Assembly (NCBI GenBank): GCA_951406725.2 | Contig: OX597842.1 | Span: forward strand, 28,830,001-28,894,000 | Direction: 5' to 3' | Origin: Octopus vulgaris | Lineage: Eukaryota | DNA: 64,000 nt | Shown: positions 1 through 64,000 of the stretch, piece after piece | Layout: every line of letters begins with the position of its first letter | How positions within the stretch are numbered: position 1 is the stretch's first letter | The notes under the pieces: generated by a model | What the model was told of the DNA's origin: nothing | Seen by the model: only the letters and a program-made list of their open reading frames with translations | The model's database searches: none | Made by a program: the position numbers and the translations under genes

Positions 1-430
1 AGATCCTGGAGGGAAGTGTCCTGAACTTTGGCATCGAGAGTTACGCAAATGCCAGAACTGGGCGCCACTGCGTGGTGCCTAGGACTCCAAACCTGCCATC
101 AAGATGTAGGACAAGATTCTGTGATAGCCTGGGCTTCCGAGGCCCACAGCTCTTCAATATCCTCCCGAAGAACCTGAGAGACCTGCATGGGGTGGATACA
201 AATGTCTTTAAAATGAAGCTGGATCTCTTCCTGTCAGGTGTCCCAGATGAACCAACTTCACGGCAGGAGGGGCAGATGAGGGCAGCTGCATCGAACTCTC
301 TCATGCACCAAATAGCAGTTGCTAGAAAGCCTCCATGAAGTGAAACCAAGTAGCAACACCAAATGGCGGTGCCCCAGCATGGCCACAGCTCATAAGCTGA
401 AACTAGAATCAATCAATCAATCAATCAATC
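1..430 (+). mobile_element. 3' end of CR1/L2-like LINE (C-terminus of ORF2, 3' UTR stem-loop, (TCAA)n tail)
   Basis: ORF 72-338 matches the C-terminus of the RT ORF at 3578-5797 ([19 protein letters not shown]...VPDEP); ends in GCTGAAACTAGAA(TCAA)n. Confidence 0.9.
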
Positions 431-1922
<1,492 letters not shown>

Positions 1923-1975
1923 AGGCAGAGGAGTGGCTGTGTGGTTAGTAGCTTGCTTACAAACCACATGGTTCC
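1923..1975 (+). mobile_element. 5' head fragment of tRNA-type SINE (family A)
   Basis: GGAGTGGCTGTGTGGTTAGTAGCTTGCTTACAAACCACATGGTTCC matches the head of fuller copies at 34270 and 59050-59100 (reverse complement). Confidence 0.7.
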
Positions 1976-3490
1976 ATAAGAAATCAGTTTCTCGATTTTT
2001 TCCACTCATCGATTGTCTTTTTCTTTTTTTTTCCATGTAACCCCCACTTTGCCCATTGGATGAGAACCCTTCCAGCAAGGAAGGGCCAAAATGGCTTCTG
2101 ATCCTCTGTGAGAAGCGGTTATGTTCAGATCACAACTAAGTTTATATATTTGGGCAAAACACACACACACACAAACATATACGTACATACACCTATTGTA
2201 TACATGTTTTTGCACGCCTTTGCCACTGTCCCACCACCACCACCTACCCGAGTAATACCATCAAATGAAGCAAATTTGGCTCCCGGAAGTAAGTTTTGTA
2301 ACAGGAATAGAGAAGCCTACCTTCTTCCGCAGAGATGTGAAAGTCATACCTCTCCTGGTCAAACTAAAGCGTTTGACCCGGTCCTAAAAACAAACAAAAA
2401 AATAGTGTAATAGGTGTAAAACAAATTCCTCTAAACGAATATGACCCAAAAAATGCGCGCTCGCCACGGGGGAGAGGCCACGGAAAATTCACATCGTGAA
2501 TGTTACGTGTATGACCCGGTCACAAAAAAATAAAAATAGTGTAATAAGTGTAAAACAACTTGTTCTAAACGATTATCAAGAACACACACACACACAAAGA
2601 GAAATGTTTGGTTCAAGGCAAGTGTGCATTGAACTGAATTTAATTAAGCAAGAAATATATTATCAAAGAAAAGGCCCTAGGCCTCTCCTCCCACCCTCCT
2701 TTCGCGAGAGCGCATTTTTTTGGTCATATTCGTTTAGAGGAAGTTGTTTTACACATATTACTATTTTTTGGTTTATTTTTATGACCGGGTCAAACGCTTT
2801 AGGTTGACCCCTCTCCTTTCGAAAACACGAACAGTTTCGCAACATTGTTTACAAAATAATAGCTGATCGTTTGCGAAGGAGCGTGTCTACAGTCAACACG
2901 TAGATCTTTTGCTCTGGTAACCTCTGCTCTCTCCCATGTTCATGCACGACCAGCTATATATCGCTATGATTAGAACAACGGATTCAGCTAATTTGGAAAT
3001 TAGTTGTGGAGAAACGGAGAATATCGTTTATGTTGCCCTATATATATGCGCGCACACACACACACAAACATTGCATATTTGTGTCTTTTACGCATACATG
3101 CTCGCGTGTGTGTATGCGTGACTGAAGCCATTCACACATACAAACATACATAACAACACCTGTCTGTCTGTTATTGCCAGTAAAAAGACGAAATTATAAA
3201 AATCTCTCTCTCTATCTCTCTCCCTCTCCCTCCCTCTCTTTACACCGTTGCTAGGAGGGGACTTAATTAATGTTTGCTTTGTAAACAATGGTAGCTTTCG
3301 CCATCTTAAAAATTTAGAAGTTATGGCTCAAAATTATTTATCGCTATTCGCGGATGTCTCGGGAGAAATTTGACGAAAATACTGCTGGGGTCGTGACGAA
3401 TGACCCCCTAAAATTTGAGCGGCATGCGTGTTAATTTGTGGATGTGCATAAATTACAAAAACGTACACACACACACACATCTTGCCTTAT
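1976..3490. mobile_element. Probable non-autonomous DNA/rolling-circle-type element with ~100-bp internal inverted repeats (about 2366-2465 vs 2703-2802) and a third partial direct copy (about 2512-2575)
   Basis: AAAGCGTTTGACCCGGTC...AAATGCGCGCTCGC versus GCGAGAGCGCATTTT...GACCGGGTCAAACGCTTT; no coding capacity; the classification is inference. Confidence 0.4.
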
Positions 3491-6400
3491 ATGATTTGAT
3501 TTGATTTTTCCAGTTTCAGCTTATGAGCTGTGGCCATGCTGGGGCACCGCCATTTGGTGTTGCTACTTGGTTTCACTTCATGAAGGCTTTCTAGCAACTG
3601 CTATTTGGTGCATGAGAGAGTTCGATGCAGCTGCCCTCATCTGCCCCTCCTGCCGTGAAGTTGGTTCATCTGGGACACCTGACAGGAAGAGATCCAGCTT
3701 CATTTTAAAGACATCTGTATCCACCCCATGCAGGTCTCTCAGGTTCTTCGGGAGGATATTGAAGAGCTGTGGGCCTCGGAAGCCCAGGTTATCACAGTAT
3801 CTTGTCCTACATCTTGATGGCAAATTTGGAGTCCTAGGCATCACGCAGTGGCGCCCATTTCCTGCATTTACGTAACTCTCGATGCCAAAGTTCAGGACAC
3901 TTCCCTCCAGGATCTTCCAGATGTATATTATGGCATATCGTTCCCGCCTACGCTCCAGGGAATATAATTTTAATTTCCTGAGTCTTTCCCAGTAGCTTAC
4001 ATTCTGCATAGAGGCTATCTTCTTCGTGTAGCTACGTTGGATCGCCTCGAGCTCTGTGATCAACTTGACACTGGATGGTGACCATAACTGAGAGCAGTAG
4101 TCAAAGTGGCTTAGGACAAGTGTCCTCCAGAGGACCATCATGGTTTCTTGTTCTCTTGTTCTAAAGGTTCTGAGGATCCATCCGGCCAGTCGTCTACATT
4201 TCATTGCCAATTTAGCAACATGTACACGAAAGGTCGCGTCATCACTCATGTAAATACCTAGGTCACGCACTGATTGTGCCTCTGGGATTGCTATTCCTCC
4301 GGGTCCAGTGTATTCATTGGGTATTGCATTTAGTTTTGCATGCTGATAGTATAGAGCTTGAAACTTTTCAGCATTGAACTGCATGCTATTCTTTTCGGCC
4401 CACTTGTATATTTTGTCTAGCTCACATTGCAGGTGTTTAGTGTCCTCAGGGTTCTGTATTGCCTGTGAAACTTTTGTATCATCTGCATAACTTGTGATCG
4501 TGGCTCTCTGCGTGGCTGAGGGCATGTCTGAGAAGGCCATTATGAACAGTAGTGGTCCCAGAACAGTGCCCTGCGGAACACCGCTCACTATTTGCGTGTT
4601 AATGGAAGTGGCCCCATTGGCCACTACCACCTGACTTCTATCTTTCAGAAAGTCATGAAGCCATTCTCCCAGTTTTCCAACTATGTTGAGATCACGCAGT
4701 TTGTGACATATCATTCCATGATCGACTTTATCAAAGGCCTTTGCAAAGTCGAGATATATCACTTCCACATTTGAGTGGTTGAGCAGCCGTTTCAGCACCC
4801 AGTCATAGTGTTGTAGGAGCTGAGTTAAACAGCTTCTCCCTGGTCGGAAACCATGTTGGGTGTCGGGCAGCAAGTCATTTTCTTCAAGGAAGGTGATCAG
4901 CTTCTTTCTGACTATTCGTTCCATGACCTTGCTGATGTGTGAGGTCAGAGAGATAGGTCTATAGTTCTTGGCTTCCGCTCTGCTACCTCCTTTATGAATG
5001 GGGCATATTTTACCTTCCTTCAGTTTTCTTGGAAGTTTGCCAGCTGCAAGGAAGCTCTGAAAGAGGAACTGCAGTGGTCTTGCTAGGACTCTCTTACATG
5101 CTTTTAGGAGGATTGCCGGGAATCCATCGGAGCCAGTAGCTGAGTCTGTTTTCATTTCATCTATAGCCTTGATTACATCGTCTTCCTTTATATCGATGTA
5201 ATCTATCGTCGCCGCCTCTGATTTTATATCTGCAGTGGTAAAGAAGTCAGTTGGATTGGTGATTTGGAGATGCCCAAGGGGTGGAGTGAAAACACTCTTG
5301 AATTGCTCATTCAGTATTTCACTTACCCTCATTGGTTTTCCTGTAAGTGTGCCATCCTTTTCGAGGAGTGGCCCTATTCTACAGTGCACCGTAGCTGTTT
5401 CTTTGGCATACCTGTAGAAAGCTCTGGGGTTAGATTTTATGTTGTCTATAGCCCAGGCTTCTTTGTCTGCTCTTTCCTTTTCATGGGAGAGTTTCAGACA
5501 TTTTTCGATTTCCAACAGTTTTATTTTTAGGCGGGACTTTTCACTGCTTTCAATCTGTTTGTTTAGGCGATTTGAAAATTTTGTACGCCGTCTCATTAGA
5601 ATTTTCCTCTCTCTGGGGATTTTGTTCTTGTGTACAGTGGCCTTTCTCTCTGGGACATATTTGTAGCATATGGCTTGCATTACAGACATGAATTGTTGAA
5701 GTTTCACGTCGGTGTCTGGCGAGGAGAGACATTTAGGCCAGTTTTGTTTGAGGATCTCTTTCTCAATTTGTTTCCAGTTTGCCTTATGGTAGTTCAAGCT
5801 GGAAAGATTCTGGGGTTTCTTGTAGGCTGCATGTCCGTGCTCTCTTTTGGCCCGTACATGGTCAGCTCTATCATGTTGTGATCCGAGAGTAGTGTCGGTG
5901 TCACTTTCACATTATGGATGAGATCCATGTCATTTGTGAAGCAGAGATCCAGTGTGTTACCTGCCCTGGTTGGTTGGAGTATTACCTGCTCCATGTACAG
6001 GGTGTTGATGAGGTTCAGGAGGGACCTCGCCTGTCCTCGTTCACATCTTGTCATTCCTGGGAGAGAAAGGCCCTCGGGCCATCTGACATTGGGCAGATTG
6101 AAGTCTCCCATAAGAAGTACACTTATGTGTTGTTCTAATGTGATTAGAACTTCTTCTATTTTTATAAGGCAGTCTTCAAACTTGCCCACATGGCTTGGGG
6201 CATCTGGAGGGCGATATGTAGCACACACAACTACATCAAGTTGCCTAATATGTACAATTAGTGTGTCACACACCGAGTTTGAGTATGACAAGAGGACCTG
6301 GGGTGTGAGGTCCTCACGGATGTACATAGCAACACCTCCATGACTCCTTTCTTTCCTGTCGGTCCGTAGTACAGCATACTGTGGTATGTGTAACTCCGCA

Positions 6401-6688
6401 TCTGCTATATCCGGTTTCAGGTGCGTTTCCGTTAGTGCTATGCATAAGGCTTGATTGCATGCAACAAAATCTCTCAGGAACGGGATTTTTGTCCTGTTAC
6501 TGAGTGTTTGCAGTCCTCTGATGTTCAGTAGGAGCATCGAGGTGAGGTGTACGTTGTTGCCGGTGGTGTCCATCCTGGGTCTGTTTGCTGTGGTGGTGGT
6601 CTGGTATATAGTGGGTAGTCCCACCTGCGGGCTTGGGTTTGATGAAGCCAGGTCAGCTGCTGTACAATCTTTTGTGCCATGCATCTGT
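3491..6688 (-). mobile_element. CR1/L2-like non-LTR retrotransposon ORF2 (APE endonuclease + reverse transcriptase) with a single frameshift and no ORF1
   Basis: APE motifs (LLNIRGL, ETHL, YRPP, GDFN, TLDL, SDH) in ORF 5794-6834; RT motifs (YRPISL, QHGF, LDFAKAFD, GVPQG, YADD) in ORF 3578-5797; frames join via a 1-nt shift near 5813-5822; 3' tail near 3491-3505. Confidence 0.93.
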
Positions 6689-6769
6689 ATATATATATAT
6701 ATATATACAGATATATATATATATATATATGTCCATATATATATATATATACATGTATGTGCGTGTGTG

Positions 6770-6990
6770 TGTGTGTGTCTGTGTGTACATGCGTGTGTTT
6801 GTGTGTCTGTTTGTCCCCCAACATCGCTTGACAACCGATGCTGGTGTGTTTACGTCCCCATCACTTAGTGGTTTGGCAAAAGAGACCGATAGAATAAGTA
6901 CTAGGCTTCCTGGGGTCGATTTGCTCAACTAATGGCAATGCTCCAGCATGACCACAGTCACATGACTGAAACAAATGAAAGAATAAATGT
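6770..6990 (+). mobile_element. SINE family A, 3' half
   Basis: TTGTCCCCC...GCTTGACAACCGATGCTGGTGTGTTTACGTCCC...CCAGCATGACCACAGTCACATGACTGAAAC; same module at 34470, 56130, 58720 and 60430. Confidence 0.85.
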
Positions 6991-7332
6991 AATTATGAAC
7001 ACACACACACACGCGAACACACATATATATACACACACACACGCACACATTTTGCTGCTCTATGTGTTTATTTATTGAGTTATTCATCCTATATGCGTGT
7101 GTTTGTGTGTGTGTGTATAAATATATTTATATGTACATATGTATGTGTGTATACGCGTGTGTGTATATACAATAGAAATCTCTATTACCTACTCCCCACC
7201 CCAATCATTCCACCTGTTTAATTAATTTCATTCCTTCTCTTCTCTTTTTCTGTGAATTTTTCTTTTAATTCTTCACCACCTGACTCCCCTTTCAGACACC
7301 ATTTTTAATGTTTTTATTCTTTTCTTTATCAG

Positions 7333-7487
7333 GTGAACCCTCGAGATGAAGATGGTCAAACACCGCTGCACTGCGCCTGCTCGTGGGGACACTTGCACAT
7401 TGTCAACCTTTTGTTGGGTCACAATGGCATTGATGCCAATGTTGTGAACAAAAAAGGTGACACACCACTGCATGAGGCAATTCAGAA
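7333..7487 (+). CDS. Ankyrin-repeat exon of MIB2-like ANK-RING-Death gene
   Basis: ttatcAG|...|GTaagt; VNPRDEDGQTPLHCACSWGHLHIVNLLLGHNGIDANVVNKKGDTPLHEAIQ carries ankyrin TPLH motifs; upstream exons not found in the window. Confidence 0.9.
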
Positions 7488-7654
7488 GTAAGTCCCCATT
7501 GGATCTGGAATATCCAAATCTGTTTCTTTTATGTTTTCAATAATGTTTGTTTGTTTTTCATTGAGTCATTCATGTCATAATTCCACCATGGGGTCATTGT
7601 CTTTCTTCTCTCTTTCGCACTGAAATAACACTGTAATCTACTTTATTAATAAGC

Positions 7655-7830
7655 ACCCACTACACTCACGGAGTGGTTGGCGTTAGGAAGGGCATCCAGC
7701 TGTAGAAACATTGCCAAATTAGACTGGAGTCTGGTGCAGCCTTCTGGCTTCCCAGTACCCCGGTCGAACCGTCCAACCCATGCTAGCATGGAGAACGGAC
7801 GTTAAACGACGATGATGATGATGATGATGA
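7655..7830 (+). mobile_element. SINE family B (RTE-type 3' tail ending in (GAT)n)
   Basis: GAGTGGTTGGCGTTAGGAAGGGCATCCAGCTGTAGAAAC...AACCCATGCTAGCATGG...GTTAAACGACGATGATG. Confidence 0.85.
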
Positions 7831-7849
7831 TAATTGTTATTGTTGTTGC

Positions 7850-8430
7850 CTGACTGGAAACTTTACGTCATCTCGTTCTCCATTTCCTCAACGTCACAGG
7901 TTCAAATCCTCTCTCTTCTTCCTTTCATCCCATCTAGAACTACTTTCTCTCTCTTTCTCTTTTTCACTCTCTCTCCTTTGTAGTTTCCCTATTTACTCCG
8001 ACCCTGGGCTAAATACAGAATCATCCCCTTACAGTATTTACATTTGTCTCTTTTATGTTCCATGTTCAAATCCTACCAGAATATTTACTATCACTCTGGG
8101 GTCAATATAATCTGTACCAGTAATACCCAGGGGTTCCTTTAATAAACTGTCTTCCTTCTTTTCTCCTGTTCTTGTTTCTTATTACTTTTAGAGAAAATAA
8201 ATTGTGTTATTTTATTTACAACTCTTTACGTTCAGAGTTCAAATCCTGCCAAGGTCAACTTCTTCTTCCATCTTTGCAAGGTTGATAAAATACAATACCA
8301 GTGATGTACTGGGGTTCATATGATTACCTGTAGCCCTTCTTTCCTTCCTAAATGTCATGTTTATCTATAAGCTGTCAGAATTCTTAGCAGTATTTTTCCT
8401 GTCTTTACATTTCTGGGTTTACTCAGGTGT
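7850..8430 (+). repeat. Degenerate tandem copies of a SINE core (GTTCAAATCC...GGTCAACTT...TCATCC...GATAAAAT..TACCAG)
   Basis: Three or four diverged copies; related reverse-strand copies at 54420-54560 and 55510-55610. Confidence 0.55.
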
Positions 8431-8635
8431 GTATATATCATTGTTCTACTGTGTAGAGTGTGTATTGAATAAATATATGTGTGTGTGTGTGTGAGTATGT
8501 GTGTAATAATTGCTGTAATTAAGTTACTGTGACCTAATTACATTTGTTTTCTTTAATGACCTAATAACTATTATCTCAAGCTCTGTGATGTTTGCTTTTT
8601 TTTCATGTTTTTCTTTCCTCATCCATTACTTTCAG

Positions 8636-8672
8636 GCGAAAATATAAAGTGGTGTGTGCGATGCTGAACCAG
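8636..8672 (+). CDS. Micro-exon of MIB2-like gene
   Basis: ttcAG|G CGA AAA...AAC CAG|GTtagt; phase-compatible with flanking exons (K-RKYKVVCAMLNQ). Confidence 0.75.
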
Positions 8673-8937
8673 GTTAGTTGATAAATATATATTATATACA
8701 CTCTCCAGCATTTTATAGATCTGTATAATATAAATATTACCAATGTACCAGTGAAATAATGGGGATGGATTTAATCCCATGTACTACAAAACACTTGTGT
8801 TTGTGGAGGAATTGTATATTGATCATGTTGATGTTGATATTACCGGTGTTGACAGTCCAACTGACCTCCACCACTGATAATATCTTTAATGGTCAAATGA
8901 AACAAGGTCATTATGAGATGAACCAAAATATAACAGA

Positions 8938-8977
<40 letters not shown>

Positions 8978-9105
8978 TAATTGTTTTAGACATTTGCCTG
9001 CGGCCATGCTGGGGCATCATCGAATTTTTAGCCAAATGTATCGATCCCAGTACTTTTTTATTTTAAGCATATCACTTATCCTCTCAGCCTCTTTGCTGAA
9101 CCACT

Positions 9106-9136
<31 letters not shown>

Positions 9137-9292
9137 TAGGCACACACATAGATTTTGTTCAGCCCAAGGCAAGAGTAGAATATACCTGCCTGAGTTTCCC
9201 TGCAGAGGGATTCAACGTAGAACCGTATATGGTTGGGAAAAATGCTCCTTACACTACAACCATGTATATATGGATGTGTGTGTCTATCTATT

Positions 9293-9331
<39 letters not shown>

Positions 9332-9401
9332 GTCTGTCTGTCTGTCTGTCTATCTCTCTCTTTTCTATCTATGTATATATATATATATATATACGTGTAC
9401 G

Positions 9402-9545
<144 letters not shown>

Positions 9546-9589
9546 GTATATATATATATATATATATATATACGTATACATATATATAT

Positions 9590-10290
9590 ATATCATCATC
9601 ATCGTTTAACGTCCGTTTTCTGCGCTAGCACGGGTTGGACGGTTTCGACCGGGATCTGGGGAGCCAGGGGCTGCCCCAGGCTCCAGTCTGGTCTGGCAGT
9701 GTTTCTACAGCTGGATGCCCTTCCTAACGCCAACCACTCCGCGAGTGTAGTGGGTGATTTTTACGTGCCACCTGCACAGGTGCCAGAGGGGTCTGGCATC
9801 GGCCACGGTCAGTTGGTGCTTTTTATGTGCCACCTGCACAGAAGCCAGTCGGGGCGGTGCTGGCATCGGCCACGTTCGGATGGTGCTTTTTATGTGGGGG
9901 GAGGGTGCAGAAATATAGGGGAGCACCAGTGGGGAGGGGTGTTCGGAGAAACGATGACAGGTTCTAGACAAGTAGAACGTAGGATATCACGAGAGGGGTA
10001 ATGCATGGTGAAATAGCGTATTGAAGAGGGGGGTTCGAAGAGTAGACACCTATAATGGTGGTGGGAGAAGCGACATCCGGTATAGATGGAGCAAAAATAT
10101 AGAGATATCCGGTATTGGTGGTGGGGGTGGGCAAGGGCGGGTGCACCGGGAATATGCGAAGGTTGAACTTGACGGGCTGGCTTAAAAATGCTCTTAGCAA
10201 TGGAAGGGGGGGAAGACAATGTAAAAGAGGGAGAGAGAGAGAGAGAAGGGAATAGTGGAACCCCGCGAAAATCGGCCGCCATTGAAAAAG
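9590..10290 (-). mobile_element. Composite non-autonomous retroelement: SINE-B/RTE tail plus unique GC-richer 5' segment
   Basis: 9590-10165 is nearly identical to 20380-20952. Confidence 0.7.
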
Positions 10291-10704
10291 CCCCTGTATG
10301 GAGAAACTTAAATATAAATAAATATCTATTCTGTATTTAGCGAGACACGAAGCCGGAAACCGATGGTCAACAATAACTAATAAATTATACAGAATATGCA
10401 ATACGAGGCGAAACTGAAAATAATAATAATAATAATAATACTAATAAACAAATTGTCGACTGGTGGGGGGTCAAAGGGATAATACTAATACTAATAATAA
10501 TAATAATAATAAACAGCTTAACCACTAGAGATCAGACAAATTTGCATGAGAATATTACTGGTACAGATTATGGGATGAATTAGATTAGAAAGATTTTCTT
10601 ATCTTGGGAACATTTCGTTTTTCGGCCTGACACGGCGAATATGCGAAGGTTGAACTTGACGGGCTGGCTTAAAAATATAAAAAATATATATATATATATA
10701 TATC

Positions 10705-10775
<71 letters not shown>

Positions 10776-11019
10776 GTCTATATATATATAGAGAGAGAGA
10801 GAGAGACATATACATACATATATATATGTACTGGAGATGCATGGATTTATGGTTAGATCGTATGTGATCTTCTACTAGCACATGGCTGTTCACATAGTGG
10901 TTTTTAGCCCTAAATATACACATGTATATATATATATATATATATTTATTTTAACCAATGATAGTTTTGATTGTTATTTTCATATTTGTGTATGTCTATG
11001 TGTTTGTTTGTGCGTTATC

Positions 11020-12880
11020 ACCATCATCATCATCATTATCATCATTTAACATCCACTGGCATGTGTCGGATGGTTTGACAGGAGATTATGAGTCGGTGAG
11101 CTGCCCCACGTTCCTGTGTGATTTGGCATGGTTTCTACAGCTTGATGTCCTTCCTAATGCCAACCACCCCAGGTGTGTAATTGGCGTTTCGCATGCCACC
11201 GGCACGGGTGCCACTTGCATGACACCGACAATGGCCATGACTACGATTCACGGATGGTTGCCATTTAAATGGCACCACCAACGATGTTAATTCCCAGGTG
11301 CCAATTTACATGGCACCATCAGTGGCCACAATTACGATACCCAGGTGTCATTGACATGGCACCGGAAGCGAACAGCCACGGCTATGATGCACGGGTGCCA
11401 CTTATAGGACACTGGCACGACCACATCCTTATCATCACTTGGCCTGACATGTCCTCTCCCGCAGAGAATATCACCAGGGCTCTCGGTCACTTGTCATCTC
11501 CTCTATGATGTCCGACGGTTGGAGATCATTCTTCATCAACTCATCGAAAGTCTTCTTGGGTCTCCGTCTTCCAAAGGATCCTTCCACAGTTAGAGATCGG
11601 CACTTTTTGACACAGCTGTCCATGTCCATTCACATCGCAAGACCATACCAACGCAGACGTCTCTCTTGCACACCCTATTTGATGTCTTCAATGCTCAGCT
11701 TTTCTCTCAAGACTCCTATACTCTGTCGTACATGCACACTGACATTTACATCCAGCGAGGCCTACTGGCTTCATTTCTTTCAAGCCTATGGAAGTCCTCA
11801 GAGAGGTCACATCCCATGTTTCACTGACATGTAACATAGTTGTTTACACACAGGCATCATAACATCTGCCTTTCAATCTCAGGGAGACGCTCTTTGTTAC
11901 CATTAGAGTTAAGATCACTCTGAACTTTGCACGTCTTATTCTTATTCTTGCAGCTACACTCACGGAACAACCAACCACACTCCTGACTTGGCCACCTAGA
12001 TAGCGGAAACTATCAACTCCCAGTAGCTTACCTACCTGGCAATTGATGGGCTCTATTTTCTCTACATTTGTGCTGTTTATTGTACCTGTGCACCTTCCAC
12101 ACAGAAAAACTATTATCCCCGTTAACCTTCCTCTGATATTGCTGCAACACTTATGTGTCCATACCTTACACTGGGCACATCTTATGAACTTCCTACCTAC
12201 GCTTTTTCTACAGATCGAACAGTGCCATCTTCCTAAGGGGATTTGTGAATTGTCTGCTTTCCTACTTACTAAGACTGGTTTTTGTTAGACTAAGTTTAGG
12301 GTCCTTTGATTCTAGTCCTTATTGCTATACCTAAAATTTACCTAGTTCTGGAAGTTATTCGGCTATGATAACAAGGTCATCAGCATTGGGGATCTCCTAG
12401 AAGCGGTCATCTTAAATCCCTCTGTTATTGCCTGGAGGACTCTGATAAACAGGAAGGAGCTAAGGACTAATCCATGGTGAACCCCTACTTGTACCCTAAT
12501 TCATTGCTACACACGATGCCAAACCTCACCTTACTGACAGCATCCCTGTACATGGCTTGTAACGCTCTCACCAACCATTCGTCCATCCCTAGCTTTTGCA
12601 GTGACCAGCAAATAAGGGATTGAGGGATCCTGTCAAAGCCTTTCTCCATGTTTAACAAAGGCCCAGTACAAGGGTTTATCTTCAGCTAGGTACTTCTCCT
12701 GCAGCTGCCTTATCAGGAATATAGCATAAGAGGTGCTTCGTTGTGGCACAAAACCAAATTGCATCTCTTCTGGTCTAACACCCGTCTTAATTATTTGGTC
12801 TGTGACCCTCTCAGTAATTTTCATTGCTTCATCTAATAGTTTGATACCTCTGTAATTCTTCCCGCCCAAGGCATCATCTT
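11020..12880 (-). mobile_element. Degenerate RTE-clade LINE (RT + 3' UTR)
   Basis: NYRGIKLLDEAMKITERV...QFGFVPQRST..AIFLIRQLQEKY..DKPLYWAFV in ORF 12633-12935; 3' UTR shares the SINE-B tail. Confidence 0.85.
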
Positions 12881-13084
12881 CCCTGTGTGTGTGTGTGTGT
12901 GTGTATTTGTAAATATTTGGAATTTGTGTATACATTTAGAAGTATGCCGCTTAAAGATCTTTCGCTGTTTCGGTTACCTCATGTCATCCACAGTTGAGCT
13001 ATAAGTGACACTGGATCTACCTCATGTATTCTGCAGTGTTCGTTCAGTTTATAATGAATGAGGGAAGCAGAAAATGGAGTTAAT

Positions 13085-13490
13085 GAGAATTTTTATTCAT
13101 CGCAACGATTGTTTCAATCCATCTTGCATCGGTCCCTTGCAGGTAGGATATTGTATAACTGGTTGTGGTACATCCTCTGGTGCAGATGCATGTCATCGGG
13201 TGTCTTCTTTTAAAGAAGATACGTCTGTAAATATATTCGGTTTCGCTTGGAATGTTGTTGTTGCCAGGAGGCTGTTGTCTCTCATGTTGTAATCCAAGAA
13301 GCTCCTAGCAACAACATGTCAAGTGAAACTGAATATATTTAGTGAGGTATCTTTACATTAAAACAAGGCACCCGATGAGATGCATCTGCACTGGAGGATG
13401 CAACACAACATTTTGTATAGTAGCCCACCCGCAAGCGACCGATGCAAGATGGGTCGAAACGGTCGTTGTGATGCATATTCTCGTGAACTG
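13085..13490. repeat. ~400-bp imperfect palindrome (fold-back/MITE-like)
   Basis: CATCGCAACGATTGTTTC...CATCTTGCATCGGTC...TGCAGATGCATGTCATCGGGTG versus CACCCGATGAGATGCATCTGCA...GACCGATGCAAGATG...GAAACGGTCGTTGTGATG. Confidence 0.8.
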
Positions 13491-13899
13491 ATGTTTATGT
13501 GTGTGTGCGTGCGTGCGCATTAGTTTTATGCATGTGGACGCTAACCGGCTCAGCAGTTTTATGAACCCTTTATTAATGTAGCAACATCAAAAGTAGACAT
13601 TAGAAATTATAATTCTTCTTTACTTGACTTGATCTGCTAATCATGTGTTTACTCTAGTTCTGTTGCCCTACAACTTACTATAGTGAGGGGCAAATGTAGG
13701 ACATCTTAATATGTTTATCATGTCTCTAACACACACATGTATCAGGTTATAGAAGATCCTTATGGAAGATTTATTTCACTGACAAACATCAAATGTATTT
13801 GATCAGTTTGATCTAGTACCCAGTAGAAAACTGTAATGACATTGATATCAACCCTGATTTTCATGTAAATTTTCATTTTCCATTTTTACCTCCACAAAG

Positions 13900-14112
13900 G
13901 ATTCGGTGAATTTAGAAATTGTGAACAAAGAATATAGGACACCATTGCTTGAAGCTGTTTCGAACGGTCACCTCGGAATAATTCAGAGGCTGATAGCCAG
14001 GGGTGCGAATGTAAATGCTGTCAACAATGAAGGAAATACTTGCCTGCACCTGGCGTTAAAAAGAGAAAACAACTTTCATTCTGAGGTGGAGCACATGACC
14101 ATGTTAGATCAG
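13900..14112 (+). CDS. Ankyrin-repeat exon of MIB2-like gene
   Basis: acaaAG|GAT...GATCAG|GTaagt; 213 bp; DSVNLEIVNKEYRTPLLEAVSNGHLGIIQRLIARGANVNAVNNEGNTCLHLAL... Confidence 0.9.
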
Positions 14113-14135
14113 GTAAGTTTTCACATTGTTTGTGA

Positions 14136-14179
<44 letters not shown>

Positions 14180-14635
14180 ATTTGTGCGTCTGTGTGTGTG
14201 TAAAATAGACAAACTGACAGAGAAAGACAGACAGAAACAGACATTGTTTATATCGCAATTCTCACCTACCAACCCCATCCTCCATTACCATTTCCTGATC
14301 CAGTCACAATGGTAACTCTTAGTTATATTATTATGTAACAAACACTATTCTCTATTCCGTCCCCTTCCATCCTCAAAGGCACGACCTCTCCATGGTAGAG
14401 AAGGTGATCCATCTCGAATGTTGGCCATACAAACACAGTCATCAAAATTTGAAGGAGAAATGATCTATTCAAGACAGGAGATATTATTCTGAATTAACAA
14501 TGATACTGGGTAGAAGAGAGGTTCATATGATAGACAGTAACATTTATAGTGCTGGGGCCATGATAATAAATACATCTTGTCCATTCCATGAAGAATTCTG
14601 CCTGAAACAGCTCTCTGTCACATTTCTTTTATATA

Positions 14636-14975
14636 ATACTAGCAGCATAGCCCGGCATTGCCTGGGTATGTAAGAGCCCCTAGTAGGCAACGACTAATCC
14701 CAATCTAGTCCTTTCCCTCTTGGGAACGAAGGCGCATGTGTAGGTTGCAATATCTTCTCTTCACTCGAATACTTCTGTGTATACGATGTTCCTAGCTGTC
14801 CCTTTGGGCGATAAAAAGGTCGAGTTGCGTCCTCTAGACAGAAGATGTGTTGCATATAAAAAGTTTAGATTCTCGACCCCATGTCAAATTTATCAATTTT
14901 TTTCAGAACTGGGGGAACTTTTCAAAATTTTCACTGCATTAGTTTTGAATTATGACATTGGGCTATTCCCATATG
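14636..14975. mobile_element. Helitron/Helentron-like non-autonomous fragment (TACTAG terminus + GC hairpin)
   Basis: TACTAGCAGCATAGCCCGGCATTGCCTGGG terminal hairpin in a TA-rich site; classified by motif only. Confidence 0.45.
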
Positions 14976-15215
14976 AATAAAGCTCACTACAGATGGCTGA
15001 CTACTATTCAGGCAGTTGATGGTCATCTGTGTATTGTTGTAATGTCTACTTTGGTGAGAGGAACCTACTCTGACAGCCAGCGACCTCCCCACCTACTGGA
15101 ATAGTCCATCAGACTAACGCTGAACAATTTATCAACTATGCGTTGGTGTTCTGCCTCAACTGTGACACCGATTGTTACTTCCCTTACTTCATCAAAAGAT
15201 GTTTCCTTATTAATT

Positions 15216-15815
15216 CATCATCATCATCATCATGATAATGTATCGACTGTTTTCAAAGCTGGCATGGGTTCGACGCTTTGACAGAAGCTGGTCAGCTGAA
15301 AAGCTACCTGGGCTCCATATCTCTTTTCGCATGGTTTCGACAGTTGGACGTTCTTCCTAATGCCACCCAATTTACATAATGTACTGCGTGCTTTTCTGCA
15401 GCACCGACACGGATATTTGTATGTGACACCAGCATGGGTGATTTTTCCGAAGCATCAGCACCCATGATCCCACAAGATTAGGATATCTCAGACGAAGAAT
15501 GATACAGGGGTCATGACAGTATGCAAGGACAACGACGACTTAGCTTGGCATATCATCTCAAGTACAGCAGACTGCCAAAAGTATCGCTCCCATTTCATCC
15601 CCTCTGTGAGGCCCAACGTCTGACGGTCCTTTCTCACCACATTATTGCACGTCTTTCTGGGTCTACCCCCTCCACACATTCCCTCCACAATGAGAGATCA
15701 CCACTTCTTGATGAAGCTATCTTCATCCATATGCATCACATAACCATACCATGGTAGACTTCTCTCTTGCGCACAAAATCCGATGCCTTATATACCCTGT
15801 TTTTCTCTCCAATCC
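15216..15815 (-). mobile_element. RTE LINE 3' fragment
   Basis: GGGRPRKTCNNVVRKD...W..AV C-terminal RTE signature (ORF 15488-15688) plus shared tail. Confidence 0.75.
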
Positions 15816-16129
15816 ACTTAATTATAGAAACATTATTGATCTGCGTGGATATGTCTATGTGGTGTTGATTTAGTTGTTATGTCTGAAGGCCTTGCTATGT
15901 TGTTGCTGTTCTCTTTTCTGGTATAACTTATATTATTTGTGGTGTTATTCATATCTATAAAACAGTCCTTTGACGAAAGTTTTAGGCACCTTTTGCTTTG
16001 GAGGTTAATGGCAGCCAAACCGAGGCAAGGATACTAAATGCGTGGTGAGAATGAGACCCGCGATGGTTAAAATTCGCAAGCTATAAGATGTGGTTGCTAT
16101 GGCAAAAAGAGTGATTTTTTGATCCCTCT

Positions 16130-17067
16130 ATAACGACGTCTCTCTGTCACTCTTTCTTCCACCACCTCTCTCACTGTACATCTGTCTGTATCTATAGACA
16201 GAAAGCGATGACAACCGCAAAAGTTTAAATATTCTCGCCACAGGTCTTTTATAACAGTGAATTAATATCGCCCACCTCCATCGCACAATCATAACAGATA
16301 TTATTAAACAGATATATTGTGTTAATTTATATATATACTGTGTGCATATGTGGTTGGATTGTGCAAAAAATATGCACACCTATGTTAAAAGTGCTAGCGA
16401 GTTTGTATTGGAACTTCGAATTTGCTCAATTGAAAGGCATGGACTCTAGGGCAAAATTCCTCATCTTTTAAAATGTGGCCCGTTTAGACCCGAATGAAAT
16501 CGGGTTATAATACCAAAACGAGTAAAACAATAATAAACTATTTTAATCCCGAACAAGGCCGGGTATGTATTTCTAATCTATCAAATGAAGAAGGCGAACG
16601 ATGATACAAATTGGATTTTTATGTAAAAAGATGTGTAATTGGGCCTGGAAGGGGATTACAATTTAAAAGAGGGGGTAACTTGCGGTGAGAAATTGTTTGA
16701 GAGACTTTTGGGGCGCTACTGTGGTTATTTTGGTGTGAAAATGGGGATTTTATTGATTTTGGGGGACAATTGGGGGTTTAGATTGGACACCTTTTGCCCG
16801 ATTTCAATCAAATTTTCAACATGGTAAAGTAGAAGATTTGTAATTTAAGCATGGAAATCTAATTTTTTATAAATGGGAGATAGATAGATAGAGAAAGATA
16901 AAAAGCAAGAGAAAGTGAGGGAGAGTCCGAGATAAAGGAAGAGTAAGAAAGTGGGGAAGTGAGAGAGGAACAAAGAGGGTGAATATGGCGATAAGAAACA
17001 AAGGAAGCAACAGAAAGTAACAATCACACCCTCACCCACGCGTAGAGCGGGTCACCTTAAGCTAGTA
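16130..17067 (+). mobile_element. Putative Helitron-like non-autonomous element; 3' end at 17067, 5' boundary uncertain
   Basis: CCCACGCGTAGAGCGGG hairpin followed shortly by GCTAGT, which resembles a Helitron 3' terminus (hairpin + CTAG). Confidence 0.4.
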
Positions 17068-17572
17068 CTTATATGTATAATACTCTTCCGTAAGTATTTC
17101 TCTTGCTGTGGCCATTTGGCTTTATCAAGCCAGTTGTAGTGATAGGTTCTTGTTGGTTTGTTGTCTTTCATTATTGTGACATTTCTGTCCTTATACGTTG
17201 TATATTTGACTTGATGTTATAATAACTTTATATTGTGTTTTAATTGAATAGTTTGTGACATTTGTGATTGGCAAGTAAATATTTACTCATTAAATATCAT
17301 TGTTAAGCAATAACGTTAACCACTAATGTGTGTTTTGTTCAATATAATGATCATAATTTTTTTCTTAATGTAGAACGTAAAGTAAAAACAAATGATAATG
17401 AAAAGTGGACTCAACTAAGAGATGATGTAAGAAATCAACGCTGTGTGAATAGTTTAATCACTGGGGAAACAAACTATGTGTAAATGTAGTTGAACTGTTG
17501 TGTAATTTGGGGCATCTTTAGTATATGTTTGTGTAATCTTTAACTCATCATTTTATATTTCATCATTTGTAG

Positions 17573-17751
17573 TTCTGCAAAGATCTGAAACTGGGAAAGA
17601 AAGAAAGGTACTCTGGCGTGGTGGTTGCCAGTTACCTAGCCCACCACGGGGCCAACTTTTACTGTAAAAACAAAATTGGCAGAACACCATTGGACCTAAA
17701 AGAAACGGAAAATTTTAAAAAGACGTTAAATATGTTATTCCGACCAACGCA
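17573..17751 (+). CDS. Last ankyrin-region exon of MIB2-like gene
   Basis: ttgtAG|TTC...ACGCA|GTaagt; FCKDLKLGKKERYSGVVVASYLAHHGANFYCKNKIGRTPLDL... Confidence 0.88.
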
Positions 17752-18221
17752 GTAAGTATTCACTGGCAATGACAAGATAAACCATTACATTTTCTGTTTT
17801 GTATATAACCATGTTTATATGTTTCTATTGTTTTAATTCGACTGATACATTATACTGCTTTAGAGGCTTAATGAAAGGTTACGCAACAACAGTAAGAAGA
17901 ACAATAAACAATATGCAGATGTTAAGATAATTAAAAGAAAGGACACTATTTTGATTACATTCAAATGATTGGTTGCGTTGACTGTTATACCTCTCCTAAA
18001 ATCCCCACCCACCTCTCTCAATTCCCTATTTTAAAGATTTGGGACCAATGAGAAAATGTAGAAGTAAATAGTGAAGTGATGGAATTTATCTCTCTACCAA
18101 CAGATTGTTCCTCTGTTTTCTCTGTCCCACCCAGTCATGTCCATGTGAGCTATCCTGAGAAAATCGCCTACAAACACATACAATGAGTGTACATACATGG
18201 ATACATACATACGTATTTTTG

Positions 18222-19870
18222 TTTCCTTGTTTCAGCTCAGAGATGCGGCCATGCTGATGCACCGCCGTTTTGTGCTACACTATTATTACGAAGAACCTCC
18301 TCTAATATGTGGTACTTGGTGAAGAATGGAGTTTGACATAGCTACTCTCATTTGCACCTCTTGCCGTGAGGTAGGTTCATCTGGGACTCTCGACAGGAAG
18401 ATGTCCAGCTTTGATTTAAAAACCGCTACATCTACTTTGTGCAAGTTCCTCAGACTCTTTGGGAGAATATTAAAAAGCTGTGGGCCCCTGAAACCCAGGC
18501 TGTTGCAGAAGCTGGTCCTGAAGCGTGATGACATTGCTGGGATCTTTGGCATTATGCAGTGTCGTCCCGTTCTAACTTTGGTGTAGCTTACAATGCCAAA
18601 ATTTGGCACAATTCCTTCCAGGATCTTCCAAACATATATTACTGTATACCTCTCCCGTCTTCTCTCCAGGGAGTAGAGTCTTTGCTGTTTCAACCTTTCC
18701 CAGTAGCTGAGCTGTTGCAAAGAGACGATCTTCTTTGTGAATCTTCTCTAGATTGCTTCAAAATCCGCTGTTAATTTTACACTGGTGGGTGACCATAGCT
18801 GTGATCAGTAATCCAGGCGGCTGAGGGCGAATGTCCGCCAGAGGACCATCATGGTTTCCTTATCTCTGGTTCTGAATGTTCTTAGGATCCACCCAGCCAG
18901 TCGTTTTCACGTTGTCGCCATCCTAGTAATGTGCACTTGGAAAGAGGTATCATCACTCTCATGTCGATACCCAGGTCCGTCACAGACTTAGGCTCTGGGA
19001 TTGAAATTCCCTGTGGACCGGTGTATCATGTAAGTTTAATATTCAGTTTTGGATGCTGGTAGCACAAGGCCTGGAATTTTTGAACATTAAACTGCATATT
19101 ATTATCCTCAGCCCATCTGTAGATTGAGTCCAACTCCTGCTGCAGGTGTGCAACATCACTGGGGTTCTGTATTTTCTGCGAGACTTTCGTATCGTCTGCA
19201 TAGCTGGCCAGAGTGGCTATCCGGGCATTTGAGGACATATCTGAGAGGGCCACTATAAAAAGCAGTGGTCCCAAGACAGTGCCCTGTGGAACACCACTCA
19301 CTATTTGTGTGTGCATAGAGGTGGCTCCATTAACCACTACTGCCCGACTCCTATCTTTCAAGAAGTCATGCAACCACACTCCAAGTTTTCCAGCTATGCC
19401 GAGGTCACGTAGTTTGAGGCATATCATACCATGATTCACCTTGTCAAAAGCTTTTGCAAAATCAAGGTAGATTACGTCCACATTTGATTTGTTGAGTAAC
19501 TGCCTCAACACCCAGTCATAATGTTGTAAGAGCTGGGTCAGGCAGCTCCTACCTGGTCGAAAACCATGCTGGGTATCACTCAGCAAGTTATTTTCCTCAA
19601 GGAATGCGATTAGTTTCTTTCTGACTATCCATTCCATGATTTTGCTGATGTGTGAAGTTAGAGAGATAGGCCTATAGTCTTTGGCATCTGCTCTACTTCC
19701 CCCTTTATGTATTGGGCATATTATTCCCTCCTTCAGCTTGCTTGGCAGTTTATCATTTGTAAGAATCTTGAGGGGTTTTGCCAGGGCATGCTTACACGCT
19801 TTGAGGAGGATTGCTGGGAAACCATCTGGACCAGCAATTGAGTTTGTATCCACTTCATCTATGGCATTTA
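18222..19870 (-). mobile_element. CR1/L2-like LINE RT fragment (second subfamily, frameshifted)
   Basis: ORFs 19026-19931 (LDFAKAFD, GVPQG, YADD) and 18286-18720 are paralogous to the 3578-5797 RT. Confidence 0.9.
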
Positions 19871-20379
19871 TACACGCATACATAGATACATAGATATATA
19901 CTAACATATATATGTATATACACACAAACATATATTTATCTTTTTATCTTATATTAAACTTTTTAATACTTGTTGATAGTTATATATATTTGATATATAA
20001 ATGTATATATATATAAATTTATAAATATAAATTAATAATTTAAAATCTTTAATTTTAAATTTTATATTTTACATATTTTGTATATTATATTAATTATTTT
20101 TATTTCTATGTTTTGGTTTATGTTTTTCACTGTTTGATTTGCCTAATTTAATTTATATGTATATACATAAATATAAACAACTTATAAATAAGGGCAATCG
20201 AAAAAATTTCTAATGCCAAATATACTGAAAAATTGGACATATTGTCCATTTACCATATAATTTTTTTCTCAGTATGCACACTACTCGAAAAAAGGTCGAC
20301 AGAAATTTCTAAAAAAAATTCCATTATTACCATATCGGACCGATTTCAGGGTTATTTCAAAAAGAACCCCCCACTTCAT

Positions 20380-20952
20380 ATATATATCATCATCATCGTT
20401 TAACGTCCGTTTTCCGCGCTAGCACGGGTTGGACGGTTTCGACCGGGGTCTGGGGAGCCAGGGGCTGCCCCAGGCTCCAGTCTGGTCTGGCAGTGTTTCT
20501 ACAGCTGGATGCCCTTCCTAACGCCAACCACTCCGCGAGTGTAGTGGGTGCTTTTTACGTGCCACCTGCACAGGTGCCAGAGGGGTCTGGCATCGGCCAC
20601 GGTCGGTTGGTGCTTTTTATGTGCCACCTGCACAGAAGCCAGTCGGGGCGGTGCTGGCATCGGCCACGTTCAGATGGTGCTTTTTATGGGGGGGGTGCAG
20701 AAATATAGGGGAGCACCAGTGGGGAGGGGTGTTCAGAGAAACGATGACAGGTTCTAGACAAGTAGAACGTAGGATATCACGAGAGGGGTAATGCATGGTG
20801 AAATAGCGTATTGAAGAGGGGGTTCGAAGAGTAGACACCTATAATGGTGGTGGGAGAAGCGACATCCGGTATAGATGGAGCAAAAATATAGAGATATCCG
20901 GTATTGGTGGTGGGGGTGGGCAGGGCGGGTGCACCGCGAATACGCGAAGGTT
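20380..20952 (-). mobile_element. Second copy of composite SINE-B element
   Basis: Near-identical to 9590-10165. Confidence 0.8.
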
Positions 20953-21096
20953 GATAGACGAGGGAGCGAGGACTTGGACGGGCAAAATTAATGAATATAC
21001 GTATATATACATACAAACCAGATGTCTAAATATAGAGGACTTGTGAAACAGATTAGATACAATGAAGTGTTTTATATATACATATATTAATGGTTG

Positions 21097-21906
21097 TACA
21101 TGATCTTATCAATAAGTATCCAGACTGTTGCCATAGTAACAAAGCTAAAGTACACAGAGTGAAGTTGCTTGGCACAGATTGACCTTTATCTCTGTTGTGC
21201 ATGCACGCTAAGTTTTAACTTTCTAGCGCAATTCCACTGTTTACAGCAGTGCTTGAAAGGAAGGTGTGTAGCGTGTGATCGTCACATTGACAATGATATA
21301 GAAAGCTGAGCAGAGAATCTGCATCAAATTTTGTCAAAAGTTTGACGATTCCTGCTCAGAGGGCCATAGAAAGTTTTCAATAAGTTTTTATCGTCCCTGA
21401 CACAATCAAGGACATCTTGTGCAACTGAAACCCGTGTGTCGTTTTGGTCTGCTGAAAGCTGTTTTGGCAGACAGGCGTCTCATACCCAAATCTTCTGTGG
21501 TAATGGACCGAACCGTAACAAACCTGCACATCCTCTGATAATTCAAGGATGGTAATTCGACGGTTTACCCACACAACTGGACGCCCATCAGCAATTTTTT
21601 TTCTCAGTTCTGCTCATTGCAGATCTTCCAGAATTTTCGTCAATATCGACATTTACGGCCATACTTAAAATGTCTGAACCACTCTTACATGTGTGTGTTG
21701 CTCATACACTCCTCTCCATACACTTTCTGCAACTTTACGTAGGCTTCCAAGCACTGCTGTAAACAGCGAATATGAGCTAGAACATAAAAATTAGTGCGCA
21801 TGTACAGCACAGATTGAGATCAATCTTTGCCAAGCGGCTTTTCTCTGCGTGTTTTTGCTTCGTTACTATAGCAACAGTCCAGATACTTATTGATCAGACC
21901 TCGTAT
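21097..21906. mobile_element. Internally rearranged mariner-like DNA transposon relic with long terminal inverted repeats
   Basis: ATCAATAAGTATCCAGACTGTTGCCATAGTAAC vs GTTACTATAGCAACAGTCCAGATACTTATTGATCAGACCTCGTA; N-terminal EQRICIKFCQK on + and HTH-like WVNRRITILELSEDV on -. Confidence 0.75.
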
Positions 21907-22247
21907 ATAGACACAAAGTTGTGTACATATATAGTTTTGTTCAGCAGAAATGGAGTCTAGAAGTGAAGTATGGTTTTGGAATATATGTGGTGCACTGCTT
22001 TTGTAATATATCAGAGTCAAGACGTATATTTAACAAAATCTGTATAAATATATACGTGTGTGTGTCTGCGTAGCACTTATACACACATAAATCTGTCCGA
22101 ACGTGGTTCTTTAAAATAGAAATTGTGAAACACTCATGGAAGTCACGGCAGAGTTTCATAATATTTTGTGCTGTAAACATGTATACCATGTAAATATTGT
22201 TATACATGAATGTTATTGATGAAATGTGTTTATATTTTGTTCCATAG

Positions 22248-22390
22248 ATGTCGCTGGTGTCAAGAGAACATGGCCACTGTGACACTGCAACCATGTGGAG
22301 ATCTTGTTCTCTGCGAGAATTGTTCTTCTGAAATGACATTTAAGAGATGCCCCATGTGTCGAGAATACACCCTCAGCAAAAGTGAATTTG
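22248..22390 (+). CDS. RING-finger exon of MIB2-like gene
   Basis: ccatAG|A TGT...TTTG|GTaag; CRWC...PCGDLVLCENC...CPMC. Confidence 0.9.
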
Positions 22391-23489
22391 GTAAGATAAT
22401 CTTTGGGGCTCTGTTTGTTGTCTTGTTGACCTTATTGTGTGGAATAATGTGCTTCAAGCTTTCGTGTAGACCCAGGTATGTCTTAATATGACAGATTTAT
22501 GATAGGTGTTCCTGAGGCCTTTTCTTTGTTACAGTATATCTATCACTACATCCACTAAATATTGCCTTTACCTAATTTTAAGATGTCACACTTCAAGATG
22601 TCTGTCAGGATATGTTGTTTAGGTACGTACCCTGAATGTCTCTTTAGGTAGTACCCTGAATTATAAGAAATTAACAAGATTAAAAATCAAATCTCTAAGA
22701 GTATAAGTATAATGATCATTAACGTTGATTAAATATCAAATTTAGTATTGAACGGTGAACATCTATTTGCATTTAAACAAAACATTGGTGTTGACATAAA
22801 ATATAAAGATAGGAATAAAATATGAGTTCCCTGTGTGACTTGATCTCACAAATCCTTGTTTGTAACTATATATAATATACACTTATTACATTGTTTGAAC
22901 AACATTTACCATCCATATAGTCATTCTTTTTCTCACTCTTGTTAGATTTTAGATGATATTAATGCTAAAAGAGGCACAGTTTTCTGAGTGTTTCACCCTT
23001 TGGTCTTGATTGTTGCATTCAAATTATTTAATGAAAGATAGTCATTGTTATTTGACCAGGAAATGAATTGATTATTAGTATTTGGCAGTGGACTTGGTTA
23101 TATCTTTCTTCGTTTGCTCATGGAACGACCATAATATTAGCTGTGCTGAGACACAATCATATTCATTGTAATGAAGGCTATATGTTCTTTACTCAGATTA
23201 TATACAATCTATATTGATATCTAGTATTGCACCGTCAAGCACAGTGCCATTGTATCACATATATACCCAATTATCATGATAATTAATAAGCTATAATTCA
23301 TTAACTCTCTTACATTTGTATGTCTGAAATGTAAACTTATTTTGTCATAGGGACATCGTGTACCCTCACCTAACATTTTACACCTTGTTAGGGATCATGG
23401 TGGGGAAAGAGTGTATGGTTTCTAGGTTGTTGGGGATGTTTTTTAGGGGACGGATTGTGTTCAGGGTGGAAGGTATGCACATAAAGGAC

Positions 23490-23985
23490 ATGCCTTGATG
23501 GCCTCGATGTTACTTAGCCAGTTGGGTCTTTTCAAGCACAGAAAATTGCTGATTGTCTCAGTCGTTTTAGTTATCTTCCCGTGTGAAGCTCATTTCTCAC
23601 CACTTTGTCCCATGTCTTCCTCAGTCTTCCTCTTCCTCAGCTTCTCTCCACATTTAGAGATCCGCATCTCTTTATGCTGATCACCTCATCCATATGCATC
23701 ACATAACCATACTATGAAAGATCTCTCTTTTGAACTCTACATTGGATGACTCTTATACCCAGATTTTCTCTTAAGACATTTCCACTGCGACTTACCTGAA
23801 CACTGATGTTGTACATCCAGTGAAGCATGCTGGCTTCATTTGTCTCCAACCCTTTGCATGTCTTCTATCTTCACAGCCTATCTTTCATTATTGTGTTGTA
23901 CATCTGTCCGTACACAGGCCTGGTGCAGTTGTCTGGCTTGTCAGATCCTGTCAAGTTTTCCAACCCATTCCAGCATCATTAACTC
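23490..23985 (-). mobile_element. Degenerate RTE LINE 3' fragment
   Basis: Similar to 11450-11830 and 15500-15800 (CATCCAGTGAAGCATGCTGGCTTCATTT...). Confidence 0.6.
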
Positions 23986-24215
23986 TCTTAAACTTGTCTG
24001 TCTGAAAGTTTCATAGCATTATCTTGTACCCTCATCTGATATTTTACACCTTGTTACCCTCAAAGTAAACATAACTTTTACATGGGTACACAACCACATC
24101 CCTACGAACTAGTTTTTACAGCTGTATGCCCTTCCCACAATAATAAAGTGTTGATTATCAATAACTATAATGAAATTATACTATAAAACGTAAAACTTGA
24201 AAATATTCATTTCAA

Positions 24216-24263
24216 AGACTCCAACTTCTGTGAAGGATGCCTTGACAACATCACAGCCAGTTG
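24216..24263 (+). pseudogene. Duplicated 48-bp linker exon with mutated acceptor (CAA instead of CAG); probably skipped
   Basis: Flanks are paralogous to those of exon 26745-26816; reads (E)TPTSVKDALTTSQPV(G) in phase 1-1; GTgagt donor intact. Confidence 0.55.
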
Positions 24264-25149
24264 GTGAGTAGCAAATAACAGTACCTCATGGATTTCTATA
24301 AATTTAACCTTCACCTGAGCATTTGTAGTTTATCAGAATGACTGAGGACAAAATCCATTCCTAATTTACATCTGAAATATTAGCTGTATTCTATTAGACA
24401 TTTTGAAATGGAATTTCACAAAATAGTAAACGGGGTTGGCATGGTTCGGAAAATGGATAATTTAGAAGACAATAGAATACTGTATTTTGAAACGGAGGAC
24501 TAAAATATGTAGTTACTAAGTTTACTGATAGGTTATTGCTGTTGTTGCTATTTAGGCAAATATCTCTCATAATGTGACCGATTTACAATGAAATGTGTTC
24601 CTTATGTGAACACCCTGCCTTTTTTTTTCACTGATAATAAATTTATCATTACATCCCCTAAACATTGTCTTTATCCATGTAAAAGCATTAGGTTTGATGT
24701 TGAGACAACCGTTCTCTCTCTCCCTCTCTCTCCAAGATAGACACTGATGACCCTCATCATTTATCATCTGATGTCTATGCTCCTATCGATTGGATGGATG
24801 ATTCCTATCCATGTCAGTTCTTATTAACAAATACTGTTCGCCTTGATTGGATGAGGAACACATTCCGGCTTTTCTATGGTGATGTGCCTTTCCTAACATC
24901 AACCACTTTAAAAAGGGCCTTGGGCACAATTTTGCTCCAAAAGCTCTAGAAAAATGATCATGTCATTAACAAAATTAAACGCTCCTCTTTAACTTCTACA
25001 AGGAAATTCTGTTTGCAGATACTGAGAACAAAGCTAAAATACAATAAAGATGAACTGGATGGATATATGCAGGAGATCCAAAGCAAAAGCAATGATTCCC
25101 ATTCATAGACAGTTTGAAATGTCCATTGAAACCAGCAATCAAATACTGA

Positions 25150-26450
25150 TTGATTAGTTCAGACTAATTTCAACCTTGAATATAAATGGCAAGATTTACA
25201 AGGTTGTATTCACAAAGAGATCAACTGTAAATCTACAGAATAATGAATATGGGACTAAAAGTATCTCAAAGACTGGAATCCTCTGGCATTCCTGGCTGTG
25301 TGGAACATGTGTCTTAAATCTAGGATGTGATACAAGACGGAAAGAAGAATAAAAGGGATTGAATGTTGTGTGATTTGATCTGGTTTATGGTTCTCTAGCA
25401 AACAAGTTGTTGATGGAAGCAGTGGACCTGTTTTATATATGAGAAAAGATTAAGGATCTGATGAGGAGCTGCTATAACAAATTTCTCGGCAGACTGGTAT
25501 CATTTTGAAACGGGAATTGCTGTAGTTTCTACAATATCAGTCATTTGGTTTGTGATTGTTATGGAGATGTTACTTAAATCAGCAGATTGATAAGAAATGG
25601 CTCAAAGGAAAACACTCGAGAAGACATTAAGGGATTACATAACAATAGTAACAACAAATAAAAGGATATGCAAATAGTTCTGGATTATCTGGGTAGACTG
25701 AGGAACTTGGTGAAGAATGTGGTTCAATGCAAATGAGTAATGCAGCCTGTCGTTTGTGAAAGGTCAGCAGAAACAAGTGAAGGTCAAAATAGCAGGAGAA
25801 ACCCTGATGAAGTTTAAAGGGAAACTTGAAAAACTATTACGACGATGGTAAACTACCTAATTTTGCAATAAGAGTAAAGGTATTGAGATCAAGTCACAGA
25901 ACGAAGATGGGTTAAAAGAAATAAATATGCCAAACATTCTGGAAAATAAAAGATTTGGAGCTCGCACTTTGTATTCCCGTCTTTCTTATTTATTTTTGAG
26001 TATCAGTCCTTTTGTACCATTTCATATGTCTTCACTGCAATAATGTGTAGATGTCCAGTTGTATGTAGTGAATGGGGTTTTGTGCAAGTGTACATTGTTT
26101 TAGGACACCTGATATCACTTTTTATTTCATCTGTGGAGAACTGATCATTGTTCACCTTTATTAAGGAGTCTTAAAATATTCCCTGCACCAGATAATGACC
26201 AGGTGACCTGGGATGTGGGATGATAAAATTCAAGATTTCCAACAGCAAAGAGAACAGGTATTACGTTTATTTTACTTGAAGTGGTGTGTCATGCATTTGT
26301 GACGAGATCTTTGGAGACCACATTGGATGATATTGGACTTTAGCAGAAGATGAGGAGAATGGTGGTTAGTGAAGTCTAGAGTTCAGAGGACAGTCGCATG
26401 TCATAGATTTGGTAGAGATATATCAAAGGAGAGAGAGAACTATGAGAAGA
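25150..26450 (+). mobile_element. Highly decayed RLE-type (R2/Hero-like) non-LTR RT relic
   Basis: Fragmentary GIPGCVEH, DLVYGS, TISVIWFVIVMEM motifs with many stops; family assignment is tentative. Confidence 0.4.
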
Positions 26451-26744
26451 AACAGTCTCATGAAATGATAATTAAATGAAATAATTGCAACATTGTTAGA
26501 TTATGTAGGATGTCTCTGTTAAAGAGAAACAAGGTTTCGGAAAGTTAGTCTATTTTGTTGCGGGCCTAAATATTGAGCTATTACATGGTCCCACAATGGA
26601 AAGTATAAAAATACTGAGCAAAACCCTAGTGGTCACCAGCCAACCACTGATGATAACAATGTCCCACAACAATAAACTACAGAATATTTATAGAGATAAA
26701 TAAGTTTTACAATCAATTATAAAACTTGGAAATATTTATTTCAG

Positions 26745-26816
26745 GGAGTCCAGTTCTGAAGGAGAGGGATCTTCTGAGAGTGGCTAAGAGGTTAGGACGT
26801 GATTGGTGGCAAGTGG
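26745..26816 (+). CDS. Death-domain exon 1 of MIB2-like gene
   Basis: tttcAG|GG...GTGG|GTgagt; SPVLKERDLLRVAKRLGRDWWQV matches death-fold helices 1-2 (LG.DW). Confidence 0.85.
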
Positions 26817-28378
26817 GTGAGTATATTTGATTTCTATATATTTTACTTTCACCTGATCTATTTTATTTGTCAGAATGAATGAGAACAAGTTACATTCCTC
26901 ATTTCCAATTGATAGGTTACCTGTATGACAATTTTATTTACGATATTCCTGATGTTTCATAAAATATCCACTGAGGTTAGCATGGTTGGTAATAATGGAT
27001 AAACTAGAAAATACAAATGGCGTTTAATATTATCTTTTGGAAGAGGGAACTAAAATATATTGTTTAAGGGTAAACAGGTGAGTGAATTTGTTTCACATTT
27101 TCTTTAGGTTCACTGTTAGGTTATTGTAATGAAGGACAAGTACCAAAGTTAACATCTAAAACAAAGCATCTTTCTTCAAACAGAAGACTTTGAGTTTGGT
27201 TCTTCTTGCAGCCATTATTTATTGGGTTATTGTGTTGGAAGCTGATAATTCCAATTTATTTTGCCATTTTGCAATGACTTTACCACATGACATATGTCTG
27301 TAAATGCTTCAATAAAAAGAAATTTAATAAAGGTGACACAGCGAAATCCTATCATTCTCCTCAGGCGAAAACAGAGAATTCCTTTAAGGGAATTTACCAG
27401 AAAATGAACATTCACAAGTCAAGCCGAACTGGAGGTGGCATCTCTCATTGAGACTGACATAATAATAACTGAATAGGCTTTGAAGAATTGATCGAACCTG
27501 GAGTTCATTGGAGAAGTTTGAAATGGGATTGAATTTGACTTAGAATTATCGACTGTTGGACAATCACTGATCATTCGATTTCCAGTGTCCTCTTGGGATC
27601 TTTGCAAGGTAGTAGATGGTACAGAGGGACAGTACTTTCATGACCCTTTGAATACCAGGTCTGAAATCTAACAGAATATGACAGATGTATGGGGTTCTTC
27701 TAAAGGGTCTTTGGTACTCAATAGGATTTACAGTTCAGAGATCTGGGAGTCTCTCCAGGTTGAGCCACATCTCCTCCAAATCTGTGGTACCTCGGACATG
27801 TGATCAGGGTGTTGCAGCAATGAATTACAGGACAGGTTCTCAAAGTCACACCAATGGAACAGGATACCGAGGGGGAGGCCAAGAAAGAAATGGTTGGATG
27901 ATATCCATAGTCTTAGTTCTTCACATCATAGAATACAAGCAGAATGTCTAATGATGGAAGCTTCTGATTGGACCCTATGGAGGAGGTGCCTGAGGACTCT
28001 TTCCCCACAGCCCTTTCAAGAATATTGAGCAGAGGAAATGGATGGATCATATGCTTTCACTGTTGGAGGTCAATGTTAATTCTTGAGGTTCTGATATACT
28101 TTTGCCTTCACAAAAGTTTTCCTGCCCTCGTTTACCATATATTTTCTCAAGTATAATTTTCAATTAATTTTCTTTAAAAATCTCGTTTAATTCAAACTCT
28201 TTGTAATTTTTGTCAATAGAAAACAATGTCTTATATTTTTCATGTTTCATAGCTATTTCTTTTTTTTATTTCTCTATTGATAAATTTTGTTTGTTATATT
28301 CATAACAACCTACAGTACACAGCGTTTTATGGTATTGTCAATGTTGTTGCATTTATTTCTTATTGTTGTCTTTTGCAG

Positions 28379-28578
28379 CGATTTTTTTAGGAGTTGATAC
28401 AACTAAACTGAAAATTGATGATGAGTCTATTGACGCTGTAAAACAAGGCTACCTGATGCTTTACGAATGGTTCAGGAATTGCGACCCAGAAACACGGACA
28501 CACGCAACATTACATGCAGCTCTTGAAGAAGCTGAATGTGTCGCTGCGATGGAATGTCTATCATTAGACGCAAAGTGA
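28379..28578 (+). CDS. Terminal Death-domain exon of MIB2-like gene
   Basis: ttgcAG|CG; AIFLGVDTTKLKIDDESIDAVKQGYLMLYEWFRNCDPETRTHATLHAALEEAEC...TGA; AATAAA at about 28801. Confidence 0.85.
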
Positions 28579-29129
28579 ATTTCTGTGTAACTGTTGTTGT
28601 TTAGCCTCAGATTAACCTTGACCAAACAGAGACTTATGATCAAACGCATTCCAGCCAGGACCATCATGCCTATTTCCAAAGAGAACCCACAACCACATTG
28701 TCCAATATGCCCTTCTGTACAGTGATATCGTGTGAATTTAGCTACTAATTCTAGCAGGTATATCACTGGTTTGGCTCCTTTGTTAAAAATTCACATTTAA
28801 AATAAAGACAAACTTTGAAATGTTCATTTATTGTTGTTGCTGTTGTATATCTAATCCCCTCCCTAAACAACCCCATTGTTATATAGACAGCTTTAATATC
28901 TTCTGCTATATTGATAGTTATCTACCTTCATTTTTATCTGAGAGTAGAATGCCTGGTATATATATATATTGATGTCTTTTCCCTTTATATATCCTATAGA
29001 CATAGTATTTCTATATAATACATGATGTATCTAAGGATATATCTCACTTTGTCCTGTTGTGGTTTAAGACAGGCCTCTCCAAAGTGGCGGTGGTTGAATA
29101 AAAATTCAGGGTGTGAGCAAGAGAAAATC

Positions 29130-29640
29130 ATTTTCTCAACCCTTCATATTAAACTAGGACTAATGAAGTAATATATCGAAGCTCTTAATGTGGAGAGTAG
29201 CTGTTTCAAATTCATATGTTTAGCATTTCCTGTGTTATGATAAAATAATGGATGGTGTTTTTTGATGGGTCACAAATCCGAAAGTTAATGAAATGCCAGA
29301 CATTCTCGTGCTCGATGACTGACGTAGAAAAAAGAGCATGGGACTCATTTGTGGCTGTTGTGAAAGGATTTGTAGCGAGTGAAAAGGTTGAAAACTACAA
29401 GGATTTGGTGGAGATATTACTTGATAGCTATCAGCTTTTAGGCGGCGATATGAGCATAAAGCTTCATTTCTTCAAAAGCCATCTCGATGAATTTCCTGCT
29501 AATCTCGGAGACGCGAGCGATGAGCATGGTGAGCATTTTCATCAAGCAATCAAGATTAAGGAGGAGAGATATCAAGGCCAATGGAACACACACACATGAT
29601 GGCAGACTAATGTTGGAGTATTTAAAGACACTATGTAGAC
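29130..29640 (+). mobile_element. DNA transposase relic (probably CMC/Chapaev-like)
   Basis: FDGSQIRKLM...EKRAWDSF...MSIKLHFFKSHLDEFPANLGDASDEHGEHFHQ...EERYQG; family assigned from motif recall only. Confidence 0.6.
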
Positions 29641-29821
29641 ATGAAACATTGGTGAGGGTCTCGCAAGGGGCAATTTGTTCCGTGAATATAATGAAGGTAT
29701 GTGTATGATGGTTTTTGGTTTAGCCATTAAAATAGGGAATTGACAGTATGTGTTTGGTAAAATTTTCTAAACTACATGAACTATACTGGAATGCAAGATA
29801 ATATGACGGATTTTGAGTATG

Positions 29822-30130
29822 AATCATCATCATCGTCTAACGTCCGTTTTCCATGCTAGCATGGGTTGGATGATTTGACCAGGTTCTGGGAAGCCAGAAG
29901 CCTGCACCAGGTTCCAGTCTGATCTGGCAATGTTTCTACAGCTGGATGCCCTTCCTAACGCCAACCACTCCGTGAGTGTAGTGGGTACTTTTTACGTGCC
30001 AGCGGGGACTGCCAAACGGCCACGATCGGTTGGTGCTTTTACGTGCTACCGGCACAGAAGCCAGTCAAGTCGGCACTGGCATCGGCCACGTTCGGATGGT
30101 GCTTTTTACGTGCCGCCGGCACAGGTGTCG
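29822..30130 (-). mobile_element. SINE family B copy
   Basis: CATCATCATCGTCTAACGTCCG...CAGCTGGATGCCCTTCCTAACGCCAACCACTC. Confidence 0.85.
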
Positions 30131-30478
30131 TAACTACAATTTCCACTTGATATTTGTTTTGATACTGATGTTAAAGTTAATGTACTTGACTCAATAGGTC
30201 TCCTCAAGCACAGCAGGTCCCTCTATGATCCAAGGTAAGCACAGCAGGACGTTCTGCAATCCAGGTACTATGAATGGGCTGGGGCTATATGGATTATTGC
30301 AGTAAAATAACCAAGGAAATATATATGGATTTAAAGACTCTCATCAAAAGTAGTAATTTTTAATTTTCATTTTACATTTCAAACAAACACTATTTTACAA
30401 ACACCATTTTACAATTTTACTTCAAATTTAAAAAAATAAAACTATCATTCGATATATTATACAATATTCACATTTTAT

Positions 30479-30567
30479 ATCTCTGAAGAGCAGAAGGGTT
30501 GTCTATAAATGCTTATCAATATAGGATTTCATTATAGGGACTACTCTTCTGCGAAACGATCGTAAGA
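30479..30567 (+). ncRNA. Type I hammerhead ribozyme motif
   Basis: tct-CTGAAGA-GCAGAAGGG...CTCTTCTGC-GAAA-CGATCG-TA-aga: intact core, stem II and palindromic minimal stem III. Confidence 0.7.
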
Positions 30568-30879
30568 CGCTTAAAAAATTAATTCAAAACTTTTAATCTT
30601 TCAAATTTATCTTTTACATTATAATTATATATTTATATTCATTTACTTATATATATTTTTAATACAATGAGGTCTTTCACACGGGTATATCTTTATGATG
30701 AGTTCAATATTGATTTCCTTATATTATTAATAATAATATATTATTAAAAAAATATATGTATATATCGCTCGTATTAAATATATAAATACTTTAATAGTAT
30801 TAATATTTTTATACAATGGAGCACTCAAGATAAATTCAGTATGTAATATTCTTATTGAATATATTTACCTAAATCCGTC

Positions 30880-31430
30880 GGATTGGCAATTAACAGCTGT
30901 ATACTGGTCAAAAGTAATGTTCTCCTTTATAAATCTTAGATTCCTGCAAATTCTAAGCCAGACTGTCTGTCTCCACAGAAAGAGGCCTTTCTGTGTAGGT
31001 GGGTACCTGCGACCCCTTCCCTCTCAGTTATCCCAGAATGCTCTATGTGGGCAGTTTCTCTATAATCCACATAATTCCTTCAGCCATTATAATTCTAACA
31101 TAGCTATTTTGTGAAATGAACAGAGGTGTGACAAGTATCTTATCATATATCAGGAAATTATACCCACCTTATTATGGATTAATCAGGGATGGATTCATCG
31201 TCTGTGGGTATAAAATATCTCCTCATATCTCCGGTAATTTACACCAACATTATGGATGGATTCACCTTTTCTATGAAGCTAGCAAACATTTTTAAAGCCT
31301 GTTATAGGACTGTGCATCATTAGAGAACTTTGGAAGTCTGCTTACAATCTAAATTTTGCTTTTTAGAACTATCTTCAATATTTCATGAGTGTAGCCTCAC
31401 CCACTAGGATGCTTGGAGAACTCATATGTG
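30880..31430 (+). mobile_element. Decayed Penelope-like element (possible GIY-YIG remnant) between two hammerheads
   Basis: YTGQ-like codons (TATACTGGTCAA, about 30900), AT-rich, flanked by hammerhead motifs typical of Penelope pseudo-LTRs; inference. Confidence 0.4.
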
Positions 31431-31521
31431 TTTCGGCTGATGAGTACGGGACACTTGTATTTGCTGCAATATTTGCAGCTTTTAATAAAGCTGGTCTTCG
31501 TATGAAACAATTGTACTGAAA
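31431..31521 (+). ncRNA. Type I hammerhead ribozyme motif
   Basis: TTTCGG-CTGATGA-GTACG...CGTAT-GAAA-CAATTG-TA-CTGAAA: stems I, II and palindromic stem III all pair. Confidence 0.75.
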
Positions 31522-31661
31522 AACTAATCCATTCTTGTTGCTTTTTTCTTGTTTATATATATATATATATATATAAATTAAAATTTAATAAGGGTAGAAA
31601 TTGACGTTAATCAATTAAAACCAGTGGCCCAGCATATTAAAAAATCTGAAGATTAAAATAT

Positions 31662-32031
31662 TTCTACATACAAAATTTAAAAGACTGACCACTAAAAGTG
31701 CACCGTCAACATGCTAGATATAGACACCAAATCGCTATTTTCCACAAAGAATATGTTCTCAAATAAAAACTCAGCACAATACCAAAGCGTTAAAAATAAG
31801 CAAGACAAATGAAAATATACGAAATAAAAATGAGTTACCCATGTACTGAATCAGTTTTGATTATTATTATCCGTAATCTCGTTAGCAAGGATAAACTGTA
31901 ATCTCGTTAGCATGTTCTGTCATTATATTTGAGAACATATTCTTTGTGGAAAATAGCGATTTGACGTCTATATCTAGCATGTTGACTGGGGTACATTTTT
32001 AGTGGTCAGCCCTTTAAATTTTGTATGTAGC
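31662..32031. repeat. ~105-bp inverted repeat pair enclosing a degenerate minus-strand hammerhead
   Basis: CTACATACAAAATTTAAA...GAATATGTTCTCAAATA vs TATTTGAGAACATATTC...TTTAAATTTTGTATGTAG. Confidence 0.8.
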
Positions 32032-32155
32032 TAATATATATATATATATATATTTAGGTAAATATATAATACCATACAGTTTTCTGGTGCATCTAAGTTA
32101 AGTACTGCATTTAAGTGAATTCAATAGAACTCACTTGAATCTTAATTGCTTTTAC

Positions 32156-32193
<38 letters not shown>

Positions 32194-32871
32194 CATACAT
32201 ACTCACACATTATATATTATATATATATATATATATATATCACCCCAATTCTCTTGTTTTCTATCACCGATCACAATCTCTGCGTACACACACACACATA
32301 CATAAACACACACACACATTTACACAAATACACACATTCACACACAAACACATTCAAACACACACATTTATATATATATATAGCAAAGCTTCTCTACTTC
32401 TCTCTCTCTCTCTCTCTCCCTTTCACTCCTTTATACATTCCTGTATAACTCCTGCCTGCTTCTCTTACTCTCTCTAATCTGATACACTCCCTCTCCCACA
32501 AAGTATATAAATCATACGTCACCTCTCTCTCCTTCTCCCCCTTTCTCTCTCACTCTCTCCCTCTTTACCACCTTATATATCCTAATATCCCTCTACCTCT
32601 TTTGTTTTCTCTCCCACGTCAGTATCTCCCTCTCTCTATGTATCAATATCTCTCTTTTCTCTCCGCCTCATATAATATCCTCTCACTATGCCTCTTGCCT
32701 CATACTCTCCTCTTTATGCTAATCATATACACCACTCCCTTGTTACTCCATCTCTACTCATTTTCTATCTTCCTCCCCCCCCTCTCTCTCTCTCTTTGCT
32801 ATCTTCATTTCTCTCAATCTCTTTCTCTCTTTCCCTTCCTATGTCTGTCTGTCTGTCTGCCTGCATGACTG

Positions 32872-32914
<43 letters not shown>

Positions 32915-33689
32915 GAATCACTTCGCTTCTCTTTCAAACTCTTTTTCATTCTTTCTCTCCTCCTTTCTTTCTCTCTCTATCCTGGCAAACGAGAAGACAA
33001 ATATATCAGATGGACTCAATGAATAGAGCCAGCATCCAGTACCTCACTCGAGAAGGGCGGCGACGATTCCCCAGCTTTGCTTAAACTCTGAAAGAGACTT
33101 AGACCGACAGACAGACATCTTGACGTCATGAAACAAGAGGATGCATATTCTGGCGCTTAGAGCCATCTTTTCCGGCACCGTTCAGTTTTGATCGTTTCCC
33201 GAGTGATTCACGCCACCGATGTCGTCGGATGATACTAAGTTCTTGACACCGAGCTACACCACGCCTCCGATGCGGGATCATGTCTTCCGCAAGAATAGAC
33301 GCAACACACCGCAGTGTGGTAGCTGTTCTCTTAAGCAAGTCTCTCCGAACAGAATCGCTGATCCTAAACAGACGATGGTTTACACCTCGTCGAATGAACG
33401 GGCGCCCGGGAGACTGATTGTTTTTTTCGTATCATCGGATGGCAGCGGTGAGCGGACCGATGCTGGATCACCGTTTGAGTGGTTCCAATGACATACGGAC
33501 ACACTCACCATAACCGTCAGGTGTCCGTTGCGGCCCACGAGACATACGGTTTTCAATGTGAGTCGGAGAAGTGGAAGTGAATCAACGACTGGAATTGCAA
33601 TCGAAAAAACACTCAGAAGACGCGACATCTGCTGATTTACTTTATTGCCAACTGAGTTAAACAGTTTTCAATTCGAAATTGTGTTTCAA

Positions 33690-33860
33690 AATGAATTCAG
33701 CAACACAAAGGGAAGAATCATTCCTATTCTAAGTGTCTGCGAATTCAAAGGAAAATTCCTATTCTACAAGAGTGATTTCCCTTCAACTGCTTGAATTCAG
33801 CAACACAAAGGGAAGTAATCATTCCTATTCCAGAAGAGCGATTTCCCTTCAACTGCTAAT
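33690..33860 (+). repeat. Short tandem duplication (~100-bp period)
   Basis: TGAATTCAGCAACACAAAGGGAAG..ATCATTCCTATTC...GATTTCCCTTCAACTGCT occurs twice. Confidence 0.8.
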
Positions 33861-34181
33861 GATTTCATAAAGCGATTAGAATCCCTTCTTGAACTATGAT
33901 AATCCCGTTTCATATACTTCCTAATTAAAAATGTAGAATTGTTAAGACTTTACATTAATTATACAAAATTGGCGCAAGCATAATTTGTGTGGCTTCTTAA
34001 TACGGCCATGGATTTACAACTAGGAGGTTGTGGGTTCAGTCCTACTGCACGGAATCATGGAAAAGTATCTTCCACTCTCGCCTTCCGTTGACCAAAGCCT
34101 TAGGAATGGATTTAGTAATCGTAGACTGAAAGAACTTCTCGAATATGTACGAATGAAAGTATGTATCTGTGTACGTGTATG

Positions 34182-34219
<38 letters not shown>

Positions 34220-34269
34220 GTATATATATATGTATATATATATGTATATATATATGTATATATATGGGT

Positions 34270-34416
34270 ATATGGTAAGTAGCTTGTTTACCAACCACAT
34301 GGTTCCGGGTTCAGTCCTACTGCGTGGCACCTTGGGTAAGTGTCTTCTATTATAGCCTCAGGCCGACCAAAGCCTTGTGAGTGAATTTGGTAGACGGAAA
34401 CTGAAAGAAGCCCGTC

Positions 34417-34451
<35 letters not shown>

Positions 34452-34628
34452 TGTGTGTGTTTATGTGTCTGTGTTTGTCCCCCTAGCATTGCTTGACAAC
34501 CGATGCTGGTGTGTTTATGTCCGTGTTACTTAGCGGTTCGGCAAAAGAGACCGATAGAATAAGTACTGGGCTTACAAAAGAAAAAGTCCCGGCCGCAGTC
34601 AAATGACTGAAACAAGTAAAAGAGTAAA
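34270..34628 (+). mobile_element. Near full-length SINE family A (tRNA-like head with GGTTC box, internal (TA)/(TG) microsatellite, LINE-like tail)
   Basis: GGTTCCGGGTTCAGTCCTACTGCGTGGCACC...GGTAGACGGAAACTGAAAGAAGCCCGTCG(TA)n...GCAGTCAAATGACTGAAACAAGTAAAAGAG; a degraded partial copy precedes it (33985-34150). Confidence 0.85.
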
Positions 34629-34776
34629 TAAATATATATATATACATATAAACATTACTTTATATAATTAGGGTTCATCAAAAAATAATTTGCTTTACCA
34701 CATACCGAGCTTTTAGAAATAGCAGCCAAAGAATTTAGCTATTGGTTATATATATATTAGTTATATATATATATAG

Positions 34777-34844
34777 CATAGTTGGAAAACTGGGAGAATG
34801 GCTTCATGACTTTCTGAAAGATAGAAGTCAGGTGGTAGTAGCCA
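34777..34844 (+). mobile_element. 5' piece of a split CR1/L2-like LINE RT copy
   Basis: Encodes IVGKLGEWLHDFLKDRSQVVVA, near-identical to the reverse complement of about 4617-4686; continues at 49413. Confidence 0.9.
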
Positions 34845-34851
34845 CCTTAAG

Positions 34852-36519
34852 TGGGGCTTGATGGTTATGACCCACGAACCTTGCAATGGGTGGGTGTTCC
34901 TACTGCTCATCCACTTGGGGTGAACTTACACTAATAACACGTCTTGATACGATTTGTCCCCACCCCACCGAGTTTCGTTGGGGGCAGAAAAGATATAGCG
35001 GTTGGGGGCACCTGCGGTGTCCTATAGGAACACCGGTGTGGGTGGTGTATAGGGGGATATACACCTGCAGTGTCCGATTGGAACATTGGCAGCGAGGTGA
35101 GAGGGTGGATGCACCATCAAGTTTGTCTGGTATGTTATGATCTGCCGGGTTTAACCCGGGAGATGGATGCACTGCCAGGATTCACCCACAGGGACACTAC
35201 CTTGTCGTGGTTTAAGAGCTTACGTCTGCGGGTGGGACGCAAGCCGTTATTGGCCTTGCGGGCGCCAACCCGTCCGCAGACTAACTAAATGTGTCCTTCC
35301 CCCATAGCGGTTCCAATTAATTGGTGGGGACCAAGCAGTGTGGAGGATTATCGTGTGCAGAGTGGGATGATACCCTGCTGGTTGGTCGTGGTTGCGCTTG
35401 TCGGCCTCCTGCTCATCCGGATCGGCCACTACCTGGCATCGGTGTGGTGTGAAGGCCCCCTATTTCTATATTAGAATTTCACGGGGCGGCGCCCACGGAC
35501 GGCCAGGGTCAGAACGGCTGGGTTCGCTCTCCGGATTGGGCTGCTGACGGGGCGAGGTAGGGATGGGGTGCTTCCATCCTGCCTCTTATCTCGCCAAAAG
35601 TTAGCGCCTCGTGAAGGTTGCTGTCCCTGCTGTCCCTGGGTGGCTCACGACATTGTCTCCTGACGCCAGATTGTTGTGGCTCACACATGTTAATGTGGGA
35701 GTGGACTCACTTTTGGCCTCACTACGGGAGCCAGTCAACTGACGGGTAAACCGTCAATAATGAGCCCTGGGTGGTTCACGACATTGTCTCCTGACGCCAG
35801 ATTGTTGTGGCTCACACATGTTAATGTGGGAGTGGACTCACTTTTGGCCTCACTACGGGAGCCAGTCAACTGACGGGTAAACCGTCAATAATGAGCCCTG
35901 GGTGGTTCACGACTTTGTCTCCTGACGCCAGATTGTTGTGGCTCACACATGTTAATGTGGGAGTAGACTCACTTTTGGCCAGCATCCAGTACCTCACTCG
36001 AGAAGGGCGGCGAGGATGCCGGGTAAACTGACGGGTAAACCATCAGTATTGAGCCCTTCGCGGACTGTTGCAGGGTATTTGGCTTGGTATGCGGATTTCG
36101 GTTGGCTAGGGAGGATGTTTGCTTACGGTCTGCAGGGTTTGACTCCTTACTCTTGTACTCTTGATTTTCTTCCTTTTACTCTTGGAAAATGCCGCGAAGT
36201 CCAATTCTTCAACTAAAAGTTAAGAAACACACGGTTGCCAGGGGCCGTATAAGATGGTGGCTTGTGGGCAAAAGAGCGGGTCTCCAAGCCAGGCCGAGCG
36301 TGTTGCCCAACCACGTTGGGCCGATATCAACGCTTCCTGCAGTTGTATAGAGCCATTTACACTGCAGGTAATACTAATGGCTCACATACCTAACTCGACC
36401 CTGATAGTTTCTATCGGATCCTGCACATAAAACCCCCTCGATGAAGTCCTCAAAATTTCTTTTTTTTTTTTTTTTTTTTTTCGAGGACCGAGAGGCTGGC
36501 GTGTAGGATGCCTCTCAAT

Positions 36520-36550
<31 letters not shown>

Positions 36551-36826
36551 AGGTGGCATGGTTTGGGGGCCGTGCCTCGATATGAGCTTAAAATTAAAAC
36601 ATAAGAAAAATTAAAATAACAACCCGGATTAGACTTTCAGCTTCTTCTGCCCATCGAAAAAGCACCCGCTTCGCTGTTAGTTTTAGATCCCCACTACTTA
36701 GGTAGATTTTTGTTTTTTTTTTGTACTTTTTTCTTTTAAGATTAACACAAGCTGGGACCTGGCTGGACAGTGTGGGACAACCCACGTTAAATAAAGGGAA
36801 GGAGACACTATTTAGTCTCACTTAGA
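34852..36826 (+). mobile_element. Non-coding ~2-kb insertion at the exact R2 site of 28S (non-autonomous R2 derivative, SIDE-like)
   Basis: Preceded by 28S CTTAAG (34846-34851) and followed immediately by TAGCCAAATGCCTCGTCATC (36827); no RT ORF. Confidence 0.75.
35634..36057 (+). repeat. Three tandem structured repeats (131, 131, 158 bp) inside the R2-site element
   Basis: Units start CCCTGGG at 35634, 35765 and 35896; internal hairpins such as TGACGG-GTAAA-CCGTCA. Confidence 0.9.
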
Positions 36827-36866
<40 letters not shown>

Positions 36867-36901
36867 CGGATCAACGAGATTCCCACTGTCCCTATCTACT
36901 G

Positions 36902-36936
<35 letters not shown>

Positions 36937-36943
36937 CGGATCG

Positions 36944-36983
<40 letters not shown>

Positions 36984-37700
36984 TTTTGTGAGGGCACACG
37001 GTAGGCGTAGCATAGGCGGTAGCATTCGCGTTGCCCCGCGCCGGGCGCTGCCGTCACCGGCGGCGCGCTGGCGTGCTGTTCGTTGTCCGCACCGTCGCGC
37101 TTCGCGTGCGGCGGTCAGTCTCGTCGGTGCGCCGTGGGCGCCGTCGGCTAAGCGCGTTCGACGTCGGGGTGTCGCGCGCGTTTGCGACGATGAAAAACCG
37201 CCACTTCCGTAGTTTCCTCGCTCACTCGATGGAGAAGGGATCGGGCCGTCGCCGAGCGGTGGTTCATTATCTGGTGCGAAGCGCGCGGTGCATGTCGAGC
37301 GCCTTTGCGGGCGCCGGCGCAGCCGATGCGCGACCCTTAGTCGAGAACAGTGTCGGTCGGGGAGTTTGACTGGGGCGGTACGTCTGTCAAACGGTAACGC
37401 AGGTGTCCCAAGGCGAGCCCAGCGTGGACGGAAACCACACGTCGAGCAAAAGGGCAAAAGCTCGCTCGATCTCGATTTTCAGTACGAATACGGACCGCGA
37501 AAGCGTGGCCCATCGATCCTTTCCAAATTACAGCGGCGAGCTATGCGTCCGCCGAGAGGTGTCAGAAAAGTTATCACAGGGATAACTGGCTTGTGGCGGC
37601 CAAGCGTTCATAGCGACGTCGCTTTTTTATCCTTCGATGTCGGCTCTTCCTATCATTGCGAAGCAGAATTCGCAAAGCGTTGGATTGTTCACCCACTAAC

Positions 37701-37747
<47 letters not shown>

Positions 37748-38390
37748 TCCTACCGATGCATCGCGCGTACGCGGCGCCCCGAGTCGCGTCGGGGTACTCG
37801 GCGTGCGGTCGAGGCGGCGGCGCGCTCGCGCGTCGTCCGTCCTGGCCGTGCCGCCGGCGTTTCTCCGGCCGACCTTAGGCGGGCGTCGGCAACGTCAACT
37901 CGGCTACGGCTATCCCGTCCAGTACGAGAGGTACCGCGGGATCAGAGCAACGGTTTGCGCGCTCGCTCGATAGAGCGGTGGTGCCAGGCTGCCTCTGAGC
38001 GATAACGGCTGAACGCCTCTAAGCCGGAACCGTAGCCGGACCCGAGTTGTTTTCCAAAAGCGTCTCAACCTCAAGGCGCATGCCTTAGCTCGGCGTTCGC
38101 CGTCCGCCCGTCGCGTTCGCCGTCCGCCCGTCGCGTTCGCCGTCCGCCCGTCGCGTTCGCGCGGCGAGCGGCAGCGTCGCCGGCGGAATTGCCATTCGGG
38201 GACGCGGCGGCGACTGCGGCGTTCGCGCCGTAGTCGTCTGCTCGTCGTCCCGCCCCGACTAGTTTGAAGAGATCGAGACGAAAGGGATCGCTTGCATACG
38301 ACCCGACTTGCCGTTCGGAGTGACGTGCTTAGTAGAGCAGCTACCACACTGCGATCTATTGAGTCTCTTCTCGCGAATGACACGATCCGC
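36827..38390 (+). rRNA. 28S: 28S rRNA, 3' portion downstream of the R2 site (orphan copy)
   Basis: TAGCCAAATGCCTCGTCATCTAATTAG, GGGATAACTGGCTTGTGGC, GAGCTGGGTTTAGACCGTCGTGAGACAGG, SRL-like AGTACGAGAGG; 3' end approximate. Confidence 0.93.
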
Positions 38391-38829
38391 CCCTTCGAGG
38401 CGGAGAAGCAGGTGCAGGAGGAGGTGCGAAAGATGGCGAAAGTGTTGCGGCTGGGAGTCGGAGTTACGAAGTGTTGCGTTGCGTTGTGTCTTGTCTTGTC
38501 TGCGGCGATCGACTCGGCGCGCGGTAGTAGTCGTCGCCGTAACCGCCTTCGTCTCGGCCGCCGAATCGAGCGCGCATCGGCTTAGCAGCGCGCGCTCCGT
38601 TGCGGGTTCGTTTAAGTGAGAAGTGGAAGAAACGGCACCTCCTGTTTAGTGCGCGCGTACACGGGGTTGTGGCGCCAGCATGCGGCATTCCGGCCGTTCG
38701 TAACCTCCTGCACCGCCGACGAGTTGTTGCTCGTCGGCATCGGGCCCGAGCCCCGGTCTCGCGCAGCGACGGACAGAGTCTGAGTAGTACGCGGCGGACA
38801 CCGCGAGTGCGGGTTGTCGAAGCGGCGAG

Positions 38830-39062
38830 TTCTCGGCATCGTCGTCCGATTGGCGAGGCGCCGCGTGAACGGATCGAAGGCGAGGAGCGTGTCCCTGTCT
38901 ACTGTCTAGCGAAAGCAGAGCCGAGGGTACGGGCTTGAAGAAGTTCTCGGTATCGAGCGCGGGTAAACGGCGGGAGTAACTTCGACTCTCTCAACGGATC
39001 GAAGGCGACGAGGATATTCCCGCTGTCCCTATTTACTACTGTCTAGCGATAGCAGAGCTGAG
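38830..39062 (+). other. Degenerate rearranged copies of the 28S R2-target region within the IGS
   Basis: AGCGCGGGTAAACGGCGGGAGTAACTTCGACTCTCT at 38956-38991 and two TGTCCCT.T.TACTGTCTAGCGA copies. Confidence 0.85.
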
Positions 39063-39099
39063 TTACGACGAAGACCACGAGTGTGTGTTATCGACGCGA

Positions 39100-41190
39100 T
39101 CGAAGCGGCGATTTCACGTGCCTGGTATATCGAACGAACGCACCTAAGCTCGCGGTGTCGCCCACGGGCACCTGGACGTAGCCACGACCTATGCCGCAAG
39201 GATGTCACGAGATACACGCGGTCGATGGGGCGACGTGGTCCGTCGCGTGAATTCCCGAAAGATGACAAACTGCGGCCAGTGCAGGTATTGGCGGGCCTGC
39301 GCCAGTCGCGCGGAGCTCCGCCGCGCTGCCGTGCCCGATCTAGTGAGGCTGAAGCGAACATCAGGCTCTCGCCCACGTCAACGTGGACGTAGGCGCGATC
39401 GATGGCGTCAGTCTCCGTGGGCGTGTGGCGATACGCACCGGGTAAATGGAGCGACGTGGTCCGACCCGTAAGTCGAAGGAATCAGACCCGTATGCTTACG
39501 GGTCGGCCCCGGCTGGATAGTCACGCTCTAGGTGACCGCCGCACCCCAAGGGGGTCAAGACTATATTGAGGGCTTGCAGTCGGCAGGTGGATGTCTCCGG
39601 GACCGTTCGGAAGGCCTGCGCCGGTCGCCCGTTGCTCCGCCGCCCTACCGTGCCCGAAATCGAAAGAACGAACCTAAGCCCGCGGTATGGCCCACGTACA
39701 CGTGGACGTAGCCGCCACCGATGCCGGAAGGCGTTCACGAGATACCCGCGCTCGATACGGCGACGTGGTCCGTCCCGTAAAATCCCGAAAGATGACAAAC
39801 TGCGTCTAGCACTAGGTAGCGGCAGGCCTGCGCCAGGCCTGCGCCGGTCGCCCGAGTCTCCGCTGCCCTACCGTGCGTGAAATCGAGAGCACGAAACTAA
39901 GCGAGCGGTATCGCCCACGTACGCGTGGACGTAGCCGCGACCGATGTTGCGAGGTACAGGCGTTCGATACGGCTACGTGGTCCGTCCCGTAAATTCCCGA
40001 AAGATGACAAACTGCGGCCAGTGCAGGTATCGGCCGATAGCGGCGGGCCTGCGTCCGCCTTCGCCCGCGCCTCTGCCCGCCTTCGCCCGCGACTCCGCCG
40101 CGCTATTGCGAGGCTGAAGCGCGCCTTAAGCTAAACTTGCGCTCTCGCCCACGTACACGTAGACGTAGGCGCGATCGATGCCGTCAGTCGCCGGGAGTGC
40201 GTGGGGATATGCACCGGGTAAAAACAGCGACGTGGTCCGACCCGTGAGTAGGAGAAGGTGCTCGGACCGTGAGCAAACGGATCGGCCCCGACTGGATAGG
40301 TGACCGTCGCACCCCAAGGGGGTCAAGACTATATTGAGGGCTTGCAGTCAGCAGGTGGATGTCTCCGGGACCGTTCGGCAGGATGCCCGAGACGTTAGCC
40401 TAAGACGACGTCAGCCCGGCGGGTGGCCGCCGCCTTCGCGCCGCCTCGCTTTCTCCGTTAGTCCACGCGCAGCGGGGACGTTGGCGGCAGGCCTGCGCCT
40501 GTCGCCCGTTCCTCCGCCGCGCTACCGTGCCCGAAATCCAAAGAACGAACCTAAGCTCGCCGTATGGCCCACGTACGCGTGGACGTAGCCGCCACCGATG
40601 CCGGAAGGCGTTCACGAGATGCACGCGGTCGATACGGCGACGCGGTCCGTCCCGTAAAATACCGAAAGATGACAAACTGCGGCTAGCACGAGGTAGCGGC
40701 GGAAGGCCTGCGCCGGTCGCCCGCGTCTCCGCCGCCCTACCGTGCGTGAAATCGAAAGCACGAACTTAAGCGGGCGGTCTCGCCCACGTAAGCGTGGACG
40801 TAGCCGCGACCGATGTCGCGAGGTGCGGGCGTTCGATACGGCGACGTGGTCCGTCCCGTAAATTTCCGAAAGATGACAAACTGCGGCCAGTGCAGGCAAC
40901 GGCCGATAGTGGCGGGCATGCGCCCGCCTTCTACCGCCTTCGCTCGCAGCTCCGCCGCGCTACGGCGAGGCTGAAGTGGAGCTTAAGCGAAACTTGCGCT
41001 CTCGCCCACGTACACGTGGACGTAGGCGCGATCGATGCCGTCAGTCGCCGGGTGTGCGTGGCGATATGCACCGGGTAAAAACAGCTACGTGGTCCGACCC
41101 GTGAGTAAGGAGGTGCTGGGACCGTAAGCAAACGGATCGGCCCCGGCTGGATAGTCACGCTCTAGGTGACCGTCGCACCCCAAGGGGTTC
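39100..41190 (+). repeat. rDNA IGS subrepeat array (~220-bp subunits within ~0.8-0.85-kb higher-order units)
   Basis: GTGGACGTAGCC...GTGGTCCGTCCCGTAAA..CCGAAAGATGACAAACTGCGGC occurs five times; GGTGACCG.CGCACCCCAAGGGG occurs three times. Confidence 0.9.
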
Positions 41191-41215
41191 CAGACTAATA
41201 TGTAGGGTTGTGGTT
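41140..41215 (+). promoter_or_regulatory. Putative RNA Pol I gene promoter/initiation region, with spacer-promoter duplicates at about 39510-39575 and 40285-40345
   Basis: Repeated block ends in AGACTATATTGAGGG twice and AGACTAATATGTAGGG in the last copy before the unique ETS; resembles invertebrate TATA..RGGG Pol I start sites; inference. Confidence 0.5.
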
Positions 41216-42535
41216 GATCGGCATAGGTTACCGTCTCGGAGGGATGTCCTCGTAGCTCCTTTTCTGACGACGGTTAGCTCCCCGTTTGCCGGTGCAAGAT
41301 CGACTCTACACGGCCGGCGCGTCCTCGAATTTCCGCCGCCGAACCGCCCGCCTTTCAGACGCTGCGTTCGCCCGCCCGTTGACGCCCGCGTTTGCCCGCC
41401 TTCGCCCGCCTTTTGAAGCTCGCCTTCATCCGCCTTCGCCCGCCTCTGGACGTCCGCTTCTTCACGCCCGCCTATTAGACGCTGCGTTCTACCCGCACCT
41501 TTCGACGCACGCCTTCGCCCGCCTTCGCCCGCCTTCGCCCGCCTTCGCCCGCCTCCGAACATCCGGAGGCGGGCGAAGGCTGGCGCGTCCTCGAATGTCT
41601 GCCGCCGCCGCCACACCGCCCGTCTTTCAGACGCGCTCCCTCGACGCCCGCGTCTGCCCGCCTCTTCACGCCCGCAGGTTCGTCCTCTCGCAATCGAACC
41701 GCTTCTCGTTACCGCGTTTTTTTTTCTTCCGACCCCCGGCCTCGTCTTCGCAGCCGAGGACCCGGTCAGGTTACGCCGCTGACCTCGTGTTGCGTCGCCG
41801 CCGGCGCGGCGGACGGGCTAGCCGTCGCTTCCCGTTCCCCCACAGGCGACGCGGCGTCTCCGAAAGAGAGCGGTGCCGTGTCTGTCCCCTTCTTCCCTAG
41901 ACAGAACCGTGGCTTCAACTCCGGGTTTCGCTGCCTCGTAGCGTTTCTGCAGCTTTTTTTTCCCTTCCCGGCATCACCCCGCCTTGGCGCGCGTCGTTTT
42001 CGTGGCGACCACCGTCATGGCATTCGCTCGTTGACCGCAGTCCGGACGCAGTTCGTCGCAGCCGTTTCGAAAGGATCAGGTGGAGGAAGCGACGACGACC
42101 ACCGACGCATAGGGCGCCGGGCGAGTCTAAAAGCTGCAGCGGGCCCGCGCCAATCGCCGCTGCCCCTCTCGTCTGCCGACCTAGTCGCTGGCCTTCTTCG
42201 CCTTCTCCTCCTCTTCCGCCCGTAACCGGCCCCACTTCAAATCGACCCGCACCGGAGCCCGTCCGCAGCGGCCCCGGTGTGCGGCAGTCGGATCGCAAAC
42301 CGCTTTTGCTCCGCGAACGCTTCTTCGCGCGTCGACTCGTGTTGTTTTCGCCTCTTTTCCTCCTCGGGGAGGAGGCGCGCGCGTATACGAACGGCGGCCG
42401 AACTCGTGAGCGCCCGTGCCCCTGTTTTCGGCCCCTCCGATTCCTTTCGTTCTCGTTTTCGTTTCCGATCGTCGGCGCTGCTTCCCGAGCTTCCGCCGCC
42501 GCCGCGCATCGTTCTCTCGAAACGTACGTCGGTGA
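41216..42535 (+). other. 5' external transcribed spacer (includes GCCCGCCTTC-type short repeats)
   Basis: GC-rich unique sequence between the last promoter-like block and the 18S start. Confidence 0.65.
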
Positions 42536-44155
42536 TACCTGGTTGATCCTGCCAGTAGTCATATGCTTGTCTCAAAGCTTAAGCCATGCAAGTGTAAGTT
42601 CATGCCGTAAACGAATGGTGAAACCGCGAATGGCTCAGGAACCGGACCTAATCCTCGGGACCGTATTCTTCCACCGCGAGGAGAGTGGATAACTGTGGCA
42701 ATTCTAGAGCTAATACATGCAACCGAAGCCGCGATCGCACGTCGCACCCGGGTGTCGGGCTCGAAAACGGCGTTCGGCAGCCGTCGCGTCTTCGCCGTCG
42801 TTCGCCGCCGGCGTCCGCTCGGCCGGTTCGGGGGCGGCGCATCCGCGCCCGTCCCTCCCGGTCGCGACGATACGGTCGGCCTTCCGCATTGGTCGCGGCG
42901 CAAATATTAGACTGAGACCGACGCGTTCGGGCCGTCGCAGCCGCCGCCGCGCCTTCCGCGCGCGGGTCTTAGGCGTGCGGCGGCTTCACGCCCTTCGATT
43001 TTGGTGACTCTGGATAACTGTCAGTACGATCGCACGGGCTAGTATCGCACTAGCCTTCGCGCGACGGGTCCCCCGCGAGTCCGCCCTATCAACTGTCGAC
43101 GGCCCGGTCAGTGCCGACCGTGGTGGCAACGGGTAACGGGGAATCAGGGTTCGATTCCGGAGAGGGAGCATGCGAAACGGCTGCCACATCCAAGGAAGGC
43201 AGCAGGCGCGCAAATTACCCACTCCCGGCACGGGGAGGTAGTGACGAAAAATAACGACGCGGGACTCTGTCGAGGCCCCGCGATCGGAATGAGTACACTT
43301 CAAATCCGTTAACGAGAATCGACCGGAGGGCAAGTCTGGTGCCAGCAGCCGCGGTAATTCCAGCTCCGGTAGCGTATATTAAAATTGTTGCGTTTGAAAA
43401 GCTCGTAGTCGGAATTCGGGTCTCGAAAACGTGCCCCAGCACGTTCGGGGCGACGGCGCCGTCGCAGGCGCGCTTCTGGCGCGTCCGCTTCGGTCGTCCG
43501 TTCGCACTCCCGGCCCTATTCGCGACTCGGCACCCCGTCCAGCGCTCGTCTTCGCCCGCGCCGCGTCGCGTCCGGTTTCACGCCTGCGCCTTCAACGGCG
43601 CGGGTCGGTCAGGCGCGCGCGGGAGCCACGAGGCGGGTGCGCTATTGGGCGTCGTCGCCGTTCGCGTTCTAGCGGTAGTAGCGCGTCCATCTCCCGGTCG
43701 TTTCGGCCCGCACGGTTCCTCCGAGGGTGCTCTTCGCCGAGTGTCCGAGGCGGCCGGTACGTTCACTGTGAAAAAATTAGAGTGCTCAGAGCGAGCCCCG
43801 CCGGCTTGCATACGAAAAGCATGGAATGATGGAAAATGGCCTCGTCCGCGCGTCATCCGTCGGTCTCCGTTCACGACGAGGCAATGATCGAAGGGAGCGA
43901 TCGGGCCACTCGTATTGCGACGTTAGAGGTGAAATTCTTGGATCGTCGCAAGACGCACTGCAGCGACGGCGTGTGGCAAGCACGTTTTCCTCGATCAAGA
44001 GCGAAAGTCGGAGGTTCGAAGACGATCAGATACCGTCGTAGTTCCAACCGTAAACGATGCCGACTAGCACTCTGCGAGTATTCGCTTCGATGACCCGGCG
44101 GGGAGCCTGCGCGGGAAACCATAGTCGGTTCCGGGGGGAGTATGGTTGCAAAACA

Positions 44156-44201
<46 letters not shown>

Positions 44202-44880
44202 GCGGCTTAATTTGACTCAACACGGGAAAACTCACCCGGTCCGGACACCGGTAGGATTGACAGATCGATAGCTCTTTCTCGATTCGGTGGATGGTGGTGC
44301 ATGGCCATTCTTAGTTGGTGGAGCGATCCGTCTGGTTGATTCCGATAACGAACGAGACTCCGGCCTGCTAATTAGCGCGTCGATTAGTGCTTTTCCGGTA
44401 GCGCGGCGGAGCCGAAGCCGTCGTCGGTAGCTCCGCGCGCGGCCCGGGCTTGCCGTTGCCGCCGCTCTCCTTCGCGTCCGGCGCTGCGGCCGCGTCCGGC
44501 TGCCGTCCCCCTCGCGGGGGCCGTCGCGGCGTGGTTGCGGCGTCGGTTGCGGAGCGGCGGCGGTGACCCGTCGGCTCGGCCCGCGCGAGCCCGGCGGCGG
44601 CACGCCGACGCGTCCGGGCCAGTCGGTTGGCGAACGCAGCGCTTCTTAGAGGGACGGGCGGCAGAAAGCCGCACGAGGCGGGGCGATAACAGGTCTGTGA
44701 TGCCCTTAGATGTCCGGGGCTGCACGCGCGCTACACTGGAGGTATCAGCGGGCGCGTCTCCCCCGGCCCGAGAGGGTCGGGAAACCTCTGAACCACCTCC
44801 CGTGATAGGGATCGGGGCCTGGAGCCAACCCCGTGAACGAGGAATTCCCGGTAGGCGCGGGTCATCAGCCCGCGTCGATC

Positions 44881-44923
<43 letters not shown>

Positions 44924-45080
44924 GGAACGGTCCGGTGAGGTCCTCGGATCTGGCCGACGAGTCCGCTTACGCGCGGCGGCGTTCCGCGCCGTCGTCGGCA
45001 TTCCGCGCCGTCGTCGGCGTTCCGCGCCGTCGTCGGCGCGTTCTCTGATGGCCCGGAGAAGACGACCGAACCCGATCGCT

Positions 45081-45138
<58 letters not shown>
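42536..45138 (+). rRNA. 18S: 18S rRNA (expanded, about 2.6 kb)
   Basis: TACCTGGTTGATCCTGCCAGTAGTCATATGC start; GTGCCAGCAGCCGCGGTAATTCC; TTGTACACACCGCCCGTC; GTAGGTGAACCTGCGGAAGGATCATTA end. Confidence 0.97.
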
Positions 45139-45567
45139 GCGCCGTCTTCTTTCGAAAACGCAAACTTGCGATCCGCCCAATTTCTTCCAAGTCGCGGCCG
45201 GGCCCCCTCGCCCGAGTACCACCGAATGCTCTTGTTTCGGCCCTCTAACAGCGCAGCAGTAGCAGTCGCGGCAGCCCGCCGACACGCCGCACTCTCTGCT
45301 GCCGACCGCGCAACCACCCTGCCGGCGTCGGCCCGCCCTCATGGCGCTCGGACGACGGGGCTTGCACGCTTTGCGAGCTCCATGACCATTTCTCTCTTCC
45401 TTCCTACCTCGCCGTTGGCGTCGGCAGTGGCGCGCTTCGTTCCGCTGTCGACGCCTACGAATTTTATTTTAATTTTTCCGTCGCGCGGCGGCGGCCTCCT
45501 GTCGGGGGCCGCTGCCGCTTTCCTTTTTCTGTACGTGTAGCGTGTAGTAGTAGTAGCAAATATACCG
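45139..45567 (+). other. ITS1
   Basis: Lies between the 18S end and 5.8S start. Confidence 0.85.
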
Positions 45568-45728
45568 AAACCCTGGACGGGGGATCACTCGGCTCGTCCG
45601 TCGATGAAGAGCGCGGCTATCCGCGTGAACTGATGCGAATTGCAGGACTCAGTGAACATCGACACCTCGAACGCACATTGCGGCCCCGGGATCCTATCGT
45701 CCCGGGGCCCCGTCTGGTCGAGAGGCGG
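45568..45728 (+). rRNA. 5.8S: 5.8S rRNA
   Basis: GGATCACTCGGCTCGTCCGTCGATGAAGAGCGC...GAATTGCAGGAC..GTGAACATCGAC..CTCGAACGCACATTGCGGC; ends approximate. Confidence 0.93.
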
Positions 45729-46201
45729 TCAAGACACGAAAACGCAGTCCGCCGCGGCCGTTGGCTGCGGCGGGGAGTCGGGAGTCGCAGGAAAGGGCGG
45801 CGCTCGCCGCGAGGCCCGCATTATCTCGCGCGCGTGCCGCCGCCGCTCGATCGTCCGTCTCCCGTAATGCCAGACCGTCATCGTTGCGAAGCGCTGTTGC
45901 GGAGGAGGGAGCCCGCCGACGAGCGGAAGCAGAGGAGTAAGGATGATCAGTAGCAGGAACGACAACGGCGGCGACACGGCGAGGCCCCTCGTCCCTCCGC
46001 GTCCTCCTCTACGTTCCCCTCCGAGCAACCGCCGCCCTCCGTCGCCGTCGCTGCCGCCGCCGCCTCGTCTTTCGGCGTTCGCTCTGTGGGAATATCTCTT
46101 TCGTGCGAGCGTTCGTGCCGATCGACAGCGGTGGTGCGCCGGTAGCAAGCTGCGGCAGCCGTCTCTTTTGCAGCGGGGAACTCTTCCTTTTTTTTCACGC
46201 T
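45729..46201 (+). other. ITS2
   Basis: Lies between 5.8S and 28S. Confidence 0.85.
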
Positions 46202-47439
46202 GCCCTCGACTCGGACGCGATTACCCGCCGAACTTAAGCATATCGCTAAGCGGAGGAAAAGAAACCAACCGGGACTCCCTAAGTAACGGCGAGTGAACCG
46301 GGAGAAGCCCAACGCCGAATCTCGTCGGTCGCAACGGTCGTCGAGAGCTGTGGCGCAAGGGTCGTACACGGTCGATCGTTTCGCCCGGCTAGGTTCGGAG
46401 TCCCCTCGATCGGGGCTGCCCAGAGCGGGTGCCAGGCCCATTCGGAGCCGGCGGCGATCGGCGGTGTTCATCGGCCCGAGAGTCGGGTTGCTTGGGAACG
46501 CAGTCCAAAGCGGGTGGTAAACTCCATCTAAGGCTAAATACGGGGACGAGTCCGATAGCCGACAAGTACCGCGAGGGAAAGTTGAAAAGAACTTTGGAGA
46601 GAGAGTTCAAGAGACCGTGAAACCGCCCAGGGGTAAACGGGTAGGACCGCTCACCGCGATCGCGAGGCGACTCAGTCCGCTGCTTCCCGCCGAGGCGCCG
46701 TCGTCGTCGACGAACGCGCCGGTGGCGGCCGCTCGTTCCGCGGGCGGAGGTCTGCCGCCTCGTCGGCGTTCGATTTCCGGGGCGCCGGCATCGGACGCAC
46801 TTCCCCTCCGATCCGTCGTCGCGACTCGTTTCCCGTCGGGCCGGTAGGCGCGCGGCGTCCGCAGGTCGCAGACGAGAGCCCCGTCGCTGCCGCGCAAGCG
46901 GCGGTCGGTGGGATCCACGCGCTCTTCTCGACCGGGCCCGTCGCTCCACGTAAAGCGCAGGCACGGCTAACCGACGGAGACGGGCAAACGCACCTCGCCC
47001 TTAGCACGAACGACGCAGCGAGTCGCGCGCGGCCTCTTCGGAGGTCGTGAGCGACGCGGCCGCCCGCGCGCCGCGACTGCGCGGAACCCTCGCAAGGGGG
47101 CGACGCGCGTTGCGGTCGCCGTACACCCCGCCCGAAAAGCCGCCCGCTGCTGCCGGTCAGCGACGAGCATCGGCAACCTACCCGACCCGTCTTGAAACAC
47201 GGACCGAGGAGTCCCAGTCGACTGCGAGTCGTTGGAGCCTTTCACTTCGCGAACTCCGACGGCACAGCGAAAGCGAGACGGCGCTCTGACTCAGGTGTAG
47301 CAGGCGGCCGGGGACCCGAAAGATGGCGATCCACGCCCGGTCGGGACGAAGCCAGAGGAAACTCTGGTGGAAGTCCGAAGCGCCTCTGACGTGCAAATCG
47401 ATCGTCGGAACCGGGTGTTGGGGCGAAAGACCAATCAAG

Positions 47440-47485
<46 letters not shown>

Positions 47486-49334
47486 CGCCAGCGGGAGAAT
47501 GACACGCAATTCCGTCCGGTAAAGCGAACGACTGGAGGCCCCGGGGACGTTGACGGCCTCGATCTACTGTCGAACTCGGGACGGGCGAAACGGGCCGCTC
47601 CTCTCCCGATCGGAGGCGGCCGCCGTTATGCGACGACGAATGCACGGTGCCAAGTGGGCCACTTTTGGTAAGCAGAACTGGTGATGTGGGATGAACCGAA
47701 CGTCCGGCTAAGGTGCCCTACGCTTCACCCATTAGATCCCCGAAAGGGTGTCGGTCGATATAGACAGCAGGACGGTGGCCACGGAAGTCGGAATCCGCTC
47801 AGGAGTGTGTAACAACTTACCTGCCGAATCGACCGGCCCCGAAAATGGATGGCGCTGGAGCGAGCGACCGATGCCGGACCGGCCGGGCGACAGGTTGCGC
47901 GATCGCCGGCGAGGCGACTTTCCGATGCCCGGTCGAGTAGGAGGGCGCCGCGGCGTGCATGGAAAGCCGCGGGCGCGAGCCCGGGTGAAGCCGACCGCGG
48001 GTGCAGATCTCGGTGGTAGTAGCAAATATTCGAACGAGACCTTCGAAGACCGAAGTGGAGAAGGGTTCCGTGCCAACGGTGGTCGAGCACGGGTCAATCG
48101 GTCCTAAGAAGCGGGCGAAAGCTTCCACGAAAGGCGCCGGATCCGTCGTTAGAAAACAAGTACTACTCCCATAGTTCGACGTAAGTTACGCGGCCGGCCT
48201 CGCATCGAAAGGGAATCGGGTTAATATTCCCGAACCCGAACTCGGAGAGTGCCCGTCCGTCGGTGGGAACGCGGCATGCTCTTCCTAGCAGCGCGTCCGT
48301 CGTCGAAGCCGGCGGCCGGGCGAAGCAGCGGCAACGCAAGCGAGCCCGGAGACGTTGCCGGGAGCCCCGGGAAGAGTTCTCTCTTCTTCGTAAAGGACCG
48401 CGTCCGTGGAATCGGCTCGTCCGGAGATACGGATATGGTACCTGTAGAGCGCCGCGTCTCGGGCGGCGTCCGGTGCGCTCTCGGCGACCCTGGAAAATCC
48501 GGGTCCGTAACGAATCGCAGCTCTCGAGTCGGTCCGTACCCACCATCCGCAGCAGGTCTCCAAGGTATACAGCCTCTTGTCGATAGCGCCAATGTAGGTA
48601 AGGGAAGTCGGCAAAATGGATCCGTACCTTCGGAAGAAGGATTGGCTCCGAGGACCGAGTCGGTCGGGCCGTGTGTGTCGCCTCGCTCCCGCGCGGTCGC
48701 GTCGCCGTTCGCTCGGCGTCGCGCCGCCGGGCGCCGGAACACGTCTTCACGCGAAGCGGCGGACCGGTACAGGGCTGTAGCGTTGGCGTCGGACTCGGCA
48801 TCCCGGTGCGCCCCATTTTTCCGACGGTCGTCGCTGCGTTGGCGGGCAACCCGCTTCGCCCCGATGCGCGGTCGCGCCTTCGGTCAACGCGGGTCGGCTT
48901 CTACGCACGCGTTCTCTCCCTCCGCTGCGCTGCGTTCTGTCGCGTGCCGCCGCCTACGGACCTCTCGGTCCGGAAAGAGCGCGCGTTGCTGGGACGTCGT
49001 TGCGGCTGCCAGATCCGCGCGCGTGGCCTTCTCGTGCGTCGGCACGTGCGCAGGCCGTCGTTCGTTGCGGTGGCTCGGTTTCATACGGGGCGCCCGGGGC
49101 GTAGTGGGCGCGAACAAAACGATTCCACACACGGGACGCCGTGGAGCGACACGGCTTCGGGCTCGCCGTCGCGTCCGTGCGCGCACGGCTCGGCTCCGCA
49201 AGGGGTCGGTCGTCGTCGCGCGACAGGCGTTCGGCCGGCGGCGAACGGTCGACTCGGAACTGGTACGGACCGGGGGAATCCGACTGTCTAATTAAAACAG
49301 AGCATCGCGTAGCCGGCCGAGCCGCACAGACGCG

Positions 49335-49366
<32 letters not shown>

Positions 49367-49412
49367 AGTGAAGAAATTCAACCAAGCGCGGGTAAACGGC
49401 GGGAGTAACTAT
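46202..49412 (+). rRNA. 28S: 28S rRNA, 5' portion, ending 13 nt upstream of the R2 site
   Basis: ACCCGCCGAACTTAAGCATATC, GACCCGTCTTGAAACACGGACC, and terminal AAGCGCGGGTAAACGGCGGGAGTAACTAT. Confidence 0.95.
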
Positions 49413-50091
49413 TTAACATGCAAACAGTGAGCGGTGTTCCACAGGGCACTGTTTTGGGACCACTACTGTTCATAATGGCCCTCTCAGACATGCCCTCAGC
49501 CACACAGAGAGCCACAATCACAAGTTATGCAGATGATACAAAAGTTTCACAGGCAATACAGAACCCTGAGGACACTAAACGCCTGCAATGTGAGCTGGAC
49601 AAAATATACAAGTGGGCTGAAAAGAATAGCATGCAGTTCAATGCTGAAAAGTTTCAAGCTTTATACTATCAGCATGCAAAACTAAATGCAATACCCAATG
49701 AATACACTGGACCCAGAGGAATAGCAATCCCAGAAGCACAATCAGTGCGTGACCTGGGTATTTACATGAGTGATGACGCAACCTTTCGTGTACATGTTGC
49801 TAAATTGGCAATGAAATATAGACAACTGGCCGGATGGATTCTTAGAACCTTTAGAACAAGAGAACAAGAAACCATGATGGTCCTCTGGAAGACACTTGTC
49901 CTAAGCCACTTTGACTATTGCTCTCAGCTATGGTCACCATCCAGTGTCAAGTTGATCACAGAACTTGAGGCGATCCAACGTAGCTACACGAAGAAGATAA
50001 CCTCTGTGCAGAATGTAAGCTACTGGGAAAGACTCAAGAGATTAAAGCTCTATTCCTTGGAGCGTAGGCAAGAAAGATATGCCATAATATA
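49413..50091 (+). mobile_element. Continuation of the split CR1/L2-like LINE RT
   Basis: ORF 49418-50110 (SGVPQGTVLGP...YADD...LYSLERRQERYAII) resumes the RT broken at 34844. Confidence 0.93.
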
Positions 50092-51730
50092 CACTACCGT
50101 CAGAAATTAATTAGCACCCTTGATTTTCTCTTCACTCAAGGTATTTGCTGTCACCTAGTGGCCATATCTCGAACTATTGCTTTGTTGTGAGTTCACTGTT
50201 GCGCAGAACGATGACGTAACTTTGTTTGCAGAGCAGTTTGAGAGTCTACAGCCTAATGATGTTGACATAGCAGTGCAACAACAACTTGGAGTGCGGATGC
50301 AGACAAATCTTCCTTTGTTTAATAGATATAGGTAGCGCCTCGCAAGGACCGAAATCACACCGTACTAAGTTTTCTCATCGCGTAAGACATTTTGAACAGC
50401 TCGTAGGTTAAATGATTTGTGTATTTGCAAGATTTTTTTCCTCACAAATTCTCCTACACTCTGCTTGATGACGTCACTTCTGGTTCACAAAACTTTCTGT
50501 TAAACATCAAATAAGGTGAGAAATTCTGCTTTCTTTCTTTTTTGTTTAATGAATAATAACTCATAGCAGTTTTGTTATAGCATAACATTATTCAAATGAA
50601 TAGTTTTAATGAAAATAACTGGTTTTTATCGTTCATTCCTAGATAGGCCCAAGACCTCGCATGACCTTGGAGAGATGGTACGAGGCTCTCTCGTGGCGTG
50701 GGAAGCTGTCGGAGGCTGCAATAGCCAGAAAACTTGGTGTAGCCAGGCGCACAATTCAGTGCTTATTTAAGAAATACGAGGAAACTGGATCAGCAGCTGA
50801 CAAAAAGGGTAGGGGACGGAAGAGGCTGACGACCCAGCGGGAGGACCGGATGCTGATCCGAAAGTCGCTGTACAACCGAAGGGCAACGAGCCAGCAACTG
50901 GCGGAGGAGATGCAAAAGATGACAGGGAAGCAGTTGTCTACAACCACCGTCAAGACCAGATTACTGGAAGCTGGTCTAAAATCCTGTAGGGCCGCTCCTT
51001 ACAGCCCAAAACTGGAAGAGGCGGCTGCTCTGGGCCCGTGCCCACAAGACATGGACCGTGCAGCAGTGGTGGACAGTGATGTTCACTGACGAGTCGCGAT
51101 TCAGTCTCGTCAGTGACAAGCCTGTCCATGTGCGACGCCGCAGGGGTGAGTGCTTCAACAAAGACTGCATTGCTCTCACCATGAAGCATAGTGGGGGTGG
51201 TCTGATGGTGTGAGGGGCGTTCAGCTACAGTGGTGTTGGGCGGTTCTATGCCGTCGAAGGCAACATCAACGCAGCAAAGTGCGTTGAGATAATACGGGAT
51301 ACCTCTTTGGTGGCGAGGAGTACGTGCTCCAACAGGACAACGTGCCTTCCCACACAGCCAAGCTCACAACCGGTTTCTTCAAGGACCATGGGGTGACAGT
51401 CATGGACAGGCCTGGCCAGTCACCTGACCTGAACCGACACTAGCTGTTTGGGGCACTTCTTGCTGCATGGAGGGCCATCCCTGCACAGTACCTGCAGGCA
51501 CTCATAGACAGCATGCCGACCCGCGTAGCAGCTGTCATTGCTGCCAAAGGAGGAGCAACAAGATATTGACTAAATTTCACGATTAATAACAATTATGTGG
51601 TGTGCTGGGATATGTTTTAATAAATTTTTGATTATAAACGAGTTCGTTTCTGATAATAAGTTAATTAAATTAAGAAAATGTAAGAAAATGTAGAAATTTG
51701 AGAAGTGCTAATTAATTTCCGACGCAAGTG
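50092..51730 (+). mobile_element. Tc1-like DNA transposon (defective transposase), TA target duplication
   Basis: TA|CACTACCGTCAGAAATTAATTAGCAC ... GTGCTAATTAATTTCCGACGCAAGTG|TA; HTH ORF 50661-51089, FTDESRF, QQDN and SPDLN motifs; frameshift, stop and deletion of the catalytic Glu region. Confidence 0.92.
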
Positions 51731-51762
51731 TACATCTGGAAGATCCTTGAAGGACTTGTCCC

Positions 51763-52141
51763 AATAAAAACTCAGCACAATACCAAAGCGTTAAAAATAA
51801 GCAAGACAAATGAAAATATACGAAATAAAAATGAGTTACCCATGTACTGAATCAGTTTTGATTATTATTATCCGCAAGGATAAACTGTAATCTCGTTAGC
51901 ATGTTCTGTCATTATATTTGAGAACATATTCTTTGTGGAAAATAGCGATTTGACGTCTATATCTAGCATGTTGACGGTACATTTTTAGTGGTCAGCCCTT
52001 TAAATTTTGTATGTAGAAATATATATATATATATATTTAGGTAAATATATAATACCCTACAGTTTTCTGGTGCATCTAAGTTAAGTACTGCATTTAAGTG
52101 AATTCAATAGAACTCACTTGAATCTTAATTGCTTTTACTGA

Positions 52142-52172
<31 letters not shown>

Positions 52173-52251
52173 CATACATACATACTCACACATTTATATT
52201 ATATATATATATATATATATACATACATACATACATACATACTCACACATT

Positions 52252-52326
<75 letters not shown>

Positions 52327-52489
52327 CCCAATTCTCTTGTTTTCTATCACCGATCACAATCTCTGCGTACACACACACACACACACACACACATTTACAC
52401 AAATACACACATTCACACACAAACACACACATTTATATATATATCGCTAAGCTTCTCTCTCTCTCCCTTTCACTCCTTTATACATTCCT
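51763..52489 (+). repeat. Copy of 31762-32442 inserted into the LINE
   Basis: Near-identical sequence; LINE codons ...GLVP|NFGIES... are split around it. Confidence 0.9.
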
Positions 52490-52876
52490 TTGGCATCGAG
52501 AGTTACACAAATGCCAGAACTGGGCGCCACTGCATAGTGCCAAGGACTCCAAATTTGCCATCAAGATGTAGAACAAGATACTGTGATAACCTGGGCTTCC
52601 AAGGCCCACAGCTCTTCAATATCCTCCCAAAGAACCTAAGAGACCTGCATGGGGTGGATGCAGATGTCTTTAAAATGAAACTGGATCTCTTCTTGTCAGG
52701 TATCCCAGATGAACCAACTTCACGGCAAGAGGTGCAGATGAGGGCAGCTGCATCGAACTCTCTCATGCACCAAATGGTAGTTGCTAAAAAGTAAAACCAT
52801 GTAGCAACACCAAATGGCGGTGCCCCAGCATGGCCACAGCTCGTGAGCTGAAACTAGAATCAATCAATCAATCAAT
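52490..52876 (+). mobile_element. 3' end of the split LINE with (TCAA)n tail
   Basis: [27 protein letters not shown]...; GCTGAAACTAGAATCAATCAATCAATCAA; a short LINE piece also lies at 51733-51762. Confidence 0.92.
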
Positions 52877-53574
52877 ATATATATATATATAAATAAATAT
52901 AATTATATATATATATATATATATATTGAGCTTCTTTCAGTTTCCGTCTATCAAATCCACTCACAAATGAGTGGAAGACACTTGCCCAAGATGCCACACA
53001 GTGGGACTGAATTTAGAACCAAGTGGTTGGGAAACAAGCTTCTTACCACACAGCCACTCCTGCACTCATATATATATCTACTGTACCTTCAAGGAGAATA
53101 AACAAAACAAACACAGACAACAGGTTGAGTTAAGATGTTTATATTTAAGTAGCAAAGGTCGGATGAAGAGTTCAAATGGCAAAATAGCCAGGAGTCCATA
53201 TTGCAGGGGTATGGAGAGGGTGGGTAAAGGAGCTGGTAGATTGGATGGATGGAAAGGTTGAAGTACAGGTGGGAGGGGGGTGGCGAGAGGGCTGTTTGAG
53301 TGATGAAGCCCTCATGTGGACAAGAGGGAATCACATTGTAAGATGGTTTTGTTGGAGGAAGGGGTACTCTTGTAATAGGTGTTGTGTTGTTGAGGAGAAA
53401 GTGGGAGAGAGTTAAATAAAGAGAAAGACAAATTGGTATAGTTTTGTTTAGCCCTAGGTCAGTCCTGAATGAGCAGAACCATGGTCAGAGGAATTCTAGC
53501 CATGGCCATCCAGCTTTTCGTTCATATATCATATATCAAGATTGGCATTGGCCTATGTGTTCTTCCTGTTGTTG

Positions 53575-53935
53575 AGACAGTAGGGTGTGATATGAAGGAG
53601 ATTTGACTGCTGTTTCTAACAAGTTTAACTATCATGTAAAGGTGTCCTTCATTGGCTCATACAGATATATAGAGATATGACAGTAGAGTGTGATTTGAGG
53701 GAGATTTGGCTGCTATTTATAACTGGTCTAGCTATTATGTAGAGGTGTCCCACATTGTCTCATACATATATACATAGATAAGAGAGTAGGGGGTGATTTG
53801 AAGGAAACTTGGCTGCTATTTCTAGCAGATTTAGGTATCACATACAGGTGCCCCTCATTGGCTTATACATACACAAACCAGTTCGGTGTTATTTGAGGGA
53901 GATTTGGCTGCTATTCTTTACAGCTTAGGTGACTG
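53575..53935. repeat. Four degenerate ~100-bp tandem units
   Basis: GTGATTTGAGGGAGATTTGGCTGCTATTT...CATTGGCTCATAC recurs. Confidence 0.75.
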
Positions 53936-54106
53936 TATAGCTCAGCTTGATGGATATTGGGTGTTGCGTGTTGGTGCAGGCGGTAGAGGGGGGGAGACTT
54001 TCGGAGGGGGTCGGTGTCATCACAGTTTCATAGTTGTGTGTGTTTATGTGACAAAGTTGTGGTGGTGGGTATGGTTGGGGTGGAGGTTGATAGAGAGAGG
54101 GAGACT

Positions 54107-54137
<31 letters not shown>

Positions 54138-54241
54138 CGGGTGATAGTAGTGTTGGGAGAGGAAGAAGTGGTTTGAAGGGACCACGATGATGTTTGATGT
54201 TTGGTGAGGTGAGGTGAGGTTCCAGTGTGGTCGAGCAGAGA

Positions 54242-54337
54242 TTAGATCCTGGAGAGCTGATGTAAGAGGTTTGATGGTAGTATGGCTTCGAGGTTTTCTA
54301 TGAGGCAGCTGACTGGAAGATACATCCATCCCAGGAC
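54242..54337 (-). CDS. ST7: ST7 terminal coding exon
   Basis: ttcAG|GTC...; VLGWMYLPVSCLIENLEAILPSNLLHQLSRI*; matches the ST7 C-terminus (LPS..HQL.RI). Confidence 0.85.
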   Translation of the reverse strand, partial: VLGWMYLPVSCLIENLEAILPSNLLHQLSRI

Positions 54338-55614
54338 CTGAACAGAGAGAACACAAATATAATCACAGTAATAATAATAATTTCTAGCATAAGCACAAAT
54401 CCTGGATTTTGTGGGGAGGGAGACGGTCGATCACATTGACCCCAGTACTCAACGGGTACTTAATTTATCAACTCCGAAAGAATGAAAGGCAATTGAATAC
54501 AGAATGCTGCTAATTATTTTGCCTGGCGTACTAACGATCCTGCCAGCTCACTGCCTTGATACTATTGGGACCTGGGAATATTTCACAGAATAAATGGTAA
54601 ATTTATTGGGTTATTTCTGGAAACTTTATTCTCCAAAAATCTGAAAGCGTAACCTGAGTTGTGTCTGTATCAAAAGATAGACCCTCATCTGCTAATCATT
54701 GAAAAGTGAAGGAAACTGGAATATGATGATTACTTAATGAACTTTATATACTTCATGCACAATTTTTTAGACTTAATAGGCAACACTCATAGAATAAATA
54801 TTTGCACTTATTTTCCGCTTTTTTTCCATTAGGGAATAAAAAAATTACATTTCAAAATTTACATGGTCACACTTTCCTATAAAGAAAACAAAAATGATTT
54901 TAGATGTAAAATATAGGGGTCACAGTCTCACAGTGGTAAAAATTTAACGCAACATGGGTATATTCTGAAAACCACATCATTGGTTATATATAAGCCAAGA
55001 TGAGGGGACAGAGCCAATACATATTTCAATTTGCATACAGCTTTCATTTCACCAGCATCACCATCATCTCTCTCTCTCTCTCTCTCCCTTTCTTTAACCT
55101 CACCATTAGAACATCTGCTAAAATTATACTCCTAACTCTCCTCCTCAGTAACACGACCTTCAACTAACTTTTTTAACCACATAATAAATATTATGTACCC
55201 GCCACCTCATATCATGGACGCTTCTCTCTCCCTCTTTCTGTCTCACACTTTGCCTTATCTTCTTTTTTACCTTTTTCTTTGTTCTTCTTGTTCTCTCATT
55301 CCCTTCAACTAATCATATGAAAGCGTAACAATTATTTTCCCTCTACCTCATGCCATGGACGCTTCTCTCTCCCTCTTTTTCTCTCACTCTTCAAACTTTC
55401 TTTTCAGCTAATCGCATGAAAGCATTACAGACAAGCTAAATGAGAAACAGAATTATAGTAATAATAATTGTTTCAAACTCTAGCACAAGACCAGCAATTC
55501 CAGGGGGGGTGGCAGGTAAGTCGATTACATCGACCCCAGTGCATAACTGGTACTTATTTCATCAACCCAGAAAAAATGAAAGGCAAAGTCGACTTTGGTG
55601 GAATTTGAACTTAC

Positions 55615-55754
55615 CGTTTTAGCAACAGTTCCCATGGGTTCTGGGTACTGGTGTGTGAGGAGTGCAAGGAGTGCTGTGAAGGAACAGAGACCGGCTGTGA
55701 AGAGGATGAAGAATGGAAGTTCCTTTTTGGGGTACACAGACACTTCATGGAAGG
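55615..55754 (-). CDS. ST7: ST7 exon
   Basis: [47 protein letters not shown]; canonical AG/GT. Confidence 0.95.
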
Positions 55755-56129
55755 CTGAAATAATAATAATAATAATAACAGTAACAATAAAGTTTGTTTA
55801 CTGATTGACATAAGCATACCCTGCGACCATAATATCTTGGCAAAAGAATTTGATAAGCCCAGAAAATATAAATTAAAAATTTAATAAAAATATAAACATA
55901 TTTATTAACCAAAAAGTTATCAAAGAAGGCAAAGTTAGCAAAACGATGGTTATATCACTCCCAGTGCACACATATCTGCATCTCATAAACCAAGCATCAA
56001 AAAAGGTAAGATTTGTGAAACCAGTGTTTAGCTTTGAAGATGTCATCAATATTTGCTTTGGAAATGGTGCTTTCAAAGGTTCATCAGTCAACCTCATTCA
56101 ATGTTCTGACTTGACTTTCTTTTTTTTTT

Positions 56130-56482
56130 CTTTTTTACTTGTTTCAGTCATTTGACTGCGGCCATGCTGGAGCACTGCCTTTAATCGAGCAACTCGACCC
56201 CGGGTCTTATTCTTTTGTAAGCCCAGTACTTATTCTATCGGTCTCTTTGCCGAACCGCTAAGTAACGGGGACATAAACACACCAGCATCGGTTGTCAAGC
56301 GACGTTGGGGGGACAAACACAGACAAACAAACACACATATATATATATATATATATAACGGCCTTCTTTCAGTTTCCATCTACCAAATCCACTCACAAAG
56401 CTTTAGTCGGCCCGAGGCTATAGTAGAAGACACTTAACCAAGGTGCCATGCAGTGGGACTGAACCCGGAATCACAGCCACTT
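56130..56482 (-). mobile_element. SINE family A copy
   Basis: Reverse complement of the 34270-34628 family. Confidence 0.85.
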
Positions 56483-56639
56483 CATTCTTCATTTTTGAAA
56501 ATGTTTGCTGCTCACAGACCTAAGTTGTTCCAAACACTGATGCCACAGCAGAGGCACAGTGCAGTGGCATGCCAGAGACCTCATAGGATGTAGTTTGGTG
56601 ATCCCTGCTCTACATGGTCTCTGTTGATTTATCAACCAC

Positions 56640-57157
56640 TGTGTAAAAGGATTCGAGCGAGGTCGTTGCCAGTACTGCCTGACTGGCCCCTGTGCCGGTA
56701 GCACATAAAAAACACCCACTACACTCACGGAGTGGTTGGCGTTAGGAAGGGCATCCAGCCGTAGAAACTCAACCAGATCAGATTGGAGCCTGGTGCAGCC
56801 TCCTGGCTTCCCAGACCACGGTCACACCGTCCAACCCATGCTAGCATGGAAAGGGGACGTTAAACGATGATGATGATGATGAACAACCAGCAGTGAGACT
56901 GTTTTTAGCAGATCCCAAAACAGGATTCAGATCCCCATGGATTTAAGTTAAGGGTTCTTGTCTTGTGAGTTCCAGTGACCTTACTACTGCACTTAGTCCT
57001 CTCTGTGAAGTGGTTGGCATCAGGAAGGGCATCCAGCTGTAGAAACTCTGCGGATCAAAACTGGAGCATGGTGCAGCCATCTGGTTCGCCAGCCCTCAGT
57101 CAAAACCGTCCAACCCATGCTAGCATGGAAAGCGGACGTTAAATGATGATGATGATG
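56640..57157 (+). mobile_element. Two SINE family B copies (about 56640-56880 and 57005-57157)
   Basis: Shared GTTGGC.TTAGGAAGGGCATCCAGC...AACCCATGCTAGCATGG...(GAT)n. Confidence 0.8.
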
Positions 57158-57659
57158 TGCTAAGAGATGTGCTGTTGAAATCAAAACACCTCAGTCAGAT
57201 TTCAACTCAAAATGCTAAGAGCCAACTCGTTTCTTGATTGTATTCTTTCATTCATAATCTCAGAAAAGGCACAGAAACCAACTTGAAGACAGCAAGTTTG
57301 GCTTTTTTTACCAACCTCTCCTTTTCTCAGGATTTAATGCTAGAACTTGACTCTCCCAGAGGATCCCTGGAGTAATGTTACCTGACATGGTGCATAGCTC
57401 AGATATCAGGGATTCTCTCCAAGTTGAGCCCCTACCTCTTCAGATTGAGAGGTCCCGGTTTCAAAAATATTTGTGATGTGATTAGAATGTCAGGAAGGAA
57501 TTGTAAGAGGGCTTCTCCGAGCTAAGCCAATGGGCAGGAGATGAAGGGGTAGGTTAAGAACAAAATGGTTGGATAATACCCTTAGTCACAGGGAGTCTCT
57601 CCAGTCCCAGCAGTTACTTTGCTACAATGAGAGGTCACAGCAGCAGTATTTGGGACATA

Positions 57660-57982
57660 ACCAGTGCCGGTGGCACGTAAGAGAACCATCCGAACGTGGC
57701 CGTTGCCAGCACTGTCCCGACTGGCCTCTGTGCCGGTGGCACGTAAGAGAACCATCCGAACGTGGCCGTTGCCAGCACTGCCCCGACTGGCCTCCGTGCC
57801 GGTGGCACGTAAAAAGCACCGACTACACTCACAGAGTGGTTAGCGTTAGGAAGGGCATCCAGTTGTAGAAACACTGCCAGATCAGGCTGGAGCCTGGTGC
57901 AGCCTTTTGGCTTCCCAGGTCCCTGGTCGAACCGTCCAACCCGTGCTAGTGCGGAAAGCGGATGTTAAACGATGATGATGAT
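57660..57982 (+). mobile_element. SINE family B copy with internal 66-bp tandem repeat
   Basis: GTGCCGGTGGCACGTAAGAGAACCATCCGAACGTGGCCGTTGCCAGCACTG occurs twice, then the tail. Confidence 0.85.
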
Positions 57983-58329
57983 TAGAATACAACAAAAGAA
58001 TTGCAAGATGGTTTCTTCAGGCAGAATGATCCAGCAGGAGTCCTGGGGGTAGAAGAAGAAATGGAATGGTTGGATGACATCCAGTCTCAGATGGTCGTTC
58101 TTGGAAAGTAGAAAGATGGTTGCTTCTGATAGGACACGATGGAGGAGGGACCTGAGGTCTCTTACCTCAAAAATCCCCCCAGGAGTAGTGGTGGAGAAGA
58201 CGAATGAATGGATGGATGGACGTAAAGAGTCATAATAAAACACCACAGGAGATTTTGTCTGATGCTCAACCGGTTATTTTGTTGATAATTTGATGATTCT
58301 AGGAAAAAGAATTCAGCAGAGGTACTTAC

Positions 58330-58422
58330 ATGGTAAAAGTTCTCTATCAATGCTTTCTGTACAGGTGGGGTAGGGATAAAAAAGGTGACCCTTCTCTAAA
58401 GGATAAGGGATCATACGGAAAG
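58330..58422 (-). CDS. ST7: ST7 exon
   Basis: [31 protein letters not shown]; 93 bp, phase 1-1, canonical splice sites. Confidence 0.95.
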
Positions 58423-58714
58423 CTGTGGAGAGAGAAAAGAGAAACAGCTGTTATTACAGAATGAATTGACCCTTTAGCATTCAGATTACTCTGTCAAATC
58501 TAATCCTTATTTATTTCCCCAGTTTTGAATTAATCATGGATTATCTCATAACTTTCAGTTTTCAATGATGTGATTGTTTAGTTTTAAAATGGCATTGCAT
58601 GGTAAGTGTAAGAAGGCTGATCTGGCTAGTTTGGGTAAAAAACAGGTTCAATATTAGGGACCCAGATATAGCTGGCTTAAATGCTAAAAGGAGATATGTA
58701 TATATATATATGTA

Positions 58715-59102
58715 TTCTTTTATTCTTTTACTTGTTTCAGTCATTTGACTGCGGCCATGCTGGAGCACCGCCTTTAGTCGATCAAATCGACCCCAGGACT
58801 TATTCTTTGTAAGCCCAGTACTTATTCTATCGGTCTCTTTTGCTGAATCGCTAAGTGACGGGGATGTAAACACACCAGCATCGGTTGTCAAGCAATTCTA
58901 GAGGGACAAACACAAACACACAAACCTACACACACACACATATATATATAATACATATATACGACAGGCTTCTTTCAGTTTCTGTCTACCAAATCCACTC
59001 ACGGGGCTATAGTAGAAGACACTTGCCCAAGATGCCACGCAGTGGGACTGAACCCGGAACCATGTGGCTGGTAAACAAGCTACTTACCACACAGCCACTC
59101 CT
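58715..59102 (-). mobile_element. Full-length SINE family A copy
   Basis: Head CAGGAGTGGCTGTGTGGTAAGTAGC and tail GCAGTCAAATGACTGAAACAAGTAAAAGAATAAAAG, both on the minus strand. Confidence 0.88.
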
Positions 59103-59604
59103 GTATGTATGTATGTATGTATGTATGTATAACCCTTTTCTATTCAGATTACTCAGTGAAATCATCATTATCATTGTCATTTAATATACTTTGCCCTTGC
59201 TGGCATGGCTTGGGTCTTTTGACCAGGGCTGGCAAGGCTGGAAGGCTGCACCAGACCCCAGTCTGATTTGGCATGGTTTCTATGGCTGGATGCCTTTACT
59301 TCCAGAGAGTAATGGGTGCTTTTACATGCCACCGGCACAGGTGCCATTTGTGTGGCACCAGTCTCTTCCACAACTGCAATTTTACTTGGTTTGATAAATC
59401 TTTTTCTTCTCAAGCACAACATAATGCCAAGGTCTTGGTCATTGCCTCTGTGAAGGCCAACATTCAAAAGGTGCCTTTTATATGCCAGTTACGTGACACC
59501 AGCATCAACCACAACTACAAAAGCGTGATGTTGGTGTTGTGTAACTGGCAACCATGCTGGTAGCACATAAAAAGCACTTCTCAAGCATTGGGTCTTGTGG
59601 AGGC

Positions 59605-60055
59605 AAAGAGACTTCAAACTTGAAATCTTCAAAGCCACAGTCGAACCAATTCTACAATATGGCTCAGAAACCTGAACGTTATCAAAGAAGCTTGAGAGAC
59701 GGTTGGATGGAACTTACACTCACCTCCTTATGAGAGCTCAAAATCTCTCGTGGAAGCGTCATCCAACCAAAATGCAAATATATGGGAAACTACCACCTGT
59801 GTCATCTCTTGTGAAAGGTAGGAGAGTCCAGTTTGCTGGACATTGTTGTAGAGCTGAAAACAAGGTAATTTCTACTCTTCTCCTCTGGAAGCCATCTACT
59901 CGCAATACCAGAGAGTGCACACTCTCCTACCCTGATTTAATATCCAGAGATACAGGCATCCAGCAACAGGACCTCCGTAATGCCATGATGGACCGTGAAG
60001 TCTGGCGTAACATGGTAAATTCCATTGTCTCGACCACGGTCAAACAATGATGATG
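59605..60055 (+). mobile_element. RTE-like LINE 3' fragment
   Basis: IFKATVEPILQYGSET*TL...DGTYTHLLMRAQNLSW...MMDREVWR; ends in (TGA)n. Confidence 0.75.
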
Positions 60056-60409
60056 GCTGATGCTGCTGGAGGCACATGAGGAGCTCTTTTTGAGTGATGG
60101 CCTAATGGAAGTAATGACCAACACCTTTGGCATCATGTCGTGCCTGAGAAGACCCATCAAGCTGAGTAAAATCGCTGACATGGAAGATACTGGTATCACG
60201 CGAATGGCAACCATGCTGGTGGCACATAAAAGGATCTGTTACACTCTTGGAGCGGTTGGTGTTAGGAAAGGGCATCTAGCCATAGAAAACCCTGCCAAAT
60301 CAGACTGGAGTCTGGTGCAGCTTTCCAGCCTTGCCGGCCCCAGTGAAACTGTCCAACCCATGCCAGCATGGACCATGGATGTTCAATGATGATGAATGTT
60401 TTTGGCTGT

Positions 60410-60630
60410 GTATATGTATATGTTTGTGTGTCTGTGTTTGTCCCCCTAGCATTGCTTGACAACGGATGCTGGTGTGTTTACGTCCCTGTCACTTAACGGT
60501 TCAGCAAAAGAGACCGATAGAATAAGTACTGGGCTTACCAAAAGAATAAGTTCCGGGGTCGATTTGCTCGACTAAAGGCGGTGCTCCAGCATGGCCGCAG
60601 TCAAATGACTGAAACAAGTAAAATAGTAAA
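60410..60630 (+). mobile_element. SINE family A 3' half, preceded by a SINE-B copy at about 60210-60395
   Basis: Family consensus blocks present. Confidence 0.8.
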
Positions 60631-60694
60631 AAAAAAAAAGTCTGTGGCTTTAAGATTTTGATGATGTGATTGATTATTTTGAGAAGGACAATGT

Positions 60695-60792
60695 AGGGTG
60701 GGTGTAGTGGTGAGGGTGGGTGTAGTGGTGAGGGTGGGTGTAGTGGTGAGGGTGGGTGTAGTGGTGAGGGTGAGTGTAGTGGTGAGGGTGTG
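60695..60792. repeat. 18-bp G-rich minisatellite (GGGTGGGTGTAGTGGTGA), about 5 copies
   Basis: Directly visible. Confidence 0.9.
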
Positions 60793-60979
60793 TGATCTAG
60801 TGGTGTAATATGGTTTAGTGTCTTTGAGAGTTGTGTGGGTAAGTGGTGCTATTAATGTAGCATGAAGTGTGCAGTGAGGTGTGAAATGTGGTCCAGCAGA
60901 TCATCATGTGACCCCTGAACCCCACTGACACCACCACAAAGACCACGACCACCCTCACAACAACAACAACAATACTTAC

Positions 60980-61130
60980 TGCCCTCCCATGTGCAGTGTA
61001 AGAGGTTGAGGGCACCGTCAACCCGTTTCCAGTGTGGTAAGTGAAAGAAGGCGTAGGCTATGGCCTCGCTGTCACCTCTCTTCAGGATGTGTTCAGGAGG
61101 TAGTATGAGGCTTTTCATCTCCAGCAGGTA
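60980..61130 (-). CDS. ST7: ST7 exon
   Basis: [50 protein letters not shown]; 151 bp; canonical splice sites. Confidence 0.96.
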
Positions 61131-61519
61131 CTGAAATATAAGAGAACAGGTGAGAATATCTGGACATATAGGGGACATGGAATATAAGAATTCACACATG
61201 CACAAATACATACAAATCTGCCCATATATATGTATATATAACAACAAATTAATGTAGTGAAATATTGTGAATACCAACAGCAAATGCAAGTCCTGTAAAT
61301 AAATTATTTAAACTATAAATCCCTCTCTCTCTCTTTCGGAAGGGCACTGAGCAGCTATAAGCACACATACACACACGGCAGTAACTTCCGCCTATTCAAT
61401 CGCAAAGCTTCGGTCGGCTCGGGGCTATAGTGGAAGACACCTACCCAAAGTGCCATGCAGTGGGACTGAACCCGAAACCATGTAGCTAGGAAGCAAGCTC
61501 CCTAACCACACAGCCATGC

Positions 61520-62050
61520 CAGCGGTATCATTGACAGAGTGGCTAACTGGCTTCCGTGCCAGTGGCACTTAAAGGGCACCATTCGAGCATGATCGTTATC
61601 AGTGTCACCTTACTGGCACTTCTGCCCGTGTTACTAGGGTGCCAAGAGCACCATCCGAGTGTGATCGTTGCCAGAGCAGCCAACTGGCTTCCCTGCCAGT
61701 GGAACGTAAAAGGGCACCATTTGAGCATGATCGTTACCAAAGTCGCCAGGCACCATTCGAGCATGATCATTACCAAAGTCACCTTACTGGCACCTGTGCT
61801 GGTGGCATGTGTAAAAGGATTCGAGTGAGGTCGTTGCCAGTACCACCTCACTGGCCCCCGTGCCAGTGGCACATAAAAAGTACCCGCTACACTCTCAGAG
61901 TGGTTGGCATTAGGAAGGGCATCCAGCTGTAGAAACTCTGCCAAATCAAGACTGGAGCCTGGTGCAGCCATCTGGTTCGCCAGCCCTTAGTCAAAATCGT
62001 CCAACCCATGCTAGCATCGAAAGCGGACATTAAACAATGATGATGATGAT
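61520..62050 (+). mobile_element. SINE family B copy with multiple internal subrepeats
   Basis: GGCACCATTCGAGCATGATC repeats followed by the RTE-type tail. Confidence 0.8.
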
Positions 62051-63583
62051 AAATTGATGTTATTGCATTATTTACTTTGAAGGCATCCACATGCCAATCG
62101 CATCTGTTTACCTTAAAACATTGTGACACACCTTTAACTACACATACTCAATTAAATAACATAAAACTTAATAGGACCAAACAAGAGGGAGCTTACGGAA
62201 AAACCACAGATCAAAGCAAGGCAAACAATGGTGGAATGGATACAGACAACCTGAGATTATAATAGAGAACACTTGCCCAAGGTGCCACAGAGTGAGAATG
62301 GACAGTTTGACCGGAGCTGGCAAGCCAGAGGGCTACATCAGGCCCCAGGTGTCTGCTTTAGCATGCTTTCTGTGGCTGGATACCCTACCTAATGCCAACC
62401 GCCATTGATGGCACATTTACACGGTGACACCAGTACTCACACGGTTGCCAAATGGATTGTAAGACATGGATGTCTCAGCTCAGAGGGGAAGAACTACACA
62501 CACACACAAGAATTGGGCTTCAAATAGTTTCTATCAACAAATTCACGCACAAGGTATCAGACAACCTGAGATTATAATAGAGAACACTTGCCCAAGGTGC
62601 CACAGAGTGAGAATGAACTTGGAACCACACACTTGTAGAGTGATTTCTGTATCTATTGCCATGACTGTGCATTTGAATGTGGCCATGATGGAGCACCACC
62701 TGAGGCTATAGTAGAAGTCACTTGCCCAAGGTGCCTTGCAGTGGGACCGAACCCGGAACCATGTCGTTAGTAAGCAAACTACTTACCACACAGCCATTCC
62801 TATATAAGAGGGGAAGTCAAAAATTATCCCCACTTTCGCCTTAACATATCTTCATTATTGTCACGCTGCCTTCTGCACATCCACCATTATAGTTGGAACT
62901 ATTGTGGTGATCAACGTTTGAACCCGATTGCGCCATTTTTCTTTCTGGCTTTACAGTGTAAGCATGGCCACTCCTCTAGCAATGTGCATCAAAGCAGAAC
63001 AAAGAACAGTGATCAGAGAGATGGAAACGGTGAGCCAGTTCATCATTACCATCTCTCAAGCTTTCTGAATCTTGTCACCTGTGGTTGAGGTTGGTGGGCA
63101 TCCTGCTCCCGCTTTGTGTGTCACGCCTGTCCAATCACAACTAAACTTCTCAGTTCACTCCCACACGCTTCTACATGGTAGTTCACTGTCCCCATATTGT
63201 GCCAAAAGCCTTCAATGAATTTCAGCACCTGACACAACTTTCGTCCAGAGAAATCACATCACTGCCCTTTGTTCTTCTTTGCTGTACATTGCCAGTAGAG
63301 TGGCCATGCTTACTCTGCAAAAGCGAGGAAGAAAAGTGGTACGATCTGGCTCAAACTTGGATTACATGGGCTTAATAGTACCAACTATAAGCACACATGC
63401 ACAGAAGGCAGTGTGACAATAAAAAAGGTATGTTATAGCAAAAGTACGGGATAATCTTTGACTTAACCTTGTGAATATGTGTGTGTGTATATATACACAC
63501 ACACACACACATATATATATACATTCACACACACAAATATATACATTCACACACACACACGCACACATAGAGTGTCATCTTAC

Positions 63584-63686
63584 CTTAGGCGCATGAGGAT
63601 TAAACTCCACAGCTCTGTGAATGGCTTCAACAGCTGACATCTCTGCTGAGCTGAGGCCTCTTTTAGAAGCAACATCTGGGGAAAAT
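63584..63686 (-). CDS. ST7: ST7 exon (upstream exons lie beyond the window)
   Basis: [34 protein letters not shown]; tacAG acceptor, GTaag donor. Confidence 0.95.
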
Positions 63687-64000
63687 CTGTAAAGAAAAAC
63701 AATAACAAAATAAACAGCCACAAAACCTTATTGAACAGACAGAAACTGGGCAGCTCTGGGTGGGAATTGATTTGAGCTGGGATGACCTGCTGGGTGAACA
63801 CTCTTTTCCCTTCAGGTCACTAAGAAAAACTGAAGTAAAAATGATGATGATGATGATGATGATGGTGGTGATGATGGCCATAAGAAATGATAATTATGCT
63901 AGGGATTGTGGTGATGATGATGGTGATGAAAGAATGAGCAAGTTACAATAACAATGAGAGATGCAGCTGTGGGATATTGTTAGTGAGACAGGCAGCACTG

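Follow-up and report, generated by a model that had tools for sequence, protein, structure and literature searches.

The known R2 SIDE is a non-coding element that occupies the exact 28S R2 site, has an HDV-like ribozyme at its 5′ end, terminates in an R2-like 3′ end, shows variable 5′ junctions, and coexists with autonomous R2. The element described here resembles it in each of these respects (the ribozyme being predicted), but differs in length (1,975 bp compared to 529 bp), in a predicted P1 that uses upstream 28S (−9) and a predicted J1/2 of ~340 nt, in lacking poly(A) at the 3′ junction, and in occurring as several subfamilies with many extra-array copies, one of which heads a whole displaced ribosomal unit. 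In Drosophila, Nelson et al. are said to have described, in 2023, R2-induced breaks in the recovery of rDNA copy number. As far as accounts of that work extend, the likeness is that rDNA is rearranged by an R2 intermediate which, left unsealed, behaves as a DNA break; the outcome there is expansion within the array, whereas here a whole unit was exported to a non-rDNA locus.

For R2 ribozymes that cleave in the upstream 28S, the available text of PMC3774820 reports a range of 9–36 nt upstream of the site and a P1 5′ strand drawn from the 28S; the cuts predicted here (−9 and −11) fall within this range, but the predicted +1 base is a C. Movement of rDNA clusters between chromosomes has been ascribed to circle integration, ectopic recombination, and transposition, none studied in detail according to the accessible portion of PMC10257491 (2023), in which mobilization of rDNA by R1/R2 was judged unlikely in the species studied there. 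Integrated rDNA circles, as far as PMC10257491 and PMC10946416 present them in their available text, share with this locus a one-unit permutation, the lack of a target-site duplication (TSD), and small end losses, whereas here the unit is opened at an R2 5′ junction and has an element at its head. Drosophila copies of R2 outside the rDNA (PMC2718515) are likewise diverged from array copies, but are mostly incomplete and not in a 28S gene, and the accessible text of that source mentions no attached whole rDNA unit. In the searched literature, with subscription journals outside its coverage, no description was found of R2-headed permuted rDNA units or of a copy of the R2 target in the IGS.

Results

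Structure of the insert

In the window (the whole stretch of DNA analyzed, 64,000 nt with zero Ns), the reverse transcriptase (RT) of a high-copy LINE is broken after position 34,844 and taken up again at 49,413, as seen by comparison with the paralog at 3922–4685, and both flanks continue a single LINE in register (Table 1). The insertion lies at a great distance from the rDNA cluster, between an ankyrin+RING gene (+) on one side and ST7 exons (−) on the other. The 15 host bases absent at the insertion point are the usual continuation of the LINE family, and the longest direct repeat across both flanks is only 4 nt, so there is no TSD. An earlier note on this DNA had described the interruption, the loss of about 15 nt, the missing TSD, the position between two genes, and a 14,568-bp insert starting with CCTTAAG, all of which were borne out. 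The TAGCCA left of the junction was considered as a 28S duplication and ruled out, as it is the majority LINE sequence (1,239 exact matches compared to 149).

The insert (34,845–49,412) terminates in GGGAGTAACTAT. Rfam places the LSU 3′ part, SSU, 5.8S, and LSU 5′ part in that order, and the full arrangement is an R2-derived element, 28S 3′ part, spacer, 18S, 5.8S, and 28S 5′ part to −14. It had previously been read as one permuted unit with CCTTAAG joined directly to GTAGCC; the permuted unit stands, but the direct joining does not, as 1,975 bp of non-rDNA separate CCTTAAG from TAGCC at 36,827, so that the insert comprises both one unit and an R2-family element. Its rDNA spans positions 1–18346 of the unit, i.e., one circularly permuted unit with small end loss. 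This rDNA amounts to 12,586 bp, whereas the array unit measures 18,359 bp, with all genes colinear, fewer spacer and ITS1 subrepeats, several internal deletions, and 1–3% substitutions; 37 differences from the array occur in the 18S, 27 of them private. A retroposed rRNA pseudogene or 3′ transduction was rejected, given the lack of a TSD or tail and the retention of IGS, ETS, and both ITS.

Table 1. Features of the insert and its flanks (positions in the window)
Feature	Position	Strand	Remark
Host LINE 5′ piece, RT region	34777..34844	+	terminates GTAGCCA; 98.5% to paralog 4618–4685
Insert left end, remnant of 28S −9..−2, predicted ribozyme P1 5′ strand	34845..34851	+	start −9 to −5 by parse
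Non-autonomous R2 derivative (SIDE-like), in R2 site	34852..36826	+	1,975 bp
HDV-like ribozyme core, predicted	35192..35296	+	J1/2 ~340 nt upstream
Predicted ribozyme helices	P2a 35192–35197; P3/L3 35199–35211; P1 3′ strand 35212–35218; P2b 35291–35296	+	
Tandem repeat within element	35634..35980	+	131 bp x2.6
3′-terminal motif common to autonomous R2 3′ UTRs	36770..36826	+	adjoins TAGCC
28S 3′ part	36827..38388	+	from +1 of R2 site
Degenerate copy of 28S R2 target region in spacer (pseudo-target)	38865..39060	+	array unit has one too
IGS subrepeats	39117..41207	+	shorter than in present array
5′ external spacer region	41578..42535	+	boundary approximate
18S rRNA gene, pseudogene	42536..45138	+	Rfam; 27 private substitutions
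5.8S rRNA gene	45569..45727	+	Rfam
28S 5′ part	46224..49412	+	terminates at −14 of R2 site
Host LINE RT 3′ piece	49413..50093	+	94.9% to paralog 3922–4602; RVT_1

These differences bear on the possibility, to which only a very slight probability is given, that assembly fused a repeat with a collapsed rDNA contig, broken off at the branch point between inserted and empty units. R2 sites are just where assembly graphs branch, and the LINE flanks are high-copy. Further, in other samples, the four runs aligned to 34,460–35,630 contain no record across the left junction and no locus-specific empty allele, with the best run containing 0.41 of the left-region words and no run reaching half. Against an artefact stand the divergence of the insert from the array and its private 18S changes, an element that differs by 6.5–15% from 11 other copies, the zero Ns and in-register flanks, and the single-copy right flank of a second locus (C5, below). 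Two contigs of 95–102 nt from other samples also match the window element with zero differences, while the compared genome copies differ by at least 4.

The R2-derived element and its predicted ribozyme

The element sits at the exact 28S R2 site and its 3′ end adjoins TAGCC. No remnant of an R2 ORF was detected within it (longest ORF ≤93 aa; best tblastn E 1.5). It matches a second R2 lineage (5.3 kb) colinearly in that lineage's 5′ region and 3′ UTR and is internally deleted, the matches skipping from ~1.3 kb to 4.95 kb; the 3′ end shares a 35-nt motif (89%) with the array R2 and matches of 56–118 nt with the second lineage. Relatives include 11 near-full 5′ matches on eight contigs, along with partial ones, and the independent insertions have variable 5′ and fixed 3′ junctions, a TPRT-type spread. 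Subfamily age follows rDNA age across loci. Based on its sequence, the combination of exact site, missing ORF, predicted ribozyme fold, R2-like 3′ end, and TPRT-type spread marks the element as SIDE-like.

The predicted ribozyme fold has 98.3% of 180 cells paired, with both-side changes in two P1 pairs, and was scored against a shuffle control that is inflated by the kinship of the sequences (0 of 500 reached the score). P1.1 is a single G-C pair, presumably reversed relative to HDV. An Rfam E-value scan of the element returned three weak, unrelated matches and no ribozyme family, and a hairpin near 34,890–34,915 that appeared ribozyme-like by eye was dropped because it did not match the HDV topology. 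Covariation in P1 among copies predicts a cut at −9 for the window element and at −11 for the array-type R2, each 5′ of a C. The cut 5′ of G(−13) that had been suggested before was not borne out, there being no complementary P1 strand after P3. Among nine 5′ ends of elements outside a 28S context, three are exactly at −9, two at −9/−10, and one at −7, and three fall off the −9 pattern (one ambiguous, two without the P1 strand). The window left end retains 28S sequence reaching −5 at the least and probably −7, and would fit the 5′ end of a ribozyme-cut RNA, with a 1-nt deletion or 2–4 nt of trimming required for a start at −9. The right end (−14), on these predictions, does not mark a ribozyme cut.

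One proposal in the earlier note was a reverse-transcribed, unit-length read-through RNA bounded by two ribozyme cuts; given the element, it would run from the element's ribozyme cut through the 28S end, spacer, and next unit to the next cut, and be reverse-transcribed into a break. The window ends (~−9 and −14) would be compatible with a cut at −9 followed by trimming, and ectopic elements with short 28S tails are present (3′ tails based on three of the nine loci). This explanation is nonetheless highly improbable, requiring an unprocessed transcript of 15–23 kb over the terminator region and both ITS and leaving neither tail nor TSD, and C5, with a right end at −6 that passes both predicted cuts, contradicts an RNA bounded by two ribozyme cuts.

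Other loci in the genome

The genome was searched using three shorter queries from the insert, and 40 of 216, 40 of 104, and 40 of 375 candidates were scored. At C5, a second case, a whole unit (1–18354; one permuted unit with small end loss) is headed by an R2 whose ORF is intact, and the ends lie at −1 (left) and −6 (right); the left start is 10 nt short of the predicted RNA end. The autonomous R2s of the C20 array and C5 occupy the 28S R2 site and each have a single long ORF (1,276 and 1,311 aa) with RVT_1, and by eye they show three Cys/His motifs, as in the three-zinc-finger type of R2, along with a Myb-like stretch. Both permuted units (window and C5) carry a single element without a stack, and the stacked elements at C18 indicate that occupied R2 sites get re-targeted. 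At ordinary R2-family 5′ junctions in the genome the upstream 28S stops between −14 and −1; the right ends of the window insert and C5 sit inside this range, which supports ends produced by the R2 reaction. The earlier proposals that R2 machinery set the ends and that entire rDNA units can be moved in this way are both supported by the element at the head of the insert and by the same build, with an intact R2, at the independent locus C5.

A third locus (C1:41379406–41399469) is a whole inserted unit that begins at unit base 12225, wraps around, and stops at 12219, is opened in the 18S, and also has an internal inversion. Permutation within the 18S is the signature of a one-unit circle. As for the idea that dispersed breakpoints fall at the R2 site, C5 agrees, but most large dispersed pieces open away from it and have deletions. 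Among the matches listed, R2-family DNA was found in 14 of the 16 large dispersed pieces, the site is missing from the remaining two, and an empty site occurs in none of the 16; likewise, no intact empty R2 site followed any of the 23 upstream-target matches examined outside the array. In the array, six of the seven assembled sites are empty (Fisher test against 0/14, p = 1.3e-4, a value given no weight here, since collapse of the array is probable and the loci are non-independent).

Discussion

The reading favored here, at about an even chance, is that R2 integrated into an rDNA substrate of one unit, probably circular, that the 5′ junction was left unsealed, and that the linear DNA was captured at a chromosomal break by end joining. 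Element RNA would be cut out of a 28S co-transcript at −9, as predicted from covariation. Following known R2 chemistry, R2 protein supplied in trans would nick an empty 28S target, the RNA would be reverse-transcribed onto the downstream end, and the top strand would be nicked near −2. If the target was a circle of one rDNA unit, or else an array unit broken again at one unit's distance, the product would be linear, with a cDNA end (~−9) and a trimmed upstream 28S end (−14). Left unsealed, this DNA would be joined into the LINE at a double-strand break, with loss of the 15 host bases and no TSD, and would then decay in place as a pseudogene. According to the available text of PMC12180492, after the second-strand nick the two ends are held by protein only and host repair is needed.

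Two independent loci (window and C5) have an element at the head and upstream 28S at the tail; the left end of the window insert within the predicted P1 5′ strand, and six of nine element 5′ ends at −10 to −7, also point to this reading, and C1 is opened as a one-unit circle would be. Against it, there are two cases, one of which (the window) is the ascertainment case, three of the nine element 5′ ends misfit −9, most large pieces open off the R2 site, none of the four aligned runs has a record across a junction, and the circle is inferred from one locus, C1, with its inversion. A re-cut at −2 accounts equally well for the C5 start at −1. Such a re-cut, in which the endonuclease opens an element-bearing unit at its 5′ junction (in a circle, or together with the site of the next unit) and the linear DNA is captured at a break, is rather unlikely overall. 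The C5 ends bracket the known −2 top-strand nick and occupied sites are re-targeted, as at C18, but the 28S bases upstream of that nick at the window left end are not explained by endonuclease cuts alone, an option raised earlier, and a pre-existing duplicated junction is needed, of a type reported in the accessible text of PMC3774820 but not visible here.

Capture of circles independent of R2 is improbable. Element-bearing circles would break for other reasons and integrate, the opening at the junction being due to fragility or coincidence, and the enrichment of elements would reflect orphan units as a sink that R2 fills and homogenization does not purge. C1 and the large pieces that terminate elsewhere with deletions are in keeping with this, circle integration is an accepted route (as the available text of PMC10257491 and PMC10946416 has it), and the seven assembled array sites limit any estimate of the inserted fraction. 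However, two openings lie ≤15 nt from one site, when random opening of a unit-size circle would fall within 15 nt of the R2 junction ~1–2 times per 1,000; the second alone has a chance of ~0.01 among six other near-circular inserts, by our own classification. Nor can a sink fill a junction without the upstream target: from R2 target recognition, as given in the accessible text of PMC12180492, later insertion of the element at such a left junction is implausible. The linearised circle put forward earlier is favored by C1, but with an extra step, in which the R2 reaction opens the circle and supplies the element.

The products described here, resolved to the base, link circle-like units to the R2 integration reaction, and the signature (an element at the head and a 28S tail stopping at −14 to −2) is searchable in any long-read assembly. 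Transgene writing into rDNA makes use of R2 proteins, so an unsealed 5′ junction and a unit landing elsewhere are worth looking for there. At C5, an R2 with an intact ORF left the array inside a complete unit, and together with the window insert this suggests that entire ribosomal units can be relocated by R2 insertions left incomplete. More tentatively, and with a likelihood clearly below even, R2 retrotransposition may be what chiefly exports rDNA units in this lineage, with unsealed R2/SIDE intermediates giving linear or circular units that seed new loci, which would account for the 14 of 16 listed pieces with R2-family DNA, the two without the site, and the lack of an empty one. If so, a new nucleolar organiser could arise from an empty-site unit or multimer exported in this way.

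Structure and setting of the insert

All evidence comes from one assembly (2.8 Gb and 227 contigs searched; the window is C29:28830001–28894000), in which the rDNA array on contig C20 shows seven R2 sites; positions such as −9 are given relative to the R2 insertion point in 28S. The anatomy described in the earlier note was borne out: a LINE reverse transcriptase ends at 34844 and picks up at 49413 (98.5% and 94.9% identity of the two pieces to a paralog at 3922–4685), 15 host bases are absent relative to this paralog, there is no TSD, and the 14,568-bp insert has a permuted rDNA gene order (Rfam). The missing bases are the LINE family's continuation, found also in contigs of three other samples. 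The insert does not pass from CCTTAAG into GTAGCC, as had been read; 1,975 bp of other sequence (the element) intervenes, with TAGCC first occurring at 36827. The insert lies between ST7 and an ankyrin+RING gene, which we take to be Mind bomb-like (132 of 171 candidate frames scanned). The first six letters of the deleted host bases are also those that open the element; this and the likeness of the host site to the R2 target are possibly chance, the LINE stretch having >1,300 exact copies.

The rDNA part (12,586 bp) is colinear with bases 1–18346 of the 18,359-bp array unit, with fewer subrepeats and some deletions, and carries 1.1–3.3% substitutions, segment by segment; 27 of its 37 18S differences are private. 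Judged from its sequence, this copy has aged in place, evidence against an array contig having been misplaced. Junction-spanning reads, proposed earlier as confirmation, were absent over the left junction among the four runs examined; the observation is very probably real.

The 28S R2 target region recurs in the rDNA spacer as a degenerate duplicate (spacer pseudo-target). Element 3′ ends sit at this duplicate on C14, C18 and C20:11.44 Mb, an inverted element lies beside it at C1:148.63 Mb, and on C28 a deletion fuses upstream 28S to it. It may be a decoy sparing 28S; a literature search found no paper on a spacer copy of the R2 target.

Features of the window and of other loci
Feature	Location	Description
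(AT)n tract	window 431-1923	1.5 kb
Ankyrin+RING gene exons	window 7309-22488 (+)	convergent on insert
Match to element	window 33028-33070	43 bp, 95%; 1.5-1.8 kb left of insert
Reversed match to 28S 3′ end	window 33275-33350	76 bp, 82%; 1.5-1.8 kb left of insert
Host site	window 34838-34858	resembles downstream half of R2 target
Spacer pseudo-target	window 38865-39060	
Spacer pseudo-target	array unit, bases about 2060-2275 (L077/L078)	
Tc1/mariner-type element	window about 50091-51500	HTH_Tnp_Tc3_2; truncates right LINE piece
ST7 exons	window 54245-61307 (-)	convergent on insert
C5 case	C5:100914796-100937950	R2 with 1,311-aa ORF, then array-unit bases 1-18354
C1 case	C1:41379406-41399469	unit base 12225 round to 12219; 5 bases lost, one internal inversion
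R2 stacks	C18:79.80-79.85 Mb (L114-L119)	second R2 lineage and short element, head to tail at one site
Upstream-28S blocks	C29:25.64-25.68 Mb (L130-L133)	repeated, ~200 bp; inserts of two kinds follow in alternation, one kind unassigned (L040, L049, L050)
IGS subrepeats	C33:210-233 kb (L126-L127, L092)	>22 kb, reverse-oriented, beside rearranged unit with 5′-truncated R2
R2-family elements at non-rDNA sites	C9:109.88 Mb (L003); L134-L137, L139	28S limited to 30-1,000 bp, on one or both flanks

A non-coding R2 derivative heads the insert

The element contains no long ORF, and no R2 protein remnant was found in it. Its family has 51 matches on eight contigs (11 near-full), and several of these immediately follow an upstream 28S target that is intact. 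A second R2 lineage on C18, 5.3 kb long and decayed, matches the element colinearly, first in the lineage's 5′ region and then in its 3′ UTR, with its ORF skipped. The element also has a 3′ motif in common with the intact array R2. On the sequence criteria of PMC3414825, where SIDEs are already described, it qualifies as a SIDE. Over the RT region, the second lineage and the array R2 are about 57–60% identical in amino acid sequence.

The names of ribozyme parts (P1, P3, L3, J1/2) are those of the HDV scheme used in PMC3774820, which already describes upstream-cleaving R2 ribozymes that cut 9–36 nt upstream of the insertion site. The motif common to the element and R2 reads P2a-P3-L3-P3-P1b, with J4/2 and P2b downstream. 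The P1 3′ strand of the element is complementary to 28S −9 to −3, about 340 nt upstream (predicted pairing), and the strands co-vary in three subfamilies (CUCUUAA/UUAAGAG, CUCUUAC/GUAAGAG and CUCUUUC/GAAAGAG). Across nine aligned copies, 98.3% of stem cells pair, with both-side changes at two P1 pairs, against 28–51% for a slid-partner control; a shuffle control overstates significance because the aligned copies are related. Nine element 5′ ends outside 28S context fall exactly at −9 (n = 3), at −9/−10 (n = 2) or at −7 (n = 1), with one ambiguous and two without a P1 strand, and offer independent, sequence-level support for placing P1 at −9. Pairing and end positions together would therefore put the left end of the window insert at, or a few bases from, the RNA 5′ end. 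A ribozyme had also been proposed for the right end, at −14, but predicted pairing begins at −9 in the element and −11 in the array R2, and −14 is thus probably not a ribozyme site.

Other loci and the census of R2 sites

The C5 insert, a second whole unit with an R2-family element at its head, starts at −1 and stops at −6, diverges from the array by 0–0.4% and has a single-copy right flank. Ten bases at its left junction (L082:4786–4797) match the spacer pseudo-target, by templated addition or chance. In the C1 case, a whole unit opened in 18S, the element is present in a normal junction.

The upstream target has 31 genome matches, of which 30 were read. Six array sites are empty and one holds R2, while 21 of the 23 matches outside the array lead into an insert (17 recognisably R2-family, four unassigned) and two, the window and C5, lead into host DNA; none of the 23 is an empty site. 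The R2-family 3′ motif precedes 16 of the 18 downstream-target matches outside the array (25 in all). R2-family DNA occurs in 14 of 16 retrieved dispersed rDNA pieces of about 4 kb or more, the site being deleted in the other two. An 18S query, blind to R2, gave at least ten near-full matches outside the array among 40 of 216 candidates scored: seven with the element, two with the site deleted and one lone 0.9-kb fragment. Many small rDNA fragments without R2 are also present. Across loci, element subfamily age follows rDNA age (young with young, old with old). A sink effect, in which R2 fills dispersed units, may lie behind part of the R2 enrichment in dispersed copies but leaves the window and C5 junctions unexplained. 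Clustering of dispersed breakpoints at the R2 site, as the earlier note envisaged, holds for these two openings; that there are only two, and that most dispersed pieces end elsewhere, counts against the model favoured here.

Proposed origin of the dispersed units

Once an A-clade R2 has reverse-transcribed its RNA and nicked the second strand 2 bp upstream, two DNA ends are left, held by protein until the host repairs them (PMC12180492); one would be cDNA copied from the RNA 5′ end, the other upstream 28S. Where this genome has ordinary R2 junctions, the upstream 28S breaks off between −14 and −1, and the R2 5′ end often lacks a few bases. The two ends of each insert, that in the window and that at C5, can therefore be read as the two halves of an unsealed R2 5′ junction. 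Were the target a one-unit rDNA circle, such as the C1 case suggests exist, target-primed reverse transcription after a putative ribozyme cleavage would yield a linear product exactly as observed, which could then be captured at a chromosomal break by end joining. Re-cutting of a unit already carrying the element accounts for C5 as well as the unsealed junction does, but is at odds with the extra upstream 28S bases in the window. An origin from read-through RNA, an option raised earlier, fails at C5, with whose right end (−6) it is incompatible.

Integration of rDNA circles (PMC10257491, PMC10946416), extra-rDNA R2 copies in Drosophila (PMC2718515) and R2-induced breaks are already in print, and PMC10257491 considers R1/R2 unlikely to mobilise rDNA in the species studied there. 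A literature search on R2-headed permuted rDNA units found nothing, and the passages searched in two R2 surveys (PMC13188248, PMC5035012) make no mention of octopus or cephalopods. The component processes are each known; the tie between the dispersal of rDNA and R2 integration is apparently undescribed so far, and it is testable.

What the first reader, a model, noticed from the sequence alone, without database searches (positions are those of the whole stretch)
34852..36826. Non-coding 2-kb element occupying the exact R2 site (non-autonomous R2 derivative or new 28S parasite)
Seen: precise placement between 28S CTTAAG and TAGCC; no RT or endonuclease ORF; GC-balanced and hairpin-rich; no poly(A) at the 3' junction. 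Known: short internally deleted R2 elements (SIDEs) are described in Drosophila. Inference: this is a larger mollusc equivalent mobilised in trans. The 5' end (34846-34940; AAGTGGG/TCCACTT, GTGTT...CTAAT-AACAC) has some HDV-ribozyme-like features, but I could not fold it unambiguously.
Basis: partly seen in the sequence, partly recalled or inferred. Interest (0 to 1): 0.72.

Follow-up and report, generated by a model that had tools for sequence, protein, structure and literature searches.

The report
Protein-free R2 hitchhiker in ribosomal DNA
This 2-kb insert in a ribosomal RNA gene is one of at least a dozen copies of a cut-down R2 jumping gene that has lost its protein but kept both ends, including a predicted self-cutting RNA, so it likely spread by borrowing the enzyme of intact R2 elements, a design already described in a fruit fly.

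Summary
The element (34851-36826) is real and has no long reading frame. It is an internally deleted R2: colinear at 66-84% with a co-resident 5.3-kb R2 lineage (R2-B), keeping the 5' UTR, the decayed first ~65 codons and the 3' UTR, and lacking about 3.6 kb of coding sequence. Twelve copies span the same deletion; 11 near-full ones are 81-99% identical, and 5 end exactly at the R2 site. The HDV-like ribozyme core lies at 35192-35296, not at 34846-34940. Its P1 helix borrows seven 28S bases and covaries in four versions, and stray copies begin at the predicted cut. Two corrections: upstream of CTTAAG lies a LINE, not 28S, and this copy has lost the first two P1 bases, so it is probably dead. 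It heads a whole rDNA unit, opened at the R2 site, that sits inside the LINE. Three copies end in a degenerate second R2 target in the rDNA spacer. Only a different lineage (R2-A) has intact frames in the assembly. Verdict: a new, larger member of the R2 SIDE kind. The scan found this family before on another copy (e1-8663805).

The parts
34851..36826 (+). Non-autonomous, internally deleted R2 element (SIDE-like), 1,976 bp in this copy (1.58-1.80 kb in the 10 others aligned)
34844..34850 (+). Place of the ribozyme P1 5' strand (28S-derived CTCTTAA in intact copies); here only the last five bases remain, giving 5 of 7 pairs
34851..35191 (+).
35192..35296 (+). Predicted HDV-like ribozyme core: P2 35192-35197 with 35291-35296; P3 35199-35201 with 35209-35211; L3 35202-35208; P1 3' strand 35212-35218; one-pair P1.1 G35204-C35219; P4 35224-35281; J4/2 CTAA 35285-35288 (C35285 inferred to be catalytic)
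35634..35980 (+). 131-bp tandem repeat, 2.6 copies (2 copies of 113 bp in the closest subfamily, none called in the others)
35978..36020 (+). 43-bp stretch 95% identical to window 33028-33070, absent from the C9 copy and from most aligned copies; likely picked up after insertion
36181..36384 (+). Relic of the R2 ORF start (ATG at 36189; 66% to R2-B bases 1145-1353); a stop follows within about 80 codons in all 11 copies and frames differ between subfamilies
36424..36826 (+). R2-derived 3' UTR with T-tracts; terminal hairpin 36772-36785, AGGGAA 36795-36800 and a last hairpin 36802-36819; the first two are shared by R2-A, R2-B and the element
36827..38388 (+). 3' part of 28S, starting at the exact R2 nick position
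38850..39060 (+). Degenerate duplicate of the R2 target region in the 3' spacer; a version is in 4 of 4 array units examined and three element copies end in it
38389..49412 (+). Rest of the permuted rDNA unit: spacer, 18S (42536-45138), 5.8S (45569-45727) and the 5' half of 28S, ending six bases short of CTTAAG
34777..34844 (+). Left piece of the LINE RT fragment that the block interrupts
49413..50093 (+). Right piece of the same LINE RT fragment (Pfam RVT_1); about 15 LINE bases are lost at the break and there is no target-site duplication

Best explanation
The element is a protein-free, internally deleted derivative of an R2 retrotransposon lineage, present in at least 12 copies, that likely spread by borrowing R2 protein made by full-length elements. 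Shown: it keeps the 5' UTR, a decayed ORF start and the 3' UTR of an R2-B-like ancestor and lacks about 3.6 kb with the zinc fingers, RT and endonuclease; copies sit at the R2 site of 28S or at a look-alike of it in the spacer. Inferred cycle: it is co-transcribed with the rRNA precursor. The HDV-like ribozyme pairs its P1 3' strand with seven upstream 28S bases and would cut about 9 nt before the R2 site, freeing the RNA. [quoted passage not shown]
For: Colinearity with R2-B in order, 5' UTR 73-78%, ORF start 66%, 3' UTR 67-84%. R2 identity of the partner lineage: R2-A protein hits solved R2 proteins at E 4e-157 to 8e-89; R2-B is 40-60% identical to R2-A across most of its length. Twelve full matches across the deletion junction, 80-96% to this copy; 11 aligned copies form subfamilies at 80.8-99.0%. 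Independent-looking insertions: exact 28S 3' junction in 5 of 11, spacer look-alike in 3 of 11, head-to-tail behind an R2-B or another copy on C18, unique DNA on C15, and 5' duplications on C14 and C15. Ribozyme: 98.6% of 280 cells pair in P2, P3, P1.1 and P4, against 26-50% when slid. P1 appears in four matched versions (CTCTTAA/TTAAGAG, CTCTTAC/GTAAGAG, CTCTTTC/GAAAGAG, CTCTCTT/AAGAGAG); 124 of 147 Watson-Crick pairs against a shuffle mean of 92.5, reached in 0 of 10,000 shuffles. In 8 of 14 junctions with a whole P1 strand, likeness to 28S stops within 1 base of the predicted cut. The core varies in 6 of 53 columns against 391 of 1,146 elsewhere (p 3e-4), and the 3' motif in 4 of 20. The family is in DNA contigs of three further organism labels, covering 28-29 of 30 bins.
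Against: No intact R2-B frame was found: the longest open frame among R2-B-like matches was 728 aa, and only the two R2-A copies reach 1,276 and 1,311 aa (117 of 476 candidates scored). R2-A shares only the ribozyme core and a 35-nt 3' motif with the element. None of the 7 assembled array units seen on C20 holds the element (6 empty, 1 with R2-A); all copies are in scattered rDNA fragments. The closest subfamily (97.7-99.0%) has 28S flanks 98.6-99.3% like the array, which DNA-level copying would also give. The predicted first P1 pair is C-G and P1.1 has one pair, unlike the HDV consensus as I recall it; cleavage was not tested. About 850 bp of the middle has little detectable likeness to R2-B. 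Shuffle and Fisher tests treat related copies as independent, so their p-values overstate.
Confidence: 0.87

Rival explanations
1. [quoted passage not shown]
For: Nine of 11 copies touch rDNA and lie in scattered fragments. The window copy itself moved inside an rDNA block. A single-copy internal deletion of R2-B exists on C9, so such deletions arise without spreading. No intact R2-B was found. Precedent: PMC4370867 (passages).
Against: Copies sit at different targets and show 5' duplications that restart at the predicted cut. P1 changed on both sides within the family (CTCTTAA to CTCTTAC). Core and 3' motif are conserved beyond the rest. Elements differ by up to 19% while their 28S flanks differ by about 1-7%.
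Confidence: 0.09
2. An rDNA parasite of separate origin (a SINE-like or novel RNA) that only captured R2 ends.
For: The first 250 nt and about 850 bp of the middle have little likeness to R2-B; the fly SIDE also has an unrelated middle (PMC3414825).
Against: Five R2-B-like blocks lie in the same order, including the ATG region, which a SINE would not need. Rfam at E up to 10 found no tRNA, 5S or 7SL head.
Confidence: 0.03
3. An assembly artefact that joined unrelated pieces at the rDNA edge.
For: rDNA is hard to assemble, and I could not test the LINE junctions against reads.
Against: Twelve diverged copies on nine contigs; matching contigs in other runs, one with the same 3' junction; the LINE pieces continue in register on both sides.
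Confidence: 0.01

Closest known systems
R2 SIDE of Drosophila willistoni (R2Dwi_SIDE; Eickbush and Eickbush 2012, PMC3414825; parts 1, 2 and 4 of 6 read)
   Same: Sits in the R2 site; 5' HDV-like ribozyme plus R2 3' UTR; no ORF; an unrelated middle; 64-81% like its autonomous partner; old lineage.
   Different: Three to four times longer (1.6-2.0 kb against 529 bp); keeps a relic of the ORF start; P1 borrows 28S bases; no poly(A); copies are 81-99% alike rather than within 3%; also uses a spacer look-alike of the target; cleavage is not yet shown.
R2 ribozymes that cut in upstream 28S (Eickbush et al. 2013, PMC3774820; parts 2-5 of 7 read)
   Same: 28S bases form the 5' strand of P1; long J1/2 (23 to over 700 nt reported; 328-341 here); changes at the junction can be carried in the RNA; shifts of P1' move the cut.
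   Different: Predicted cuts at -9 (element) and -11 (R2-A, R2-B) with a C-G first pair and a single G-C P1.1 pair; four P1 versions coexist in one genome.
Degenerate R2Br(deg) of Bacillus rossius (PMC4370867; passages)
   Same: Non-coding R2 copies that multiplied in rDNA.
   Different: That element is near full length, cannot self-cleave and is thought to spread by rDNA turnover; this family is internally deleted and shows selection on the ribozyme.
Mollusc R2 of the Pacific oyster (Kojima et al. 2016, PMC5035012; passages)
   Same: R2 in Mollusca, partly outside 28S.
   Different: Autonomous; the main text has no mention of octopus, cephalopods or non-autonomous elements.

Membership tests
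R2 SIDE | Inserted at the R2 site of 28S | tested here: met
   Exact 3' junction in 5 of 11 copies including this one; 28S on both sides in 3 of 11. This copy's 5' flank is a LINE.
R2 SIDE | 5' end folds as an HDV-like ribozyme | tested here: met
   Rfam models did not detect it, so it rests on a descriptor and covariation.
R2 SIDE | Ribozyme self-cleaves from a 28S co-transcript | not testable with these tools
   Indirect only: 8 of 14 junctions start within 1 base of the predicted cut. This copy has 5 of 7 P1 pairs.
R2 SIDE | 3' end homologous to an R2 3' UTR | tested here: met
   67-84% blocks against R2-B; terminal hairpin shared across 23 ends.
R2 SIDE | No coding capacity, by internal deletion | tested here: met
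   Longest stop-free stretch 93-180 aa in 11 copies; about 3.6 kb missing.
R2 SIDE | Several copies with junction variation typical of target-primed reverse transcription | tested here: met
   Twelve copies; 5' deletions, duplications and tandem insertions.
R2 SIDE | An autonomous partner able to supply protein | tested here: inconclusive
   Intact frames only in R2-A (2 copies); R2-B matches all broken; the rDNA array is under-assembled.
R2 SIDE | Recent activity (near-identical copies in the active array) | tested here: inconclusive
   One subfamily is 97.7-99.0% alike, but 0 of 7 array units seen carry it.
Autonomous R2 | Single long ORF with zinc fingers, RT and endonuclease | tested here: not met
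SINE (Pol III) | Head derived from tRNA, 5S or 7SL RNA | tested here: not met
   No such Rfam match at E up to 10; ARAGORN was not run.

The most novel reading that the evidence does not exclude
The R2 system of this animal does more than copy itself. It moves whole rDNA units: the 14.6-kb block at 34845-49412 begins and ends within 2 bases of predicted ribozyme cuts (-9 and -11), as expected of a unit-length read-through RNA cut by ribozymes in two neighbouring units and reverse-transcribed into a LINE, or of an rDNA circle opened by the R2 nuclease. In addition, each array unit carries a second, degenerate R2 target in its spacer, where R2-B and its hitchhiker can land without breaking 28S. 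Together these would explain the scattered rDNA fragments and the long survival of a non-autonomous R2.
Probability: 0.25. Interest if true: 0.72.

Novelty: new member of a known kind. Interest (0 to 1): 0.5.

Why it matters
R2 SIDEs were called rare and short-lived in Drosophila, and my searches of the library found them described only there. An old, multi-subfamily SIDE shared by several related species would show that the design recurs in distant animals. The family is a natural minimal R2 template: it marks which 5' and 3' RNA parts R2 protein needs, a question for R2-based gene insertion. Four P1 versions in one genome make the model of shifting cleavage sites (PMC3774820) directly testable. 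The R2-opened rDNA unit and the spacer target bear on how rDNA fragments get scattered.

Tried and rejected
Ribozyme at 34846-34940: it folds as a plain hairpin and has no P3/L3/J4/2; rejected. Rfam scan for a known ribozyme family: none. R2-A as the parent: only a 35-nt match; rejected as parent, kept as a possible current donor. A closer autonomous parent: none among 41 loci compared; small fragments on C6, C10, C16 and C17 are 78-80% alike but carry no R2 ORF. The C9 internal deletion of R2-B as a second family: only 1 of 41 matches spans its junction, so it is single-copy. An empty site for the C15 copy: not found among fetched loci. An exact search for the window's version of the spacer target found 5 places and none in the array; the array carries a variant. 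Expression: no RNA holder listed on record; one run guessed to be RNA has short low-depth contigs, which is no evidence either way. Protein search gave 91 relatives at 27-43% identity, none named from a cephalopod. Paper searches for octopus or cephalopod R2 gave 0 papers; one search gave nothing relevant among the 15 of 128 listed; one search was seen as a listing only. Host taxon was not tested.

Full report
Observation. The element runs from 34851 to 36826 and ends exactly at the 28S sequence TAGCC. It has no ORF of 120 aa or more; the longest stop-free stretch is 93 aa and GC is 0.50. Its first 809 nt fold better than 20 of 20 shuffles (z -3.7). The 5' flank is not 28S. Only CTTAA(G) is 28S-like; 34777-34844 is a LINE RT fragment whose continuation starts at 49413 (RVT_1). 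Between them lie the element, the 3' part of 28S, spacer, 18S, 5.8S and the 5' half of 28S, which stops at 49412, six bases short of CTTAAG. The block is one rDNA unit, circularly permuted at the R2 site. About 15 LINE bases are lost and nothing is duplicated.

Family. A search of the own genome gave 60 matches (40 of 50 candidates scored). Twelve places, this one included, span the internal junction in full, plus one partial match. I aligned the 11 near-full copies and left out the one truncated at both ends (C1:148.63 Mb). They are 1,584-1,976 bp, 80.8-99.0% identical and fall into subfamilies; this copy is 92% like the closest one. 3' junctions: exact R2 site in 5 of 11 (window, C9, C27, C1a, C1b), a spacer look-alike of the target in 3 (C14, C18a, C20), 28S about 185 bp further on in 1 (C16), another copy in 1 (C18b), unique DNA in 1 (C15). 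C9, C1a and C1b have true 28S on both sides. C14 and C15 carry 5' duplications. None of the 7 array units seen on C20 carries the element: 6 are empty and 1 holds a full R2. Twenty of 24 listed public runs, from 11 studies and five organism labels, hold part of it, none more than 39% of the words. Contigs of three other labels cover 28-29 of 30 bins of a sister copy at 82% likeness or more, and one contig of a fourth run carries the same 3' junction.

Parent. Two R2 lineages live in this genome. R2-A is 4,751 bp with a 1,276-aa open frame in the C20 array and matches solved R2 proteins at E 4e-157; a second copy has 1,311 aa. It shares with the element only a 35-nt 3' motif and the ribozyme core. 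R2-B is about 5.3 kb, 40-60% identical to R2-A in protein, in tandem clusters on C18 and C29. The element is colinear with it: element 253-293 and 299-484 match B 31-71 and 116-309 (78%, 73%), 1330-1533 match B 1145-1353 around the ATG (66%), and 1573-1630 and 1857-1950 match B 4931-4988 and 5144-5235 in the 3' UTR (84%, 67%). The B stop codon is at 4895, so about 3.6 kb of coding sequence is gone. The first 250 nt and about 850 bp of the middle show little likeness. Among 73 matches to the R2-B C-terminal part, no R2-B-like frame exceeds 728 aa (117 of 476 candidates scored, and the array is under-assembled).

Ribozyme. Rfam found none. An HDV-type descriptor, built from my recall of the fold, found one core at 35192-35296, shared by the element and R2-B (it also gave several chance hits without conserved context, which I set aside); the R2-A core was aligned to it. 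On 20 aligned cores, 98.6% of 280 cells pair in P2, P3, P1.1 and P4, against 26-50% when slid; only 2 of 14 pairs change on both sides, and the structure was drawn from these sequences. The stronger test is P1, whose strands lie 130-370 nt apart. Taking the 7 bases before each element head without regard to pairing, 21 of 34 core rows had a head (13 were dropped: cut loci, truncated copies or R2-A heads). They give 124 of 147 Watson-Crick pairs, against a mean of 92.5 and a maximum of 112 in 10,000 shuffles, in four matched versions; related copies inflate this. In 8 of 14 junctions with a whole P1 strand, likeness to 28S ends within 1 base of the first P1 base, in unrelated DNA or inside 5' duplications (junctions that stop inside P1, like this one, were excluded by the search). 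That is what reverse transcription of an RNA cut there would leave. The core varies in 6 of 53 columns across the 11 copies, against 391 of 1,146 elsewhere. Borrowing 28S bases for P1, long J1/2 loops and cuts 9-36 nt upstream are known for R2 (PMC3774820). The window copy keeps 5 of 7 P1 pairs and lacks the pair at the cut, so it is probably inactive.

3' end. There is no poly(A), as in the R2 copies here. Twenty-three ends share a six-pair hairpin followed by an A-rich stretch and AGGGAA; only 1 of the 6 pairs changes on both sides, so support is conservation more than covariation. The motif varies in 4 of 20 columns against 158 of the last 276. That it binds R2 protein is inferred from the role of R2 3' UTRs (PMC3414825).

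How this copy got here. One random break in a 14.6-kb circle would fall within 10 bp of the R2 site about 0.14% of the time (my arithmetic), so the R2 system is likely involved. The left end starts 2 bases after the element's predicted cut and the right end stops 2 bases before the predicted cut of R2-A or R2-B. A DNA cut at the R2 nick followed by trimming explains the right end but not the CTTAA kept on the left, unless the substrate was a circle. A read-through RNA fits both ends but would have to include the spacer and be copied over 14.6 kb. I cannot separate these. The block's 28S differs from the array by 59 substitutions in 2,131 bp and 17 in 1,562 bp, while two array units differ by 2 in 2,199, so the event is old.

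Second target. About 2.1 kb after the true site, the spacer holds a degenerate copy of the target region (38850-39060). A version is present in 4 of 4 array units examined. Three element copies and the C9 deleted R2-B end in it, and the C14 copy has it on both sides. Copies with true 28S on the left and spacer on the right could also come from later deletions.

Comparison. The match is the R2 SIDE of D. willistoni (PMC3414825). All defining features that can be tested here are met, except a proven donor and recent activity, which are open. Searches for other SIDEs and for octopus or cephalopod R2 found no further description, and the survey that first reported mollusc R2 does not mention octopus in its main text. 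The library lacks most subscription papers, and Repbase and supplements were not seen. The scan had already reported this family and its ribozyme from another copy and had noted the rDNA block; my reading was written down before I saw those notes. 'Octopus' comes from those notes and from recall, not from a test.

Verdict. Interest 0.5.

Noticed in passing
window 34845-49412: A whole rDNA unit, permuted at the R2 site and headed by the element, interrupts a LINE; about 15 LINE bases lost, no duplication; both ends within 2 bases of predicted ribozyme cuts.
   Followed up: partly
window 38850-39060; L062, L064, L065, L068: Degenerate second R2 target in the 3' spacer of array units, used by element copies and bordering R2-B copies.
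   Followed up: partly
L069:1116-5866 (minus); L084:3795-8377: Two full-length R2-A copies with open frames of 1,276 and 1,311 aa; one in the C20 array, one outside rDNA on C5.
   Followed up: partly
L089-L092, L105 (C18 79.80-79.85 Mb); L086, L087, L094 (C29 25.64-25.70 Mb): Head-to-tail clusters of R2-B copies with broken frames; two element copies follow an R2-B in tandem on C18.
   Followed up: partly
L101:1166-3003: A separate, single-copy internal deletion of R2-B (1.84 kb) with nearly the same architecture as the family.
   Followed up: yes
L078, L082, L123, L124, L104, L127: Further R2-like ends and fragments (other 3' ends at the R2 site; heads with a CTCTTTC-type P1) that point to more lineages.
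   Followed up: no
window 35978-36020 and 33028-33070: A 43-bp stretch inside this copy matches a site 2.9 kb upstream and three places on C4, C9 and C31.
   Followed up: partly
window 31762-32442 and 51763-52489: A roughly 700-bp stretch is repeated on both sides of the rDNA block (95% over 478 bp), about 20 kb apart; it holds an imperfect palindrome.
   Followed up: no
window 50120-51730: A Tc1/mariner-like transposon by eye (short inverted ends at 50087-50117 and 51705-51735) follows the right LINE piece; not tested.
   Followed up: no
window 33275-33350: An inverted 76-bp fragment like the 3' end of 28S (82% to 38313-38388) lies upstream of the block.
   Followed up: no
window 36758-36826: The element's last 30 bases resemble the 28S sequence just upstream of the target (Rfam LSU match, E 7e-6), which might favour tandem insertion.
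   Followed up: no

What the first reader, a model, noticed from the sequence alone, without database searches (positions are those of the whole stretch)
38830..39062. IGS carries uncuttable copies of the R2 target region (possible decoy)
Seen: downstream of the 28S end is a degenerate copy of the sequence 3' of the R2 site (GAACGGATC...TGTCCCTGTCTACTGTCTAGCGAAA.CA.AGCC.AGGG.ACGGGCTTG). It is followed by a near-perfect copy of the sequence 5' of the site (AGCGCGGGTAAACGGCGGGAGTAACT.CGACTCTCT), which jumps to AACGGATC and so deletes TAAGG/TAGCC. A fainter copy may lie at about 38620-38670. Known: R2 protein recognises DNA upstream of the cut. Inference: either scars of repeated R2 cut-and-repair events fixed in the spacer, or a binding decoy present in every unit.
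Basis: partly seen in the sequence, partly recalled or inferred. Interest (0 to 1): 0.7.

Follow-up and report, generated by a model that had tools for sequence, protein, structure and literature searches.

The report
Second R2 target in rDNA spacer
All seven assembled tandem ribosomal DNA units of this animal carry in their spacer a trimmed copy of the site where R2 jumping genes insert, and most scattered older copies are broken or filled by R2 at that point, so it likely works as a second, inefficient R2 target (possibly a decoy), not as an uncuttable site.

Summary
The block is real and array-wide: 7 of 7 tandem units on C20 hold it, as do public runs under a second organism label. It is not uncuttable. 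The missing cut site is a 6-bp scar seen only in this orphan and one other. The array allele reads TTCAGG|TG, with the RUM-RASIN spacing exact. Of 17 dispersed copies with both flanks, 13 are disrupted at or beside the nick: 8 small indels, 3 R2-family insertions, 2 inverted R2 fragments. Of 35 R2 3'-end motif hits, 20 join the 28S-type junction, 4 join this spacer site, and none another rDNA position. Older orphans show a once-complete 28S target copy trimmed towards the R2 recognition core. Selection as a decoy is unproven: conservation tests give p=0.02-0.38. An intact R2 and protein-free derivatives are present. The scan noted a similar spacer copy of a retrotransposon target in another genome (e1-9964016, unchecked). 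Not found in print in six searches. Verdict: new variant of a known kind.

The parts
38836..38937 (+). Copy 1: degenerate 28S +10..+108 (downstream half only, no RUM or RASIN); serves as internal control
38938..38955 (+). Linker from the spacer subrepeat; older orphans have up to about 90 more bases here, including 28S -90..-42
38956..38991 (+). Copy 2 upstream core, 28S -41..-6; holds an intact RUM (-34..-22 = 38963-38975)
   Evidence: RUM as defined in PMC10499050
38992..38993 (+). Pseudo-nick. A 6-bp deletion scar in this orphan; the array allele is TTCAGG|TG
38993..39062 (+). Copy 2 downstream part, degenerate 28S from about +39 to +97; in the array it is followed by 141-bp subrepeats
34852..36826 (+). 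About 2-kb non-autonomous R2-family element, no ORF over 150 aa on the sense strand; 3' end joined to TAGCC. The same family sits at the spacer site on C14, C18 and C20
36827..38388 (+). 28S 3' half, starting at the canonical R2 nick (+1)
39063..41200 (+). Long IGS subrepeats (end approximate)
42536..49412 (+). 18S, 5.8S and 28S 5' half of the orphan unit, ending at -14 before the next canonical nick

Best explanation
The block is a copy of the 28S R2 target region that sits in the spacer of all assembled array units and is likely nicked by the genome's own R2 proteins, with breaks mostly repaired as small scars and less often filled by R2. Shown: presence in the array, exact RUM-RASIN spacing, R2-family 3' ends at +1, and indels centred on the nick. 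Inferred: (1) a 28S piece of about -90..+108 entered the subrepeat array, probably as the remnant of a collapsed R2-bearing unit, was duplicated and spread by concerted evolution; (2) a deletion starting at the nick removed +1..+36, so co-transcribed TAGCC on the R2 RNA would no longer pair with the primer and TPRT would be inefficient and untidy; (3) with no rRNA function to protect, cut alleles are scarred or replaced, so the array drifts towards weaker alleles (A-4C, then A-30G). It works like a leaky sink; this reading does not need host selection for that role.
For: Array: 7 of 7 units, identical across the site. In run X9 the contig across the nick has depth 12,466 against 13,603 and 13,050 beside it and 17.6 for the C14 junction contig (depth is no copy number). 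Dispersed copies with both flanks: 13 of 17 disrupted at or within 10 bp of the nick. Control: copy 1 has the same downstream sequence without RUM/RASIN, and 0 of 14 aligned dispersed copies have an indel at its junction. R2 3'-end motif: 35 hits = 20 at a TAGCC-type junction (one of them, on C7, in a spacer-flanked copy), 4 at the spacer site, 4 inside tandem stacks, 6 outside rDNA, 1 unrelated. The 4 spacer junctions differ from each other, lack +2..+36, and end in short target-like letters (AAGG, AAGAAGG, TAAGGGGAGG, AAAG), whereas the canonical junctions printed run straight into TAGCC or, in one case, into a larger deletion. Enzymes exist: an intact 1276-aa ORF at the canonical site on C20, best hits R2 proteins 9nl2 and R2Tg at E<1e-152, and a second lineage about 60% identical in the RT half. 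R2Bm needs RUM, spacing and TTNANNT, not +6..+37 (PMC10499050, passages). R2Tg off-targets keep -19..-25 and match 4-5 nt of 3' homology (PMC12222951, passages); the array site keeps the first and lacks the second. Orphan series: C7 and C26 are near-identical to 28S over -88..-42; C14:25.7, C16, C18 and C20:23.6 carry 7-10 changes; younger copies lack that part.
Against: No cutting assay. No disrupted site in the 7 array units, and 4 of the 5 youngest orphans (spacer divergence under 6%) are undisrupted, one with T+1 changed to C. So the present allele may already be resistant; a constant-rate model also fits, and the data cannot tell. All hits are in dispersed copies, which could have been cut after leaving the array. 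The C14 and C20:23.6 junctions occur in runs under both organism labels B and C, so they are old. The window and C3 share the same 6-bp loss and may be one event. One copy-1 fragment (C20:5.05 Mb) has an inversion break 11 bp after its junction, and C14:30.2 has a 28-bp deletion ending 11 bp before it. Motif rules come from insect and bird R2s. The core resisted change while adjacent 28S-derived sequence drifted, which neutral decay explains poorly.
Confidence: 0.55

Rival explanations
1. Selected decoy: the host keeps one RUM-RASIN site per unit outside the rRNA genes because it binds and wastes R2 protein-RNA particles; loss of 3' homology and A-4C would make it bind and nick but rarely integrate.
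For: In four older orphans -41..-17 has 0-1 differences of 25 while the adjacent -88..-42 has 7-10 of 46 (Fisher p=0.02-0.08; one shared history, window chosen after looking). The array-wide trimming stopped at -41, just outside the -38..-7 region bound by R2Bm. No indel between RUM and RASIN; all nine key bases kept. Positions -15/-14 changed repeatedly, which argues against simple conversion from 28S. No difference at 1% or more listed from +24 to -71 in 4 of 4 runs.
Against: Tests with windows fixed beforehand are not significant: core vs downstream copies 5/41 vs 35/159, p=0.19; key bases missed by 5 substitutions, p=0.28; RUM+RASIN 2/20 vs 47/230, p=0.38. The newest change, A-30G, lies inside the RUM. 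The -41 endpoint has a GAGC/AAGC microhomology. R2 still occupies the gene in 1 of 7 array units. A cuttable site in every unit also adds breaks.
Confidence: 0.27
2. The core is kept because a host Myb-type factor (Pol I terminator or fork-barrier protein) binds it about 570 bp after the 28S end; R2 cutting is a side effect.
For: GGGTAA occurs 7 times in the spacer of one unit, all on one strand, five times as GCACCGGGTAAA in the long subrepeats. Its likeness to a Reb1-type site is recalled, not tested.
Against: The kept stretch runs to -16 and includes the RASIN spacing, more than GGGTAA. No transcript-end or binding data.
Confidence: 0.1
3. The spacer site is never cut; element junctions there come from recombination between canonical-site insertions and the spacer's 28S homology.
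For: Some loci are rearranged: C20:11.44 has the element's 5' end in 28S and 3' end in the spacer; C28:10.21 fuses 28S to the spacer; C9:113.36 carries a 28S-type 5' flank.
Against: Recombination within the +37..+108 homology would keep TAGCC...GCGCA next to the element; none of 4 junctions has it. C14:30.2 and C18 have spacer-type flanks on both sides with the 28S 3' half intact upstream. It does not explain 8 small indels at the nick.
Confidence: 0.05
4. One reading: an uncuttable site is fixed in the spacer.
For: The window copy lacks RASIN, and the 7 array units show no hits.
Against: The RASIN-less allele occurs in 2 orphans and 0 of 7 array units.
Confidence: 0.03

Closest known systems
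Canonical R2 28S target, RUM-RASIN (Wilkinson 2023, PMC10499050; passages read)
   Same: RUM, TTNANNT and their spacing; insertion point at the same base
   Different: Lies in the spacer, lacks +2..+36, has A-4C and A-30G, and encodes no rRNA
R2/R1 insertions outside 28S and in pseudo-28S (PMC10499050, PMC12222951, PMC2718515; passages)
   Same: Target-like sequence outside the gene is used; imprecise junctions
   Different: Those are scattered sites; this one is homogenised into the rDNA unit itself, one per unit
Fish R2 lineage with 28S-derived 3' UTR; R8 and R9 target shifts (Kojima 2016, PMC5035012; passages)
   Same: 28S target-region sequence duplicated near R2 elements
   Different: There the element changed or carries the copy; here the host spacer carries it
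R2 SIDE non-autonomous elements (Eickbush 2012, PMC3414825; abstract only)
   Same: Short elements with R2 ends at the R2 site; the C9 insert is an internal deletion of R2B
   Different: Here they also occupy the spacer site
Endonuclease-resistant alleles of homing endonucleases and gene drives (recalled, no call)
   Same: Cut alleles replaced by scarred or drifted ones
   Different: Acts within a tandem array under concerted evolution; analogy only

Membership tests
R2 target site (RUM-RASIN) | RUM at -34..-22 | tested here: met
   Identical to 28S in the window and older orphans; 12 of 13 in the array (A-30G, off the A-W-W-W-G-C consensus)
R2 target site (RUM-RASIN) | RASIN TTNANNT at -6..+1 | tested here: met
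   TTCAGG|T in 7 of 7 array units; not met in the window copy (6-bp loss)
R2 target site (RUM-RASIN) | Exact RUM-to-nick distance | tested here: met
   No indel over -41..-1 in the array allele
R2 target site (RUM-RASIN) | 4-5 nt of 3' homology (TAGCC) for priming | tested here: not met
   TGAAC; only +1 and +5 match
R2 target site (RUM-RASIN) | Used in vivo by R2-family elements | tested here: met
   4 distinct 3' junctions at +1, all in dispersed older copies
R2 target site (RUM-RASIN) | Present array allele is nicked by this genome's R2 proteins | not testable with these tools
   Needs biochemistry; 0 of 7 array units hit; one young orphan has an inverted fragment at +10
Selected decoy site | Present in most units | tested here: met
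Selected decoy site | Recognition bases conserved above neighbours | tested here: inconclusive
   p=0.02-0.08 post hoc; p=0.19, 0.28, 0.38 otherwise
Selected decoy site | Lowers insertion into the 28S gene | not testable with these tools
   Needs competition or population data
R2 retrotransposon, 3-zinc-finger lineage (element on C20) | Single ORF with zinc fingers, Myb, RT and RLE at the 28S R2 site | tested here: met
   RVT_1 at 5e-27; R2 structures best hits at E<1e-152, aligned over zinc fingers, Myb region, RT and C-terminus; junctions. No tree was built

The most novel reading that the evidence does not exclude
A host-evolved, DNA-encoded defence against a site-specific retrotransposon: each rDNA unit carries a spacer decoy trimmed to the minimal R2 recognition element and stripped of priming homology, so that it titrates R2 particles and diverts them into dead-end nicks or insertions outside the rRNA genes. 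With the similar note from another genome (e1-9964016, unchecked), it may be a recurring strategy of animal rDNA.
Probability: 0.27. Interest if true: 0.85.

Novelty: new variant of a known kind. Interest (0 to 1): 0.6.

Why it matters
R2 is thought to persist because its target cannot mutate. Here a second target lies in each unit where it can mutate freely, and dispersed orphans preserve its successive alleles. This gives a natural allelic series for which bases a 3-zinc-finger R2 needs for binding, nicking and priming, useful also for R2-based gene insertion. It makes the decoy idea directly testable, since an intact R2 ORF from the same genome is at hand.

Tried and rejected
Faint copy at 38620-38670: rejected, 57 of 500 shuffles reach its score. 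Block private to the orphan: rejected. My first reading that 28S homology reaches -58 in the array allele: rejected, since -42..-58 is subrepeat sequence. That A-4C made the site resistant: not separable from age, a constant-rate model fits. Public runs: no RNA holder is on record, which says nothing on expression; only contigs were available, so no listed new junction at the array allele is no proof of absence, and the loose-end list was cut (154 rows not shown). The junction pattern found 0 matches in metagenome contigs. RUM-bearing fragments at C5:36.16, C11:86.13, C2:52.47, C27:27.19, C4:35.69 and C1:194.26 Mb were left out of the 17 because their spacer context was unclear or absent; one-flank loci (C20:11.44, C28:10.21, C28:24.89, C26, C7) and two duplicated flanks (C20:23.639, C18:79.825) were also left out. 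Genome DNA searches score only 40 candidates, so counts are lower bounds. Literature: five searches gave 0 papers; one search listed 13 papers, none describing such a spacer target by title or abstract start, two of them then read in passages. Most subscription journals are not in the library; no supplements were read.

Full report
Setting. The window holds one orphan rDNA unit on contig C29 of a 2.8-Gb animal genome; earlier notes of this scan call it an octopus (not tested by me). Rfam places the 28S 3' part up to 38388, 18S at 42536-45138, 5.8S at 45569-45727 and the 28S 5' part from 46224. The unit begins with a roughly 2-kb element (34852-36826) whose 3' end joins TAGCC at 36827, and it ends at -14 before the next R2 nick, at 49412. 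Positions below are relative to the bottom-strand nick, TTAAGG|TAGCC.

Observation. The block is real: 38836-38937 aligns to 28S +10..+108 with score 79 against a shuffle maximum of 27 in 500, and 38956-38981 is a perfect 26-mer of 28S -41..-16. The faint third copy is chance (57 of 500 shuffles).

Main array. A tandem array lies on C20 at 23.94-24.085 Mb. All 7 units with a 28S 3' end carry the block and are identical across the site. There it reads GCGGGTAAGCGGCGGGAGTAACTTGGACTCTCTTCAGG|TGAACGG: 28S -41..-1 with 5 substitutions and no indel, joined to 28S +37. So the array-wide deletion starts at the nick and leaves T at +1; the window's further 6-bp loss is shared only with an orphan on C3. 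Twenty of 24 listed public runs, from 11 studies and 4 organism labels, hold part of the stretch. I laid 5 of them. Four (labels B, B, B, C) show no difference at 1% or more from +24 to -71; in X9 the contig across the nick has depth 12,466 against 13,603 and 13,050 beside it. Label C has its own fixed differences elsewhere in the block. Most units are therefore intact across the site.

What R2 needs. For R2Bm, the RUM (-34..-22), the RASIN TTNANNT (-6..+1) and their distance govern nicking, and +6..+37 does not; A-4, A-3 and G-2 contacts help TPRT when the RNA lacks 3' homology (PMC10499050, passages). For the 3-zinc-finger R2Tg, off-targets keep -19..-25 and match 4-5 nt of 3' homology (PMC12222951, passages). 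The array allele meets RASIN, spacing and -19..-25, has one RUM change (A-30G) and lacks the 3' homology. This predicts binding and nicking with poor priming; it is an inference across species.

The enzymes are present. One of 7 array units has a 4.75-kb insertion at the canonical site with an intact 1276-aa ORF, RVT_1 at 5e-27 and best hits to R2 protein structures at E<1e-152. A second lineage, R2B, about 60% identical in the RT half and broken in the four C18 copies, and short non-autonomous derivatives also exist.

The site has been used. An R2 3'-UTR motif gave 35 hits and its reversed control 0. Thirty were read and five: 20 join a TAGCC-type junction, 4 join the spacer site at +1 (C9:113.36, C14:30.21, C18:79.80, C20:11.45 Mb), 4 lie inside tandem stacks, 6 are outside rDNA and 1 is unrelated. 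No other rDNA position was used. C14 and C18 have spacer-type flanks on both sides with the 28S 3' half upstream; C18 holds two R2B and two short elements in tandem. The four junctions differ and carry short target-like letters before TG, as expected for priming without homology (inference). Among 17 dispersed copies with both flanks, 4 are undisrupted (C1:41.39, C2, C5:100.9, C11), 8 have indels of about 5-45 bp at the nick (window, C1:94.39, C3, C5:8.70, C14:25.7, C16, C27, C33), 3 have sense insertions and 2 have inverted R2 fragments (C20:23.65 at the nick; C1:148.63 at +10). Several deletions fall between microhomologies. Copy 1, with the same downstream sequence but no RUM or RASIN, has no indel at its junction in 0 of 14 aligned copies disrupted, though one copy has a deletion ending 11 bp before it and another fragment breaks 11 bp after it.

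Age. Spacer divergence from the array is 0.8-5.9% for the 4 undisrupted copies and 2.9-19.5% for 9 disrupted ones that could be measured (Mann-Whitney p=0.006). Legible older alleles read TTAAG and are all disrupted; 4 of 5 TTCAG copies are not. A constant hit rate fits too, so resistance of the present allele is open. Two junctions occur in runs under both labels B and C, so they are old.

History. Orphans act as snapshots. C7 shows an element, then 28S +1..+108, spacer repeats, and 28S -90..-7 followed by an R2B-like insert; C25 shows +13..+108 between spacer repeats; C26 and C7 have 0-1 changes over -88..-42, C14:25.7, C16, C18 and C20:23.6 have 7-10, and younger copies lack that part. C1:115.29 shows a separate case of spacer repeat, 600 bp of 28S, deleted R2B and spacer repeats. 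I infer that a complete target region entered the subrepeats as the remnant of a collapsed R2-bearing unit, was duplicated, homogenised and eroded.

Selection? In the four mid-age orphans the core -41..-17 has 0-1 differences of 25 against 7-10 of 46 next to it (p=0.02-0.08), but they share one history and I chose the window after looking. Tests with windows taken from the literature or the alignment give p=0.19, 0.28 and 0.38. The newest change lies inside the RUM. A decoy is possible (0.27), not shown. A host Myb-type site is a lesser rival: GCACCGGGTAAA recurs five times per spacer on one strand; the Reb1 likeness is recalled.

Known systems. R2 and R1 insertions outside 28S, 28S-derived R2 UTRs and SIDE elements are described. 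R2 is known in Mollusca; 'octopus' and 'spacer' do not occur in the main text of PMC5035012 or PMC12247875. Five searches found no paper and a sixth none that fits by listing; the library is incomplete. The scan noted a spacer repeat copying a retrotransposon target in another genome (unchecked).

Verdict. Observation partly confirmed, 'uncuttable' wrong, 'in every unit' right. Most likely a second, inefficient R2 target fixed in the spacer (0.55). New variant of a known kind; interest 0.6.

Noticed in passing
window 34847-49412: The orphan is one rDNA unit opened at the R2 site: TTAAG, a full short R2-family element, the unit, and an end at -14. RT-like sequence follows at 49413-50093. Many other orphans also start, end or are filled at the canonical site, suggesting R2-linked dispersal of rDNA.
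   Followed up: partly
G000:C29:25.636-25.702 Mb (L145-L151): About 12 head-to-tail units of up to 200 bp of 28S upstream flank plus the 5' part of R2B, with no downstream 28S detected.
   Followed up: partly
G000:C18:79.798-79.826 Mb (L056-L059): An R2B copy upstream of the canonical TAGCC junction carries the spacer-type 5' flank from -88 and is 0.4-0.6% from the spacer-site copy in most windows: either a local duplication or retrotransposition of RNA made from the spacer site.
   Followed up: partly
window 39437, 40213, 41069; five per unit on C20: GCACCGGGTAAA in the long spacer subrepeats, always on one strand, resembling the 5' half of the RUM.
   Followed up: no
L142 (C27:27.188 Mb), L128 (C4:35.690 Mb), L135 (C1:194.26 Mb): Short tandem copies of the RUM region itself outside rDNA.
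   Followed up: no
G000:C20:24048586-24048532: One array unit has a tandem duplication of about 520 bp inside the 28S 5' half; ITS1 holds three repeats in array units against one in the window.
   Followed up: no
window 42536-45138: 18S is about 2.6 kb and GC-rich, with long expansion segments.
   Followed up: no
window 35634-35980: 131-bp tandem repeat (2.6 copies) inside the non-autonomous element; its copy number differs between family members.
   Followed up: no
window 33275-33350, minus strand: An isolated 76-bp inverted fragment of the 28S 3' end, 82% identical.
   Followed up: no
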